The notes below the pieces were generated by a model that worked only from the letters and a program-made list of their open reading frames with translations, was not told where the DNA came from and did not search any database. A program made the position numbers and the translations under genes. Shown here in pieces: positions 1 through 60,251 of a DNA stretch of 60,251 nt. The stretch's first letter is position 1. Each line of letters opens with the position of its first letter. Source of the stretch: Candidatus Woesearchaeota archaeon (GTDB lineage: Archaea; Nanobdellota; Nanobdellia; Woesearchaeales; JAGLGH01); NCBI GenBank assembly GCA_030670545.1, contig DAOVBM010000004.1, positions 1 to 60,251 of the forward strand. The letters run 5' to 3'.

Positions 1-55
1 ATCTTGTGCTGAGTTAAGGTATATTAACCTCAATAAAATACAAAGGAGATAAAAA

Positions 56-337
56 ATGGTAAGAGGAATGTTCAAGTCAAGGAGTTTAAGGAAAGTATTT
101 GTAAAGACTCCAGGATCAAAGACTGTAGTGCACTACAGGAAAAGGAAGCCGTCAAAAGCAAAATGTGGGAGCTGTGGGACTGATCTCAAGGGAGTTCCGA
201 GGGAAAGGCCATACAAGATGCAGAATATGCCAAAGACTGCAAAAAGGCCGGAACGGCCTTTTGGCGGAGTGCTATGCAGTGGGTGTATGCGCAAGCAGAT
301 AATCGCAAAAGTAAAACAAAATAAATCCCTCTCATAA
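56..337 (+). CDS. rpl34e: 50S ribosomal protein L34e
   Basis: 93 aa. Basic N-terminus (RSLRKVFVKTPG) and CxxC...CxxC zinc ribbon (KCGSCG ... CSGC) typical of L34e. GGAG Shine-Dalgarno shortly upstream of the ATG. Confidence 0.9.
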   Translation: MVRGMFKSRSLRKVFVKTPGSKTVVHYRKRKPSKAKCGSCGTDLKGVPRERPYKMQNMPKTAKRPERPFGGVLCSGCMRKQIIAKVKQNKSLS

Positions 338-389
338 GGCATTTGGCGACATTGCCTGCTAGATTCTAGGGAGAGGGGAGGAATAAAAA

Positions 390-770
390 ATGGAAGTAGG
401 AAGTGTATGTGTAAAGATTGCTGGAAGAGATGCTGGACTGGTATGCGTAATAGTGGAAAAGATTGACAGCATTTATGTTATGATAGACGGTCAGACAAGG
501 AGAAGAAAATGCAACATTGCACATCTTGAAATGACTGGCAAGACACTGCCAATCAAGAAAGGATCTCATGATGAAGTAAAAAAGCTTTTTGAGTCTGAAA
601 TGGATATAAAGATAACAGACACCAAACCAAAAGAGAAGAAAGAAAGACCTAGAAAGCAGAGAAAATCCAAGCAGGAGAAAGAAGAGACAAAAGATAAGAA
701 AAAGCCTGCAAAAGAGAAAATCACAAAAAAGCAAGAAAAGGCAAAGGAACCAGAAGAAAAATCAGAATAA
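390..770 (+). CDS. rpl14e: 50S ribosomal protein L14e with Lys/Glu-rich C-terminal tail
   Basis: The N-terminal KOW-like segment VGSVCVKIAGRDAG..CVIV and RRRKCNIAHLE match archaeal L14e. The last ~50 aa (KPKEKKERPRKQRKSKQEKEE...) are an extra low-complexity tail. Confidence 0.85.
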   Translation: MEVGSVCVKIAGRDAGLVCVIVEKIDSIYVMIDGQTRRRKCNIAHLEMTGKTLPIKKGSHDEVKKLFESEMDIKITDTKPKEKKERPRKQRKSKQEKEETKDKKKPAKEKITKKQEKAKEPEEKSE

Positions 771-774
771 TTTC

Positions 775-2118
775 TTAATAATAGCTTTCTTTTCTTTTTT
801 TAATAAATACAAAAACACCAATCACTATAATCAACATAATCACAATTCCTATAATAACAGGACCAGATATTGCCTTTTTCTCAGGAACTACGTGCGTGAT
901 TGGAGGGGATACAGGAGGGGTAATGACTGCAATATTATTCACTTCTGCAGCAGTATCATTCAATGATACATTCTCTATAAACGTAAGGTTATCTGAAACA
1001 TTGATAGATATATTTGTCAGATTTGAGATGTTGTCAATGCTCACATTAACTGGAATATCACCATAATAATCCACAGATATGGGTTCAGATAGAGACGTTT
1101 GTGTAAATACACCCCTTATTATATAATCTATTGTTGTATTTATCGAATGATTGCCTTCACTCATAACACTGCCCGAAAACCAGATGTCAAGAGTCTCACT
1201 CTTGTCGAGAATCCCTTTGAAAGATAAACCGTATGATTCTTCCCTAAATTTTGGATGATATTGCAGGATCATTATATTCTCAGGCACATTGACCCTCATC
1301 CTGTTAATACTCATATCCTGTTCCTCATCCAGATTTGTCATATTAATCTGATAGAATACTATGTCGCCTACCTTTAATGTATTATTGGATATATGTGGCT
1401 CCAATTTAAGCAGAGGAACTGAAAATGAAATGTTTGCTAAATTTGAGACTGCTGTCTTCTCAATATCATCAAGAATATAATTTGCTGTCGCTGCTGTTGA
1501 ATATGTAACATTTGTTATCGCTTCTATTGTATATGTACAGATATGGCTTACTCCAGAGTTTAAGTTGCCATACCACCTAATGTTGCGGCCAAAATATTCG
1601 CATCCGTCAGCATAAGTCACTCTGATTCCCTCAGGCAGTAAGTCCTTAAGGATTATACCTTTTGCTGCAGAGGTCGCATTATTAAAAAGCTTTAGTGTTA
1701 TGATAAAAGGATCCTGGATAAGAAGTGGTGGTTCATAATCATATAACTTCGTAATTATAATCCCTCTCTCCCCCATACTATATTTTGATATGTTAATATA
1801 AGCTTTCCAGTATTCCTTATCTATACTGTAATTAACCCAATCCAGTTCCTTTGTTCCATTATAGCAGACTATGAAACCATCCTTTGAATAACATCCTGTA
1901 CCTGATATTGATAGGATATTTCCTGTTGGAAGATTTACAACAAACTGCTCCAGATCTGACTGCCCGGAAATGAAAAAGATATCACCATTTGAAGAAAATT
2001 TCTCTCCATATGGAGCCAGGCCCTCATATAGAAGCTCTAACTCTTCAGCATAAGAAATACATGCTAACATGAGCAGTATTGACAAAAATAATAGTAATTT
2101 GCATATATTAGTTCCCAT
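775..2118 (-). CDS. secreted, C-terminally membrane-anchored surface protein (CARDB/DUF11-like repeats, many N-glycosylation sequons)
   Basis: The ORF-track start (2178) is a TTG. The ATG at 2118 gives the signal peptide MGTNICKLLLFLSILLMLACISYA. There are numerous N-x-S/T sequons and a C-terminal TM helix followed by KKRK. The segment NNATSAAKGIILKDLLPEG resembles archaeal surface beta-sandwich repeats. Confidence 0.6.
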   Translation of the reverse strand: MGTNICKLLLFLSILLMLACISYAEELELLYEGLAPYGEKFSSNGDIFFISGQSDLEQFVVNLPTGNILSISGTGCYSKDGFIVCYNGTKELDWVNYSIDKEYWKAYINISKYSMGERGIIITKLYDYEPPLLIQDPFIITLKLFNNATSAAKGIILKDLLPEGIRVTYADGCEYFGRNIRWYGNLNSGVSHICTYTIEAITNVTYSTAATANYILDDIEKTAVSNLANISFSVPLLKLEPHISNNTLKVGDIVFYQINMTNLDEEQDMSINRMRVNVPENIMILQYHPKFREESYGLSFKGILDKSETLDIWFSGSVMSEGNHSINTTIDYIIRGVFTQTSLSEPISVDYYGDIPVNVSIDNISNLTNISINVSDNLTFIENVSLNDTAAEVNNIAVITPPVSPPITHVVPEKKAISGPVIIGIVIMLIIVIGVFVFIKKRKESYY

Positions 2119-2200
2119 AATCACAAATACACTAAATGGAGTATATAATATTTTCGATTGCCTGATTAAAATAATCAAAATTAGAGGTTACTTTGCACTG

Positions 2201-2506
2201 CTATTCCTTGACCTTAAAATCAACATCAATCACTTCATCATCTGTTTTTGGCTTCTTTTTCCTGTTTCCTGCTCTAAATTTCTTAAATACGGATGGTTGC
2301 TTTCGCAGAATAAATAATGGAATTATTATCAAAAGCAGTATTATCAGGACAGCCAAAGCAAAAAACCCTAACACTATAAAAAGATAAGCTCCTGTAAGAA
2401 AACTTAACGCTTTCCATCCTTTATCCCTTGCAACAAGATAAATAAAATAGACAAGAATAAGTGTAAATACTGTCCCTGATATGCTGAATGTTTTTCTGTA
2501 TTTCAT
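2201..2506 (-). CDS. small membrane protein (about 3 TM), unknown function
   Basis: 101-aa ORF with an ATG start, three hydrophobic helices and a basic/acidic tail. It fills the gap between pheT and the surface protein gene. Confidence 0.5.
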   Translation of the reverse strand: MKYRKTFSISGTVFTLILVYFIYLVARDKGWKALSFLTGAYLFIVLGFFALAVLIILLLIIIPLFILRKQPSVFKKFRAGNRKKKPKTDDEVIDVDFKVKE

Positions 2507-2520
2507 TATAACGATTAAAA

Positions 2521-4200
2521 CTATCTGTTCACTGCTTTGTAAAGTTCAGTAAGATTCAATTCAAATGCAGCTACAGGATAATCTAATTTCCAATTCCCTA
2601 ACACTTGGGGGTGTATCTCTCCAATGTATGCTATTTTTTTTCCATTTACTTTTACTCTTCCACATCTACCAGGAATAAAAGAATTATGCTCTGCTTCAAT
2701 TATTTCATAAGATACTCCTAATGAACCCATTAAAAAGTCAAGAGCTTGTTTTGCTTTTGTAAAATCTGAATTTTTATCAATTATACCCCAGGCAATTCTT
2801 ATAGGGTTAATTGCTCTTGTTTCTGCTTTTTCATCAGGAATTACGACTTGTCCAATCTCAAATATCTGCTGAGGATATTCTCTATTGGTATTCTTTGAAA
2901 ATATTTCAAGAAGTTGAGGGATTATCCATGTTCTAAATACACACCAATTTTTTGAGACTGCATTATCTATCTCAATAATTTTTTGAGTTTCAGGGTCAAT
3001 ATCCATATTTTTAAATAAGTAATCTTTATTTGTCAGTACATATGACATGACTTCCTGACAGGATAATCCCACCATAATATCAGCAATGTCTCTTGCAAAT
3101 TGCTCTTCTCCAATCAAACTATGTTCTGTTATGATTTGGGGTGATTCCGGAACAATATTATTAAAACCATATCCAATCAATATATCTTCAACAATATCCA
3201 TTGGATGCATAATGTCCTGCCTGTAAGGTGCATAATATACTTTAAATGATTCTTTTTCTTCTTTTACATCAAATCTTGCTCCTTTTAGAAGTTGGATTAT
3301 CTTTTTATCTGTAATTGTTTCTCCTAATGTTTTAATTATTAATTCTTTGGAAACTATAATTTCTTTTAGGGAAAAATCAGGGGATATTATAGTTTTACCA
3401 TTGTCTTCAATTTCTACTGTTTCAAGTTTCCCCCCCCTATCAATTAAAGCTGAAACAACTACATTTAACGCTGGAACAATAAATTTCATATCATGGCCAC
3501 TGCACTCAATAAATAAATTGTGTGTATCTTTTGTGACTTTTCCTGTATGTTCTGAGTTGATAACTGGTGGCATTGATAAAACTTCTCCAACAGAATCAAT
3601 AAACAACGGATATTTGTCAAAACCTTCAAGAAGATCACCATATTCCTTACCTTTAGGGTGTTTTGATAGTATCTGGCGCAAGGTAATCTCTTGGGGGTAA
3701 TCGAGAGGTTGAAATTTGGTCTTGTCTGGATCAAATGCTTTATATGTTATTGGGCCTGTTATCTTATCATAATCATATATGCCTATTGCTGCCTGGTCTC
3801 GATTTCTTCCAAAAGTTTCACAGACTTTTTCCTGTAATTGGATTATCTGGAATAGTACTTCTTCAGTAATATTAATTTTCTTGATAACTGCGCAAACAGT
3901 CAATGGCCTTATTTTTTTAAGATTTCTATCAATTGTAAGTTTTAATCCTGATTTTTTTGATGTATAATTGATGGCTCCTGATTCAATATTATATTTTGTT
4001 TTGAGTTCTCTGGCAATTCCTTCAACAGACCAAAGGTCCGGCCTATTTGTATCAGCAATCTCAAGTTTTATGCGATCGCCATCTACTTCTTCAAATTCAC
4101 CCTTAACAAAAAGGATTCCTTCTTTTTCAAGTTCTTTTATTGGTATTTTTTTCCCAATAAGATTGCATAAATCCTTATATGATATTTCTATTGTTGGCAT
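2521..4200 (-). CDS. pheT: phenylalanine--tRNA ligase beta subunit
   Basis: 559 aa, archaeal-type PheRS beta (N-terminal MPTIEISYKDL...DRIKLEI..NRPDLWSVEGIAREL). It lies 3 nt downstream of pheS. Confidence 0.92.
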   Translation of the reverse strand: MPTIEISYKDLCNLIGKKIPIKELEKEGILFVKGEFEEVDGDRIKLEIADTNRPDLWSVEGIARELKTKYNIESGAINYTSKKSGLKLTIDRNLKKIRPLTVCAVIKKINITEEVLFQIIQLQEKVCETFGRNRDQAAIGIYDYDKITGPITYKAFDPDKTKFQPLDYPQEITLRQILSKHPKGKEYGDLLEGFDKYPLFIDSVGEVLSMPPVINSEHTGKVTKDTHNLFIECSGHDMKFIVPALNVVVSALIDRGGKLETVEIEDNGKTIISPDFSLKEIIVSKELIIKTLGETITDKKIIQLLKGARFDVKEEKESFKVYYAPYRQDIMHPMDIVEDILIGYGFNNIVPESPQIITEHSLIGEEQFARDIADIMVGLSCQEVMSYVLTNKDYLFKNMDIDPETQKIIEIDNAVSKNWCVFRTWIIPQLLEIFSKNTNREYPQQIFEIGQVVIPDEKAETRAINPIRIAWGIIDKNSDFTKAKQALDFLMGSLGVSYEIIEAEHNSFIPGRCGRVKVNGKKIAYIGEIHPQVLGNWKLDYPVAAFELNLTELYKAVNR

Positions 4201-4202
4201 TT

Positions 4203-5738
4203 TTATCGGTTATATTTTTTTTGTTTTTTTAAGTAATCTAAATCATGGCTAAATATGTCTCGGATGTCTTTTATTCCTAATTTTAACATTGCAAGCCGAT
4301 CAAGTCCAAAACCCCATGCTATCACTGGTTCTTTGATACCTAATGGGGTGCATAGTTCTGGTCTAAATATTCCTGCTCCTGCAAGTTCCAGCCATCCGAA
4401 TTTTGGATGTTTTACTGATATTTGTACTGAAGGTTCTGTGAAAGGGAAGTAATCTGGAAAAAATCTTGCTTCTGTTGCTCCTGTTAATTCAAATGCACAA
4501 TCTCTTAAAAGACCAAGGAGGTGTTTGAATGATAAATCTTTTCCAATAACAAAACCCCCCATTTGATTAAACTCAACACCATGTGTTGCATCAATTACAT
4601 CTGGACGAAAACATCTTACTAAACTGAAATATTTTCCAGGTGATTTGATTTCTTTTGCCATATATCTTGGAGATATAGCAGTATCATGTGCCCTGGGCAT
4701 AAGCTGCATTGCTATTTTTGGATCCCATTTATAACCCCACCCTGTTGAACCAGAGTCACCACCATTTTCATGTGTTTTACTGACAGCTTCAATAATCTTT
4801 TTATCAGGAAGATCACCATATTTTGGTTCTTTTATTTTATATGTCGCTGTCCAGGTTCTTGCTGGATGATTTTGTGGTTGGTATAATGCATCAAAATTAA
4901 AAAATTCAGTTTCAATTATTGGTCCTGTCATTTCAACAAAACCCATCCTTAAAAGAATGTGTTTAACTTCATTAATAAATTCATTATATTGGTGTTTTTT
5001 TCCTCCATAAATCTTAGGAACATTTATCTCTACATCATATCTCCTGAACTTCCTGCCCTTCCATGCACCATTCTTCAGCATATCTGGTGTCAGTCTGTCA
5101 ATAGCGCCAGAAGTTTTGATTTTCATCTTTGACAGCTTTTTTCCAAGTTCAGTAAGCTCTGCTGTCCTGTCCTTTACAAATGTTGTTTTTATTATTTCCT
5201 TTCTCTTCCTGAAAATATCATAAGCAAATCTCTCTTCATCACTTAGTCTGGAAAGCGCAACACTGCCTTTAGATAGTTTTTTAAGAAATTTATCTTCAAT
5301 ACTCTCTTTATCAATAATATTTTTCCCCTGCGCAGTCAGCTCAATCTTATTGTCCCTGAAATTGATTGCTGCTTTTCCTTTAAGTATTCCGATACAGGCG
5401 TTTAATTCAGATTTATCAAGCCCTGCCTTTACTGCTATTTTACCCATGTCCTGTGGCTTGTCTTTGATAGCTATAAGAAATCTTTTTTCAGGAAGCCCTT
5501 TTTCAAGATACTCTTTTCCATTGGCATCCAGGCTTATCTTTTCTTTGGGTTCAGTCTTTATCTTTGCAATATCTTTATTCTCTAGCCACTGCAAAGCCCT
5601 CATTACCTCAATCTGTGAAAGACCTGACACATCAACAAGTTCTGCCAGGCTGTTATGCTCAGCAATTAGAGGGAGCACTTTCTGCTCTAATGGGTGCAGT
5701 GTTTCTATTAGTTTTTGTGTATCTTTATCTGCTGCCAT
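4203..5738 (-). CDS. pheS: phenylalanine--tRNA ligase alpha subunit
   Basis: 511 aa. Class II aaRS motif 2 (FRPDVIDATHGVEFNQMGG) and motif 3 (GFGLDRLAM), plus the N-terminal wHTH region typical of the archaeal alpha subunit. Confidence 0.92.
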   Translation of the reverse strand: MAADKDTQKLIETLHPLEQKVLPLIAEHNSLAELVDVSGLSQIEVMRALQWLENKDIAKIKTEPKEKISLDANGKEYLEKGLPEKRFLIAIKDKPQDMGKIAVKAGLDKSELNACIGILKGKAAINFRDNKIELTAQGKNIIDKESIEDKFLKKLSKGSVALSRLSDEERFAYDIFRKRKEIIKTTFVKDRTAELTELGKKLSKMKIKTSGAIDRLTPDMLKNGAWKGRKFRRYDVEINVPKIYGGKKHQYNEFINEVKHILLRMGFVEMTGPIIETEFFNFDALYQPQNHPARTWTATYKIKEPKYGDLPDKKIIEAVSKTHENGGDSGSTGWGYKWDPKIAMQLMPRAHDTAISPRYMAKEIKSPGKYFSLVRCFRPDVIDATHGVEFNQMGGFVIGKDLSFKHLLGLLRDCAFELTGATEARFFPDYFPFTEPSVQISVKHPKFGWLELAGAGIFRPELCTPLGIKEPVIAWGFGLDRLAMLKLGIKDIRDIFSHDLDYLKKQKKYNR

Positions 5739-5763
5739 TTACGCCTTAAAAAACCCATCCTGT

Positions 5764-5771
5764 TATATAAA
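5764..5771 (-). promoter_or_regulatory. TATA box (TTTATATA on minus strand) for pheS
   Basis: TTTATATA is centred about 29 nt upstream of the pheS ATG. This is the same spacing seen at several other genes in the window and implies a leaderless or very short 5' UTR. Confidence 0.45.
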
Positions 5772-5783
5772 CTTTTCTTTAAG

Positions 5784-6109
5784 GTAAGTAAAAAGTCTGC
5801 TATTCAAGGAGCATCAGCATCATCAGTCAAAACTTAATCCTTTGCCTTATCCTGTTCGTCGCGGGGAACCTCTGAGGCAAAACCGAACGAGGTGCCAGAA
5901 ATTGTGAAACAATTTCTCAGCAGCCCCATTCGGGGACGCAGAACCTTCTGATAACCTATCCTAAGTACTTGGAGAGCAAAGCTCTCTAAGTTACTTGGAA
6001 GGCATAGCCTTCTAAGTTCTTAAGGAACTTTGTTCCTCAAGACTTAATGAGCTACGCTCATCAAGATTTGAAGATGCTTGTGCTCCGTTACATCTGACTT
6101 TTTACTTAC
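5784..6109 (+). mobile_element. MITE family A, copy A1 (expanded 326-bp variant)
   Basis: Perfect 14-bp terminal inverted repeat GTAAGTAAAAAGTC / GACTTTTTACTTAC. It is flanked by the perfect 8-bp direct repeat TCTTTAAG (5776-5783 and 6110-6117). It is homologous to copies at 27653, 38355 and 50553 and has two internal insertions. Confidence 0.8.
5962..6062 (+). repeat. tandem array of four ~25-nt units, each a TAAGTNCTT-like spacer plus a 6-7 bp/3-nt-loop hairpin
   Basis: Units: taagtactt-GGAGAGCaaaGCTCTC, taagttactt-GGAAGGCataGCCTTC, taagttctta-AGGAACtttGTTCCT, caagacttaa-TGAGCtacGCTCA. Stem sequences differ but complementarity is kept. Confidence 0.7.
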
Positions 6110-6732
6110 TCTTTAAGCTTTATTCTTTTTAGTGATTCTTTTGCTTCTCCGCCTTCCATGCCAAGAGACTGCATCAATGCCATCATGTCCCGTGGATAGC
6201 GCAGCTTATAAGGATTGTCTGCAAAGCTCGCTGTTATCATACTCACTTTATACTTCCTGCACAACTTTATATTCTGCATTATTCTTGACATTATTGCAGA
6301 CTTTTTCATACCTTTGCGCTTAAGAAGCATAGAAAATGAAAATGCTACTGAAATATTATTCCTGCGCGCAAGTTTTGCAAGGACCTGGTTCATTCCACTT
6401 GCCTTATGGTGAATATAATCCTTTTGTGATACCTCTTCAAGGCCATAAATGATGTTAATATCTTTTGATTCAAAGAATTGCCTGTTCTTTTCCCCTGCCT
6501 TGACAATTTTCAGGCCTTCTGTCTTGCGCGCATTGTTCAGGTTGCTATTTCCTATACTGAACACCCTAATTAATTTTACACTCTTGTCCTGCATTCCATC
6601 AAGATTATTCTCTACTTTCTGCTTTTTGGCCATAAAGGGATATACAAAAATAAGACTGCTGTATCCAAGCCTTTTTGCCATTTCTATGAAATCTGCTTCA
6701 TTTCCATTGGGTATTACAATATCACAGAACAT
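6106..6732 (-). CDS. rnp3: ribonuclease P protein component 3 (Rpp30-like)
   Basis: 208 aa. CDIVIPNGNE.DFIEMAKRLGY at the N-terminus and the overall pattern recall archaeal Rpp30 (PHP/TIM-barrel-like). This is a family call from memory. The stop codon lies inside the MITE A1 terminal repeat. Confidence 0.6.
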   Translation of the reverse strand: MFCDIVIPNGNEADFIEMAKRLGYSSLIFVYPFMAKKQKVENNLDGMQDKSVKLIRVFSIGNSNLNNARKTEGLKIVKAGEKNRQFFESKDINIIYGLEEVSQKDYIHHKASGMNQVLAKLARRNNISVAFSFSMLLKRKGMKKSAIMSRIMQNIKLCRKYKVSMITASFADNPYKLRYPRDMMALMQSLGMEGGEAKESLKRIKLKE

Positions 6733-6822
6733 AACTAACAGAGAAAGGAGTTTTTATATAAATGTTTTGTGAGCAAAATTTAATGCCTTAGGGTATATTG
6801 ACCACTAGATAGTAAGGAAAGA

Positions 6823-6830
6823 TTTAAATA
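6823..6830 (+). promoter_or_regulatory. TATA box (GATTTAAATACT context) for 6853 gene
   Basis: TTTAAATA is centred ~27 nt upstream of the ATG. The same AGATTTAAATACT motif recurs at 38539-38551, and a one-mismatch variant CGTTTAAATACT at 36093-36104. Confidence 0.45.
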
Positions 6831-6852
6831 CTCTGTCTGGTTTTTTAATGTT

Positions 6853-7461
6853 ATGATCAAAATAAACAGAAGAAATGTACGTAGAGCAATAATTAAAGCA
6901 AATTTATCAGGAAATAGTATAGTGAGGGGAAGGTTGTGTTTACCTGATGACTTTCATTATCATAAGAGTTTATGCCAATATCTTCAGAACCCTTATTTTA
7001 GTGGTAGAGGTAAAAAATATGATATAAAATATGTACACTTGAGAGATGTAGATATAATAAACACGAAAGATAAGAAAGGAAAGATTAAACATATCCCTAT
7101 ATTAAAATTCCCATTAGAAAGGATAATCCTCGCAGAACATGAAAATCAGCCAGCCATAATTACATTAAACAGGGGGAAAAACATATCTTCTCAATATACA
7201 ATAAAAATAGGCCAGGATTATATATTAGCTGAAATGACTGGAAATTTTATTGGAAAAGGACTAAAAAATAAAAAGGATATCCTTGACTATATGTTAAATG
7301 ATAAATGTTATAAGTTTCCTTTTATTGAGATTTGTGTTCAACACTATCTTATTCAGGGGGAAATACAGCGTCCTAAGGGAAATAATAAAAGGATACTCAA
7401 TTTAAATTATATAACGAATTTGAAACCCGCCCATCATGTTAAGAATTTAGTTCAAACATAA
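6853..7461 (+). CDS. hypothetical protein
   Basis: 202-aa uninterrupted ORF in a stop-rich AT-rich context, with an ATG start preceded by a TATA box at the leaderless distance. No family recognised. Confidence 0.5.
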   Translation: MIKINRRNVRRAIIKANLSGNSIVRGRLCLPDDFHYHKSLCQYLQNPYFSGRGKKYDIKYVHLRDVDIINTKDKKGKIKHIPILKFPLERIILAEHENQPAIITLNRGKNISSQYTIKIGQDYILAEMTGNFIGKGLKNKKDILDYMLNDKCYKFPFIEICVQHYLIQGEIQRPKGNNKRILNLNYITNLKPAHHVKNLVQT

Positions 7462-7464
7462 ATT

Positions 7465-8616
7465 TTAACTAAAACCTTCTGCCGTTTCTACAGCCATTGC
7501 AACCAAATCCAAAATATCAATTTTTTTCTCTTCTTTCTCTATTTTCTTGATCTTAGCTTTTGTTGCAGGATGTGCAGGCAAGAGCCCGCATTTTCCAGAT
7601 GTCTTTATTGAAGCCTCAAATGTTCCAATCTCTTTTGCTATGTCTATTATTTCCTGCTTATTCATTCCAATGAGCGGCCTGAGAACAGGAAGGTCACTTG
7701 CCTTGTTCTCGCAATAGATATTGTCAAGTGTCTGGGAAGCAACTTGCCCAATTGATTCTCCAGTAATTATTGCTTTTGCGCCCTCTTTTTGCGCAATCTG
7801 ATCTGCTATTCTGTACATAAATCTCTTGCAAACTATGCATCTCAACCTGGGATTTACTGAATCCTTTATCTTCTGTTGTATTACCCCAAAATTGACTGTA
7901 TACATTCTTGCTTGAGAGTCAAACCGCCTGAGAATCTGGAATAATCCATATGCATAATCCTTTTCTTGCTTGTCAGCAAATGGATAATTATAATTAAAGA
8001 CAAAGATTGTACTGCAGCCCCTTTTCATTGCCATCCATGCAGCAACAGGACTGTCTATGCCTGTAGAAAGAAGAGTGACAACTTTTCCGCTTGAGCCTAC
8101 AGGAAGACCACCATAGCCGTTTATCTTCTCAGAAAAGACATAAGCTTTTCCTTCTATTAACTCGATATAATATGTGAATTCTGGATTTTTTAGTTTTACT
8201 TTTGCGTTTGTCTTGTTCACAACAAATTCTCCAATTTCCCTTTCAATCTCGATAGATGTTTTGGGAAATGATTTATCAACTCTCTGGACGCGGATGCAGA
8301 AACTGTTTTCTTTATTTAATCCTGATTGCTCTACAAGACCATTGACTTCTTCGTGTATCTCTTTGATGCCCTGCGAGGTTTCTATTGCATGTGAGAATGA
8401 TGCAATCCCAAACACATCCTTAAGGCAATCACACCTTTCATTTGACTTGATGATTAGCCTGCCCCTGATCTTAATTATTGAAGAAAAATCTTTCTTATTG
8501 TACTGAAGGTTTGATTTTATGTTATCGACGAGTTTATTCTCAAACTCATGCCTGTTCTTGCCTTTCAATCCAATCTCAGCATATCTTATGATTATTGTAT
8601 CTGTTTTTGCTTTCAT
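7465..8616 (-). CDS. thiI: tRNA 4-thiouridine synthase ThiI (THUMP + PP-loop ATPase, no rhodanese domain)
   Basis: THUMP-like N-terminal half and PP-loop LLSTGIDSPVAAW (SGGxDS variant). The track start at 8649 is a TTG, so the ATG at 8616 (MKAKTDTIII) is preferred. Confidence 0.85.
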   Translation of the reverse strand: MKAKTDTIIIRYAEIGLKGKNRHEFENKLVDNIKSNLQYNKKDFSSIIKIRGRLIIKSNERCDCLKDVFGIASFSHAIETSQGIKEIHEEVNGLVEQSGLNKENSFCIRVQRVDKSFPKTSIEIEREIGEFVVNKTNAKVKLKNPEFTYYIELIEGKAYVFSEKINGYGGLPVGSSGKVVTLLSTGIDSPVAAWMAMKRGCSTIFVFNYNYPFADKQEKDYAYGLFQILRRFDSQARMYTVNFGVIQQKIKDSVNPRLRCIVCKRFMYRIADQIAQKEGAKAIITGESIGQVASQTLDNIYCENKASDLPVLRPLIGMNKQEIIDIAKEIGTFEASIKTSGKCGLLPAHPATKAKIKKIEKEEKKIDILDLVAMAVETAEGFS

Positions 8617-8957
8617 TTTTCTGTTATTTGGCCATAAGTATAAGAACAATTAAAAGCTTTTGGATTTACAAAAAATTTCGCAGAAAATTTTAAATTATGC
8701 GAAAAATATTTATAGTAGAAGAAATATTGCGTTATTTAACATGTTTAAAATCCCTGTAATTGGATTATGGAATCATTTTATTCTCTCTATTAGAGTGGAA
8801 ATTACAGACTCCATTACTGGGAAATACAAACTTGTGAAACCAGTGATGTGTTAAATTCCTAATAAAATCTTTGGGAACTGGCAAATCACTGGGGGTCTAA
8901 AATTCTATAAGGATTGAACTGGTGGTTTGCAAAGCCTAAAGGTTTTTGGATATCATG

Positions 8958-9098
8958 AAAATCCGCTGCAAGTGTCCTATTTCACACTAAAGTGTGGAGT
9001 TTGACAGGACACTTGCTTTGGAAGGCGGATTTTTAGGATGCAAAAAGACGAGGATGTATCCAGCACCTAAAGGTGCGAGTTTTTAGCCTCGTCTTTTT
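8958..9098 (+). other. two tandem nested stem-loop elements (76 nt and 57 nt), possible small RNA or structured spacer
   Basis: Element 1: 9-bp outer stem AAAATCCGC/GCGGATTTT enclosing the 11-bp stem GCAAGTGTCCT/AGGACACTTGC, which encloses CACAC-TAAA-GTGTG. Element 2: 12-bp stem AAAAAGACGAGG/CCTCGTCTTTTT enclosing GCACC-TAAA-GGTGC. Confidence 0.4.
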
Positions 9099-9143
9099 AG
9101 CATCAAAAACAAACGGGTGAGAAAATTGAAAGAAGCAAACCAG

Positions 9144-9449
9144 ATGTGTGTATTGTGCGACGAGGCTATAACAAACCCTATATGCCTTGACTGCCTGGGA
9201 AAGAGTATGGAACAATGGGCTGAAGCAATAAAGCCAACAATAGTAAAGGGACTTGCTGAGAAAGCATGGCTATTCAAATCTTATACTCATGAAGGGACCA
9301 AATGCGTGGTTTGCGGAAACAATATCAACATATGCGCTCATTGCTTCTGCAAGGAGGTATACGAATGGCTTCAGGAAGAACACTCTGAAACAACTGAAAG
9401 CTTTTTAGTGTGCTTCAACTATGAGATAAGAAGTCCCTGCAAATTTTAG
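9144..9449 (+). CDS. Cys-rich zinc-binding protein, unknown function
   Basis: CxxC..CxxC (CVLCDEAITNPICLDC) and CxxC...CxxCxC (CVVCGNNINICAHCFC). The track start at 9117 is a GTG, so the ATG at 9144 is preferred. Confidence 0.45.
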   Translation: MCVLCDEAITNPICLDCLGKSMEQWAEAIKPTIVKGLAEKAWLFKSYTHEGTKCVVCGNNINICAHCFCKEVYEWLQEEHSETTESFLVCFNYEIRSPCKF

Positions 9450-9455
9450 CGATTA

Positions 9456-9899
9456 TTATAGGCTCTTTATCTCAGCAAACGCTGTTTTAAAGACCTCTTT
9501 TTGATCGTCCCAGGTTAATTTATCCAGCGCGCTGCAGTATGTAGTCCATACGTAAGTATCATGTTCCTGGGATCTGTTGTACTTTGTACTAACAGGAATA
9601 TTCATACTAGTCTCAATAAGAAATACATCATATGAACCAATTGTTCCATCTTCTGACCTGAATTCATATTTCCTATCCAGTTTCTTATGGACCTTGAATT
9701 TTGACAATCCTGTTTCCTGCGCAATCTGTCTGACAATAGCTTCCTTTTCTGTCTCTCCTTCCTTAAAACTACCTTTAGGAAATTCCCAACCATTCCAGCC
9801 AACACTCCTATGCAGAATAAGAAAATAATAATCACCATTATTATCAAATATCACTGCTGATACTCCTCTCTTTATGTTGTTTTCTTCCATTTTTATCAT
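9456..9899 (-). CDS. NUDIX hydrolase
   Basis: Nudix box GWEFPKGSFKEGETEKEAIVRQIAQETGL (Gx5Ex7REUxEExGU). Confidence 0.85.
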   Translation of the reverse strand: MIKMEENNIKRGVSAVIFDNNGDYYFLILHRSVGWNGWEFPKGSFKEGETEKEAIVRQIAQETGLSKFKVHKKLDRKYEFRSEDGTIGSYDVFLIETSMNIPVSTKYNRSQEHDTYVWTTYCSALDKLTWDDQKEVFKTAFAEIKSL

Positions 9900-10263
9900 A
9901 ATCCTTTCATCAAAAACTAAAAGAATTAAACCGCATACGTTATTTAAAGGTTTTGATTCTGATCCAATAAAGAGTGACCAGGAGCTTATATTGGTTTATA
10001 TTTTGCTAAAAATAATCTAAATGCCCTGAAATGCAATAAAACAGAGATATTAACCCCATTTCCATAGGAAAAGAAGGGGGCATAATACATAGAAACTATA
10101 TTTTGAAAAGATTCTATTTATAAATAAAAGTATTTATAAAGGAAGGGGATTATTAGATTATTTAAGAACCATTTTTAAAATATAATTTGTCAAAAGTGGT
10201 TATTATTTTAAAGGGGTTTTCCCTTAAAAATATAAAACAAGAACATAGGGGTGTTTTATAAAA

Positions 10264-10869
10264 ATGGCTAAGAAAATACAAAGTAAAGGAAAAGTTGCTA
10301 AGAAAATAGAAGGAAAAGCGGCTAAGAAAAAACAAAATAAAGAAATAACTGTTGTAAATATAGTTGTTTCTACATCATTAGAGCACGATATACCTTTAGA
10401 AAAGATGGCTGCAACATTAAGCAACACAGAATATAACCCTGAGCAGTTTCCAGGGCTGGTTATAAGAATTAAAGACCCAAAAACATCTGCTTTGATATTC
10501 AGCAGTGGAAAAGTAGTATGTACTGGAGCAAGAAACATTGAAGATGTCAGACTGTCTCTTAAAAAGATAATTGAAAGCCTGAAGAAGATAAATATAAAGA
10601 TAACTGTAGAGCCTGAGATCAAGATACAGAATATTGTAGCAAGTGGAACAGTGGGTATGGATCTAAACCTCAATGTTCTTGCAATGAAGCTTAAGAATAC
10701 AGAATATGAACCTGAACAATTCCCTGGGCTTGTATACAAGCTTGCTGAAGCAAAAGCCACATTCCTCTTATTTAGTAATGGGAAAATTGTATGCACAGGA
10801 ACAAAGAGTGAAGAATCAGTTCATAAGGCTCTTGATATGCTGATAGTCAACCTTAAAAAAGTGTTATAA
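10264..10869 (+). CDS. tbp: TATA-box binding protein with Lys-rich N-terminal extension
   Basis: Two TBP repeats (EQFPGLVIRIKDPKTSALIFSSGKVVCTGA and EQFPGLVYKLAEAKATFLLFSNGKIVCTGT). The first ~27 aa are MAKKIQSKGKVAKKIEGKAAKKKQNKE. Confidence 0.93.
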   Translation: MAKKIQSKGKVAKKIEGKAAKKKQNKEITVVNIVVSTSLEHDIPLEKMAATLSNTEYNPEQFPGLVIRIKDPKTSALIFSSGKVVCTGARNIEDVRLSLKKIIESLKKINIKITVEPEIKIQNIVASGTVGMDLNLNVLAMKLKNTEYEPEQFPGLVYKLAEAKATFLLFSNGKIVCTGTKSEESVHKALDMLIVNLKKVL

Positions 10870-11022
10870 TTGGGCAGGTAGGCAGGAAAATATCAATAAA
10901 AATATTTCGTTTTTTAATTTTTTACATAAGAAAGGGGTGAATAATATAGACGTTGCAGATTAAATGCTATTTATAGTATTATATTTAATTTGCAAGACAG
11001 AGAAGATAGGATATGGCAAAAG

Positions 11023-13041
11023 ATGGACGCAACACAACAGATATCAAAATTTCAGGAATTTTTTGAAGATAATTATCATGCTGAGATACTTGAGCTTATA
11101 AGAAAAGGCAATAGTTTTATTATTGTTGATTTTGTAAAATTTCTGAAATATGACCCAGGTCTATCATCACTTCTTCTTGATTACCCTGAAGAGATTATCA
11201 AAGCTGCAGAAATAGCAATCGAAAAATTTGACCTGCCAAGCAATATGAAAAACTTCAAGGTGCGTTTCATAAACCTGCCCAAAAACCAGAAAATAATGAT
11301 AAAAAACATAAGGAGTGAACATATAGAAAAATTCCTTGTTGTGGAGGGTGTTGTGCGCCAGAAATCTGATGTAAGGCCTCAGGTGACAACAGCAAGATTT
11401 GAATGCCCAAGCTGTGGAAATGTCCTGTCTGTGATCCAGCTTGAAAAATCATTTAAAGAGCCTTCAAGATGTGGCTGTGGCAGGAAAGGTAAATTTAGGC
11501 TGCTTTCAAAAGAATTTGTTGATGCACAGGGGATTGTGCTTGAAGAAGCATCAGAAGACCTTGAAGGTGGAGAACAGCCAAAAAGAATGAATATATTCCT
11601 GTCCCAGGACCTTGTAAGCCCATTGAGTGAAAAAAAAACAAACCCTGGAAGCAAGATAATAATTACAGGCATATTAAAAGAGGTTCCTGTGGAATTAAGA
11701 AACGGAGCAAAATCAACGCGTTTCGAGCTGCTCATTGAAGCAAACTCAGTAGAATCAATACAGGAAGATTTCTATGAGGTAGATATATCAAAAGAAGAAG
11801 AAGAGAAAATATTGGAGCTTGCAAAAGACCCAAAATACCTCACAAAAATTATCAGTTCTATCGCGCCTTCAATATATGGCTATGATGAGATCAAAAAGGC
11901 AATCCTATTCCAGCTTGTCGGCGGCAACAGGAAGAAACGGGCAGATGGTATGATAACAAGGGGAGATATGCATGTGCTGCTCATAGGAGATCCTGGCGCA
12001 GCAAAATCCCAGATGCTAAAAAGAATGGCGATTATTGCGCCAAAAGCAAGATATGTAAGCGGCAAAGGTGTTACTGGTGCAGGACTTACTGCCTCTGTTG
12101 TAAAGGACGAGTTCATGGGTGGCTGGGCACTGGAAGCAGGAGCCCTAGTGCTCGCAAATAAGGGTTTTTGTATGATAGACGAGATGGACAAGATGAGTCC
12201 TGATGATAGGAGTGCCATGCATGAAGCGCTTGAACAGCAAACAGTATCCATATCAAAAGCAAATATACAAGCCACATTAAGGTGTGAGACTGCGGTTCTT
12301 GCTGCTGCAAACCCAAAATTTGGAAGGTTTGATCCATACGGCATCATTGCAGAACAGATAAACCTCCCCCCAGCGCTGATAAACCGATTTGATCTTATAT
12401 TTGCAATCAAAGATCTTCCTGAAGAAGAAAAGGACAACAAGATTGCAAAGCACATTCTTGAACTGCATCAGGATCCTAACATAATTCATCCTGATCTTAG
12501 CACAGAATTTCTCAGAAAATACATAGCTTATGTAAGACAGAAAATAAAGCCGCAGCTCACAAGCAGCGCAATTGAAGAACTCAAGAAGTTTTATGTTGAG
12601 ATGCGAAATTCAGGCAACGAAGAAGGTGGAATAAAAGCAGTCCCAATATCTCCCAGGCAGCTTGAAGCCCTTGTAAGACTTGCAGAAGCATCAGCAAAAA
12701 TAAGATTATCAGACAAGGTCTCAAGAAAAGACGCAAAAAGAGCGATTAAAATTCTGCATTTCTCACTCTCACAGATAGGGATTGACCCTGAAACTGGGAA
12801 GATTGACATAGACAGAATAACAACAGGGATATCATCCTCACAAAGAAGCAACATAATTAGGATTAGGGAAATGATAAATTCTCTTGAGAACAAAATAGGC
12901 AAGACAATACCTATAGATGATATAGTAAATGAAGCTGAAATAAAAGGCATATCAGAAGATGTTGTGGAAGAGGTCATAGAGAAACTGAAGAGGAGTGGAG
13001 ACATATTCGAACCAAAACGAGGGTTTGTGCAGAAGATATGA
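11023..13041 (+). CDS. mcm: MCM replicative helicase
   Basis: Zinc motif CPSCG...CGCG, Walker A GDPGAAKS, Walker B MIDEMDKM and the NRFDLIF arginine-finger region, with a C-terminal wH. No intein. The track start at 10990 is a TTG, so the ATG at 11023 is preferred. Confidence 0.93.
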   Translation: MDATQQISKFQEFFEDNYHAEILELIRKGNSFIIVDFVKFLKYDPGLSSLLLDYPEEIIKAAEIAIEKFDLPSNMKNFKVRFINLPKNQKIMIKNIRSEHIEKFLVVEGVVRQKSDVRPQVTTARFECPSCGNVLSVIQLEKSFKEPSRCGCGRKGKFRLLSKEFVDAQGIVLEEASEDLEGGEQPKRMNIFLSQDLVSPLSEKKTNPGSKIIITGILKEVPVELRNGAKSTRFELLIEANSVESIQEDFYEVDISKEEEEKILELAKDPKYLTKIISSIAPSIYGYDEIKKAILFQLVGGNRKKRADGMITRGDMHVLLIGDPGAAKSQMLKRMAIIAPKARYVSGKGVTGAGLTASVVKDEFMGGWALEAGALVLANKGFCMIDEMDKMSPDDRSAMHEALEQQTVSISKANIQATLRCETAVLAAANPKFGRFDPYGIIAEQINLPPALINRFDLIFAIKDLPEEEKDNKIAKHILELHQDPNIIHPDLSTEFLRKYIAYVRQKIKPQLTSSAIEELKKFYVEMRNSGNEEGGIKAVPISPRQLEALVRLAEASAKIRLSDKVSRKDAKRAIKILHFSLSQIGIDPETGKIDIDRITTGISSSQRSNIIRIREMINSLENKIGKTIPIDDIVNEAEIKGISEDVVEEVIEKLKRSGDIFEPKRGFVQKI

Positions 13042-13047
13042 TAAATC

Positions 13048-13170
13048 AAAAACCCAATCGCCGCAAGCGGCGAGGTATAATCTTACATTGGGTTTTGGGT
13101 CATAAAAATATACCATGCATATCATCATTGGCCACACCCAACCACTGCAAGTAGTGGGGTATATTTTTAT
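13048..13170 (+). terminator. two tandem hairpins with 3' T-runs just downstream of mcm (possible terminator or structured RNA)
   Basis: AAAAACCCAAT/ATTGGGTTTT encloses CGCCG-CAAG-CGGCG. ATAAAAATATACC/GGTATATTTTTAT encloses CCACTG-CAAG-TAGTGG. Both end in T-runs. Confidence 0.3.
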
Positions 13171-13211
13171 AAATTAAATTATGATTGGATTAAACTATAT
13201 ACATTAAAAAA

Positions 13212-13922
13212 ATGGCAAATCCACAGAAAAGGCAGACTGCATACAAAGCACAGATAAAAGATATTGTTTGTGGTGATTTTATAAGGGCAGAGGGATGGAA
13301 CCCTAATTATATAATTGACAAATATAATAGAAAAATATCCAGAATCAACCTAATAAGCGCAGTTGTTGATATTTCAGGAACAGAAAATACATTTAATTAC
13401 TGCAGCTTGGCGCTTGATGATGGCACAGGAAGAATTACTGCAAGGATTTTTGAGGAACATGAACGCCTAAAAGAGTTTAGTGTTGGAGACATTATACTTA
13501 TTATAGGCAGGATAAGGGAATATGGCAAAGAACGGTACATACTTCCAGAGATAATAAAAAAGATTCATAACCCTATATGGATTGATTTGAGAAAAAAAGA
13601 AATAGAAATACTGCAGAAGTCATTGAATAAAAAATTACCAGAATCTGAAAAAGTTAAAGAAAAGAAGAAACCAGAGAATAATAATGAAAATCATAAAGAT
13701 AAAAATGTTGAAGAAGAAGAGATTGTTGACAAGAAAGGAGTTTCAGGTTTATCTGAAAAGATAAATTCAATAATAAGAGAACTGGATTGTGGAGAAGGCG
13801 CAGATATTGATGAAGTTATAAATAAAAGCGGAGTTGAATCTTGTGAGGATATGATAAACTCGCTTCTTCTTGAGGGAGATATATTTGAGATAAAACCAGG
13901 GAGATTAAAGGTTCTTGACTAA
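13212..13922 (+). CDS. OB-fold + C-terminal winged-helix protein (RPA32/Stn1-like single-stranded DNA-binding candidate)
   Basis: OB-like core LALDDGTGRITARIF...VGDIILIIGRIREYGKERYI, an acidic/Lys-rich linker and a C-terminal wH-like INSIIREL..GADIDEVI...LLLEGDIFEIKPGRLKV. It sits directly after mcm. Confidence 0.5.
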   Translation: MANPQKRQTAYKAQIKDIVCGDFIRAEGWNPNYIIDKYNRKISRINLISAVVDISGTENTFNYCSLALDDGTGRITARIFEEHERLKEFSVGDIILIIGRIREYGKERYILPEIIKKIHNPIWIDLRKKEIEILQKSLNKKLPESEKVKEKKKPENNNENHKDKNVEEEEIVDKKGVSGLSEKINSIIRELDCGEGADIDEVINKSGVESCEDMINSLLLEGDIFEIKPGRLKVLD

Positions 13923-13924
13923 AA

Positions 13925-14093
13925 ATAGATAACAAAAATTTGACAATTTATTGATAGTAAATCCTATCCCCACCATAAATGAGGGGTATTATGGATTTGC
14001 ATTATAGATTATCAAATTTTTGGAATCCAAAATTTCGCACTGAAGTGAGGGGTATTAAACCCCAATAAAATTTCTTGCGAAATTTTCGATAAA
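13925..14093 (+). repeat. repeat family B, copy B1 (~170 bp, internally palindromic)
   Basis: Near-identical to 22290-22459, differing at roughly ten positions by eye. Contains the AAAATTTCGC/GCGAAATTTT stem around GGGGT-ATTAA-ACCCC. Confidence 0.75.
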
Positions 14094-14124
14094 TTAGATA
14101 AAAATAAAGGGGATTTCTATATAT

Positions 14125-14970
14125 TCACTTGAATATAATGGGAGTTATATATACCTCAAGTATTGCTGCAACAAATGTTATAAAAATGGCTATAAGTATC
14201 AGGTTTGACGCGTCCCATAGGGTTCTTGAAAACCCATCTGAAGAGTATCTCTTTTTTATAACTCCTACTGATATTATACTGCCGGCAAGGCCTGCTATGA
14301 AATAAGCCAGGATTTCAGGTATCCCATGAATTGTGTATTTCAAAAGGCCTATTGAAAATATTCCAAAATAATGGGCCATATACTGGAACCCAGTATATGC
14401 TGAGATGGCTGCAAGCTTTGTCCTAATATAATATCCTATTGCTACTCCTATCACAGAGGCGTTCCAGGTCAATATGAATACAGCGCCAGAACCATATATA
14501 AAAGAGAATATTATACAGAAGATGAGGACTTTTATATTATTAAAGAATATTGTTGCAAAAAGCCCGAATGACTGGGACACATGGCCAGTTATATTGATTC
14601 CCATTATTGTCTTTATCTGGGCGTTGAACAGGCTCTGGACAATATGTGTGGGAGCAAATACATACCATAAGGCAGAAGCCACAACCAAGCCTCCAAAAAA
14701 ATACATGGTGAACGAAAAATATTTGAAATGCCCGAATAATATTCTTGAGTATACCTCTGGTCTTGCGCTTTCCTCTTCTTCAAGCTGGATTGCATTATAT
14801 ATGATGGGGATGACTGCAACTATTGTTAAAAGAAGTGTGACTATGGTTGCATAATCTTTGAATACCCAAAGGCTCAAAATGCACGCTACAGAGTAGTACA
14901 ATATAGCTATAAAAAACATCTCCCATGGCTTTCTTTTTGCCTTGAATGGATTCATCAATGATTCAAGCAT
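14125..14970 (-). CDS. polytopic membrane protein (SpoIIM/DUF95-like, tentative)
   Basis: 281 aa with about 6-7 TM helices. The overall pattern is reminiscent of archaeal stage II sporulation protein M homologues. Weak call. Confidence 0.4.
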   Translation of the reverse strand: MLESLMNPFKAKRKPWEMFFIAILYYSVACILSLWVFKDYATIVTLLLTIVAVIPIIYNAIQLEEEESARPEVYSRILFGHFKYFSFTMYFFGGLVVASALWYVFAPTHIVQSLFNAQIKTIMGINITGHVSQSFGLFATIFFNNIKVLIFCIIFSFIYGSGAVFILTWNASVIGVAIGYYIRTKLAAISAYTGFQYMAHYFGIFSIGLLKYTIHGIPEILAYFIAGLAGSIISVGVIKKRYSSDGFSRTLWDASNLILIAIFITFVAAILEVYITPIIFK

Positions 14971-14999
14971 TTTAGTTCCCTTTTGATTTATCTTAAGGT

Positions 15000-15182
15000 T
15001 TATATCGTCCTCATTACAATTATTATTAAAACTATGACTGCTATCAGCACAAGGTGGCTTATCAGGTTTTTTCTAAACAATCCATATTCCTTTGGCAGCA
15101 CTTTATGAAAATAGTAGAAATACCGCGCAAGGAAAAAACCATATATCAAGGCTACAACTATAATTAACCAGTTTATTCTCAT
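15000..15182 (-). CDS. small membrane protein (2 TM)
   Basis: 60-aa ORF with an ATG start and two hydrophobic helices, co-directional with and close to the upstream membrane protein gene. Confidence 0.35.
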   Translation of the reverse strand: MRINWLIIVVALIYGFFLARYFYYFHKVLPKEYGLFRKNLISHLVLIAVIVLIIIVMRTI

Positions 15183-15250
15183 AACATAAAAATAAGATAT
15201 AGTGTATATAAAGCTATCGAATTTGCTTAGAAAATCAAAATATAAAAACC

Positions 15251-15258
15251 TTTATAAA
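15251..15258 (+). promoter_or_regulatory. TATA box for aIF2-beta gene
   Basis: TTTATAAA is centred ~27 nt upstream of the ATG at 15282. Confidence 0.45.
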
Positions 15259-15281
15259 CAACATCCTACTCTTCTCTCATA

Positions 15282-15689
15282 ATGAAATATGAAGATATGC
15301 TGAAAAAGGCAAGGGATGAACTTCCTGATGTTGTTTTTGAAAAGGAAAGGTTTGAGATTCCTAAAGTAATAGGGCATATACAAGGCAATAAGACAATCAT
15401 CAGCAACTTTAGTGTAATAGCAAACACCTTAAGAAGGACAATGGAACATCTCCTTAAATATGTGCTAAGGGGGCTTGCAACACCTGGTGAGAGAAGGGGT
15501 AATTCAGTCATTTTCGGCAGTAAAGTTCCTGCTTCAAGGATAAATGAAAAAATAAAGCAGTATGCGCATGAGTTTGTATTATGCAGAGAATGTGGAAAGC
15601 CAGATACAAAGATTATCAAAGATGGTGTATTCACTTACTTGAGATGTCAGGCATGCGGCGCAAAATATAATATAAAAGATATCAAGTAA
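15282..15689 (+). CDS. eif2b: translation initiation factor aIF-2 beta subunit
   Basis: 135 aa. The eIF2-beta/eIF5 core and C-terminal zinc ribbon CRECGKPDT...CQACGA. Confidence 0.9.
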   Translation: MKYEDMLKKARDELPDVVFEKERFEIPKVIGHIQGNKTIISNFSVIANTLRRTMEHLLKYVLRGLATPGERRGNSVIFGSKVPASRINEKIKQYAHEFVLCRECGKPDTKIIKDGVFTYLRCQACGAKYNIKDIK

Positions 15690-15692
15690 ATT

Positions 15693-18600
15693 TTAACCAA
15701 ACCATTTTCCTAAACCTTCTTGTCTTTCCTTATCTTTTCCAAATACACCGTCTATCCTTCTTTTGAGAAGCTCAAGCGATTGCTTGAGATAAGCAGGAAC
15801 ATTATATTTATTTGCCAGGTTCATTGACGATTCGAAATACTTTACTACCGAGCCCTCGCTTATTGTAAATATAATCCTCCCATCACACTTGGTGCATTTG
15901 CCTATCAACGGCGGCCTTCTATATATCTCATTGCACTTTACACACCTGAATTTCTGCATGGAAAATTTCCTGAGATTTCCTTTTGTATCCTTTATGAAAT
16001 GCTTTTCTATAACAAATGTTGCAACATCCCTTTCATCAACTGCCCTCAATCTCTCTGCAATTCTCATCTGACCATTGAGCTTTTCTTCCATGGACGGAAG
16101 AATCTTATAAGAAGAGCATATCACCCCACCATTTATATTCCCATTGTCATGAGTAAATCCATGACCTTCGTACTGCTTCTCTGACTTGAGAAAATCACCA
16201 AATTTCTCGACAACAGCTTCCCATGGTTTACTATATTTCTTGCATGCATTATAAAAATCAAGATCATATTTCCATGCAATGTCCATATCAAATATCATAT
16301 CATCTATCTCTGAAGGTATAACTTTTGATGTAAGGACTAAAGGGGCATCTTGTGTAGATCCCCTATGCGCAGGAAGAAATTTCCTTGAGAAATTTATCAG
16401 CACATCTAGGAGAAGGCATATGCTTGCTTCATCTCCATCACAATCACGTCTCGTCGCTGCATGTATCACTGGATGCGCTAAAAATCCTTGCGTCTTTGAA
16501 AAGCCTATGACTCGCGCTATTATTCCTGCTGACGTGTGCGGTGCCTGCGCAAGCACGAGATGACCAACTATATCCATTTCATTCTTCAGGTTATAGTATG
16601 ATTTAAGGCCATATAGATTTACAAGAAGGTCATCTATAAAATTGGCTATGTTAAGAAGTACTTTGTCAGCACCATCATTTGGAGAATCAGGACATGAAGG
16701 AAGCACAACATCTTGTGGCTTTATCTCTAGTATCTGTTCAGGGCTCTCAAGCTGTTTGCCATGTATATCATACTCATATCCCATCTCTCTAAGCTTCTCA
16801 ATAGATGTCCTAATCTCATTTGGCTTAAAATGAGTTAATGGAAGCTGAGTCATATCATATCTTGTTGTTCCGTCCTTATTTACATAAATATCATGCTTTG
16901 CCCTCAGTATGCCTTTTACAAGATTCTCTGGAGTATGGTCTTTATTGGATGTCCCCCTCACCCCCTTTATAAGATCAGGATAAAGCCTCATATTTAAGTT
17001 ATTGAGTGCTTGTGAAAAAATCTTTTTTATGTCTATCTTTTGTCTTTTATATGTCATTGATGTGTGTGTCTCTTCAGGATTGTTTTTCTTTTTAAGCTGG
17101 CATTCCTTATCACTTATCTTATTGCAATCCCTGCAATAATACATCTGCTTTGTCTGTTTTCCACAAGTATCGCATTTTCGGTATATTGTTATTGTATCGC
17201 ATTTTTTGCATTGATATATTGGAAATTCTCCAGTTACTTCACCTATTTTTAGCGCAGACTGGAAGCTTCTTAGCCTTCCGCCTTCCTCTCCAATTGGAAA
17301 CAATGTATGAGGGGATCCATTTAATTTCCTCATCTTTGCTTTCTCTGGCCTTCCCATCCTTGCGCCTATGAAGATGCCTGCTTTATCTTGTATTATAAAC
17401 TCTGAATTCTTTTTGATGACCTCAAGCACATCCTCATATTTATCCCTGTTTTTGATATCATCAGAATATTTCTGTAGATTTTCTATCTGTATATTTGATG
17501 AGAACCCTATTGCATGCTCTTTTTCAATAACAACAAACTCATCATTGATCAAAGTATGGGGAACTCCTAATACTTCCAGCGTCCTTTTGTTTTCATTGTT
17601 TGGTATAATTATCTTCTGCACAATGCCTGATTCTTTTTCAACTTTGGATTTTTTTAACCATTCTATCATTCCTGAAAACATGTTAAAGTCTATTGTTTTC
17701 CAATAATATATATACTCTGGATGAAGAGGTATATTGAGTTTTTCTGATATTATTCTTGCGCCATATGCTGATATTTTTGTATTTATTGGGTTTGATAACA
17801 GAATCTCAATCTCTTCTTCTTCAATGCCTATAAGTTCAGATAGTTTTGATATATCAAGCGACCCGAATACATCCACTGTAGCCTTCTCAAACTGCTGCAC
17901 CCACCACTCTTCACAATATCCAGGGGGTACTAGTTTATGGGCTCTGTTAAGGAAATCTCCAAAACATATCAATATATCTCCAAGAAATATTATTTCTTCT
18001 ATCTCTTTCCTGACATTTAATGCCTCTTTTTTTGAATCAAGCTTAACAATAGAGCCGTTCTTCAGTTTTACTATGGGACCGTCCATGCTGTCACAGCAAG
18101 TCATTGATGCTGCTTTCCCTGGCCTTTCCAGCTTGAGCTGCGTGCCTGTAGCAATAAAATCATCAAGAACAACCATTGTGGCTGGATGCATAGAAGCAGC
18201 AGAATAGCCTGATGTCCTGGATCTTCCATACCTTAACCTAAATCCACCCACCCTTAAGGGATGTGTAATCACTGGTCTTCCAGCTACAATATCTTTTATA
18301 AATGTGTAATCTGGTTGGATTTTATTCTTTTTGTCTTTTCCTTTTTCTTCTTTCCCTGCAGAACTTTTGGCTTTTATCTCTTTCTGGAGCTTAACAAAAT
18401 CTCCTATAAAATTCCAATGCTCAAGCCCAAAATCTTTTCCCCACTTTGAAAGCTGTTTCCATAATTTGGGGGCTTTCTGGCAAAGGCCCTCTCCTAAAAC
18501 AAGGCACACCCCATTTCTTATCCTGTTTGTCTTTATCCTATCAAGATCCTTATAATTTGAAACTTCAATCTTTTCTGAACCATCACCATTTATCTGCACA

Positions 18601-19289
18601 GGGAGGTGTCTTGTCATGAATTCTATCTCTTTTTCTGACGGAAGATACTGCAAATTTGTTATCCTGTCATGATAATCATATAATTCTGTAACTGTTCTTT
18701 TTATCTCCTCTTCTGATGGGTCATATGGCGAATATCCCATCTTCATTCTGACATAATCCACAATAAGGACAGAAACTGATGCTCCTGTGCCTCCTGCGCT
18801 TCTTATTGGCCCAGCATAATAAATATCAAAATATTCTTTTCCGTCTTTTGTCTTATTTATCTTAAATTCAACAAAACCCTCTATGGGTGAAGCAACAGAA
18901 CCCATTGTATGGTATGCAAATCCTACCCTTATGCCCACTTCCATAGCTTCTTTTTTATCCTTAAACTTGCAGAATTTCCCTTTTGCAATCTCTTCTGCGA
19001 TTATAAGTGATATGCGCCAGTCAAGAGAGCCGTAAATCTGTTCAAGTTCTTTTATTCTTTTAGGTATGCCTGAGCCTATTATCTCTGGCGCAACAACAGA
19101 GACAAGACCTTCAACACGCTCTGCCATGTTTTTGACCGAAGGAACTTCTACTTTATCTGATGGATCAAAACCCTTTTTTTTAGCTTCTTCAGCAATTTTA
19201 TATGCTTCTCTAATTAGTTTATCCATATCTTTAAAATATACTTCCATTCTTTCTGATTCCTGTATTTTGGCTTGTTTTTCCTTTTCCAT
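15693..19289 (-). CDS. polC: DNA polymerase II (PolD) large subunit DP2
   Basis: 1198 aa. Several Cys4 clusters (CKKCDT..CDTCG, CVKCN..CTKCDG) and the RRDCDGDE catalytic-barrel motif. No intein. It is 4 nt downstream of DP1. Confidence 0.93.
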   Translation of the reverse strand: MEKEKQAKIQESERMEVYFKDMDKLIREAYKIAEEAKKKGFDPSDKVEVPSVKNMAERVEGLVSVVAPEIIGSGIPKRIKELEQIYGSLDWRISLIIAEEIAKGKFCKFKDKKEAMEVGIRVGFAYHTMGSVASPIEGFVEFKINKTKDGKEYFDIYYAGPIRSAGGTGASVSVLIVDYVRMKMGYSPYDPSEEEIKRTVTELYDYHDRITNLQYLPSEKEIEFMTRHLPVQINGDGSEKIEVSNYKDLDRIKTNRIRNGVCLVLGEGLCQKAPKLWKQLSKWGKDFGLEHWNFIGDFVKLQKEIKAKSSAGKEEKGKDKKNKIQPDYTFIKDIVAGRPVITHPLRVGGFRLRYGRSRTSGYSAASMHPATMVVLDDFIATGTQLKLERPGKAASMTCCDSMDGPIVKLKNGSIVKLDSKKEALNVRKEIEEIIFLGDILICFGDFLNRAHKLVPPGYCEEWWVQQFEKATVDVFGSLDISKLSELIGIEEEEIEILLSNPINTKISAYGARIISEKLNIPLHPEYIYYWKTIDFNMFSGMIEWLKKSKVEKESGIVQKIIIPNNENKRTLEVLGVPHTLINDEFVVIEKEHAIGFSSNIQIENLQKYSDDIKNRDKYEDVLEVIKKNSEFIIQDKAGIFIGARMGRPEKAKMRKLNGSPHTLFPIGEEGGRLRSFQSALKIGEVTGEFPIYQCKKCDTITIYRKCDTCGKQTKQMYYCRDCNKISDKECQLKKKNNPEETHTSMTYKRQKIDIKKIFSQALNNLNMRLYPDLIKGVRGTSNKDHTPENLVKGILRAKHDIYVNKDGTTRYDMTQLPLTHFKPNEIRTSIEKLREMGYEYDIHGKQLESPEQILEIKPQDVVLPSCPDSPNDGADKVLLNIANFIDDLLVNLYGLKSYYNLKNEMDIVGHLVLAQAPHTSAGIIARVIGFSKTQGFLAHPVIHAATRRDCDGDEASICLLLDVLINFSRKFLPAHRGSTQDAPLVLTSKVIPSEIDDMIFDMDIAWKYDLDFYNACKKYSKPWEAVVEKFGDFLKSEKQYEGHGFTHDNGNINGGVICSSYKILPSMEEKLNGQMRIAERLRAVDERDVATFVIEKHFIKDTKGNLRKFSMQKFRCVKCNEIYRRPPLIGKCTKCDGRIIFTISEGSVVKYFESSMNLANKYNVPAYLKQSLELLKRRIDGVFGKDKERQEGLGKWFG

Positions 19290-19293
19290 TTTG

Positions 19294-20766
19294 TTAAAAT
19301 TTCAAAATCTTGACTTTCCTTGTCTGTGTATTCAAAATAGGCACTCTTGCAGGCTCTGGATGGTGCCCTACTTTTTCCTGGAATGGTGTAGTGCTCTGCC
19401 AGCATGACCCGCAGATTAAAGTAACATTCCTATATGATGAAACATAAGTCTTATGTATATGTCCTGTCACAAAAATATCTGGGACTTTTGAGATTACCAG
19501 ATTATCTTTGTCACGGGAAGGCACCAAAAGTGTAGATGAGTATGTTGGCGCAAGATGTCTTTTTTGCAGAAGAAATTTCATAATAAGGTCGGCGCGATCA
19601 TACCCCCCATTATTTCTTATGCTTTCTACATTCCTTATATAATAATCAAAACTATAGCCATGATAAAGAAGTATATCAAACCCTTCAAACCCTTCTCTTT
19701 TCCCTATATTCACTATAGATGGATTGGATACCAACACTGTATTTGACATCTTGTGTATACTTTCTGAAAAATCTTCATATAATGGTGGCTGGGGTTCTGC
19801 AATCCTCATGGCATCGTGATTTCCAGGACAGATTATAATATTGATTCTGTTAGGTATCATTAAAAGGTAACGTGCGCATTCTTCATATTGTTTATATATA
19901 TCTTTTATTGTAAGTTCTTCTTCCTGACCTGGATATATTCCAAGCCCATCAACAAGGTCACCTATAACAAATATATGTGAAACTTTTCGTGCCATTTCTT
20001 TCTGTACATCGCTGCCAACTTTTCCTGACAGCCAGTTTGTGAATTTAATAAATTTTTCCTCAAGAAAATACTCAGAACCAACATGAAGGTCTGACAAAAA
20101 AATTATATAAGATTCATCAGGAGATTTTTTTAACTCTTTGGTAAGGGGGATATCGGGAAAAATTATATTATTTGCAAAAATTATATTATCCCCATTTACA
20201 CCAGTCACACCTATAACTTCATCAAACACTATATCTTTAGTCATTTCAAAAAGTTCTGGTTTGCTCTTATTTACAATAACATTTATTGATGCAGTTTGGT
20301 CTTCAAGAGTAAGTATAAAATTACCATTTCTTGTTATTTTTTTATCACTTACTAGCCCTATAATGGATATATTTTCTCTCTCTCTTTTGTTTGTTATTCT
20401 ATTTATAGAAACAACATTCTGTAATTCAGATCTTCCCCTCATTATACTTTCTAATGATTTAAATCTTTCCCTAAAATATAAAATAAAATCCTCTACTTTT
20501 TTCTTTAATGGTTGGTCTTCATAACTGAATTTAACTAATATGTCATTATTATTTTTTTGCTGGCTTTCACCTATAGGGGATATCTGTAATAATTTTGTTG
20601 ATAATTTTTTTAAATCTATGTTATCTTCATCTTTTTTTATTATATCGTATATATTCTCAATTGTTTGATCATTTTTAAGAAAATCTAAAAAATCAGGAGG
20701 AATAAATATACCTTTATTAAGAAAACAGTTTACAATATACTTCCTTTTTGTTTCTATTAGTTCCAT
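19294..20766 (-). CDS. polB: DNA polymerase II (PolD) small subunit DP1
   Basis: Mre11/calcineurin-like phosphoesterase motifs (DLHVGS, GDLVDG, GNHD, GHIH) preceded by an OB-like region. Confidence 0.92.
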   Translation of the reverse strand: MELIETKRKYIVNCFLNKGIFIPPDFLDFLKNDQTIENIYDIIKKDEDNIDLKKLSTKLLQISPIGESQQKNNNDILVKFSYEDQPLKKKVEDFILYFRERFKSLESIMRGRSELQNVVSINRITNKRERENISIIGLVSDKKITRNGNFILTLEDQTASINVIVNKSKPELFEMTKDIVFDEVIGVTGVNGDNIIFANNIIFPDIPLTKELKKSPDESYIIFLSDLHVGSEYFLEEKFIKFTNWLSGKVGSDVQKEMARKVSHIFVIGDLVDGLGIYPGQEEELTIKDIYKQYEECARYLLMIPNRINIIICPGNHDAMRIAEPQPPLYEDFSESIHKMSNTVLVSNPSIVNIGKREGFEGFDILLYHGYSFDYYIRNVESIRNNGGYDRADLIMKFLLQKRHLAPTYSSTLLVPSRDKDNLVISKVPDIFVTGHIHKTYVSSYRNVTLICGSCWQSTTPFQEKVGHHPEPARVPILNTQTRKVKILKF

Positions 20767-20798
20767 TCTTATGGTATAGAAAGGTCATCTTGATATTC

Positions 20799-22010
20799 TC
20801 AAGCTAATCCCAACCCTTCTGCCAATATTTTGTTTATTTTATCTTTTATGTGGGAAGGTACAGACATGGATATTTCTCTTGTTCTCCCATATCTTCCTTT
20901 TGATGTTACTTTTGCAGTTATAATTCCTGACATGTCCAACTCTGCAATAACGTCACTTATCCTTCTCTGTGTTAATGGTCTTAATCCTACATTTGAGCAT
21001 ATTTTCTTATATATTTCATATACTTCCCCAGTTAATATGCTATCATTTCTTTCTTTATTTAATTTTAAAATTGCGTATAATGTGGCTTGGAATTGTTTGG
21101 GTTGAGAGCATACTATATCTTGTATTCTATCTCTTTCTATTTTTGCTTCTGCTTTATCGAGGTGTTTTATGACTACATTCTGTTTCCCTTCTCTTTCTGC
21201 TATCTCTCCTGCAACTCTTATAAGTTCAAGGGCCCTTCTGGCGTCACCGTGTTCTCTTGCAGCATAAGCTGCGCATTTTTCTATAAGCCCTTGCTCAATT
21301 ATATCTTCTTTAAATGCTTTCTTTATTCTTTCAGTGAGTATACTCTGGATCTGCAATGCATTATAGGGTGGAAATACAATTTCTTCCTCGCTTAAAGAAG
21401 ATTTTACTCTTGGATCAATATTATCCACAAATACAAGATCATTTGATATTCCAATTAATGTTATAATAGAGTTATCAAGATCTTCATTGATTCTTGTCAA
21501 ATTGTATAATATTTCATCCCCTGCTTTTTTTATTAACTGGTCTATCTCATCAAGTATTATTACAAGGAGCGTTTTTTCTTTATCAACAGAATTATAAAAT
21601 ATCTTATATACTTCTTCAGTCGGAAGGCCTGTTGCAGGTATACTTTTTCCTAATTTTCTTGCAAGTTCTGCTATTAGTCTGTATTCTGTATCAGCAACTT
21701 TTTTAAGCTTGCAATTAATATAAAATACCTTGATTGGGATTTTCTTGTCTTTTGCTACTTCCATTATCTTATTTGTAGTATATTTGACAGAAAGTGTCTT
21801 TCCTGTGCCAGTTTTTCCATATACAAAAAGATTTGATGGTTTATCTAATTTAAGTGCTGGTGCTATGATTTGGGCAATGTGGTTGATCTCATTCTCCCTA
21901 TGAGGTATATTATCTGGAGAATAATTAGACTGTAATACTCTCTTTTCTTTAAATATAGAATCTTTCTTGATAAATTTTTCAAAAAATCCAGTAATGTTAT
22001 TATCCTTCAT
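20799..22010 (-). CDS. cdc6: Orc1/Cdc6 replication initiator
   Basis: AAA+ Walker A GKTGTGKT, Walker B VIILDEID and a C-terminal winged helix. It sits next to the AT-rich spacer. Confidence 0.92.
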   Translation of the reverse strand: MKDNNITGFFEKFIKKDSIFKEKRVLQSNYSPDNIPHRENEINHIAQIIAPALKLDKPSNLFVYGKTGTGKTLSVKYTTNKIMEVAKDKKIPIKVFYINCKLKKVADTEYRLIAELARKLGKSIPATGLPTEEVYKIFYNSVDKEKTLLVIILDEIDQLIKKAGDEILYNLTRINEDLDNSIITLIGISNDLVFVDNIDPRVKSSLSEEEIVFPPYNALQIQSILTERIKKAFKEDIIEQGLIEKCAAYAAREHGDARRALELIRVAGEIAEREGKQNVVIKHLDKAEAKIERDRIQDIVCSQPKQFQATLYAILKLNKERNDSILTGEVYEIYKKICSNVGLRPLTQRRISDVIAELDMSGIITAKVTSKGRYGRTREISMSVPSHIKDKINKILAEGLGLA

Positions 22011-22212
22011 TTAATTTCCAAAAGAAGTAAAGGTATTTAAATTCTTTTATTTTCATATTTTATATTAATAAAATATATTAAAATCATGAAAATCTGATAC
22101 AAGTATCAAATTATACACTTTAATACTTGAATATGTAGTTTAATATGATATAAAAATATATTAATTATAATTTATATATGATAATAATTATACTTAAAAT
22201 AAGGTGATAGTG

Positions 22213-22235
22213 ACCCCTTTATTTCATATGGAAAA
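22213..22235 (-). promoter_or_regulatory. ORB-like element (G-string + dyad): ACCCC-TTTA-TTTCATATGGAAAA
   Basis: The reverse complement reads TTTTCCATATGAAA-TAAA-GGGGT. It resembles archaeal origin recognition boxes (TTCCA..GGAAA dyad followed by GGGGT), recalled from Pyrococcus/Sulfolobus origins. Confidence 0.35.
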
Positions 22236-22289
22236 TGTTATTTTATGTTTTAAGTTCTTATGCTTTATTTTGTTTAATATAAGTTTAAT

Positions 22290-22459
22290 ATAGATAACGA
22301 AAATTTGACAATTTATTGATAGCAAATCCTATCCCTACCATAAATGGTGGGGTATTACAGATTTGCATTATATATTATCAAATTTTTGGAATCCAAAATT
22401 TCGCACTGAAGTAAGGGGTATTAAACCCCAATAAAATTTCTTGCGAAATTTTCGATAAA
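22290..22459 (+). repeat. repeat family B, copy B2 (inside putative origin)
   Basis: Second copy of the ~170-bp element. Contains TTTCGCACTGAAGTAAGGGGT (22399-22419) and the inverted ACCCCAATAAAATTTCTTGCGAAA (22425-22448). Confidence 0.75.
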
Positions 22460-22472
22460 ATAAATTATTAAA

Positions 22473-22520
22473 ATATAATAATATAATAATATAATAATAT
22501 AATAATATAATAATATATAT
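22473..22520. repeat. tandem repeat (ATATAATA)x5 plus a partial unit
   Basis: Five perfect contiguous ATATAATA units at 22473-22512, followed by ATATATAT. This is a candidate DNA unwinding element. Confidence 0.8.
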
Positions 22521-22747
22521 ATTATATAATATATTTCAATATAGAAAATAATAAAAAATGACAAATAACAATTATCAATAATATTAAACTCTATACGAAA
22601 TAAGGGGGACAGAGAACAAAATAAACCATTTTTCATTACTATATAATCATTAAAAATAGAAACATTTATATACTTGTTGCGACTCACAAATGATAACACA
22701 TAAAAAAAGGGTGCGATTCAGCAATTAACGATTAAGAGGAATACAAA

Positions 22748-23539
22748 ATGATTATACAAGAAGAATTTTTGGGAAAAATAAAATACTTTGGATTAAATAG
22801 TTATGAAGCAAAACTCTGGACAGCACTTCTTTCAAGAGGAATATCAACCGCAGGAGAATTAAGTGATATTGCAAATGTACCAAGATCAAGAAGTTATGAT
22901 GTCCTTGAATCCCTTGAAAAAAAAGGATTTATTATTATGAAAATAGGAAAACCTATTAAATATATTGCAGTGCATCCAGAAGAGGTAATAGAAAGAGTAA
23001 AGAAAGGAATAAGAAAAAAAGCTGACGAAAAATCTAAAATACTAACAAACCTTAAAGAAAGTGAATTAATCAAAGAACTTAACACCCTTCATTCACAAGG
23101 AATAGAATTTATTGAATCATCTGACCTTTCAGGGTCTTTTAGAGGAAGGGACTCAATATACTGTCATATGGATAGCTTAATTAAAAAAGCAAATAAATCT
23201 GTAGACATCATGACAACATCAGAAGGAATAATAAGAAAAGCAAAAACTCTCAAAAATGCACTTAAGAAAGCGAATGAAAAAGGAGTAAAAATAAGAATAG
23301 CAGCACCGTTAACCAAAGAGAATAATGATGCTGTAAAATTACTATCTAAATTCGCTGAGATAAAAGACACAAAAGCCAATACAAGATTTTGTATAGTTGA
23401 CAATGAGGAGCTGGTTTTTATGATTCTTGATGATAAAGAAGTACATCCATCATATGACACTGGAGTATGGGTAAATACTAAATTTTTTTCAAATACCCTT
23501 AAAAACATGTTTGATAATGAATGGGAAAATACAATTTAG
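22748..23539 (+). CDS. TrmB-family transcriptional regulator (paralog 1)
   Basis: N-terminal TrmB wHTH (LNSYEAKLWTALLSRGISTAGELSDIANVPRSRSYDVLESLEKKGFI) and a C-terminal PLD-like TrmB effector domain. Close paralog of 54601-55419. Confidence 0.85.
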   Translation: MIIQEEFLGKIKYFGLNSYEAKLWTALLSRGISTAGELSDIANVPRSRSYDVLESLEKKGFIIMKIGKPIKYIAVHPEEVIERVKKGIRKKADEKSKILTNLKESELIKELNTLHSQGIEFIESSDLSGSFRGRDSIYCHMDSLIKKANKSVDIMTTSEGIIRKAKTLKNALKKANEKGVKIRIAAPLTKENNDAVKLLSKFAEIKDTKANTRFCIVDNEELVFMILDDKEVHPSYDTGVWVNTKFFSNTLKNMFDNEWENTI

Positions 23540-23736
23540 AAATAATTCTATTTTTTTCAAATTCTATTTTTTAATTATTTATAAAGTATGAAATACTTTA
23601 TTAATACCATAAATTTTCACAATCTTAATCATTTATGAAATTTTCTCGTTTTGTGGAAAATAAACGCAAGATTTAAATATATTAATTTTAATATAAATAA
23701 AATTATCATTTTATAAATAAGAAAAGAGGTGTTTTA

Positions 23737-23937
23737 ATGGGACTTGAAGATATAAGTATAGTTATTCTTTCTATAATTATAGGTACTTTGGCAGCTATAG
23801 TATACAGCTTAAGAGTATTAGTTCTTATGGAAAGAAGAGTTGCAAAAATAGAGAAACACATAGAAGTTCTTGCTCAGAGGATATTAAAAGAAGAACAGAA
23901 TATAGAAAAAAACATAAAGAAAAGAAAAAAGAAATAA
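23737..23937 (+). CDS. small membrane protein (1 TM + charged coiled tail)
   Basis: 66 aa. GAGGTG Shine-Dalgarno 6-7 nt upstream of the ATG, one TM helix and a Lys/Glu-rich tail. Confidence 0.45.
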   Translation: MGLEDISIVILSIIIGTLAAIVYSLRVLVLMERRVAKIEKHIEVLAQRILKEEQNIEKNIKKRKKK

Positions 23938-23995
23938 TATTTTAATTTTTATGTTTTTTTATTTATTATGTTTATTATTATAGGTGATTTATAGT

Positions 23996-24907
23996 ATGGA
24001 TTATTTTAATGCAACTCTTAGCAAAATAAGAAATTTAGAGATACAAGGAGCTGCAGATATAGCAAAGGAAGCATCAAAAGCATTCATATTTAAGATTTCT
24101 GAATCAAAATCAAAAGATAAGGACGAATTAATAAGAGAAATAAACACCATAAAGCAAAAAATATTCAATACAAGGCCAACAGAACCATTTATGAGAAATA
24201 TGATTAATCATATCATATCTTCTGCGCAGGATATGGATTTTAAATATATTATTCCTTCACTTCACATAAATCTTAATAAGACTCTTAGATGGACTACAAA
24301 AACAGAAAGGGAGTTAGCGAATATAGGAGCAAAGAAAATTAAAAAAGGGTATGTTGCTTATACTCATTGCCATTCTTCAACTGTTGTCAGCATATTCAAG
24401 AAAGCAAAGGATACAGGAATAGAATTTGAAGTCCACAATACCGAAACAAGACCCCTCTATCAGGGCAGGAAAACAGCAAAAGAACTCGTAGCATATGGGA
24501 TAAAAATAAGGCATTACGTGGATTCTGCAGCAAGATTGGCATTAAAAAAAGCAGATATAATGATGATAGGCGCTGACGCCATAACTTCAGAAGGACAAGT
24601 CATAAATAAGATCGGCTCAGAGCTAATTTCAGAGGCTGCAAACAGGCTTAATATACCAGTCTATGTATGTACCCATTCCTGGAAATTTAACTCTGAGACT
24701 ATTTTTGGGTTTGATGAAGTAATAGAGAAGAGGGTAGAAAAAGAGGTATGGCCTGGAAAGCCACGTAAGGTTATTATAGATAATTATGCCTTTGAGAAGA
24801 TTGATCCTTCCCTTATTACAGGAATAATCTCTGAAATGGGTATATACCGGCCCCAGAATTTTATAGAAGAAGTAAAAAGAAGATATAAGTGGATGTTTAC
24901 GATTTAA
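23996..24907 (+). CDS. eIF-2B alpha/beta/delta family protein (putative ribose-1,5-bisphosphate isomerase / aIF-2B)
   Basis: RPLYQGRKTAKELVAYGI...ADIMMIGADAITSEGQVINKIGS is typical of the family. The track start is a GTG, and the ATG at 23996 has a GGTGA SD upstream. Confidence 0.8.
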   Translation: MDYFNATLSKIRNLEIQGAADIAKEASKAFIFKISESKSKDKDELIREINTIKQKIFNTRPTEPFMRNMINHIISSAQDMDFKYIIPSLHINLNKTLRWTTKTERELANIGAKKIKKGYVAYTHCHSSTVVSIFKKAKDTGIEFEVHNTETRPLYQGRKTAKELVAYGIKIRHYVDSAARLALKKADIMMIGADAITSEGQVINKIGSELISEAANRLNIPVYVCTHSWKFNSETIFGFDEVIEKRVEKEVWPGKPRKVIIDNYAFEKIDPSLITGIISEMGIYRPQNFIEEVKRRYKWMFTI

Positions 24908-25409
24908 ACGTCTTCAACTCTTTTTCATTTTTTTTAATTTCTGCTTTTAAGGATTTTATTATTTCTTCATTATTTTGCTGATTCATCAACATGCCGCATT
25001 CAGGGCATTTGAAATCAAATCCTATTGCCTGCTCAAAATCCAATCTTATACATTTATCATCACAAAGAAAGAAATGTCCTCCATTCTCTCTTTCTAACCT
25101 TTCTTTGGCCATCTCAATCTTTTTCTTCTTAATTTCAATCGCAAGGCCTTTTACTCTCGTATGATTAAATGTCCAATAATATATATACCATCCCTTCAGT
25201 TTATCTTTCTTTCTTATAAAAGATACAAGATTTGCGCCATGAAGCCTATAAAGCATATTTCTTGTACGATTGACCTCAAGTTTAAGGGTTTCAGCTATTT
25301 TGAATTCAGAAATATTCTTCTTGTCCTTTAAGTAATTTATAATAGGTATTACATCAACCCCAACCACCTCACTTATGACATTTTCTATGAGTTTTTTCGT
25401 TATTTTCAT
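24897..25409 (-). CDS. tfe: transcription factor E (TFE alpha)
   Basis: N-terminal extended winged helix (..EFKIAETLKLEVNRTRNMLYRL...WYIYYW) and a zinc ribbon C..C...CPECG. Confidence 0.85.
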   Translation of the reverse strand: MKITKKLIENVISEVVGVDVIPIINYLKDKKNISEFKIAETLKLEVNRTRNMLYRLHGANLVSFIRKKDKLKGWYIYYWTFNHTRVKGLAIEIKKKKIEMAKERLERENGGHFFLCDDKCIRLDFEQAIGFDFKCPECGMLMNQQNNEEIIKSLKAEIKKNEKELKTFKS

Positions 25410-25554
25410 TTTATTATCATTTTTGAATACATATTAATATCTATTTTTTCCAGTTATAAACCTTTCGTTTTTTACAGACAAATATGGCTATATAGAGAAA
25501 AGAACAAACATACTCTTTTCTATACCTTTGAACCAAACCTATTGAGAATTCTTT

Positions 25555-25941
25555 TTATTTTATTAATTCTTCGAATAATAGCCCCTTTAATGTTATTATA
25601 TTCTTATCTATTGCAAAATTTATTCCACTTTGCCTTATATCTTCAATAGATACAAAAAACCATTCAGTTTTATAGAACCTGACCGCTATCCATGGTTCAG
25701 CGCCAAATAGACCTGAAAATGCCTTCAATTGGTCAATATCTTCTTTAGATAAGTATTTTATTGTATTTTTTGATGTTTTGCATTCTATGGCTAATTTTCT
25801 AAGTTTGTTCCCGGCTATCAAATCTACACAAGGATATTTCATAGAACCTGATCCTGCTGCCCTTAAGCATGCCCACCCTGCTGCCCAAAATTTGTGCAGT
25901 AAGTCCCTTTCAGCAGAGATCCCTTTTGATTTTCTTGACAT
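25555..25941 (-). CDS. hjc: Holliday junction resolvase Hjc
   Basis: PD-(D/E)xK pattern: KGISAERDL, VDLIAGN, LAIECKTSK. The ATG at 25941 abuts the rnz stop. The upstream part of the ORF call overlaps rnz and is unlikely to be translated. Confidence 0.85.
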   Translation of the reverse strand: MSRKSKGISAERDLLHKFWAAGWACLRAAGSGSMKYPCVDLIAGNKLRKLAIECKTSKNTIKYLSKEDIDQLKAFSGLFGAEPWIAVRFYKTEWFFVSIEDIRQSGINFAIDKNIITLKGLLFEELIK

Positions 25942-25943
25942 TT

Positions 25944-26846
25944 TTATAAGGAAACCCTCATAAAGTCTTCGGCGCATATTGTATTATCAAATACATCACG
26001 CGCATCTTCCTCTATATCTTGTATGTTTTTGTATCTTTGGCTAAAATGCGTAAGGATAAGTTTTTTTGCTCTGGATTGGCTTGCCAGCAATCCTGCCTGT
26101 TTTGCAGTCATGTGGTGATATTTTTCTGCTTTGTTTTGCAGCGATGACTCATATGCAGCTTCTGAAATAAGGATGTCTGCATTTTCTGCAAGAAGAACAG
26201 CACCCTTGCATGGAACAGTATCTGCAATATAAGTTATCTTTCTGCCATTTACAATGTATGTCGCTTCATCAGCATTGATTGATTTTCCCTTTATTTTTAT
26301 ATCCTTTCCCGACTGCAGATCTTTCATGTGCGGGCCCGTAGGGATATTATGCTTTGTGAGAAAAGCTTTGTTTATCCTTCGCTTGTCTTTTTCAATAAAT
26401 GAGTACCCTAAGCAAGGCACTTTATGGGACAATTCAGCAGAGTCTATATAAAAATCATCATCTTCATATACTTTTTTTATTTTTCCTTTTGGATCAATCT
26501 CTTTTATTTTAAGGTTAATCCTTTGGTCAAAAAGACAGGAATTAAGGAGATGATGCATCATTTTTTTTGTTCCTACAGGACCATATATCCTAATAGTTGG
26601 GGGATTTTCATCATTTCCTATGGTCTGAATAAGCCCTATAATTCCTGATATGTGATCGCCATGCCAATGGCTGATAAGTATTTTTGTCACTCTTGTTCTC
26701 CTTATTCCACAGATATTCATCTGCCTTTGTGTACCCTCGCCGCAATCAAACAATATCCCTTCTTTCTTATAACTCAAAAACATTCCAGAGACGTTCCTTT
26801 GCTTTGTTGGAACCATACAACTTGTGCCTAAAAATGTTAATTGCAT
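25944..26846 (-). CDS. rnz: ribonuclease Z
   Basis: Metallo-beta-lactamase fold with SHWHGDH and MQLTFLGTS...LFDCGEGTQRQ, typical of the short form of RNase Z. Confidence 0.9.
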   Translation of the reverse strand: MQLTFLGTSCMVPTKQRNVSGMFLSYKKEGILFDCGEGTQRQMNICGIRRTRVTKILISHWHGDHISGIIGLIQTIGNDENPPTIRIYGPVGTKKMMHHLLNSCLFDQRINLKIKEIDPKGKIKKVYEDDDFYIDSAELSHKVPCLGYSFIEKDKRRINKAFLTKHNIPTGPHMKDLQSGKDIKIKGKSINADEATYIVNGRKITYIADTVPCKGAVLLAENADILISEAAYESSLQNKAEKYHHMTAKQAGLLASQSRAKKLILTHFSQRYKNIQDIEEDARDVFDNTICAEDFMRVSL

Positions 26847-27006
26847 AATTGATTGTATTATCTTAATTTATATAAACTTTTGTTTATTTTAGGATTATCT
26901 TACAATATTGAAAATAAAAACAATATCAAGTTTATAATGGTTAAGTTTTTAAGTGATAAGCAATTAATTTAGATTATTCAGAGATATATAAAATTATGAA
27001 ATTAAA

Positions 27007-27624
27007 ATGAGAAAATCAAAATTATCAAAACAAAAAAAGAAAAAAACCTCAAAGAAAGAAGATAAAAAAGAGGAGATAGCGCAGAAAACTCACAAAAGAG
27101 AAGTAGTCAAAGCATTTTTTATAAAAGAAAGAGTAATTACCGAATTAAGTGATGCTGCAAGGGAATTATATAACCATAGCAGATATGGATCAATAATTGA
27201 AGGTGGCAATGTCCGGCTTTCGCTTCTTGAATCTTTTTTTCTGCTTGAGAAGGGGAAAATAACTATATTTGATGGAAGGAATAAAAAAATAAGCAATGAA
27301 CTTTTTATCAGAAAAGCAAAAAAGCTGGAACCCAAATTCTGGATAAGATATTGCGTGTTCAGGGATTTCAGGAACAGAGGGTATATAATAAAGACAGCGC
27401 TTAAATTTGGGGCAGACTTTAGAGTATATGAAAGAGGAGTAAAGCCTGGAGAAGACCATGCAAAGTGGATAATATATCCAGTACACGAAGCAAGCACGCT
27501 TACATGGCATGAATTTTCAGCAAAGAACAGAGTCGCACACAGCACAAAGAAAAGGCTTATGATAGGAGTTGTAGACGATGAAGGGGATGTCACATATTAT
27601 GAGATAAGATGGATGAGGCCGTAA
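27007..27624 (+). CDS. endA: tRNA-splicing endonuclease EndA with Lys-rich N-terminal extension
   Basis: Catalytic C-terminal domain GADFRVYERG....HAKWIIYPV. The first ~35 aa are MRKSKLSKQKKKKTSKKEDKKEE. Confidence 0.85.
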   Translation: MRKSKLSKQKKKKTSKKEDKKEEIAQKTHKREVVKAFFIKERVITELSDAARELYNHSRYGSIIEGGNVRLSLLESFFLLEKGKITIFDGRNKKISNELFIRKAKKLEPKFWIRYCVFRDFRNRGYIIKTALKFGADFRVYERGVKPGEDHAKWIIYPVHEASTLTWHEFSAKNRVAHSTKKRLMIGVVDDEGDVTYYEIRWMRP

Positions 27625-27652
27625 TTTCTTAATTGATTTTAATGATTTTCAA

Positions 27653-27826
27653 GTAAGTAAAAATTCTGCTATTCAAAGAGCACCAGCATCATCAGTCAAA
27701 ACTTAATCATTTTCCTTATCCTGCTCGTCGCGGGGGGAAATCCCATTCGGGGACGCAGAGCCTTCTAATAACACATCCTAAGTTTTGAAGATGCTTGTGC
27801 TCAGTGACGTCTGACATTTTACTTAC
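27653..27826 (+). mobile_element. MITE family A, copy A2 (174 bp)
   Basis: Termini GTAAGTAAAAATTC ... GACATTTTACTTAC. Perfect 8-bp direct repeat ATTTTCAA at 27645-27652 and 27827-27834. Confidence 0.8.
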
Positions 27827-27837
27827 ATTTTCAACAA

Positions 27838-27847
27838 ATTATATAAA
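27838..27847 (+). promoter_or_regulatory. TATA box for 27870 gene
   Basis: ATTATATAAA is centred ~27 nt upstream of the ATG and lies immediately after the MITE A2 target duplication. Confidence 0.4.
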
Positions 27848-27869
27848 CAAGAATAACTTCTGAAAACTT

Positions 27870-28835
27870 ATGGACATCAGAGATAGAATCCTCCAGCTCA
27901 TACAGGAAAAAGGCCCAGTGATTCCAGTACAGATAGCAAAAGAAATAAATTCAAGCATCCTGCTGACTTCTGCTTACCTCTCAGAACTTGTCTCCCAGAA
28001 GAAACTTAAGATGTCTGTATTAAAAATTGGAGGAGGAAGTTCACTTTATTATATTCCTGGTCAGGAGTCTAGGCTGCAGGAGTTCGCAAATAATCTTAAT
28101 GAGAAAAACATGCGTACATTTGAATACCTCAAAGAGAATAAGGTATTGAGGGACAGTGAATTAACTCCTCTTATGAGGGTGTCTGTAAGGGAAATCAGGG
28201 ATTTTGCAAAACCATTAGAAGTAATGTTTGACAATAAGAAAGAAATATTCTGGAAATGGCATACTATTGACAATAAAGAGGCAGAGCAGGTAATCAAGCA
28301 GAAGCTGAACACCTCACTACCAATAGCAGAAACAGAAAACCACAAAAAGGAAACAAAAGAAAATAAAGCAGAAAAAGTAGAGAAAAAAGAGAATGTGCAA
28401 AAAAAATCAGCAGAATCTCAAAAGCAACCAATAGAAAGGCAGGAAAAGCTTCCACAAGAAAAGAAAACAACAGTTGATGTACAACAGGATCAAAGCAGTA
28501 TCACTATGTGGCAGAACGCAGACAGTCCATTCATAAGAAAGATAAAGAATTATATTAATATAAAGAATATTAAGCTAAGTGAAGTGAATATAAACAGGAA
28601 AGATTCAGACATAGAATTAATAATGAATATTGAATCTTCAATAGGCGAAGTTACATATTTTTGCAGGGCTAAGAACAAGAAGAAGATAAATGAAGGTGAT
28701 TTAAGTTCTGTATTCATGCAAGGGCAGATGAAAAAACTTCCAGCCTTTATGATTATGACAGGAAACATGACAAAAAAGGCAAAAGAAATGCTTGCAACAG
28801 AACTCAAGGGTCTTTCTGTTGTCAGGATAGAATAA
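27870..28835 (+). CDS. winged-helix protein with Lys/Glu-rich linker and C-terminal Mrr-cat/PD-(D/E)xK-like domain (catalytic residues uncertain)
   Basis: N-terminal wH (ILQLIQEKGPVIPVQIAKEIN..YLSELV), a second wH-like segment and a low-complexity linker. The C-terminus DIELIMN...VTYFCRAKNKKKINEGDLSSVFMQ....AFMIMTGNMTKKAKEMLA...LSVV follows the Mrr catalytic-domain layout, but RAK replaces (E/Q)xK. Confidence 0.45.
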   Translation: MDIRDRILQLIQEKGPVIPVQIAKEINSSILLTSAYLSELVSQKKLKMSVLKIGGGSSLYYIPGQESRLQEFANNLNEKNMRTFEYLKENKVLRDSELTPLMRVSVREIRDFAKPLEVMFDNKKEIFWKWHTIDNKEAEQVIKQKLNTSLPIAETENHKKETKENKAEKVEKKENVQKKSAESQKQPIERQEKLPQEKKTTVDVQQDQSSITMWQNADSPFIRKIKNYINIKNIKLSEVNINRKDSDIELIMNIESSIGEVTYFCRAKNKKKINEGDLSSVFMQGQMKKLPAFMIMTGNMTKKAKEMLATELKGLSVVRIE

Positions 28836-28836
28836 T

Positions 28837-28878
28837 CCTAAGATGCTTGTACTCCATGACATCTGACTTTTTACTTAC
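28837..28878 (+). mobile_element. MITE family A, fragment A3 (3' arm only)
   Basis: CCTAAGATGCTTGTACTCCATGACATCTGACTTTTTACTTAC matches the last ~42 nt of A1/A2. No 5' arm is present. It starts 1 nt after the stop of the preceding gene. Confidence 0.7.
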
Positions 28879-28892
28879 TCATTATCTATAAT

Positions 28893-28900
28893 TTTATATA
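28893..28900 (+). promoter_or_regulatory. TATA box for fen
   Basis: TTTATATA is centred ~27 nt upstream of the ATG at 28924. Confidence 0.45.
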
Positions 28901-28923
28901 TCATTTAGTTCATACTGTAAAAA

Positions 28924-29958
28924 ATGGGAGTTTCAATAACAGGGTTGCTGCCTTCAAAGAACATAAGGCTTGATGATATCAATGGAAAGATCATAGCAGT
29001 AGATGCACCATTATTCCTGTACCAGTTCATTTCTACAATCAGGCAGAGAGATGGTACACCTCTTATGGATTCCAAAGGAAGGGTAACAAGCCATTTGATT
29101 GGATTGTTCAACAGGACAATAAAGATGCTTGAAAAGGGAATAAAGCCAATTTTTGTGTTTGATGGAAAAGCGCCTGAACTTAAGAAAAAAGAGCAGGAGA
29201 GGCGCGCGCTGCTGAAGGAAGAAGCTAAAATAAAATATACGAAGGCCATTTCAGAAGAAGATATACTGTCTATGAAAAAGTATGCTATGCGCACATCAAA
29301 ATTGACGCCAGAGATGATTAAAGAATCAAAAGAGCTCCTTGCTGCAATGGGTGTCCCCATAATCCAGGCACCATCAGAAGGAGAAGCACAGGCATCATAT
29401 CTTGTAAAGAAAGGAGATGCATATGCAATAGCATCATCTGACACTGATTCTTTATTGTTTGGAGCGCAAAGAGTCATAAAGAATCTTGCTATAACTGGAA
29501 GAAGGAAAAAGACAAAATCACTGAGTTATGAGACAGTAAAGCCAGAACTTATTGAGCTTGACAAGGTGTTGAATGCTTTAGGTATAGACCATGACCAATT
29601 TATTGTATTATGCATTCTTGTAGGCACAGATTACAATCCTGATGGGATAAAAGGAATAGGCCCTAAGAGGGCGCTTGATACAGTAAGAAAATACAAAACA
29701 GACTTTGATGCAATGTTCAGCGACATGGAATGGAAAAAACATTTTGATTTTCCATGGACTGATATATTTTATCTTATAAAAAAAATGCCTGTTACAGATG
29801 AATATAATATACAATTTGGAAAAATAAATAAAGGGGAAATAATCCATCTCCTTGTAGAAGAACATGATTTTTCAAGAGAGAGGGTCGAATCCCAACTCAA
29901 TGCACTTGAAAAGCAGGAATCAAAGGCAAAGCAAAAAGGGCTGGGTGAATTTTTCTGA
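28924..29958 (+). CDS. fen: flap endonuclease 1
   Basis: XPG-N/XPG-I motifs (MGV..L......L..L.GK.IAVDA, FVFDG..PELK, SEGEAQASYL, DTDSLLFG) and a C-terminal PIP box QKGLGEFF. Confidence 0.93.
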   Translation: MGVSITGLLPSKNIRLDDINGKIIAVDAPLFLYQFISTIRQRDGTPLMDSKGRVTSHLIGLFNRTIKMLEKGIKPIFVFDGKAPELKKKEQERRALLKEEAKIKYTKAISEEDILSMKKYAMRTSKLTPEMIKESKELLAAMGVPIIQAPSEGEAQASYLVKKGDAYAIASSDTDSLLFGAQRVIKNLAITGRRKKTKSLSYETVKPELIELDKVLNALGIDHDQFIVLCILVGTDYNPDGIKGIGPKRALDTVRKYKTDFDAMFSDMEWKKHFDFPWTDIFYLIKKMPVTDEYNIQFGKINKGEIIHLLVEEHDFSRERVESQLNALEKQESKAKQKGLGEFF

Positions 29959-30824
29959 TGGAATGGTACATATATGCACTGATATCTGCAGTTGCAATGG
30001 GGCTTTCAACAATTTTGTGCAAGAAAGCGCTGTTTGATATGCATGTGATGGAATTCAGGACAACATTCAAGACACTCCAGCTAATCCCCTTAATGATTAT
30101 TTTGCCATTTGTAAATTTTGATATCTTGGCATGGCAGTATCTATACATATTTCTTATAGCGTTTATTGCAGTAGTTGCAGGGCTTTTTTGGGCGAAGGCA
30201 GTGAAACACAGCGAGATAAGCTCTGTAAGTCCACTCCAGAACATAAGCCCATTTTTCTTGGTAATCATGTCTTTCATATTTCTTAAGGAAGTGCTGACAA
30301 TGCAGCAGGTAATAGGAATAGCAATCATGATTATTGGCACTTACGTTCTTGAAGTGGACCATAAGATTTCTGACTTGAAAGGACCAATAATAAAGATAAT
30401 CAAGACGAAAACCATACATTTTGTATTCATTGGGCTTGTGCTTTATTCCCTCACTGCAATTGGAGATAAATATATGGTATCAAATATAAGCAGATTTACC
30501 TACATGTTCCTGATATGGATGTTTATGGCAATAATATATAATCTATTTTCACTGATATTCCACAAAGGATTCAAGGACGTGATTTATTGCATAAAAACAT
30601 CAGGAGGGATAATATTTATTGCAGGAATCCTTTCTTTTATTTCAGCATTAGCTTATTTCCAGGCTCTCACAATGACAATGGTCAGCCTTGTTATTCCGGT
30701 AAAGAGGCTTTCCACTTTATTTACCACAATAATTGGAGGCGAGCTTTTCCATGATCATGGCCTGAAGATTAAGATATTTGCATGCGTTATTATTATCCTT
30801 GGCTCATTGCTTGTTATATTGTAA
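29958..30824 (+). CDS. EamA/DMT-family transporter
   Basis: 288 aa with ~10 TM helices in two repeated halves. The start overlaps the fen stop (TGATG). Confidence 0.7.
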   Translation: MEWYIYALISAVAMGLSTILCKKALFDMHVMEFRTTFKTLQLIPLMIILPFVNFDILAWQYLYIFLIAFIAVVAGLFWAKAVKHSEISSVSPLQNISPFFLVIMSFIFLKEVLTMQQVIGIAIMIIGTYVLEVDHKISDLKGPIIKIIKTKTIHFVFIGLVLYSLTAIGDKYMVSNISRFTYMFLIWMFMAIIYNLFSLIFHKGFKDVIYCIKTSGGIIFIAGILSFISALAYFQALTMTMVSLVIPVKRLSTLFTTIIGGELFHDHGLKIKIFACVIIILGSLLVIL

Positions 30825-30830
30825 CTAAAA

Positions 30831-32597
30831 ATGGCAAAAATAATCACATTAAAGGTTCCGTTGAAGGAAATCCAGAAAACAAAGAGGTTACTGGCGGCTA
30901 AAGACTTATTCCTTCGGCATTATGAGATGCTTAAAGACAAAAAGTATGCATATATTCCTATAAAAAATACAGAAGAGGTCATAAGGATATTTAAAGAACA
31001 TAAAATGGTTAAAAAAGACATCAAAAGAATATCCAAAGAAAAAGGCATGAAAGAAATATTAGAATCAAGATTAACCCAAAAAGAGATTGAAAGCCTGAAA
31101 ACAGCTTATGATATGGTTGGTTCAATCGCGATCATTGAAATTGATGAGATTCTAAAGCATAAAGAAAAATTTATTGCTAAGACTCTGTTAAAAACAAACA
31201 AATCAATCAAGACTGTATTGAAAAAAGCAGGTGTTCATGATGGTATGTTCAGGACACAGAAGCTTAGCTGGCTTGCAGGAAAAAAGACAAGAGAAACAAC
31301 ATATAAAGAAAATAATATCCTGCTTAAGCTGGATGTTGAGGAGGTCTATTTCTCACCCAGGCTTAGTACTGAAAGAAAAAGGATAATGGGACTGGTAAAA
31401 GAAAGAGAAGATATTCTGGTAATGTTTTCAGGTTGCGCCCCTTATCCCTGTGTGCTTGCTAAAAATACAAATGCAAGAAACATCTTTGGTATAGAAATCA
31501 ATCCTATAGGCCATAAGTATGGCCTGGAAAATCTTAAGCTCAATAATATCCATAATGTTGTTCTTATCAATGGAGATGTCAAAAAGGTTGTCCCACATAT
31601 ATTCCACTACATTATTGGCCTGAAGTCTTGCGACAAAGAAGATGAGATGGAAACAAGGCTAAAACACCACCCTGTTTTTATGGAACTGCACCTGTTTGAT
31701 TCAGACATATTCAAAGGAAAGCAGAAGCTGGAGAAAACCATCATGGAGTTGCAGGCTAAAGGTGTCCACGTTGGGTTGCATATGCCATTCAGCCATGATG
31801 GCAAAAGTTATTCCCTTGGCCAAAAAGACATAAAAGAGGAACTAAGGATGTTTAAAATCCTGGGGGAGTTATGCAGAAAATATCATATCCAGGCAGTTGT
31901 GCACCCAACACAACAGATAGGGATTGCTGAAGATGAGGATATGCTTATTGAGAACATAAAAAAGCTTAAGAGATATTATGATTATTTTTATTTTGAGAAT
32001 GTTACACATGGCTTGTTTTCAAATGCTAATAACATAGTAAGGATAGGCAAAAAAGCAGGTATCAGGAACATGTGCATTGACACATGCCATCTTTTTATAA
32101 CATACCAGGACAATGATAAGATTAAGAAGCATATAAAGAAGATAAGAAAGCATTTTAATACATATTTTCATCTTAATGACCATGATTACAAAACACATTC
32201 ATGTGAGATAGGAAAGGGGTATATTGATTTTTCAAAAATTCTTCCTTATGTTAACAAAGGGGTAACAGAAGTTTGCGGGAAAGATGAAAAACATCCTAAA
32301 GAGATGATAAGAAGCTATCTGAAAATAGACCATAGCCTGCGAAAGTTTGACAGGATAATTATGCCCCTGCCCAAAACTGCAGAGGAGTTCCTGCCCATAT
32401 CTCTTAAAGTTGCAAAAAAAGGAACTATAATACATTTCTATGATTTTCTCAGGAAAGATGAGTTTGATATTGCAAAGCAGAAGATAGATAAGGCATGCAA
32501 GGGTGCTGGCTTAAAATATAAGATATTGAAAATTGTGAAATGCGGTCAGCACGCTCCTTATGTGTTCAGGATATGCGTTGATTTTAAAATTCTGTAA
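30831..32597 (+). CDS. trm5: Trm5/Taw2-type (Met-10+ like) tRNA methyltransferase carrying a nested xylose-isomerase-like TIM-barrel (AP endonuclease 2 family) domain
   Basis: Trm5 segments: YDMVGSIAIIEI, LDVEEVYFSPRLSTER, SAM-binding ILVMFSGCAPY, IEINP, then ..GDVKKVVPHI // FDRIIMPLPKTAEEFL...GTIIHFYDF...ICVDFKIL. The ~248 aa between the two slashes carry FENVTHG, IDTCH and HLNDHD..H..IGKGYIDF. Confidence 0.75.
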   Translation: MAKIITLKVPLKEIQKTKRLLAAKDLFLRHYEMLKDKKYAYIPIKNTEEVIRIFKEHKMVKKDIKRISKEKGMKEILESRLTQKEIESLKTAYDMVGSIAIIEIDEILKHKEKFIAKTLLKTNKSIKTVLKKAGVHDGMFRTQKLSWLAGKKTRETTYKENNILLKLDVEEVYFSPRLSTERKRIMGLVKEREDILVMFSGCAPYPCVLAKNTNARNIFGIEINPIGHKYGLENLKLNNIHNVVLINGDVKKVVPHIFHYIIGLKSCDKEDEMETRLKHHPVFMELHLFDSDIFKGKQKLEKTIMELQAKGVHVGLHMPFSHDGKSYSLGQKDIKEELRMFKILGELCRKYHIQAVVHPTQQIGIAEDEDMLIENIKKLKRYYDYFYFENVTHGLFSNANNIVRIGKKAGIRNMCIDTCHLFITYQDNDKIKKHIKKIRKHFNTYFHLNDHDYKTHSCEIGKGYIDFSKILPYVNKGVTEVCGKDEKHPKEMIRSYLKIDHSLRKFDRIIMPLPKTAEEFLPISLKVAKKGTIIHFYDFLRKDEFDIAKQKIDKACKGAGLKYKILKIVKCGQHAPYVFRICVDFKIL

Positions 32598-32669
32598 TTT
32601 ACACGAAAAAAAACAGAAAGCCTTGTCCTTTAGGGCTTGGTAAGTCGGATTTTAGGATTTCCATGACAT

Positions 32670-33743
32670 TCATTTTGAATCAATTCCCACAGCTTCTTTG
32701 ATTGACCCTAACCCATCACGTTCTAATAACCTAACCAGCCCTTTATTTATTTTATTAATCATGCCCGGACCTTCATATATAAGTCCAGTATATACTTGGA
32801 TAATGGAAGCACCAGCCTTTATTTTTTCATAAGCATCTTCTGCAGAGAATATGCCTCCAACACCGATTATGAATGGATTATTCAGATTTTTGTATGCATA
32901 GGATATTAATCCTGTTGACATTTCTCTTATTGGCTTACCGCTTATTCCAAACTTTCCAGAAATAAGAGGGTCCCTTTTTAGACAATTGGTTTGCGAAGAA
33001 GTATTGCCTATAACATAACCTGTTATTCCTTTGCTTTCTCCTATATTTAATATATTGTCTAATGACTGGTAAGACACATCCGGCGATATTTTAACAAGAA
33101 TTGGCTTTTTGTTTTTAAAATCCTGTTGTTTCTCTTTTAAAGCTGAAAGGAGTTCATCAAGAGCTAATTTATCTTCAAATGATCTTGCATCCTCTGTATT
33201 TGGGCAGCTTATGTTTATTGTTATATAATCTGCTAAGGAGTATAATCTCCCAAAAGAATAACAAATATCTTTTATTGCTCTGTCCTGGAGAATTGTTGTA
33301 TAATTTGTTGGGGCAATATTTATTCCTAAAGGGATTTTGAAGTTTTTTTCTTTTAATCTATCATAAATTTCGTCTGCCCCGTTGTTATTAAGCCCCATTC
33401 TGTTTACTATTGCTTTTTCTTCTACTATTCTTTCTATTGTATTTTTATTGTCAGCCTTTTTTGGAAGCGCGGTTATTGACCCTATCTCAATGAATCCAAA
33501 ACCAAGACAGTCAAGAAAGTCAGTCAATTCACCATTCTTATCAAAACCAGCAGCAAGACCAACAGGATTGCGAAAATCAATACCTTTCACCCTTGCCATT
33601 AGCCCTTTATCCTGAAAATTATAAACTGCTTTAATTATCCTGCTTACTCTTAGCCTCTTTAGTTTTTTTCCTACCTCTATTGATTTTTTATGTATTTCTT
33701 GCGCATTATAACTAAAAAGCAGAGGCCTTATGAACTGATACAT
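32670..33743 (-). CDS. pyrD: dihydroorotate dehydrogenase (class 2-like)
   Basis: NPVGLAAGFDKNGE, GFGFIEIGSIT, ISCPNT and GVGGI motifs, plus an N-terminal extension as in quinone-type enzymes. Confidence 0.85.
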   Translation of the reverse strand: MYQFIRPLLFSYNAQEIHKKSIEVGKKLKRLRVSRIIKAVYNFQDKGLMARVKGIDFRNPVGLAAGFDKNGELTDFLDCLGFGFIEIGSITALPKKADNKNTIERIVEEKAIVNRMGLNNNGADEIYDRLKEKNFKIPLGINIAPTNYTTILQDRAIKDICYSFGRLYSLADYITINISCPNTEDARSFEDKLALDELLSALKEKQQDFKNKKPILVKISPDVSYQSLDNILNIGESKGITGYVIGNTSSQTNCLKRDPLISGKFGISGKPIREMSTGLISYAYKNLNNPFIIGVGGIFSAEDAYEKIKAGASIIQVYTGLIYEGPGMINKINKGLVRLLERDGLGSIKEAVGIDSK

Positions 33744-33851
33744 ATTTTGATGTAATCACTATGGATTTAAAAATATATTGACTAAAAGTTAGAAACCTAT
33801 ATATATCGCAATGCTATTCCCAATAGAAAGCAACATGCTTTAGAAGTGCAA

Positions 33852-33922
33852 CACTGCAATGATCGAGTGAACACCAGCTGATCCGAAAGGAGATGAAGAA
33901 CGGTAGTAACTGGTGAGCTGTG
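33852..33922 (+). ncRNA. candidate C/D box sRNA
   Basis: Terminal stem CACTGC/GCTGTG (5 of 6 bp). C box AUGAUCG (33859-65), a 12-nt spacer, D' CUGA (33878-81), an 8-nt linker, C' GAGAUGA (33890-96) and D box GUGA (33913-16). C-box position 6 (C) and D-box position 1 (G) are swapped together relative to the consensus G/C pair. Confidence 0.4.
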
Positions 33923-33948
33923 CATAGATTCTATTGATTAGAGGCCAA

Positions 33949-35103
33949 TTACCCAAACATACCCACATATTCTTTATCTTCAACAGATTTTTCTTTATTT
34001 ACCTTGTTTATAGCATTCAAGAAATCGTCCATAACCACTTTTTTCTTGTTCTTTCTTATTGCGAAATATCCTGCTTCTGTGCACATTGCAGCAATCTCTG
34101 CTCCAGAGTACCCAACAATCTTGCTTACTATTTTTTCGATATCTACAGATTTGTCCATAGGCATATTTCTTGTATGTATATTGAATATCTGTTCTACACC
34201 CTCTTTGCTGGGCAGGGGCACATGTATTATTCTATCAAGTCTCCCTGGTCTAAGTATTGCAGGATCAAGTATATCTTTTCTGTTTGTGCAGCCAATTATC
34301 TTGACATTTCCAAGGTTCTTGAATCCATCAATCTCTGCAAGAAGCTGCATAAATGTCCTCTGCACTTCCCTTTCTCCGCTAGTCCCTATCTCTATCCTTC
34401 TCGCAGCAAGGGCATCTATTTCATCTATAAATACTATTGAAGGAGCCTTTTCCCGTGCAAGCTCAAATATCTCTTTAATCAGCTTGGCGCCTTCTCCTAT
34501 GAATTTCTGCACTAACTCAGAAGCAACAATTTCTATGAATGTTGAATTTGTAGAAGATGCAACAGCCTTTGCAAGAAGAGTCTTTCCTGTTCCAGGTTCC
34601 CCATATAACAATGCACCTTTTGGTGGCTTTATACCAAGCTTTTTGAAAAGATCCGGTTTCTTCAATGGAAGCTCAACAATCTCATGAATCTCATTTATCT
34701 GTTCTGATATTCCACCAATATCTTTCCATGATGTTTTTGGCTTCTCTATTATCACAAATTTCTCAACATTGAATTTCTTTGATTTTGGTGATTTTTTGAT
34801 TATAGTAAGATTCTTCTGCTCTGAAAGAACAGAATCCCCTGGAGCCAGTTTCCCGCATTCTCCAGATATTTCGACAAGGAACTCATTTCCATTTTGGAGC
34901 CTGATAATTGCTTTGTCTTTTACCAGATCAATCACTTCACACATTATCAAGGGCGTTGACCTATACTTGTCAAGCTCTCTCTTGAGCTGGTCTATTGTCT
35001 CCTTAAGCAGCCGGTTCTCTAATTCCCACTGTGAATTGTCAGAATTATAATTATACATTACACTGTCAACGATATTGTGCTCTTTTGGGTTTGAGTTTTC
35101 CAT
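33949..35103 (-). CDS. pan: proteasome-activating nucleotidase PAN (AAA+ ATPase)
   Basis: N-terminal coiled coil, an OB region, Walker A GEPGTGKTLLAKA and Walker B IVFIDEIDA. The track start at 35163 is a GTG. The ATG at 35103 has a TATA box ~28 nt upstream. Confidence 0.9.
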   Translation of the reverse strand: MENSNPKEHNIVDSVMYNYNSDNSQWELENRLLKETIDQLKRELDKYRSTPLIMCEVIDLVKDKAIIRLQNGNEFLVEISGECGKLAPGDSVLSEQKNLTIIKKSPKSKKFNVEKFVIIEKPKTSWKDIGGISEQINEIHEIVELPLKKPDLFKKLGIKPPKGALLYGEPGTGKTLLAKAVASSTNSTFIEIVASELVQKFIGEGAKLIKEIFELAREKAPSIVFIDEIDALAARRIEIGTSGEREVQRTFMQLLAEIDGFKNLGNVKIIGCTNRKDILDPAILRPGRLDRIIHVPLPSKEGVEQIFNIHTRNMPMDKSVDIEKIVSKIVGYSGAEIAAMCTEAGYFAIRKNKKKVVMDDFLNAINKVNKEKSVEDKEYVGMFG

Positions 35104-35127
35104 ATAATTGTGATTAATAGAGTTTAT

Positions 35128-35135
35128 TATATAAA
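35128..35135 (-). promoter_or_regulatory. TATA box (TTTATATA on minus strand) for pan
   Basis: Centred ~28 nt upstream of the ATG at 35103. Confidence 0.45.
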
Positions 35136-35199
35136 GTTTTTGAAAAATAGTGGGTATCAGCACAAATTACAAAAGTATAAATACAATATAATTTATTTT

Positions 35200-36048
35200 A
35201 TGCATTACATGAAAAACACAGACTTGCATACACATAGCCTTTATTCAGATGGAGAATTGTCTCCATTAGACTTAGTAAGGCTTGCAAAAAAGAAAGGGAT
35301 AAGGAACCTGGCATTGACAGACCATAATTCTGTAAAAGGAATCAGTGAAGCTATAAAAGAAGGCAAAAAGAAAGGAATAAATATAATCCCAGCTGTTGAG
35401 GTGATTGTAAAAGATTGGGAAATATTAGGATATTTTATTGATTTTAAAGATAAGAACTTAAAGAAGAGCCTTAAAAGAGCATCTTATTATAACAATGAAA
35501 AGACCAGAAGGATGATAGATGCACTTAATAATCAGGGATATAATATATCCTATAAGAAAATCCTAAAAGAATATCCCTATTCTAAAGATAACCACAACAA
35601 AGCCCATCTTATCTATTATTTCTATAAACTTTTAGGGTATTCCCGGAAAAAGACTTTGGAAATTCTTAATAAAGTCAGGATCAGGGAACCAAAAATGAAA
35701 GATATATCTGCAATAGGTGGAATTCGGTTAATAAAAAAATATAATGGCGTGCCAGTACTTGCGCATCCCTGGCTGAATAAAAAGAATTTTACTAGGACTA
35801 ATATCAGGAGATTTGTCAGGGCAGGATTAAAAGGAATTGAGATTGAGAATGGTGAAGAATATAATTTTGGAAGGACAAAAGAATTTGTTGAAAAAATCAA
35901 AAGAATCGCTAAAAAATATGATTTGATTCTCACAAGCGGAAGCGATTACCATGGAAAAATAATGTCTGAACTCACAGGAACACATCACTTAGGGAAATAT
36001 AACTGTGACGTGAAAGTTGTTGGAAAACTTAAATCATCAAGAAAATAA
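35200..36048 (+). CDS. PHP-domain metal-dependent phosphoesterase
   Basis: DLHTHSLYSDG, ALTDHNSVKG, AHP and SGSDYHG motifs. The track start at 35110 is a GTG inside the pan promoter, so the ATG at 35200 is preferred. Confidence 0.8.
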   Translation: MHYMKNTDLHTHSLYSDGELSPLDLVRLAKKKGIRNLALTDHNSVKGISEAIKEGKKKGINIIPAVEVIVKDWEILGYFIDFKDKNLKKSLKRASYYNNEKTRRMIDALNNQGYNISYKKILKEYPYSKDNHNKAHLIYYFYKLLGYSRKKTLEILNKVRIREPKMKDISAIGGIRLIKKYNGVPVLAHPWLNKKNFTRTNIRRFVRAGLKGIEIENGEEYNFGRTKEFVEKIKRIAKKYDLILTSGSDYHGKIMSELTGTHHLGKYNCDVKVVGKLKSSRK

Positions 36049-36094
36049 CAGGGTTATTATTTCTTTCCTTGGCTGAAAACACAAAAAGCGAACG

Positions 36095-36102
36095 TTTAAA
36101 TA
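36095..36102 (+). promoter_or_regulatory. TATA box (CGTTTAAATACT context) for aminopeptidase gene
   Basis: Centred ~28 nt upstream of the ATG at 36127. Confidence 0.45.
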
Positions 36103-36126
36103 CTTATCATATTCTCAATTGACATC

Positions 36127-37200
36127 ATGATAAGTCCTAAAATAAAAAAGCTGGCAAACATACTTGTAAATTATTCAATAGAAGTCAGAAAAGGATATGT
36201 TATAAAGATTAACTGCGGTATCAAAGCGCAGGAGCTTGGCATCGAGGTATGCCGGTTAATTCTCAAGAAAGGCGCTATACCCCGCTTCAATCTTGTGCCA
36301 CAGAATTATGCTTATCTGTATTACAAAAACGCGAAAGAGCATCAGCTTAAATATTTCCCAAAGATTGCATTGTATGAGGCAAAGAATATTGATGGAACAA
36401 TATCAATTGGCGCAGAACACAATACAAGAGAACTCACAAATATCAACCCAAAAAAGATTGCAATAAGACAGAGAGTCACGCATAAGATATCACAGATAAT
36501 CCTGAAGCGAAACAACTGGGTCATCTGCGAGTATCCTACAAACGCGCTTGCGCAGGACGCAGATATGTCTCTTGAAGAGTTCAAAAAATTTGTATATGGT
36601 GCGACCAATATTGACTGGAAAAAAGCCTCACAGCAACAGGACAAGCTAAAAAAGATACTTGATAAGGGAAAGCAGGTAAGGATAGTTGCTAAAGATACTG
36701 ATATTACATTCAGCATAGAAGGCAGGGGAGGCATAAAGTGCGATGGCCACAGGAACATGCCTGATGGAGAGGTATTCATAGCCCCTGTTGAGAATTCCAC
36801 AGAAGGATACATAAAATACACATATCCTGCAATCAAGGGTGGAAGGGAAGTTAGGGGAGTTTCTCTGGAATTCAGGAAAGGAAAAGTTGTAAAGGCAACA
36901 GCAACCAAGAATGAGAAATTTCTTAAGGAGATGCTTAACACAGATAAGGGTTCTAGATATATTGGCGAATTTGGAATAGGTGTGAATTATGGCATAAAGA
37001 AGTTCATAAAGCAGATACTTTTTGATGAGAAAATTGGCGGTACAATACATCTTGCCCTTGGAATGGCGTATAAGGAAGGCGGCGGAAGAAACGAGTCTGC
37101 CATACACTGGGATATGATAAAAGACCTAAGGAAAGGCGGAGCTGTTTATATCGACGGCAAGTGTATACAGAAGAATGGTAAGTTTACGTTTAAGTTATAA
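36127..37200 (+). CDS. M29-family aminopeptidase (AmpS/PepS-like)
   Basis: 357 aa. LANILVNYS..V.KG, NMPDGEVF.AP, GEFGIG.N and GGTIHLALG are typical of thermophilic metalloprotease M29. Confidence 0.8.
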   Translation: MISPKIKKLANILVNYSIEVRKGYVIKINCGIKAQELGIEVCRLILKKGAIPRFNLVPQNYAYLYYKNAKEHQLKYFPKIALYEAKNIDGTISIGAEHNTRELTNINPKKIAIRQRVTHKISQIILKRNNWVICEYPTNALAQDADMSLEEFKKFVYGATNIDWKKASQQQDKLKKILDKGKQVRIVAKDTDITFSIEGRGGIKCDGHRNMPDGEVFIAPVENSTEGYIKYTYPAIKGGREVRGVSLEFRKGKVVKATATKNEKFLKEMLNTDKGSRYIGEFGIGVNYGIKKFIKQILFDEKIGGTIHLALGMAYKEGGGRNESAIHWDMIKDLRKGGAVYIDGKCIQKNGKFTFKL

Positions 37201-37216
37201 TTCTTTAATATTTATA

Positions 37217-38272
37217 CTATTTAACTATACATATTAGATTCTTTGGAAATCTTGTAAGATATTGCGCGTCATCATCTGTAACCAGAATATCATCTTCAAT
37301 CCTTATGCCCAGCTTGCCTTTTATGTATATGCCTGGCTCTATAGCCATAGTGCTGCCTTCTTTTATTTTACCTTTTGCTGAACTTCTTATAAAAGGTATT
37401 TCATGTATATCTATGCCTATACCATGGCCTATGTTGTGTATGAAATACTTTGAATATCTTCCAAGCAGATTTCTTGCTTTTTTATCTATATCTTTTGTTT
37501 TAATGCCTGATTTAATTTGTGATACGATATCCTGCTGCGTCTGGAGAACAAGTCCGTACATCCTAATATCTTCTGTTGACGGTCTGCCCAGATAGATTGT
37601 CCTGGTCATATCTGAATTGTATCCTTTATACACAACCCCAAAATCGATTATGCAAAACCCACTTCTCAATTTTCCTTTTGGATTGTGGTGAGGAATTGCA
37701 GCACCAGTCCCTGACGCAACCAGCGGTTCCCAGGACATTGCGCAGCCTGCTTTTCTTGCTTCGTTTTTTAGGAACATTACAACATCTTCTTCAGTTGCGA
37801 ATTTTTTGAAATTGCTTATACATTTCTGCATTATCTTGTCTGTAATCATGCATGCTTTTTTTATCATATTGATTTCTTCTTTTGTTTTTGTCTCCCTCAA
37901 CTCCTTACAGGTGCTGGATATATCCACAAAACAAGCTCCTTTGAAAGCTTTTTTAATTGATTTAATTTCATTAAGTGTCATTACATCCTTATTTATGGCT
38001 ATTCTCTTGATATTTTTGAATCTTGATTTTAATTCTTCACTAACCCTTTTCTTAATCTGGACAACTTTCACGTCTGCTTTTATCTCACCAAATTCAAGGC
38101 TGGACACAAATAACAGAGGTTTAGATTTAGCTGGAATAACAAGACAGCCAGATTCAGGCTGCGACTGCGAGAAATAATTGACATTAAGGTCTTTCTTATC
38201 TCTTTTTGTAATAAAAAAAGCAAAATCTATTCTTTTCTCTTTCATAAATTGCTGTAGATTCTTTACTTTCAT
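37217..38272 (-). CDS. M24B Xaa-Pro peptidase
   Basis: Pita-bread fold motifs DFG..Y.GY.SD.TRT, HNIGHGIGIDIHE and EPGIY...GIRIED. Confidence 0.88.
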   Translation of the reverse strand: MKVKNLQQFMKEKRIDFAFFITKRDKKDLNVNYFSQSQPESGCLVIPAKSKPLLFVSSLEFGEIKADVKVVQIKKRVSEELKSRFKNIKRIAINKDVMTLNEIKSIKKAFKGACFVDISSTCKELRETKTKEEINMIKKACMITDKIMQKCISNFKKFATEEDVVMFLKNEARKAGCAMSWEPLVASGTGAAIPHHNPKGKLRSGFCIIDFGVVYKGYNSDMTRTIYLGRPSTEDIRMYGLVLQTQQDIVSQIKSGIKTKDIDKKARNLLGRYSKYFIHNIGHGIGIDIHEIPFIRSSAKGKIKEGSTMAIEPGIYIKGKLGIRIEDDILVTDDDAQYLTRFPKNLICIVK

Positions 38273-38354
38273 TCTGTATTTAGAGTATGAACCAATAGTT
38301 AATAAATGTTATCATTATTGGTATCTGCTTCTCCCTATCCTAATGTCAGAATAA

Positions 38355-38527
38355 GTAAGTAAAAAGTCAGATATAACGGAGCACAAGCATCTTCAAAACT
38401 TAGGATAGGTTATTAGAAGGCTCTGCGTCCCCGTAAGGGACAACCCCCGCGACGAGCAGGATAAGGAAAAGGATTAAGTTTTGACTGATGATGCTGATGC
38501 TCCTTGAGTAGCAGACTTTTTACTTAT
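38355..38527 (-). mobile_element. MITE family A, copy A4 (173 bp, inverted orientation)
   Basis: Termini GTAAGTAAAAAGTC ... GACTTTTTACTTAT. Perfect 8-bp direct repeat CAGAATAA at 38347-38354 and 38528-38535. Confidence 0.8.
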
Positions 38528-38541
38528 CAGAATAAGCAAGA

Positions 38542-38549
38542 TTTAAATA
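38542..38549 (+). promoter_or_regulatory. TATA box (AGATTTAAATACT context) for M16 peptidase gene
   Basis: Centred ~29 nt upstream of the ATG at 38574, a few nt after the MITE A4 target duplication. Confidence 0.45.
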
Positions 38550-38573
38550 CTAACTCACTTGTGAAACTGTTCT

Positions 38574-39782
38574 ATGAAAAAGATAAAACTAAGCAATGGC
38601 ATGACTGTAGTTCTCCATGCTAAGAAATCAGATTCTATAGCTGTCCATATTCTGGTCAAGACAGGGTCTATAAATGAAGATGATAACAACAGGGGAGTTT
38701 CCCATTTTATCGAACATATGCTGTTTGAAGGGACAAAGAAAAGGACAGCATTGCAGATTGCTAATGAGATTGAGAGTCTTGGCGGCACGATTGGAGCATA
38801 TACTTCTTCAGAAAGGACCTGCTATCATGTGAAAGTGCTCAGGAAGCATGTTGATAAAGCATTGGATGTGCTTTCAGACATTATAAAAAACCCTTTATTT
38901 GACGAAAAAGCTATTGAAAAGGAGAGAAGTGTAATCTTAAGTGAGATTAAGCTCAAGAAGGATGAGCCACGATTTTATCAATGGTCACTTTTCAGCAGGA
39001 ATTTATTAAAGGATTCTCAATTAAAACATCCAGTGATTGGTTACCAAAAAACAGTAAAGTCAATAAATAAGGGAGACATAGAGGATTATTTTAAAAATCA
39101 TTATACTGGATTGAATATGATAATTTCAGTTGTTGGTGAATTAAATGGAATTGAAAATAAAATAAGACTTAAATTTGGGACAATTCTCAGAAAATCTGTT
39201 CCATCAGCTAAACTAAAAAAAGTGAAAATAAAGAATTCAGTAATCAAAATAAAGGAGAAAAAAGTAATAACACAGACATATCTTATCCTGGGATACATTG
39301 CGGCTGACAGGCGCAGCAGGGAAAGTTATGTCTTTGATGTAATACAGGCAATACTCGGAAGGGGGCTGTCAGGACGGATTTTTGATGAGCTTAGGATAAA
39401 AAGGGGTTTGGGTTATGATGTAGGAAGTCATTATGAAGATAATAAAAATTATGGATTCTTTGCAGCATATGCAACAGTTGATAAGAAGAACTTAAACCTG
39501 GCAAAAAGCATAATACTTAAGCAGATACAGGATGTGGATAAGCTGACTGAAAAAGAGCTTAAGGAAGCAAAAAGATATATTGAAGGCGAATTCATTATAA
39601 ATAATGAGGACAACCAGACGCTTGCAGATACATTAGGATTCTTTGAGGATGTAAAGGATGCAGCAATAATCAAAGAATATATAAAAAATATAAAAAAAGT
39701 CACAATCAGTGACATAAGAAGGGTAAAGAGAAAATACCTTAAAAAAAATAATTATACTATGGTTGTGTTGGAGCAGAAATAA
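38574..39782 (+). CDS. M16-family (insulinase/pitrilysin-like) zinc peptidase
   Basis: Inverted zinc motif HFIEHMLFEGT (HxxEH) followed by the downstream Glu region. Confidence 0.88.
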   Translation: MKKIKLSNGMTVVLHAKKSDSIAVHILVKTGSINEDDNNRGVSHFIEHMLFEGTKKRTALQIANEIESLGGTIGAYTSSERTCYHVKVLRKHVDKALDVLSDIIKNPLFDEKAIEKERSVILSEIKLKKDEPRFYQWSLFSRNLLKDSQLKHPVIGYQKTVKSINKGDIEDYFKNHYTGLNMIISVVGELNGIENKIRLKFGTILRKSVPSAKLKKVKIKNSVIKIKEKKVITQTYLILGYIAADRRSRESYVFDVIQAILGRGLSGRIFDELRIKRGLGYDVGSHYEDNKNYGFFAAYATVDKKNLNLAKSIILKQIQDVDKLTEKELKEAKRYIEGEFIINNEDNQTLADTLGFFEDVKDAAIIKEYIKNIKKVTISDIRRVKRKYLKKNNYTMVVLEQK

Positions 39783-39801
39783 ATTATGAATTTTTGTCTG
39801 C

Positions 39802-40881
39802 TTATCGTGTAACAGTATAACTCTCCATTTTCTCCATCAGTTCTTTTGCTTCTTTGTTTTTTTCAAAATATATTCTTACTGGCTCAATCATCTTATTGAT
39901 GTATGATGCCATTGCCTGTTTCAGGTCCATAGGGTGCAGATCTCCCTTACTGTATATATCAGCAAGTTCATCATAGCTATTCAACACCAAATCCCCCCCA
40001 AATTTCTCAGACCTTGCTATCTTAAATTCATCGAATTTCTCAAAGATTAGGTATTTTGCATATTCCATGATTGGATTTTCTTCTGTCTGTTTTTCAGGGC
40101 AGTAAGCTTTCTTTATCTTCCTCTTGATATCCTCTTCACTATCTGTCATGAATATTGCAGAATCTGGCTTTGATTTTGACATTTTCATATCAATTGCCCG
40201 TTCTACAGCATCTTCATATTCCCCATCTTTAGGAGGCAGCAGCCCCATAAGCATATGGTGGCTTACAACAACTGGTTTCCACCAGTCCAGTTTTGGGCCA
40301 ATTTCTCTTGCAAGCATATTTACTTTCCTTTGGTCTACTCCAAGCTGGCAGATGTCTGCGCCAAGATGGAATATGTCTGCGCACTGCATGCAGGGATAAA
40401 GTATCTGTGATGCCTGCAGCGCTTCGCTCTCGCCCCTTCCCATTATCTGTGAGCACCGGACTATCCTCTTTAGTGTGCTGTTAATAGCAACCTTCATCAC
40501 TTTCATCCAGTATTGATCATCTTTTACAAGATCGCTTGCCCATATGAATTCTACATTATTAAGGTCCATCCCGCATGCTTTCCATACTTCTATCTGGTAT
40601 TTTCCTACTATCTGTATCTTTTCAAGGTCTCCACCCATCTTATTGTTTGCCCATGCATGCCAGTCAGCGATGAACATCTTGAATCTGCATCCTGCCTTTA
40701 TCATCTTATTGACATTTATTGTACGAAGAATTCCCTGCGCAATATGAAGATTCCCAGACGGCTCAAACCCATCATAAGCTATAAGCTGCTCTTTTTCTGC
40801 CAGCAGTTCTTTCAGTTCTTCTTCGGTGGTAATCTCTTCTCCCACTTCTTTTATAATGTTAATTCTTTCTTCAACATTCAT
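39802..40881 (-). CDS. tyrS: tyrosine--tRNA ligase (archaeal type)
   Basis: YDGFEPSGNLHIAQ (HIGH region), KMSKSKP, and GNPIMEYAKY...KFGGDL..NSYDEL......LHPMDLK closely parallel the Methanocaldococcus TyrRS sequence as I recall it. Confidence 0.9.
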   Translation of the reverse strand: MNVEERINIIKEVGEEITTEEELKELLAEKEQLIAYDGFEPSGNLHIAQGILRTINVNKMIKAGCRFKMFIADWHAWANNKMGGDLEKIQIVGKYQIEVWKACGMDLNNVEFIWASDLVKDDQYWMKVMKVAINSTLKRIVRCSQIMGRGESEALQASQILYPCMQCADIFHLGADICQLGVDQRKVNMLAREIGPKLDWWKPVVVSHHMLMGLLPPKDGEYEDAVERAIDMKMSKSKPDSAIFMTDSEEDIKRKIKKAYCPEKQTEENPIMEYAKYLIFEKFDEFKIARSEKFGGDLVLNSYDELADIYSKGDLHPMDLKQAMASYINKMIEPVRIYFEKNKEAKELMEKMESYTVTR

Positions 40882-41038
40882 TAATACTCACCCAAAACAA
40901 GGAATAACTTGAAATTATTAAATCTTTTCCAAAACATTTAAATACTATATCTTTAATTCAAATACTACACATTTAATTAAATTAGAAAGATAATTATTTA
41001 ACCTATCTGATAATATTCATTGATGAGGGGATATTCAA

Positions 41039-41305
41039 ATGGACGAAGACGAAGAAAAAAAGTTCTCAAAACAGATAATCGGAAAGACTGTGGTGAGCAA
41101 GACTGGAAAAAGATTTGGAGAAGTAGGGGATATTGTATTTGAGACCAGAAGCGGGGAGCTTATCCATATTGTTCTCGCGAATCCTACAGCATATACAGAA
41201 AAGCTCGAGCTTGAAAAGGACAAATCTAATAGCATCCTCATACCTTTCAGCGCAGTCATGGCCATAGGAGATTTCATGGTTATTGCTGAAGAGGATATTG
41301 TTTGA
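41039..41305 (+). CDS. PRC-barrel domain protein
   Basis: 88 aa. IIGKTVVSKTGKRFGEVGDIVFETRSGELIHIVL is typical of archaeal PRC-barrel proteins. Confidence 0.7.
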   Translation: MDEDEEKKFSKQIIGKTVVSKTGKRFGEVGDIVFETRSGELIHIVLANPTAYTEKLELEKDKSNSILIPFSAVMAIGDFMVIAEEDIV

Positions 41306-41362
41306 TTTGCTTTCTTATTTTTTAACACAAATTATTTAAACTAAGCTTCTTTTCCTCTATAC

Positions 41363-42328
41363 ATGAATCATTCTATATGGACTGAGAAGTACAGGCCAAA
41401 TAATTTCTCAGAAATAAAGGGCCAGAAGGAGATAGTCAGGAGAATAAAGGCTTTTGTTGAGCAGAAGAATATGCCTCATCTTCTTTTTTCAGGTCCTGCA
41501 GGAACAGGAAAGACTACTCTTGCGCTTGTGGTCGCAAGGCAGCTATTCGGTGAATCATGGAGAAACAATTTTCTTGAGCTCAATGCAAGCGATGAAAGAG
41601 GGATAGACGTAATCAGGAACAAAGTAAAGGATTTTGCAAGAACCAGAGCAATAGGGGATGTCCCTTTCAAAGTCATATACCTTGATGAATGCGATGCATT
41701 GACAAAAGAAGCGCAGCAGGCATTGAGGAGGACAATGGAGAATTATACCCAGACAACAAGGTTCATTCTTGCATGCAATTATTCAAGCAAGATCATAGAC
41801 CCAATACAAAGCAGGTGCGCGGTTTTCAGGTTTAAGCTTCTTGCAAAAGCTGATACATTATTGATTATTGATAATATAGCCAAGCATGAAAGCCTGAAGA
41901 TTGATGAAAAAGCAAAAGAGGCGCTATATCAAATAAGCGAAGGGGATTGCAGGAGATTGGCAAACATACTCCAGAGCACTTCAGCTGTAGATAAGCACAT
42001 CACTGAAGACCTTATATACTCTCTGGCTTCTGCAGCAAGACCAAAAGAGATAAATGAGGTACTTTCCCTTGCGGTGCAGAATAAGTTCATAGAAGCAAGA
42101 AAAAAGCTGCTTGACGTCATGCTCAATTATGGGCTTTCAGGGATTGATGTTCTAAAGCAAATACAGAAAGAGATTATAAACCTTGATATTGATAACAGAA
42201 GCAAGATGGAGCTTATCTCAAGATGCGGTGACACAGAGTTCAGGATGACAGAAGGAAGTGATGAATATCTCCAGCTTGAGGCTTTCCTCAGCATTGTCTG
42301 CCTTTCTGGAACCAGGAAGATATCATGA
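41363..42328 (+). CDS. rfcS: replication factor C small subunit
   Basis: WTEKYRP, Walker A GPAGTGKTT, Walker B YLDECDAL and the SRC motif (QSRCAVFRF). No intein. Confidence 0.92.
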   Translation: MNHSIWTEKYRPNNFSEIKGQKEIVRRIKAFVEQKNMPHLLFSGPAGTGKTTLALVVARQLFGESWRNNFLELNASDERGIDVIRNKVKDFARTRAIGDVPFKVIYLDECDALTKEAQQALRRTMENYTQTTRFILACNYSSKIIDPIQSRCAVFRFKLLAKADTLLIIDNIAKHESLKIDEKAKEALYQISEGDCRRLANILQSTSAVDKHITEDLIYSLASAARPKEINEVLSLAVQNKFIEARKKLLDVMLNYGLSGIDVLKQIQKEIINLDIDNRSKMELISRCGDTEFRMTEGSDEYLQLEAFLSIVCLSGTRKIS

Positions 42329-42341
42329 TTGAGCAATAAAA

Positions 42342-43559
42342 ATGCCACCTAAAAAAGCAGCAAAAAGAGCAGCACGCAAATCTTTAGCAAAGAAGCATAC
42401 AAGAAAATCCAGAAAACATTCTGTGCCAAAGCAAAAAAAACCATTAGTGAAGACAGCGAAAGCTTTATCCACACCAGAAGAAATAATAAGTGAAGTAAGA
42501 AACGAGAAGATATTTTTAGCTGGTCATAAGTCAAGAGCTGAAGATGAGAATATAATTCTTATAAAGAAAAGGGACATACTGCAAGAAAGGGTCCAGGAAC
42601 TAAAATCAGGTATGAACGAGGCAAATGAGCGGATAATTACTCTTGCAGAAGAAATTGCCAAGAGAAACAGTAATCTTAAGCTGCTTTCAGATGCATATAT
42701 TGAGGTAAAAGAGAATTATGATTCAATGAAGGCGAATATAAGCAAGTTTAAGTCAGACATAGCATCAAGAGATTCTACTATCCAAAGCCTGAAGTCAGTT
42801 ATTGAAAAATACAAAAAACAGATTATGAGAACCAACCCCCATATTGAAACCCTGTACAAAAGGTTGACACAATCCCAGATCAAGGAAAGGCAAATAGCTA
42901 TAATCAATAATAAGTTGAATAAGCAGTGCGACATCCTTATTGAAGACACTAAGAAAAAAGATATGGAATTAACGCAGAAAGACGAAGAAGCAAAAAATCT
43001 GGTTGAGAAAGAGCGCAGCAGGATTACGCTGGATGCAGAAAAACAGATTACAGATTATTTGCAGAAAGAAATGTTTCTAAAGAAAAAAATCGCGCATATA
43101 AATAAGCAGCTTATGGAAAAAGACAGTATAATCACTCAGAAGGACAAAAAGATATCAATGCTCAATGGAATATACAGGAAGATTAAGGATTTTATTGAAA
43201 CCGGAAACATAGTCACAGGAAAAGCAGCAACTGCAAAGAAGCGAATCTTCCCTTCTTTTGTACGGAAAACAGTCCCTGAGAAGCCTATTCAGTTGTTTCC
43301 TGAAGAGGAACAAGAAAAGGGCCAGCTCCAAGGGATAGAGGAAAAGGGATTTGAGACTGAACCAATTGTAATTGAGAAAACTGCTCCAGCTGAAGAAACA
43401 CTTCCCTATACTGCTGATGAAATAGTTCCTATAGTAATTGTTGCCTTGCAGCATGGAGATTCCCATGCAACTATAAAGAATTCTTTAATAAGCTCTGGTT
43501 ATAATCCTGTTGAAGTGAATAAGGCTGTAGAAAAAGTAAAAGAAAAATCTGCAGCATAA
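42342..43559 (+). CDS. Lys-rich N-terminus + long coiled-coil protein, unknown function
   Basis: 405 aa. MPPKKAAKRAARK... basic head, ~250 aa of heptad-like coiled coil and a small C-terminal globular segment. It starts 13 nt after rfcS. It is not an RFC large subunit, having no Walker motifs. Confidence 0.55.
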   Translation: MPPKKAAKRAARKSLAKKHTRKSRKHSVPKQKKPLVKTAKALSTPEEIISEVRNEKIFLAGHKSRAEDENIILIKKRDILQERVQELKSGMNEANERIITLAEEIAKRNSNLKLLSDAYIEVKENYDSMKANISKFKSDIASRDSTIQSLKSVIEKYKKQIMRTNPHIETLYKRLTQSQIKERQIAIINNKLNKQCDILIEDTKKKDMELTQKDEEAKNLVEKERSRITLDAEKQITDYLQKEMFLKKKIAHINKQLMEKDSIITQKDKKISMLNGIYRKIKDFIETGNIVTGKAATAKKRIFPSFVRKTVPEKPIQLFPEEEQEKGQLQGIEEKGFETEPIVIEKTAPAEETLPYTADEIVPIVIVALQHGDSHATIKNSLISSGYNPVEVNKAVEKVKEKSAA

Positions 43560-43597
43560 ATTGCTGCTTTAACAAAAGTTTCCACAGATCATTTGGT

Positions 43598-44524
43598 TTA
43601 TTCTTTCTTTATCCTTACAGATTCCTGTATCAGATACCTGTATTTGTATTTGATTGTCAGGCCAAGGTCTTCTGTATAAAGTGTTCCTTTTGGCATAGCA
43701 TCTTTAAGTTTACAGGTTATCTTTGCTTTCCCTGCAGAGTCAAATCTTCCTTCATTTAGCTTGCCTGCTGCCCTACACTCCCATTTGTTATCATCTGATG
43801 ATTCAAATGCGAATTTATTGTACCTTCTATCAAAATCCTGTCCCTGAATCGCAACATCCCCTCCGCCTGCATTATCTATTTCAATCTCAACAGCAATCTT
43901 TGAGCTTCCTGCTGTAGCTTCTTTTGCGGATTTTACCTGGATAGGTGCTCCTGAAGAAAATACTTCTTTTGGTTCACTTACATCGCATATTGATTCATCC
44001 TGGAGATCTTCTTTAAAGCATACTTTCTTCACTGTAGTTTCAGTCCTGTAATCAAATACAACCTCAGCGAATATATCAAGATCAACTGATGAGCCACTGA
44101 ATTTTGTTACATATTTTGCATCATCAGTGCCAGGGGTGAAATCAAGAATCTCTTCTCCTCCTAGATCATTTGTCTCTGATATCTTCTCAATTGTTTCTTT
44201 ATTTGATAATAGGCCTCCTTGTGCAATGCCTGAAAATGACCCAAGATATATACCTTTTAGTGTTACTGTAACTTCTCCCTGATTTACTTCTGTTTCACCT
44301 TTATTCTGGAGAATAATCTCTATCGGAAATGTCTCATCTTCATATATTTCATTTATTTTTGTATCATCATTAAATATTCCCAGATCCATGAATTCTGCGG
44401 AAATTCCTCTTGTTCCACCAACATAAGGCGATTCCGCAATCTCGACAGTTGTATCCTTGTTACAGCCTGCAAACATAAATACTAATAATATAATTGAAAC
44501 CAATGCAATCCATTTATTATCCAT
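43598..44524 (-). CDS. secreted lipobox protein, paralog 1 of surface-module family
   Basis: Signal peptide ending ...VFMFAGC. Shares ordered motifs with 44572-45516 and 45587-46558. Confidence 0.7.
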   Translation of the reverse strand: MDNKWIALVSIILLVFMFAGCNKDTTVEIAESPYVGGTRGISAEFMDLGIFNDDTKINEIYEDETFPIEIILQNKGETEVNQGEVTVTLKGIYLGSFSGIAQGGLLSNKETIEKISETNDLGGEEILDFTPGTDDAKYVTKFSGSSVDLDIFAEVVFDYRTETTVKKVCFKEDLQDESICDVSEPKEVFSSGAPIQVKSAKEATAGSSKIAVEIEIDNAGGGDVAIQGQDFDRRYNKFAFESSDDNKWECRAAGKLNEGRFDSAGKAKITCKLKDAMPKGTLYTEDLGLTIKYKYRYLIQESVRIKKE

Positions 44525-44571
44525 TTTGATACCTCCTCTTATAGATATAATTTTTAATACTTTATAAATTT

Positions 44572-45516
44572 TTATACTTTAATTATCTCTACTCTTTTTT
44601 CAATTGATGATGAATAAACATAATCCAGTTCTATGTGGAGAGAGGTAATGAAAGTTGTTCCTGTCTCAGGCTTTCTGAATTTGCATGTTATGAATCCAGT
44701 TCCCCCATCTCTTAACATGACTGGCTCAGATCCACTGCCTCTTGGGGTGCACTGAGGATTTGAATCAAAAGGAAGCTTTGCATTGACCCTTACCCTATTG
44801 ACATCCTTAAGCTCAAGCTCAAAAGGACAGTAGTCATATGATGTCCAGTCAATTACTTTCCCATTGCCTACATTGCTTATATAGATATCAAATATTATAT
44901 GATCTGAACTTACCCTCTCTTCAATTCTTGTGATTGCTACAGGCGCGCCCTGGCCGCCTCCAGTGCTTATAGCATCATCAAAGCGGCATACTTTTTTCTC
45001 AGTTATGACTTTATAAGGTTCAGGGTCTATGCATACTTTAGGGTCAGTGATTGTCTTATATTTGTAGCATGCAGTTACCAGAAATGTTGCATCATATTTT
45101 GGCCCCCCAAATGGAACCTTGACTCCTCTCTTGTCGCTGTAAGTCATTATATCATATCCTCCGTCAGGATATTCCCTTGACCTCCCTCTCAAACTTACTG
45201 GAATTTCATTTCCACCTTCCCATGTACCCCTTATTGCATTAGGGTCAAATCCTGATATTTCCAGTTTGCCCTGGAATGTGTCAGATTCAGGGTAAGACCC
45301 CCTGTTCCTGAGCTCAATCATTATATCAAGGCTGTCGCCGTCATAAACCTTTGATGGTGGAGCATTTGGCACAAAATACATCTCCAGCCCCATTGTGCCA
45401 GTATGATAACTAGTTTCATCAACCCTTATCTCTCCGTCTTGTTCACATCCTGACAGCAGCAGAGCTGCAATCATTATAATGATTATGCAGTAGATTCCTT
45501 GTTTCATTTTTAGCAT
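44572..45516 (-). CDS. secreted lipobox protein, paralog 2 of surface-module family
   Basis: Signal peptide ending ...ALLLSGC. Motifs IELRNRGS, VTACYKYKT..VCIDP, QGAPVAITRIEE, ISNVGNG, ITCKF and IELDYVYSSS..VEIIKV. Confidence 0.7.
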   Translation of the reverse strand: MLKMKQGIYCIIIIMIAALLLSGCEQDGEIRVDETSYHTGTMGLEMYFVPNAPPSKVYDGDSLDIMIELRNRGSYPESDTFQGKLEISGFDPNAIRGTWEGGNEIPVSLRGRSREYPDGGYDIMTYSDKRGVKVPFGGPKYDATFLVTACYKYKTITDPKVCIDPEPYKVITEKKVCRFDDAISTGGGQGAPVAITRIEERVSSDHIIFDIYISNVGNGKVIDWTSYDYCPFELELKDVNRVRVNAKLPFDSNPQCTPRGSGSEPVMLRDGGTGFITCKFRKPETGTTFITSLHIELDYVYSSSIEKRVEIIKV

Positions 45517-45586
45517 TAAACTGATTTTGTCTGGTTTATATTGTTATTCTATCTCCACCTTTTTAAAATTTTCTAAACAAATCAGA

Positions 45587-46558
45587 TTATATACCTATTT
45601 TCCTTATTGATATCCCTTTTGAGATTGTTTGCATATAGCCATAATCTGCAGTTATAGTAAGTGGAGTATAGTAGCTTGAGATTGTTTCATCTATTCCTTC
45701 TTCAAGAGTACATATGGTATAGTCTGAATCTTTTCTTAGTTTCAATAATTCTGGCTTACATGAAAGGGGCAAGTCAGATAATACTGCACTAACCTTTAAT
45801 ACATTGATATCATCAGTTGAAAGAGGTTGTGCAGAGCACGCAATGTCAGCCCTGCCATGAGCTATAATAGTTCCATCTCCAACATTCTCAAAATGGATTA
45901 TAAATTGAGGTCTAACAACTCCCCCTTCTTTTGAGACAATCATTCTTGATTCTATACGCTTTATAGCGACTGGCGCTCCCTGGTCACTAAGGCTTACATC
46001 TGCAGCATTGCATGCCTTTTCGCGCGGTTTCAGATTATATACATCAGTATCGACGCATACGTTTGAATGTCCCTTTGTGTGATAATCATAACATACTGTG
46101 ACATAGATTGTGGTATCGGCTTTTTCTCTCTGCGGGCCTATATCCATTATTTCAAGGTTAACAATATCCACATCTTCCATACCCTCGGGCAAAGCAAGGG
46201 ATTTCCCTTGAATATCTATAGTTATCCTGTCATCTATACCTTTTCCCTGCCAGCTTGAAAGTTTAATATACTCCTTTTCATATCCCAGAAGAAGGTAACC
46301 TCTTTTCACGTCTGATGTTCCTTTATTTTCCATAATGATTCCTGCCTGGATCAATGAGCCTTCAATGACATCTGGAGGCGGAGCGCCTTCAATGAATTCA
46401 ATTATCAGCCCGTCAGAGCCTTGTTCTATATCTTCAAGTGAAGGCCTTTCAGGCTTGTATACCCTATCGCATCCTGATGTAAGGATAATCAAAATACATA
46501 GCAGAAGGAACAGGCAAAATGCATTGCTTCTCTTTTTTCCTGCCTTATTTCCTTTCAT
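45587..46558 (-). CDS. secreted lipobox protein, paralog 3 of surface-module family
   Basis: Signal peptide ending ...ILTSGC. Motifs IMENKGTS, VTVCYDYHT..VCVDT, QGAPVAIKRIES, FENVGDG, TICTL and ITADYGYMQT..ISIRKIGI. The ATG at 46558 overlaps the upstream stop (TGATG), and the track start at 46561 is a TTG. Confidence 0.7.
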   Translation of the reverse strand: MKGNKAGKKRSNAFCLFLLLCILIILTSGCDRVYKPERPSLEDIEQGSDGLIIEFIEGAPPPDVIEGSLIQAGIIMENKGTSDVKRGYLLLGYEKEYIKLSSWQGKGIDDRITIDIQGKSLALPEGMEDVDIVNLEIMDIGPQREKADTTIYVTVCYDYHTKGHSNVCVDTDVYNLKPREKACNAADVSLSDQGAPVAIKRIESRMIVSKEGGVVRPQFIIHFENVGDGTIIAHGRADIACSAQPLSTDDINVLKVSAVLSDLPLSCKPELLKLRKDSDYTICTLEEGIDETISSYYTPLTITADYGYMQTISKGISIRKIGI

Positions 46559-49107
46559 CAACTTACTACCCCATTCTTAAGTTCTATATTGGGATTGAAT
46601 AATAATCCCTCCCAGGCTGCAGGCTCTTGCGCAGGTCTTTGTATCATAACTTTGTATGATCCAGAATGAAGGTTCCTGTAATAATTAAATGTTTCAATTT
46701 TCATTTGGTCTAATAACGTGTTTTTACTGTCGCTCAGCAGGTATACCCAGATTCCATCAATATTCTTTTTAAAGCCTTTTATAAAATAATACTGGTCTGC
46801 GTCAGTCCATTTTCCATCATTATTCTTATCTTCTCCAACAAGATCATTCTTCTTGAAAAGAGTTGCTATTGGCACAGCTTCTTCTTCTTCAATTGCTGCA
46901 TCTGCTTCTCCTTTGCACAGGCGGTTTTTCCATAGGGTGTAGTATTTTAGAGCATTATCTGTACTAAATGTATCAATTTTTGTTTCAGTTTTATATGAAT
47001 CCAATGCTAATTTTATATCCTTTTCTGAGTTAATTTTGGTTTTAAGGAATTTGGCAGCCATTTCTATCTCTTTTATAGGATTGTCAAGGAATGTTGCAGG
47101 ATATCTTATACCATATCCAGTCAGATAGTCTGGTATCTTGTTATCATTTTTGTCTATATTTCCTATTCCGCTTGCTTCACTCATAATCGCAGCAATAAGC
47201 GCTTCAGCTTTGAGGTAATCAAGCCCTTGCGGCTTATTCACTTTTACAATATTTCTGACTGTGCTCTGATAGTTCTTGTACCTCTCAATGTGATCATCTG
47301 GAGGCAGGTTATTTTTGTCAGGAGAATAGTCTTTGCATTCTGTTTCTTCTATTCCTATATCTTCCTGTATCTTCTCACAACCACCACCATATTCTGTCTT
47401 TTTTATATTGACTGTAAGGCTTCTCTGGAGTTCATATTCATAGTCAGCAATTAGCTTAAAGTTCTTGATTGATATAGGAGCATTTCCAAGGAACTTATCA
47501 TAATCACTCTTATCTATCCCTATTCTGCATATCAAACTCTTGTAAAGGCTGATTCCTGGCTGGCCTGCAGGTATTATCCTCTGATTTTTTCCTGTCTGGT
47601 TTAGGACATATATATTGCTTGCATCATCATCACACCATTCATTTTCTTCTCCGAAAACAGCTGCGCAGGTTTTAGCTTCAAAATTATAGCCCCCACAATA
47701 ACTCCCTTCTGCTTTTCCATCAAGTTCAAGGTGCATCTCTTTTGGCAGTATTATTGTAAGGTTCTTCACATCCTTGATATTACCTTCCCAGACATTCTCA
47801 AGGGTTATGCCAAGCCTGAATGATTCTATGTCTCTTTTTCTGTCTATGGCAATAGGCTGGCTTTTTTCAAGCTCTACTCCTATCTTTATCGGTCCGTTTG
47901 TCGAGAGAGCAATAGGGTTTGAGTCATATACTCCTATGTTTCTCAGGATGTCCTCTGGGGTGTTTATGTTAGGATCTTGCCTTATCATACTCTGCATCCT
48001 TTCCCTGTCAATAAAGTAATTCCTCAGGTATGATAGTGTCTGAAACCCGAATGCATGATTAAAATAGATTGTTTTAGATCCTGGAGAAAACCTGCACCTG
48101 TCAAACATGCAGTCTACAGTGATTTCATCATATTGCGATACCTTTTCTGTATCTGGCTTGATTGAATCCGGAAGCACAGACTCTGCATGGCAGAAGTTCT
48201 TTATTGTTATCTCCTCTTTTAATGTCCTAATTGTCAGCCTTGAGTAAACTATTAATGGCTCATCCTCATATACCTCAGGGTCAGTTGATTTGACTTCGGT
48301 TATGCTTACCCCTAATGGCTGCCGCACATTCTGATCGACCTGGGAAGTGTAATAGTCCCCAAATACCATGGCTTGCGTAATGTTTTTTTGCCTTTTATAG
48401 CCCGTGACTGTAGAGGTCCATAGACTTTCACCAAACTCTTTTGTATTTTTCCATGAAGTCGAAGCAAAATCTTTAAAATCAGTAATGTCTTTTCCGTTTA
48501 ACATCTGCTGTGTTCCACCAAACATAACAATGCTTCCAACTGAATGGAATGCATAGAACAATACTATGAACAAGATTAACCATGACCTTTTTCTTGAAGG
48601 TTTTGTGAAAAAAAGTGGCAATAGGAACCAGATTGGGAAAATTAGCTTATTAATACTAAATAATGAGAAAGCAAAAAAGTCAAGAAATAATGCGCCAAGG
48701 ATTATCATGTTTGCCTGGCTTTTTTCCATTATCTTGTACAGCCCAGCAAAAAGGAAAGAGAACGCAAATACTAAATGAATTGTAGCCCCTAAATATCCAA
48801 TACCCCCCATTGAGATAATTATTGAAAGAAACATAACCAATGCTGCAAAGGATAGCATATCTTTGGGATTTCTTTCTTCTTTGTTTATGAAAAGATAATA
48901 TAATGCTACCAAGAGTAGAGTCAAACCATTGATATAAATTCTCCAGTCAGTTAATGCAATACTCCTAAAATAACTAAAATCTATTCCTTTAAAACGTGTA
49001 AAGAAGTCAAGCGCAAAAACCGCTAATCCCAACAATATCCACTCAAAACCAGGCCCGCTATAACTGGGTGTATATCTGGTCTGAGAATCTGGGTTGTTAT
49101 CTGCCAT
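46558..49107 (-). CDS. polytopic membrane protein (~7 N-terminal TM) with large ectodomain containing the same surface module and an SLT-like segment
   Basis: 849 aa. Residues ~20-200 are hydrophobic helices. The ectodomain contains NGPIKIGVE, ITLENVWEGN, LICRIG and LIADYEYELQRSLTVNIKK, which parallel the paralog motifs. Downstream lies the EALIAAIMSEASG segment. Confidence 0.7.
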   Translation of the reverse strand: MADNNPDSQTRYTPSYSGPGFEWILLGLAVFALDFFTRFKGIDFSYFRSIALTDWRIYINGLTLLLVALYYLFINKEERNPKDMLSFAALVMFLSIIISMGGIGYLGATIHLVFAFSFLFAGLYKIMEKSQANMIILGALFLDFFAFSLFSINKLIFPIWFLLPLFFTKPSRKRSWLILFIVLFYAFHSVGSIVMFGGTQQMLNGKDITDFKDFASTSWKNTKEFGESLWTSTVTGYKRQKNITQAMVFGDYYTSQVDQNVRQPLGVSITEVKSTDPEVYEDEPLIVYSRLTIRTLKEEITIKNFCHAESVLPDSIKPDTEKVSQYDEITVDCMFDRCRFSPGSKTIYFNHAFGFQTLSYLRNYFIDRERMQSMIRQDPNINTPEDILRNIGVYDSNPIALSTNGPIKIGVELEKSQPIAIDRKRDIESFRLGITLENVWEGNIKDVKNLTIILPKEMHLELDGKAEGSYCGGYNFEAKTCAAVFGEENEWCDDDASNIYVLNQTGKNQRIIPAGQPGISLYKSLICRIGIDKSDYDKFLGNAPISIKNFKLIADYEYELQRSLTVNIKKTEYGGGCEKIQEDIGIEETECKDYSPDKNNLPPDDHIERYKNYQSTVRNIVKVNKPQGLDYLKAEALIAAIMSEASGIGNIDKNDNKIPDYLTGYGIRYPATFLDNPIKEIEMAAKFLKTKINSEKDIKLALDSYKTETKIDTFSTDNALKYYTLWKNRLCKGEADAAIEEEEAVPIATLFKKNDLVGEDKNNDGKWTDADQYYFIKGFKKNIDGIWVYLLSDSKNTLLDQMKIETFNYYRNLHSGSYKVMIQRPAQEPAAWEGLLFNPNIELKNGVVS

Positions 49108-49228
49108 CTACTGCCTCTTTTTTTAATGCGTATATAAAGTATAGCTCTTAGGATTTACAGGCTTATTCATTTTCTCGGATGCAATTATATGGGGATCACA
49201 AAAATTTTCACAGAAAATTCTTGTAAAA

Positions 49229-50416
49229 TCAAACAAGCTCAACCCTTATGTAATCTATGGTGAGTTCAGTCTTTGGTTCAATTGTGATTGTGTTTGAATC
49301 CTCTTCAATCCACCTGCTTATGTCCTGCTCAAAAGAGTACTCATCTTCCTCAAGGTCAAAGTTGTCCCTGCGGTCATTGATCATGAAGTCGCCTCTTTTT
49401 TCATCATATCCTTTGAACTTTATCTTGAGCTTTACGTCAACATCGCCGTCTATGATATTATCATATATATCATCGCTAACATCAAAACCATACTTCCATC
49501 TCTGCGACTCTTTGTAATCAAGTTCTATTCTTATATTCTGTATTGTATAAGTTCCTTTTGTTGTCTGGAATATGACATAATTCTCACCTTCTTCAAGCAG
49601 GCCGACAGGCATTGGCTGCCTGTATATATCATTGCATTCAGGCACTGCAGAGAATATTTCCCTATTATTTACCAGTATATCAAGCACTCCTACCTTCCCT
49701 CCCTCGCATGAAGGGACAAAATTAAGCTTTGCGCTCTCAAGATTATCATATTCAGAATCGCTTAGAGTAAAGATGTTTCTGCTTTTCTGCTTTGATATAT
49801 CAGTTATGTCTGCAGTGATCTTTGCCCTTTCTATCTTGTATTCATTTGTTCTCCAGAACCTGGATCCGACTCCATCAACGCTGAATTCAAGGTGATTGAT
49901 GTCCTGCAGGTATTTCTTGTCAATCTTGATTGGTTCTATATCACCAATCTTTGCAGGATATTCATACAACACGATTCCATTAAGCTTTATTGTCAATGTG
50001 CCTCTTGCTTCAGTCACCCGCATTGACAGAAGGATATTCTCTGTTTTCTCCATATCCTCTATTGTGAATGTAAGGTTATTGAATTCCTTGTCAAACCAAC
50101 CGTTCTTTATGATAAATGGATTGAATGTGGCAACTTCTTTTGCGTTTATTATCTCAAACAGGTATACATTAGGAAGTTCTTTCTGTTCAGCTTCCTCAAA
50201 AGGGGAGAGATATATGTCTGTCTCTTCCATCAGCACGTCTTCCTGAAGTACAGTTGTACTGTCACTTGTTGTAGTTGTCGTCTTTCCTTCTTTCTCATCA
50301 AGAAGCTCTTCCCTTACATCTGGTGGGAGGAATAGTATATAGAATATAATCAACAGTAAGATTATCAATACAAGTGTGGCTGCTTGGGATCCGCCAGCCT
50401 GTGCCTTTCTTCTCAT
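49229..50416 (-). CDS. N-terminally membrane-anchored extracellular protein, first gene of surface cluster
   Basis: 395 aa. MRRKAQAGGSQAATLVLIILLLIIFYILF anchor, a Thr-rich linker (TTTTSDSTT), then beta-rich domains ending in ..IRIELDYKES.. and ..TIDYIRVELV. Confidence 0.65.
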   Translation of the reverse strand: MRRKAQAGGSQAATLVLIILLLIIFYILFLPPDVREELLDEKEGKTTTTTSDSTTVLQEDVLMEETDIYLSPFEEAEQKELPNVYLFEIINAKEVATFNPFIIKNGWFDKEFNNLTFTIEDMEKTENILLSMRVTEARGTLTIKLNGIVLYEYPAKIGDIEPIKIDKKYLQDINHLEFSVDGVGSRFWRTNEYKIERAKITADITDISKQKSRNIFTLSDSEYDNLESAKLNFVPSCEGGKVGVLDILVNNREIFSAVPECNDIYRQPMPVGLLEEGENYVIFQTTKGTYTIQNIRIELDYKESQRWKYGFDVSDDIYDNIIDGDVDVKLKIKFKGYDEKRGDFMINDRRDNFDLEEDEYSFEQDISRWIEEDSNTITIEPKTELTIDYIRVELV

Positions 50417-50552
50417 TAGATATCACCTGCAAGAGTTTTATAATAATTATTGCCTAATTTGAATAATTAAGCAAAAGTTTTTTAACAAGCTTTGATTATT
50501 TGTTATTGGAGTATGCACAAGTGGTGAAGATATATAAATGTATCGATAATTA

Positions 50553-50726
50553 GTAAGTAATAAATAGCTTATAAGGAATAGTAGCATCATCAGGTACAAA
50601 ACCCTTTCCAAGATTTAATCTTGTGCGTCGCAAGGGGTTGCCCCCTTCGGGGACGCAGCACTTTCGGCTACACAACAGGGGTTTTGAAGATGCTACTACC
50701 CCTTAGGCGGCAGACTCATGACATAT
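50553..50726 (+). mobile_element. MITE family A, copy A5 (174 bp, diverged termini)
   Basis: The internal core is homologous to A1/A2/A4 (..AGCATCATCAGG.., ..GCGTCGCAAGGGGTTGCCCCCTTCGGGGACGCAG.., ..TTTTGAAGATGCTAC..). Perfect 8-bp direct repeat GATAATTA at 50545-50552 and 50727-50734. The right terminus is degenerate. Confidence 0.7.
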
Positions 50727-50746
50727 GATAATTACAGGAGAATACA

Positions 50747-51802
50747 ATGAGAATATTGCATAAAGATATAAAAAAGGGAGAAGTCAAGCTGGCAGTCGAG
50801 AACAAGAATGACCTCTGGTATCTGAGCACAATAATTGATAAGGGAGATGCAGTCTGCGGAAAGACTGTAAGGAAGATTAAGATTGGAGAAAGCTCAGACA
50901 GGAACGCAAAGATAGTAAAAAAGGCCATATATCTTAAGATAGATGTGGACAAGATAGAATATTCCCCAGAACTTCTGAGGATTGGCGGCAATATTATTGA
51001 AGGCCCTGAAGATGTTGCAAGAGGCAGCCACCATTCTTTTAATATTGCAGAAAGAACAACAATAACAATAATAAAGGACAAATGGCTGAAATTCCAGCTT
51101 GAAAAGCTTGAAGAATCATGCGAAGAGCCAACATCACCAATAATAATGTGTGTTTTTGACAGGGAAGAGGCTTATTTTGCAAAACTCATGAAAGGAGGAT
51201 ATGATATTCTTTCAAAAATAAAGGGAGATGTCACAAAAAAAGCAGATGAATCAATAAAAGGCGTAAATTTCTATAGCCAGATAATAAGCCAGCTTAATCA
51301 GTATGCAGAGCGTTATGCAAGCAGCCATATCATTGTTGCAAGCCCATCATTCTGGAAAGACGAGCTTATGAAAGAGCTGAAAGACGAATCACTGAAAAAG
51401 AAGATGATACTGGCTACCTGTTCTTCTGTTGGCGCTACAGCTTTCAATGAGATCATGAAAAGGGATGAGGTCAAGTCAGCGCTAAAGAGCGAGAGGTTTG
51501 CTAAAGAGATAAATATAGTTGAAGACCTTCTCAAGCAGATAGCAAAAGGAGAGCTTGCTGCTTATGGGATAAAGGAAGTAAAGAAAGCTGTTGATGCAGG
51601 AGCAGCCTCTGCGCTGTTGATAACAGACAGCCTGATAAAGAAGTCAAGGGAAGAAGAAAGCTATGATGTTATTGAAAAAATGCTTAAAAATGTAGAAGCA
51701 ATGAAAGGTGAAATTTTCATAATCTCAGGCGAGCATGAAGGCGGTCAGAAACTGGACGGCCTGGGTGGAATCGGAGCATTGTTGAGATATCAGATTGGCT
51801 AA
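50747..51802 (+). CDS. pelA: mRNA surveillance protein Pelota (Dom34 homologue)
   Basis: 351 aa. N-terminal MRILHKD..KGEVKL..EN.DDLW.L..II..GD and eRF1-like domains 2-3. CAGGAG SD upstream. Confidence 0.9.
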   Translation: MRILHKDIKKGEVKLAVENKNDLWYLSTIIDKGDAVCGKTVRKIKIGESSDRNAKIVKKAIYLKIDVDKIEYSPELLRIGGNIIEGPEDVARGSHHSFNIAERTTITIIKDKWLKFQLEKLEESCEEPTSPIIMCVFDREEAYFAKLMKGGYDILSKIKGDVTKKADESIKGVNFYSQIISQLNQYAERYASSHIIVASPSFWKDELMKELKDESLKKKMILATCSSVGATAFNEIMKRDEVKSALKSERFAKEINIVEDLLKQIAKGELAAYGIKEVKKAVDAGAASALLITDSLIKKSREEESYDVIEKMLKNVEAMKGEIFIISGEHEGGQKLDGLGGIGALLRYQIG

Positions 51803-51826
51803 ATTATTCTTCCATCTGATACTTTA

Positions 51827-52237
51827 TCATATTTTTGTAAGGACCCTCTCTGGTGGAATCACTTTACCCCCAACATTGATATTTTCCTCTTCTTCTGTAT
51901 CAGCATCAGTCTCTTGTTTGAATTCCTTTGTCTCTCCTGGCATGATAACCTGTGTTGATACAAAAGTCTTGGAAGTCCCATTTGATAATGTGAATGTATG
52001 TTCAACAGTGAATTGCCCTTCTTGAGAATCTAAATTCCTGACATTGACTACAGACCCTACCACTATACCTGAATCATTCCTGTCTGTATACTTATATGTA
52101 CTGACTATTTCATATCTTAGAGGTCCTTCCAGATATTCTTCAATCTCCTGATCTGGTACATCATTCATTGCGTATTCAGGCTGGCAGCCTGTCAGAATAA
52201 ACACAATAACAAATATTGAAAATATCACTCTTTTCAT
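51827..52237 (-). CDS. small secreted lipobox protein
   Basis: 136 aa. Signal peptide ending ...FILTGC. The start overlaps the stop of the acetyl-CoA synthetase alpha gene. Confidence 0.55.
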   Translation of the reverse strand: MKRVIFSIFVIVFILTGCQPEYAMNDVPDQEIEEYLEGPLRYEIVSTYKYTDRNDSGIVVGSVVNVRNLDSQEGQFTVEHTFTLSNGTSKTFVSTQVIMPGETKEFKQETDADTEEEENINVGGKVIPPERVLTKI

Positions 52238-53655
52238 TTAAGGCCCCTCTTTCCTTTATCTATCAACGCTTTCATAGCTCTTGCTGCTTTCTTAGGGTCA
52301 TTATAATCAGGAATCCCATTCTTCTCAAGCAGTTCCCAGCCTTCCCTGCTGAACATGCCTCCCATGTAAGTGCATATGATAGGCTTGTCTTTGAATCTTT
52401 TTTTTGCCCTTATGATTATCTTTGCATCCTCTACAGGGTCTGTCATTGTCTGCAGTGTCTGTATCACAATCAGGCCGCTTATATAATCCTCAGACAATAG
52501 TATGTTTATTGCAGCTTCATATCGTTCTGGAAGCGCATCACCTACAATATCAAGGGGATTGTGCCTTGAATATGCTGGATGCATCTTTCCACTCTTATCA
52601 AGTTTTCTAATTGTTGAATCTTTCAGTTCAGCAAGATTAACTCCCATGCTTTCGCAGAAATCAGCGCACAGCACTCCAGGCCCTCCTGCATTTGTAACAA
52701 TGGCAACAGAGTTTTTCTTGCATGGAGGCTGGTTTGCAAGGGCCTTTGCAAGATCAAACAGCTCTTCAACATTATCAGCTATCTCAACACCTGACTGGCT
52801 GAAAGCTGTTTCATATATCTTATACGAGCCAGCGATGCTTCCTGTATGGGAGCTTATCGCTTTCTGCCCTTTTTCTGTCCTTCCAGCCTTGAGCACAATG
52901 ATTGGCTTTTTCCTTGAAATTCTGCTTGTCACTTCCATGAACCTTCTGCCATCTTTAATTCCCTCTATGTATAATGCGATTGCTTTTGTTTCTTTATCTT
53001 CCCCCAGCCATTCGATAAAGTCAGAGATGTCAAGATCTGCCTGATTTCCTATGCTTATTATTGCGCTGAATCCATATACTGATTCAATTGCCCAGTCAAT
53101 TATGCTGTCTGCAAGGGCTCCAGACTGGCTTATGAAAGCGACATCTCCTCTTGGAGGCACACTTGGCGCAAAACTTGCATTCATGCCTGCAGAAGGCCTT
53201 ATGATTCCAAGGCAGTTTGGCCCCACTATTGGGATCCCTGATTTAGACGCAATTGATACAATCCTTTCCTGTAAATTTTTGCCTTCTTCTCCTATTTCTG
53301 CAAATCCAGCAGATATAATTATTATCCCTCCAACTTTCAGCTTTGCGCATTCCCTGACAATAGTTTCTACTATTGCTGCAGGAACAGCAATGATTACCAG
53401 ATCTATCTGTTCTTTTATCGAAGAAATATCATGATAGCATTTCTTTGCAAGAATCATACCAGCTTTTGGATTTACAAGATATATTTTCCCTTTAAAAGGC
53501 ATGCAATATCTGCATTTGAAAACGCATCCTTCTATCAGATTTTTTGCAATTCCATAACCAACACTTTTTTCATCTCTTGATGCTCCCACAACTGCTATAG
53601 AATTAGGAGAAAAGAGTTTGTCCAGTCTGTTTTTGCTTTTTGTCCTGTTTATCAT
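52234..53655 (-). CDS. acdA: ADP-forming acetyl-CoA synthetase, alpha subunit (CoA-binding + succinyl-CoA-synthetase-like domains)
   Basis: 473 aa. LFSPNSIAVVGAS, GPNCLGI, FISQSGAL and the phospho-His loop SHTGSIAGS. Confidence 0.88.
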   Translation of the reverse strand: MINRTKSKNRLDKLFSPNSIAVVGASRDEKSVGYGIAKNLIEGCVFKCRYCMPFKGKIYLVNPKAGMILAKKCYHDISSIKEQIDLVIIAVPAAIVETIVRECAKLKVGGIIIISAGFAEIGEEGKNLQERIVSIASKSGIPIVGPNCLGIIRPSAGMNASFAPSVPPRGDVAFISQSGALADSIIDWAIESVYGFSAIISIGNQADLDISDFIEWLGEDKETKAIALYIEGIKDGRRFMEVTSRISRKKPIIVLKAGRTEKGQKAISSHTGSIAGSYKIYETAFSQSGVEIADNVEELFDLAKALANQPPCKKNSVAIVTNAGGPGVLCADFCESMGVNLAELKDSTIRKLDKSGKMHPAYSRHNPLDIVGDALPERYEAAINILLSEDYISGLIVIQTLQTMTDPVEDAKIIIRAKKRFKDKPIICTYMGGMFSREGWELLEKNGIPDYNDPKKAARAMKALIDKGKRGLK

Positions 53656-54323
53656 TTTTCAGCAACTATCCTTACATCAACAATATTTATATCATTTCCA
53701 TCCACAATTACTGGATTGAGATCTATCTCTTTTATTTGTATTTCTTTCATGCTTAATCTGGATACTTTGACTATAATGTCTGCTATTTTCGTTAGATTTG
53801 CTGGTTTTGTCCCCCTTGCTCCAGTAAGAAGAGAGATTGCCCTTATCTTTTTTATCATTCCTATTGCCTGGCTTTGGTTTACGGGAGCTATCTGCATTGA
53901 GACATCTTTCATGACCTCAACAAATATTCCTCCAAGCCCAAAAAGCAGCACTGGGCCGAATTGAGGGTCCCTCTTCATCCCTATGATTATCTCTATGCCT
54001 GAAAACATCTTCTGCGCAAGCACCCCTCGTATATCTGCAGAAGGTATATTCTTTTTTATGGCTGTTAATATTCTCTCATATGCTTCAGCAGCCTCTTTCT
54101 CATCCCTGATGCTTGTCTCCACTCCTCCTGCATCACTCTTGTGGATAACATCTCCAGAAATAATCTTCATTGCCAGAGGATAGCCAATCTTATTTGAGTA
54201 TTTTTGAATCTCTGATTTTGATTTTATAATCGCACTATCTGGAAGCTGTATTGAATATTTTTTAAGTATATTTACAGATTCATTAAAGCTAAGCTGGAAC
54301 TTGCCTTTTTCTTTTGATTTCAT
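53652..54323 (-). CDS. acdB: ADP-forming acetyl-CoA synthetase, beta subunit (ATP-grasp)
   Basis: 223 aa. ATP-grasp_5-like pattern (..YPLAMKIISGDVIHKSDAGGV....EIDLNPV). The stop overlaps the acdA start. Confidence 0.85.
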   Translation of the reverse strand: MKSKEKGKFQLSFNESVNILKKYSIQLPDSAIIKSKSEIQKYSNKIGYPLAMKIISGDVIHKSDAGGVETSIRDEKEAAEAYERILTAIKKNIPSADIRGVLAQKMFSGIEIIIGMKRDPQFGPVLLFGLGGIFVEVMKDVSMQIAPVNQSQAIGMIKKIRAISLLTGARGTKPANLTKIADIIVKVSRLSMKEIQIKEIDLNPVIVDGNDINIVDVRIVAEK

Positions 54324-54558
54324 ATATCATGCTTAGTTAAGATTATATATAAACTTTCTTATTTTCTGCCAGTTTTATGTCAATCACCAAACTTTCCTCA
54401 GAAAACTTATATATGCAAATATTTATATACTAGTTAGATTTATCACAACATGAAGGGATTACTACGCAGTAAAAAATAGAGAGGATGATTGCGCAGTGAA
54501 CTACTATGTTGTGGGAAAAACCGTAACATATTAATAGTAGTAGTTTTAATTCACCCTA

Positions 54559-54580
54559 TTGACATAACAAATTTTGTCAA
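54559..54580. promoter_or_regulatory. inverted repeat TTGACA-N10-TGTCAA upstream of TrmB paralog 2 (possible operator)
   Basis: TTGACATAACAAATTTTGTCAA lies ~20 nt upstream of the ATG at 54601, just before the GGGGGGAG SD. Confidence 0.3.
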
Positions 54581-54600
54581 AAAAAAGGGGGGAGTATTAA

Positions 54601-55419
54601 ATGATAGTTAAAGAAGAATTTTTAAGCAAACTGAGGAGATATTTCTCATTAAATCTTTATGAAGTAAAGATATGGGCAGCGCTTCTTTCAAGAGGAGTGT
54701 CAACAGCAGGGGAATTAAGTGACATTGCAAATGTACCAAGGTCCAGAAGCTATGATGTTCTTGAATCTCTTGAGAAGAAGGGTTTTATTATCATGAAACT
54801 TGGCAAGCCTATCAAGTATATTGCTGTAAACCCTACTGAGGTGCTAGAGAGAGTAAAGAAGAATATGAGGGAAGATGCAGAAGAGAAAGTGGACAGGCTA
54901 GAGAAGCTGAAGAGCACAGAAGTCCTTACAGAGCTTACAACTCTTCATACACAGGGTGTAGAGCTTGTTGAACCTACAGACCTTTCAGGAAGCCTGAGGG
55001 GCAGGCACAACTTATATAACCATCTTGAACTTACAATAAGGAATGCTGAAGAGTCTGTTGTTATCATGACTACTTCCCAGGGTCTTATGAGAAAAGTGGA
55101 AGGCCTTAAGCAGACATTTGAAGAAATCAAGAAGAGGGGAGTAAGTATCAAGATTGCTGCGCCGATAACAAAAGAATCAATGGATGCGGCAAAAGACATC
55201 TCAACTGTTGCAGAAATAAGGGATACTGATGCAAAGGCAAGATTCTGCATAGTCGACGGAAAGGAACTGATATTTATGGTTCTTGACGATCAGGAAGTGC
55301 ACCCTACTTATGATATAGGCATCTGGGTGAATACGCCGTTCTTTGCAGGCGCATTGCAGTCATTGTTCGACCTTTCCTGGAAGGCAATGAAACCTTTCAC
55401 TGTTAAGATGAAAAAATAA
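54601..55419 (+). CDS. TrmB-family transcriptional regulator (paralog 2)
   Basis: The wHTH is almost identical to paralog 1 (AGELSDIANVPRSRSYDVLESLEKKGFIIMK.GKPIKYIAV) and the proteins are collinear over their whole length. Confidence 0.85.
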   Translation: MIVKEEFLSKLRRYFSLNLYEVKIWAALLSRGVSTAGELSDIANVPRSRSYDVLESLEKKGFIIMKLGKPIKYIAVNPTEVLERVKKNMREDAEEKVDRLEKLKSTEVLTELTTLHTQGVELVEPTDLSGSLRGRHNLYNHLELTIRNAEESVVIMTTSQGLMRKVEGLKQTFEEIKKRGVSIKIAAPITKESMDAAKDISTVAEIRDTDAKARFCIVDGKELIFMVLDDQEVHPTYDIGIWVNTPFFAGALQSLFDLSWKAMKPFTVKMKK

Positions 55420-55489
55420 TTTAATTCTTCTTTTTTATTTTTCTTTTTAATAAAATTAGATAAATATTGTATTTAATTGTGTTGACTTT

Positions 55490-56611
55490 TCATAGCGTTC
55501 TTATTAAGAGTATGATGCTCCCTCTGGCTAATAATGTTAACAATACACCAAAGAACATAAATGGAGCAAATGGGAGGCTTTGTTGTATTCGCAAATACTG
55601 AAAATTCGGATGCTTATCCCGCAGTATCCTAAGCTTTTTAATATCCTTCTCACTAAGGCCCTCAGTACAACAGCTAATTATACTTTTTTGATTCTTATTG
55701 GCAAGGTATTCAAAGAAGCTGAAAAAAAGCAGCTTTTTTTTCCTTAATCTATTGTCCTGGTTTTTGCCTGATTTATCTTTATCAGTTCCTGATTCATATA
55801 TGATTTCTGCAGGAATCATACCTTGTCTTAAATTTGATATTTTGATTTTCCTTGAAAAATGCTGGAAGCTTAAATCGAGGAATATAAGCCTGAAGATGAT
55901 AAATATTATGAATGTTACCAAGAGCATCTTAAGAAAATGCAGATTATAAACTTTGCGGCTTAATGCAAGAATTAATATAGAGCAAATTCCCATTATTTTC
56001 AAGAGATGCTTTTGACCTAATGTTGATTGAGAAAATAATGATATTGTAAATAATATTGGAATAATAATCAGATATGGTAATTGCATTCCCCATTTTTCAG
56101 AGATGAATGTCAAAAGCCAGATAAACACAAAGAATGAAATAAATTGGGGGGCTAGATCTCTTATCTTCAATACATTCATTATAGAATCTTTTTTTTGTTT
56201 CCAGTGTGTCATAAGAATCACATTAATGGCAAAAAATACAAATATCGGAATAAATGTGTTAATAAATAGGTTTAAGGAAGGGAAATAAGGGACAAAGCTT
56301 GACTGATTATAAATTAAAATAGGAATTAGCGCAGAATATGCTGTAAATAGCTTTCCATCGCCGGAACTCCATAGTTTCATATCCCAAAGGAAGAATCCTG
56401 CCAGTAAGGCAATAATAAAATTAGAAGTCATGTGGATTATGTAATCTTTATTTGTGCCTACTTCCAATACAAAAAGAAGAAAAATATGCATAAAAAGAGA
56501 ATAGATTATTGCTCCAAATATCGCAGTATTCTTTATTTTGCCATATCTTATATCAGTGTAAGAGGTGTAGATACCTAATGCAATTATCGCTGGCAAAAAA
56601 TATGCAATCAT
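55490..56611 (-). CDS. A24-family (prepilin/preflagellin peptidase-like) membrane aspartyl protease with long cytoplasmic insert
   Basis: First catalytic Asp in YTDIRYGKIKN, the second in SSGDGKLF (GxGD type), and C-terminal LPFAPFMFFG. A ~100-aa Lys-rich insert precedes the last helices. Confidence 0.7.
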   Translation of the reverse strand: MIAYFLPAIIALGIYTSYTDIRYGKIKNTAIFGAIIYSLFMHIFLLFVLEVGTNKDYIIHMTSNFIIALLAGFFLWDMKLWSSGDGKLFTAYSALIPILIYNQSSFVPYFPSLNLFINTFIPIFVFFAINVILMTHWKQKKDSIMNVLKIRDLAPQFISFFVFIWLLTFISEKWGMQLPYLIIIPILFTISLFSQSTLGQKHLLKIMGICSILILALSRKVYNLHFLKMLLVTFIIFIIFRLIFLDLSFQHFSRKIKISNLRQGMIPAEIIYESGTDKDKSGKNQDNRLRKKKLLFFSFFEYLANKNQKSIISCCTEGLSEKDIKKLRILRDKHPNFQYLRIQQSLPFAPFMFFGVLLTLLARGSIILLIRTL

Positions 56612-56702
56612 CTTTTATAATTATTTGATTGGTCTTTTTATATCTTTTTAGTTTTTTGCGCATTTTGGAAAATGTATCAACAAAACATCACATGCAGATG
56701 CT

Positions 56703-58130
56703 TTATAAGCTAGCTGTCTTATCTTCTCTTCCTGGCTGGGATATAACAGTCAGGTTTTCCATCCAGTTATCAAATAGTTTCTTATGCGGTCCGACTGAAT
56801 TCAATTTTGTGAATATGTAATCAAACATTCCTTTATATATAAGGCACCTTTGGTCTCTGGGCAGGATTGATACAAGGCTGCCTGAATCAGCATAATTGCA
56901 TACAGGGCATACCCCACAGAAAGGTTTATATGCGCAAGCATCGCAAAGAAGCGTATCATTTACAGAAGAAGCTATCATACTGCAACTTTGGTTAGATGTA
57001 AGAATTTCTTTGTAAGTGTTATCAAAAACATTCCCTAATCTGAACATCTCGTACTGCCTGCCTTCATCACAAGTATGGATATTGCCATTTTGGACATAAG
57101 CAAGCTGACCAATAACTGCGCCACAAGGGCTTTGAAAATCAGTATAATTGCACCACACCCCTTTAAGCTTTGCAAGTATATATTCAACCATTCTATCTCT
57201 TATTGGATGATTCTTATTGATTTTAACAAGATAATCCATTGATTTTGTCCAGAAATCCAAGTACTCTTTCGGAGAATAATTTATTTTATCTGCAGTCTTT
57301 GAAGCAAATCCTAGATTGCTAAGAAATCTCAATTTTATCCAATTGAGATTGTTATTGACATATTCATCAATTATTTCTTTATAATATGGAAGTGAATCTC
57401 TTGTAGTTACCATCAGCGCATTTATGTTATAATTATAATCTTCATTAATCTCCTTTATCCAATATACTACATCTTTATATGAATTCCCCCCCATATAAAT
57501 TCTGTTCTTGTTATGAAGCTTTTCAGGTCCGTCAAGCGAGGTGCATAATCCTACCTTATTTTTGATTAAGTATTTGAGAATGGTATCATCCATCTTTGAG
57601 AGATTGGTAACAAGATCAAAGCCCAATAATTTCTTATGCTTCTTATTTGTCTCTTTTGCATATTCTATTATGTATTCGATAATATCATAATTCAAAAGGG
57701 GTTCTCCACCCTGGAACTCTATCGTTATTGTATCTGATGGTGATTGGAAGATGAAGTCTACAGTTTTTTTTGCGGTTTCCATATCCATATCATAACCCTT
57801 TTTATGCTGAGCGACAACATTAGAATGGCAGTATACGCATCTATGATTACACCTTAGGGTTGGCACCACTATATGCAATGAGGTACCTTTAAAAAGGTAG
57901 TTAAACTTTGTTTTTGTCAAATCTGTTATTTCCTGAAGATTAGCATTATCAATGAGAAATCCTTTTTTCCGCAGCAAATTTTTCAATTCCAGGTCATTTT
58001 CCAGTTTTCCAAACCTAAACATATCAAATTTTGTTTTATCCAGAATACACCAATTTCCAGCATCATTAGTGATAAGGTGACTGTCACCAATCTTTCGTTC
58101 CCTATAATGATTATATATAGATTGACTCAT
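56703..58130 (-). CDS. radical SAM / SPASM-domain peptide maturase (HxsB/HxsC-like)
   Basis: 475 aa. CNHRCVYCH (Cx3Cx2C) near residue 95, a GGEPLL motif and a C-terminal Cys-rich SPASM region (CDEG..., CDACAYKPFCGVCPVCN, RCLIY). Confidence 0.85.
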   Translation of the reverse strand: MSQSIYNHYRERKIGDSHLITNDAGNWCILDKTKFDMFRFGKLENDLELKNLLRKKGFLIDNANLQEITDLTKTKFNYLFKGTSLHIVVPTLRCNHRCVYCHSNVVAQHKKGYDMDMETAKKTVDFIFQSPSDTITIEFQGGEPLLNYDIIEYIIEYAKETNKKHKKLLGFDLVTNLSKMDDTILKYLIKNKVGLCTSLDGPEKLHNKNRIYMGGNSYKDVVYWIKEINEDYNYNINALMVTTRDSLPYYKEIIDEYVNNNLNWIKLRFLSNLGFASKTADKINYSPKEYLDFWTKSMDYLVKINKNHPIRDRMVEYILAKLKGVWCNYTDFQSPCGAVIGQLAYVQNGNIHTCDEGRQYEMFRLGNVFDNTYKEILTSNQSCSMIASSVNDTLLCDACAYKPFCGVCPVCNYADSGSLVSILPRDQRCLIYKGMFDYIFTKLNSVGPHKKLFDNWMENLTVISQPGREDKTASL

Positions 58131-58132
58131 TT

Positions 58133-58390
58133 TTATAAATTGCCTTGATTATTGATCAAACCCAGCATGTAATTGCAGAACTCATATCCTATCAATTCAA
58201 TATCCTTTTGCTTTTTGGGTATGATTATTATATGGTCATTGTCTTTTTTAAATTCACATACACTTTCAAAATCTTTCATAGCTCTGTTTATTATGCTATC
58301 ATTATAAAGATGATTATTAAGTGAAATATTTATCTGGTTTTTATCTTTATCAATTTTGATCATCTTTCTGAGGAATATTTTTCTTCCCAT
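58133..58390 (-). CDS. small HxsD-like protein (second copy)
   Basis: Collinear with the 135-aa neighbour: ..INISLNNHLYNDSIINRAMKDF...IIIIPKK....ELIGYEFCNYMLG. The alternative ATG at 58363 overlaps the upstream stop as ATGA. The stop lies 2 nt before the radical SAM ATG. Confidence 0.55.
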   Translation of the reverse strand: MGRKIFLRKMIKIDKDKNQINISLNNHLYNDSIINRAMKDFESVCEFKKDNDHIIIIPKKQKDIELIGYEFCNYMLGLINNQGNL

Positions 58391-58767
58391 GGTATTGCAA
58401 TACCTTCTGGATCATCCAGGTCATCATCCATTTCGTCTTCTATATCAAAACCATTTGTCAGCAATGCCCTTTGTATTATTGCTTGCCTGATACCTGAATT
58501 TTTCTCAGACTGGCTTTTATAGACTGCATAATTTAAAAGTTCGTCATTGAGTTTATTTCCCAATTCTTCAAGATTTTCACTGCTTTTAGGTCTTATGTGT
58601 ACTTGCACTTCAGTTTTTGGGTCACCGTCAAGAAATACATATGCTTGGTCAAGGAGAGTATAAGCTGCAGCATATATTATATCGAGGCCGTATATCTTTG
58701 GGTTAATGGATACCAAGGCACAATCTGGATGTAATTCAATATTGCCAATTTTGTTTTTGTCTTTCAT
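58360..58767 (-). CDS. HxsD-like protein (first copy)
   Basis: ..IELHPDCALVSINPKIYGLDIIYAAAYTLLD....VHIRPKS...EELGNKLNDELLNYAVYKSQ. The ELLNY.VYK segment recalls the LLNDYxLRE signature of HxsD. GGGGTGA SD 5 nt upstream of the ATG at 58767. The track start is a GTG. Confidence 0.55.
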   Translation of the reverse strand: MKDKNKIGNIELHPDCALVSINPKIYGLDIIYAAAYTLLDQAYVFLDGDPKTEVQVHIRPKSSENLEELGNKLNDELLNYAVYKSQSEKNSGIRQAIIQRALLTNGFDIEDEMDDDLDDPEGIAIPWEEKYSSER

Positions 58768-58918
58768 AAAAATCACCCCATAATTTATTTTTGTAAGATA
58801 GAATTTAAAGCTTTCGAAAAATGAATGGCAGGAGTTGTTTATTTAAGGTAATCCTTTTTGATGTTTCTCGTCTAAACTACAATACAAATCGAAAAATTTA
58901 TATACTCTCTTAATTAGT

Positions 58919-59215
58919 ATGGATATAGTCTATAAAGCTAAACTTGTAAGAATGGAAAATGTCCCTAAACTAAAAAAAAAGATTTCAGCCTATCTTATGG
59001 GTGAGGATGGAAAAATTTCAAAACAGTCCTTGATTGCAATAGGCGCTTTTATTGGCAGCGCAGCGTTATCAAGCTTGTTATTGTCTGATTCTGTAAATGC
59101 TCACAGTTCACATACAAGCCATGGTACGAATAGCCTTTCCATTAGTTATAGCGCAGGAACAGCGACTGGTACGCACAACCATCATTCAAGCCATGGAAGC
59201 CATTCTAGTTATTGA
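58919..59215 (+). CDS. His-Xaa-Ser-rich precursor-like peptide (HxsA-like)
   Basis: 98 aa. A leader with a hydrophobic h-region ends ..LLLSDSVNA. The core is HSSHTSHGTNSLSISYSAGTATGTHNHHSSHGSHSSY. Transcribed divergently from the maturase operon, with TTTATATA upstream. Confidence 0.6.
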   Translation: MDIVYKAKLVRMENVPKLKKKISAYLMGEDGKISKQSLIAIGAFIGSAALSSLLLSDSVNAHSSHTSHGTNSLSISYSAGTATGTHNHHSSHGSHSSY

Positions 59216-59226
59216 TACTTAATAAG

Positions 59227-59787
59227 ATGAGATTAATAAAAGATTTTTTTGAGGAGAATGAAGAAGAGCTTGAAGATAAAATAAAAGAAGCCAAAGAAAT
59301 CATAGAAAAATCCCATAAAAAACTTGACATGTTGAAGAAAAGAAAGATAGAAAAAAAATCAAGCAAGAGATTAGGTTCTAAAAATATTTATTCAGGTAAA
59401 ATTTGGAGATACATTTTCCTTGTTCTTGCAATAAGTGCAGCCATCTGGACATATTCACAATTTAGTGAAGAAGATAGTTATGAATATTCATGCAAAGAAA
59501 AAAATCCCTGTCCAGATTGCAATGTAAGCATCAAGTGTGTGGAGCTTAGGGAAATTGACTATTTGCATCAAAAGTTTTATTTTACAATAGAAAATCTGCG
59601 CAATTATCCAGCAATGTGTTTTGTCACACTCCATCTATTTGATGAAAATAAGACTGAATTATTGAAAAAAAAATATGATGCAGGAGCATTAGAGTCTAAA
59701 GAAGCAAAAACATTAGTTATTCCTATTGAGTTTCCAGAAGGAGATACTGACTTCTCTCTAATACCAGAATGTGATTGGACATCGTAA
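59227..59787 (+). CDS. single-pass membrane protein with Cys-containing extracellular domain
   Basis: Acidic/Lys-rich coiled N-terminus, TM helix IWRYIFLVLAISAAIWTY and a C-terminal ~110-aa domain with CKEKNPCPDCNVSIKC. The track start at 59212 is a TTG overlapping the previous stop, so the ATG at 59227 is preferred. Confidence 0.5.
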   Translation: MRLIKDFFEENEEELEDKIKEAKEIIEKSHKKLDMLKKRKIEKKSSKRLGSKNIYSGKIWRYIFLVLAISAAIWTYSQFSEEDSYEYSCKEKNPCPDCNVSIKCVELREIDYLHQKFYFTIENLRNYPAMCFVTLHLFDENKTELLKKKYDAGALESKEAKTLVIPIEFPEGDTDFSLIPECDWTS

Positions 59788-59790
59788 TCA

Positions 59791-59928
59791 CTATTTAGTA
59801 TTTATTGAAGATAGTTTTTCCAACAGTTTTATAAACTCTTTTCTTGTTCTATATACTTCTATTGATCCGATGAGAATTGCTAAAGCTATCGGAATCTGTG
59901 TCCAAAAGATTGCACTTGTTGTATCCAT
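59791..59928 (-). CDS. unannotated 45-aa single-TM protein (below the ORF-track cutoff)
   Basis: Translated by hand as MDTTSAIFWTQIPIALAILIGSIEVYRTRKEFIKLLEKLSSINTK. A GGAGG SD lies 7 nt upstream of the ATG. It is antisense to the implausible 59771-59974 plus-strand ORF. Confidence 0.35.
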   Translation of the reverse strand: MDTTSAIFWTQIPIALAILIGSIEVYRTRKEFIKLLEKLSSINTK

Positions 59929-60251
59929 TATTGATCCTCCAATGATTTATTTATTTTTGTTATTGTCCTTCTAATCGTGATTAATTCAAATATAAAGTAT
60001 AAAGATATTACCAGATAGGGGAAATGTGTTAATATTAAGATTTTTGCTAGGGTCATTGCTCACACCAATAATCCCTTTTTTTCATGGATTTAAAAAGATT
60101 ACGGTAAATGGGCTGCGTAGAAATGCTCCGAAACATATATAACCCAGTAAGCCCAAGATAGGGCTTAGTGGGGGTGAACATTCGAGGTGTTCACCAAATG
60201 AAAAAGAAAAAGACGTTTTTAATAAAGTTTGCGGAAAAGATCCTCTCTGCA

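What the first reader, a model, noticed from the sequence alone, without database searches (positions are those of the whole stretch)
56703..59215. Variant His-Xaa-Ser (Hxs-like) radical SAM/SPASM peptide-modification system
A divergent gene pair is present. On the plus strand, a 98-aa peptide has a C-terminal core that is almost entirely His-Xaa-Ser/Ser-His repeats (HSS-HTS-HGT...HNH-HSS-HGS-HSSY). On the minus strand, a tightly coupled operon encodes two small paralogous proteins with an (E)(L/F).NY motif and then a 475-aa Cx3Cx2C radical SAM enzyme with a C-terminal SPASM Cys cluster. From memory, this matches the TIGRFAMs-defined His-Xaa-Ser system: HxsA repeat protein, the HxsB/HxsC radical SAM pair, and HxsD with its LLNDYxLRE signature. 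To my knowledge the chemistry and biological role of that system are unknown. This locus differs in having one maturase rather than two, a duplicated HxsD-like gene, and a very short precursor.
Basis: partly seen in the sequence, partly recalled or inferred. Interest (0 to 1): 0.75.

Follow-up and report, generated by a model that had tools for sequence, protein, structure and literature searches.

The report
Archaeal His-Xaa-Ser peptide system with peptidase
This archaeal locus is a real five-gene relative of the bacterial His-Xaa-Ser (HXS) peptide-maturation system, recently shown to block phage DNA entry, but it uses one radical-SAM enzyme, a short membrane-type precursor and its own membrane peptidase.

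Summary
The 475-aa enzyme passes NCBI's curated HxsB model (428.7 bits, cutoff 370). The 85-aa protein passes the HxsD-like model. The 135-aa protein and the His/Ser peptide are best matched by HxsD and HxsA3, below their cutoffs.

Three corrections apply. First, the canonical HXS system is no longer of unknown role: a 2026 paper shows it is an antiphage system. Second, the locus is not an oddity. HxsD, HxsD-like, HxsB and a short precursor form the standard cassette of a large clade in DPANN archaea, CPR bacteria and other phyla (at least 593 species-level loci). NCBI already has partial models for it. The A24 aspartyl peptidase at 55490-56611 lies within 3 kb of HxsB in 30 of 38 archaeal loci and 2 of 44 bacterial loci. 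Starting from the peptidase, 20 of 24 well-flanked loci carry HxsD.

Likely mechanism: HxsB binds a conserved leader, modifies the His/Ser core, and the peptidase removes the leader at the membrane. The biological role is inferred only. I rate it a new variant of a known kind, of moderate interest.

The parts
58952..59215 (+). Precursor peptide, HxsA3/HxsA4-like. 87 aa from Met12; the longest ORF starts at 58919 and gives 98 aa. Layout: leader VPKLKKKISAYLMGEDGKISK, hydrophobic segment LIAIGAFIGSAALSSLLL, then core NAHSSHTSHGTNSLSISYSAGTATGTHNHHSSHGSHSSY.
   Evidence: NCBIfam HxsA3 51.4 bits (cutoff 65, E 6.8e-14) and HxsA4 24.7 bits. Family members sit next to HxsB in 59 of 84 loci with the same leader, hydrophobic segment and C-terminal aromatic residue. 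It has 6 HxS units, reached by 26 of 20000 shuffles.
58768..58951 (.). Divergent intergenic control region between the precursor and the hxsD operon. A TATA-like TTTATATA lies at 58897-58906.
   Evidence: Read directly from the sequence. The promoter role is inferred. No Rfam family matches 54000-60251.
58360..58767 (-). HxsD, 135 aa. Compact alpha/beta core (residues 10-105) plus a disordered C-terminal tail carrying the conserved motif DDPEGIAIPWEEKY.
   Evidence: TIGR03976 HxsD 42.3 bits (cutoff 50). Precomputed Pfam PF27806 HxsD. Invariant D119, P120, G122, I123 and W127 among 51 relatives. AF2 model pLDDT 84.5. Only weak PDB fold matches and no PqqD-type RRE among them.
58133..58390 (-). 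HxsD-like protein (HxsD_rel), 85 aa, or 76 aa from the ATG at 58363 that overlaps the hxsD stop.
   Evidence: NF038315 HxsD_rel 54.5 bits, above the cutoff of 41. Two HxsD-family genes are present in 30 of 38 archaeal and 26 of 44 bacterial loci. ATGA overlap seen.
56703..58130 (-). HxsB radical SAM/SPASM maturase, 475 aa, with an N-terminal RRE-like domain (residues ~10-75).
   Evidence: TIGR03978 428.7 bits, above the cutoff of 370. Pfam Radical_SAM 62 bits; SPASM 19.2 bits, just below its 21.5 cutoff. AF2 model pLDDT 87.7. Best fold match is CteB 5WGG, E 3.6e-23 over 467 columns. 36% identical to canonical Aeromonas HxsB.
55490..56611 (-). Cassette-linked A24-family aspartyl peptidase (prepilin-peptidase-like polytopic membrane protein), 373 aa. 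Proposed leader peptidase of the system.
   Evidence: Pfam Arc_PepC 35.9 bits (passes); Peptidase_A24 25.5 bits against a 26.5 cutoff. EppA model only 49 bits against 450. Catalytic D20 and D85 (WSSGDGKLF) are invariant in 22 cassette-linked homologues. Within 3 kb of HxsB in 30 of 38 archaeal loci. Reverse test: 56 of 80 loci, and 20 of 24 well-flanked loci, have HxsD nearby.

Best explanation
The locus is a complete archaeal-type member of the His-Xaa-Ser (Hxs) peptide-maturation systems. It has five genes: an 87-aa precursor, HxsD, an HxsD-like paralogue, one radical SAM/SPASM maturase (HxsB), and a dedicated A24 aspartyl peptidase.

Proposed mechanism, with the basis for each step:
1. The conserved leader (L/F)PKIKKKIxxFLxxEEGKISK is bound in the cytoplasm by the N-terminal RRE-like domain of HxsB, with HxsD and HxsD-like as accessory partners. 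This is inferred from the structural model and from leader conservation.
2. HxsB uses its SAM cluster and two auxiliary clusters to install a radical-mediated covalent modification in the His/Ser core (THNHHSSHGSHSSY). This is inferred by homology. In the canonical system HxsB, HxsC and HxsD are all required for maturation of HxsA, which includes a +8 Da modification mapped to an SHRSS motif.
3. The hydrophobic segment inserts into the membrane with the Lys-rich leader inside. This is inferred.
4. The A24 peptidase, whose active site faces the cytoplasmic side of the membrane in known family members, removes the leader near the nearly invariant E-(E/D)-G-(K/R)-I-S-K motif. The gene linkage is shown; the cleavage and its site are inferred.
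5. The product is a modified His/Ser-rich peptide displayed on, or released from, the outer face of the membrane.

Biological role: the best guess, at about 0.3-0.4, is an envelope-level barrier against viruses, by analogy with bacterial HXS. Metal binding by the uncharged His-rich tail is a serious alternative.

The confidence of 0.7 refers to the identity of the system and the outline of maturation, including the peptidase as a component. It does not refer to the biological role.
For: - Family assignment: HxsB is above its curated cutoff, HxsD_rel is above its cutoff, and HxsD and HxsA3 are the best hits for their proteins.
- Conserved cassette order across 84 HxsB-seeded loci from many phyla.
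- Peptidase linkage in both directions: 30 of 38 archaeal loci against 2 of 44 bacterial. From the peptidase, 56 of 80 loci have an HxsD-family gene within 2 kb; among loci with at least 3.5 kb of flank on both sides, 20 of 24 have HxsD and 21 of 24 have HxsD or an rSAM gene.
- Both catalytic Asp residues are invariant in the linked peptidase clade.
- The precursor leader is nearly invariant while the cores vary.
- The HxsB model has a beta3-alpha3 N-terminal domain and aligns full-length to the RRE-containing maturases CteB, TigE and SuiB.
- The operon is translationally coupled.
- In canonical HXS the effector is N-terminally processed by an unidentified protease and exported (PMC13128918).
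Against: - No experiment exists for any member of this clade.
- The precursor (51.4 bits, cutoff 65) and HxsD (42.3 bits, cutoff 50) fall below their curated cutoffs.
- HxsC is absent, yet the published chemistry is modelled on an HxsC-HxsD complex. HxsB alone may install a different modification.
- The leader does not look like a canonical class III (prepilin) signal: only 5 of 48 precursors match, and positions -1 and -2 before the Gly are acidic rather than basic. The cleavage site is therefore a guess.
- Bacterial relatives keep the same leader without an adjacent peptidase.
- An AxA-like motif after the hydrophobic segment in 43 of 48 precursors would allow ordinary signal-peptidase cleavage instead. 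This pattern is loose.
- The core has no Lys or Arg (pI 7.3, against 11.6 for the canonical repeats), so the electrostatic DNA-binding model transfers poorly.
- The neighbourhood is housekeeping and not a defence island. PADLOC gives nothing specific.
Confidence: 0.7

Rival explanations
1. The same maturation cassette is present, but its product is a secreted or surface metal-binding peptide (a metallophore-like or metal-buffering RiPP), or another non-defence natural product. It is not an antiviral effector.
For: The core is His/Ser/Gly-rich with no Lys or Arg and a near-neutral pI. It ends in a conserved TH-x-HH-x-SH...HSSY motif typical of metal ligands. The locus lies among housekeeping genes and not in a defence island. 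There is no specific PADLOC hit. An AxA-like motif follows the hydrophobic segment in 43 of 48 precursors, which is compatible with secretion.
Against: The only experimentally characterised homologous system is antiphage (PMC13128918). No transporter, metal-uptake or regulator genes are conserved in the cassette. PADLOC-DB 2023 predates the HXS report, so its silence is uninformative.
Confidence: 0.3
2. The A24 peptidase is an ordinary housekeeping prepilin/pre-archaellin peptidase that merely lies next to the Hxs genes. The Hxs system here has only four genes.
For: Databases call relatives 'prepilin peptidase', 'CpaA' or 'hypothetical'. The precursor leader is not a canonical class III signal. 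Most bacterial Hxs loci of the same clade lack the peptidase. In the window a 91-nt gap with a TATA-like element separates it from hxsB.
Against: Adjacency is conserved in both directions across phylum-level diversity, including Woesearchaeota, Nanoarchaeota, Aenigmatarchaeota, Iainarchaeota and Micrarchaeia. It also lies at the end of extended Hxs operons in some Omnitrophota and Elusimicrobia (L038, L051, L052). The clade scores only 49 bits to EppA against a cutoff of 450. L011 carries a second, more distant A24 homologue 1 kb upstream in the same locus.
Confidence: 0.12
3. The rSAM enzyme belongs to another family (anaerobic sulfatase maturase, sactipeptide or ranthipeptide maturase), and the His/Ser ORF is a chance low-complexity reading frame.
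For: The nearest solved structures are anSME and CteB. The Pfam SPASM hit is just below its threshold.
Against: HxsB scores 428.7 bits against 146.5 for PapB and 109 for anSME. The precursor has a conserved 20-residue leader in dozens of loci from different phyla and significant HxsA3 and HxsA4 hits.
Confidence: 0.02

Closest known systems
Canonical HXS antiphage system (HxsD-HxsB-HxsC-HxsA) of Pseudomonadota; TIGR03976-TIGR03979; Li et al., Nat Commun 2026 (PMC13128918)
   Same: It has an HxsB-family rSAM/SPASM maturase (36% identity to Aeromonas HxsB; the window protein passes the curated model). It has an HxsD-family small protein with the (L)LN(D)Y motif. Its substrate carries tandem His-Xaa-Ser units, is N-terminally processed and acts outside the cytoplasm.
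   Different: The window has no HxsC. It has a second HxsD-like gene, and its HxsD carries a C-terminal DDPEGIAIPWE tail that the 96-aa canonical HxsD lacks. The precursor is 87 aa with a conserved cytoplasmic-type leader and a hydrophobic segment. Canonical HxsA is a 192-aa protein with a Sec signal peptide and a peptidoglycan-binding domain. The window's repeats are uncharged, whereas the canonical repeats are Arg-rich. The window has a dedicated A24 peptidase. The host is an archaeon with no peptidoglycan or periplasm.
NCBIfam variant models HxsA3 (NF038309), HxsA4 (NF038313), HxsD_rel (NF038315) and HxsC4 (NF038332)
   Same: HxsD_rel is met above its cutoff. The precursor shares the leader and overall layout modelled by HxsA3 and HxsA4. 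Bacterial relatives in CPR, Elusimicrobia and Proteobacteria pass HxsA4 with 77-112 bits.
   Different: The window's precursor and 6 of the 7 archaeal relatives tested fall below both precursor cutoffs. No HxsC4-like enzyme is present in the window, although related ~300-aa rSAMs occur within 3 kb in 13 of 38 archaeal and 26 of 44 bacterial loci. No NCBIfam model covers the linked peptidase.
RRE-dependent rSAM/SPASM RiPP maturases (CteB, SuiB, TigE)
   Same: The predicted architecture is RRE, rSAM barrel and SPASM domain. It aligns full-length to CteB (E 3.6e-23). The precursor has a leader-core organisation.
   Different: Sequence identity is only 15-20%. The core contains no Cys, so the thioether chemistry of sactipeptides cannot apply to this precursor. 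Two extra HxsD-family proteins are of unknown role.
Archaeal prepilin peptidases (EppA, FlaK, PibD; MEROPS A24)
   Same: It is a polytopic membrane protein with both catalytic Asp motifs and the archaeal Arc_PepC C-terminal domain. The EppA model aligns end to end (residues 2-361).
   Different: The score is very low (49 bits against a 450 cutoff). The presumed substrate lacks a canonical class III signal peptide (5 of 48 match). The gene is linked to an rSAM cassette and not to pilin or archaellin genes.

Membership tests
His-Xaa-Ser system, canonical (TIGRFAM / HXS defence) | HxsB rSAM/SPASM maturase (TIGR03978, cutoff 370 bits) | tested here: met
   428.7 bits over residues 10-457. The next best family is PapB at 146.5 bits.
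His-Xaa-Ser system, canonical (TIGRFAM / HXS defence) | A second rSAM maturase, HxsC (TIGR03977), adjacent to HxsB | tested here: not met
   There is no other CxxxCxxC rSAM ORF and no other rSAM-profile hit on the whole 60,251-bp contig. The rest of the genome was not available.
His-Xaa-Ser system, canonical (TIGRFAM / HXS defence) | HxsD small protein (TIGR03976, cutoff 50 bits; LLNDYxLRE motif) | tested here: inconclusive
   42.3 bits, E 7.2e-11, and the only hit. Precomputed Pfam PF27806 HxsD hit. The ELLNY motif is present.
His-Xaa-Ser system, canonical (TIGRFAM / HXS defence) | HxsA (TIGR03979): signal peptide, basic HxS repeats and a peptidoglycan-binding domain | tested here: not met
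   No TIGR03979 hit for the window peptide. It has no PG-binding domain and no Lys or Arg in the repeats.
His-Xaa-Ser system, canonical (TIGRFAM / HXS defence) | Confers antiviral protection by blocking genome entry | not testable with these tools
   This needs expression and challenge experiments.
NCBIfam HxsA3/HxsA4-type variant Hxs systems | HxsD-like protein (NF038315, cutoff 41 bits) | tested here: met
   54.5 bits.
NCBIfam HxsA3/HxsA4-type variant Hxs systems | Precursor above the HxsA3 (65 bits) or HxsA4 (55 bits) cutoff | tested here: not met
   51.4 and 24.7 bits. The leader and layout are nevertheless shared. 6 of the 7 archaeal relatives tested also fall below both cutoffs.
rSAM/SPASM RiPP maturases with RRE | CxxxCxxC SAM cluster, a seven-Cys SPASM region and an N-terminal RRE fold | tested here: met
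   C94/C98/C101 plus seven conserved C-terminal Cys. The model shows a beta3-alpha3 N-terminal domain and a full-length match to CteB. The RRE rests on a predicted structure. Pfam SPASM scores 19.2 bits against a 21.5 cutoff.
A24 prepilin peptidases | Two catalytic Asp residues in conserved membrane motifs | tested here: met
   D20 and D85 (GDxKLF) are invariant in 22 homologues. Arc_PepC passes; Peptidase_A24 scores 25.5 bits against a 26.5 cutoff.
A24 prepilin peptidases | Substrate with a canonical class III signal peptide ((K/R)-G/A followed directly by the hydrophobic stretch) | tested here: not met
   Only 5 of 48 archaeal-type precursors match a FlaFind-like pattern, which I wrote from memory. 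The motif is E-(E/D)-G-(K/R)-I-S-K, and the hydrophobic run starts about 7 residues later.

The most novel reading that the evidence does not exclude
DPANN archaea (and some CPR, Omnitrophota and Elusimicrobia bacteria) carry a distinct five-gene Hxs branch. In it a dedicated A24 'prepilin-type' peptidase acts as the leader protease of an rSAM-modified peptide. The result is a membrane-anchored or pilin-like His/Ser-rich surface peptide that acts at the envelope, as an antiviral entry barrier or in host attachment. This would be the first link between class III-type signal processing and RiPP-like radical SAM maturation. It would also point to the kind of protease missing from the published bacterial HXS model.
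Probability: 0.25. Interest if true: 0.75.

Novelty: new variant of a known kind. Interest (0 to 1): 0.5.

Why it matters
The HXS system was shown only in 2026 to be an antiphage defence. That study describes it as 99.7% confined to Pseudomonadota and 99.8% four-gene, and it does not mention archaea or a protease. This locus represents a much broader branch that the published survey does not describe. It occurs in ultrasmall archaea and bacteria, manages with one maturase, and in archaea brings its own membrane peptidase.

If the peptidase is the leader protease, it gives a concrete and testable handle on the unexplained N-terminal processing step. It would also add a new substrate class for A24 peptidases. 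If the system is antiviral, it would be a rare example of an envelope-level defence in DPANN archaea. The short Cys-free precursor and single enzyme also make this variant a simpler model for solving the unknown Hxs chemistry.

Tried and rejected
- The first genome-contig scan, with the single HxsB protein, found no relatives. Repeating it with an alignment worked.
- HxsD as a PqqD-type RRE: the confident AF2 model has only weak PDB matches (E about 1e-2, TM 0.4-0.55), to RNA-polymerase Rpb11/L-type subunits, YbjN and T3SS-chaperone folds. No RRE appears among them. Rejected as a canonical RRE.
- PADLOC gave only a generic viperin rSAM-core hit (41 bits) and nothing for the other genes. The database dates from 2023, before HXS was reported, so this is uninformative.
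- A canonical class III signal peptide in the precursor: rejected, 5 of 48 match.
- Direct pairwise homology of the two small proteins is not significant (E = 0.12). They are related only at profile level.
- Rfam finds no RNA family in 54000-60251. The window has no tRNAs.
- The 191-aa ORF downstream of the precursor (59212-59787) is not conserved in any related locus, so it is not part of the system.
- A literature search for A24 peptidase plus radical SAM plus DPANN found nothing relevant.
- The organism could not be named more precisely than 'archaeon, probably DPANN'.
Full report
**1. Observation**

ORF listing confirms the gene set. On the minus strand there is a 475-aa protein (56703-58130), an 85-aa protein (58133-58390) and a 138-aa ORF (58360-58776). 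On the plus strand, divergently placed, there is a 98-aa ORF (58919-59215) whose C-terminal 39 residues are NAHSSHTSHGTNSLSISYSAGTATGTHNHHSSHGSHSSY.

The large protein has CNHRCVYC (C94/C98/C101). Seven further Cys are invariant or nearly invariant among 26 relatives. The six HxS units of the peptide are reached by only 26 of 20000 composition-preserving shuffles.

Gene junctions show translational coupling. An ATGA overlap lies between hxsD and an internal start of the next gene, and TAA-aa-ATG lies between that gene and hxsB.

The likely true starts are ATG 58767 for HxsD (135 aa) and Met12 at 58952 for the precursor (87 aa). The conserved family leader begins at Met12, and a TATA-like TTTATATA at 58897-58906 would place the transcription start between the two ATGs (inference).

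**2. Family assignment**

Against NCBIfam:
- The 475-aa protein scores 428.7 bits to TIGR03978 HxsB (cutoff 370). The runners-up are PapB at 146.5 bits and anaerobic sulfatase maturase at 109 bits.
- The 85-aa protein scores 54.5 bits to NF038315 'HxsD-like protein' (cutoff 41).
- The 138-aa ORF has TIGR03976 HxsD as its only hit, at 42.3 bits (cutoff 50).
- The peptide hits NF038309 HxsA3 at 51.4 bits (cutoff 65, E 6.8e-14) and HxsA4 at 24.7 bits.

Pfam gives Radical_SAM, Fer4_12 and a sub-threshold SPASM hit. Precomputed Pfam lists the recent PF27806 HxsD domain for the 135-aa protein.

The two small proteins are related only at profile level: 57-71 bits in cross-HMM searches, against BLASTP E = 0.12.

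**3. What is now known about the canonical system**

Li et al., Nat Commun 2026 (PMC13128918), show that the four-gene HxsD-B-C-A system of E. coli and Klebsiella is a broad antiphage defence that blocks phage DNA entry.
- HxsA has a signal peptide, five basic HxS repeats and a peptidoglycan-binding domain.
- HxsB, HxsC and HxsD are all needed for a non-canonical N-terminal cleavage of HxsA. A +8 Da modification was mapped to an SHRSS motif, although it could not be assayed in the deletion mutants.
- HxsC binds HxsD.
- The protease is not identified.
- The paper reports 99.7% of systems in Pseudomonadota and 99.8% with four genes. It never mentions archaea or a peptidase.

An annotated canonical locus (Aeromonas pAsa4, L183) has hxsD (96 aa), hxsB (484 aa), hxsC (401 aa) and hxsA (192 aa). 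The window HxsB is 36% identical to its HxsB. Its HxsA repeats (HRSHRSHSSHRSHSSHRSH) have pI 11.6. The window core has pI 7.3 and no Lys or Arg.

**4. Relatives and anatomy of the clade**

The closest HxsB relatives (47-62% identity) come from DPANN archaea, and NCBI and JGI already name them HxsB.

A scan of species-representative genomes found at least 593 loci. The best 80 are from Woesearchaeota, Nanoarchaeota, Aenigmatarchaeota, Iainarchaeota, Micrarchaeia, Nanohaloarchaea, CPR/Patescibacteria, Elusimicrobia, Omnitrophota, Myxococcota and others.

Profile searches of all ORFs in 84 loci show a conserved cassette: [A24 peptidase]-HxsD-HxsD-like-HxsB-precursor.
- Two HxsD-family genes occur in 30 of 38 archaeal and 26 of 44 bacterial loci. 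The 'duplicated HxsD' is therefore the norm.
- Extra ~300-aa rSAM genes in some loci have HxsC4 and HxsC as best hits, far below cutoff (150-212 bits against 500; 95-135 bits against 268).
- Such HxsC-like genes lie within 3 kb in 13 of 38 archaeal and 26 of 44 bacterial loci.
- The window has none on the whole 60-kb contig.

**5. The fifth gene**

The 373-aa protein directly downstream of hxsB (55490-56611) is an A24-family peptidase. Pfam Arc_PepC scores 35.9 bits and Peptidase_A24 25.5 bits. The EppA model aligns end to end but scores only 49 bits against a cutoff of 450.

Its homologues lie within 3 kb of HxsB in 30 of 38 archaeal loci (12 of 14 with full flanks). The figure for bacterial loci is 2 of 44.

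I ran the reverse test by seeding from the peptidase in metagenome contigs.
- 56 of 80 loci have an HxsD-family gene within 2 kb.
- Among loci with at least 3.5 kb of flank on both sides, 20 of 24 have HxsD, 16 of 24 have a full HxsB, and 21 of 24 have HxsD or an rSAM gene.

Both catalytic aspartates (D20, and D85 in W(S/T)AGD(A/G)KLF) are invariant in 22 linked homologues. Public databases call these proteins 'hypothetical', 'prepilin peptidase' or 'CpaA', and never an Hxs component. No NCBIfam model covers them. A literature search found nothing linking A24 peptidases with rSAM systems.

**6. The precursor family**

Across phyla the precursors share four features:
- the leader (L/F)PKIKKKIxxFLxxEEGKISK
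- an uncharged run, median about 15 residues, starting about 7 residues after the Gly
- a variable linker and HxS units
- a C-terminal aromatic residue

Archaeal members add a semi-conserved core, N-x-L-x-(L/I)-x-Y...(T/S)A(T/I)G(T/S)H-x-HH-x-SH...HSSY. They have fewer HxS units (median 3, against 12 in bacteria).

Bacterial precursors pass the HxsA4 cutoff (77-112 bits). 6 of the 7 archaeal ones tested fall below both the HxsA3 and HxsA4 cutoffs.

The leader is not a canonical class III signal: 5 of 48 match, and positions -1 and -2 before the Gly are acidic. An AxA-like motif follows the hydrophobic segment in 43 of 48. That pattern is loose.

**7. Structures**

The HxsB model (pLDDT 87.7, pTM 0.88) has an N-terminal beta3-alpha3 domain (residues 10-75). 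It aligns over 467 columns to CteB (5WGG, E 3.6e-23), and also to TigE and SuiB. All three are RRE-containing RiPP maturases. anSME, which lacks an RRE, aligns over only about 395 columns.

The HxsD model (pLDDT 84.5) has a compact alpha/beta core and a disordered tail. The tail carries the invariant motif DDPEGIAIPWE, which canonical 96-aa HxsD lacks. The model has no convincing PDB match and no RRE-like match. Leader recognition is therefore most plausibly by HxsB itself. HxsD and HxsD-like would be accessory partners, and the tail may be a docking motif (inference).

**8. Context**

The contig is core archaeal chromosome: MCM, PolD DP1 and DP2, Orc1/Cdc6, PheRS alpha and beta, Trm5/TYW2, a TrmB-family regulator and ADP-forming acetyl-CoA synthetase subunits. 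It is not a mobile element or a defence island. PADLOC gives nothing specific.

**9. Mechanism and verdict**

- Shown here: family membership of HxsB and HxsD-like, conserved five-gene synteny in archaea, an intact peptidase active site, and conserved leader-core precursor architecture.
- Inferred: leader binding by the HxsB RRE, radical modification of the His/Ser core, membrane insertion, leader removal by the A24 peptidase, and an extracytoplasmic His/Ser-rich product.
- Biological role: an envelope-level antiviral barrier by analogy with HXS, at about 0.3-0.4. Metal binding is a serious rival, because the repeats are uncharged.

The finding is real and correctly interpreted. It is a new variant of a known kind. 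Database curators partly anticipated it through the HxsD_rel, HxsA3, HxsA4 and HxsC4 models. I found no description of it in the searchable literature, and the peptidase linkage appears to be new.

Noticed in passing
window 20799-24000: An AT-rich intergenic stretch (22011-22747) lies directly beside the Orc1/Cdc6 gene (20799-22010); the 2-kb window at 22001-24000 has 24% GC. PolD DP1/DP2 and MCM are close by. Short inverted repeats such as TTGCGAAATTTTCG occur at 22295-22311 / 22441-22457. This may be the replication origin.
   Followed up: partly
L127, L156, L158 (metagenome loci seeded by the peptidase): In these loci the A24 peptidase is flanked by arrays of five to eight ~300-aa rSAM paralogues, with no HxsB or HxsD. 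The paralogues are probably HxsC-like, judging by their size and rSAM-profile scores; I did not test them against the HxsC models. L010, L018 and L022 show a related layout: rSAM314-HxsB-peptidase-rSAM304 without HxsD.
   Followed up: no
L164-L168, L170 (IMG/VR contigs of 21-76 kb): Contigs classified as viral carry a distant variant: HxsD, a second HxsD-family gene (not in L168), a peptidase-like gene, a 297-372 aa rSAM and HxsB (about 35% identity to the window), plus a longer His/Ser-rich ORF. The host, and whether the contigs are truly viral, are unknown.
   Followed up: no
L040, L047, L058, L064, L077, L057, L060, L070, L080 (bacterial precursors): Bacterial HxsA4-type precursors keep a Cys immediately before the first repeat, (A/H)-C-S-H-(A/G)-S-H-G. 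The window's core has no Cys at all. This could be a lipobox-like anchor or an extra modification site.
   Followed up: no
P0076, P0077: These are HxsB homologues of 771-795 aa fused to a PF01636 (APH-type phosphotransferase) domain.
   Followed up: no
L009:7520-8344: Two tandem precursor genes with identical leaders and different cores follow a single HxsB.
   Followed up: no
window 58360-58455 (HxsD residues ~105-135): The HxsD tail motif LDDPEGIAIPWEEKY is invariant at D119, P120, G122, I123 and W127 across 51 relatives. It is predicted disordered and is absent from the 96-aa canonical HxsD. It is probably a docking motif.
   Followed up: partly
window 46558-49107 (-) and 42342-43559 (+): These large ORFs (849 aa and 405 aa) have no Pfam hit at E <= 1e-5.
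   Followed up: no
window 54601-55419 (+): A TrmB-family regulator gene converges on the peptidase gene. I did not examine whether it is conserved with the cassette elsewhere.
   Followed up: no
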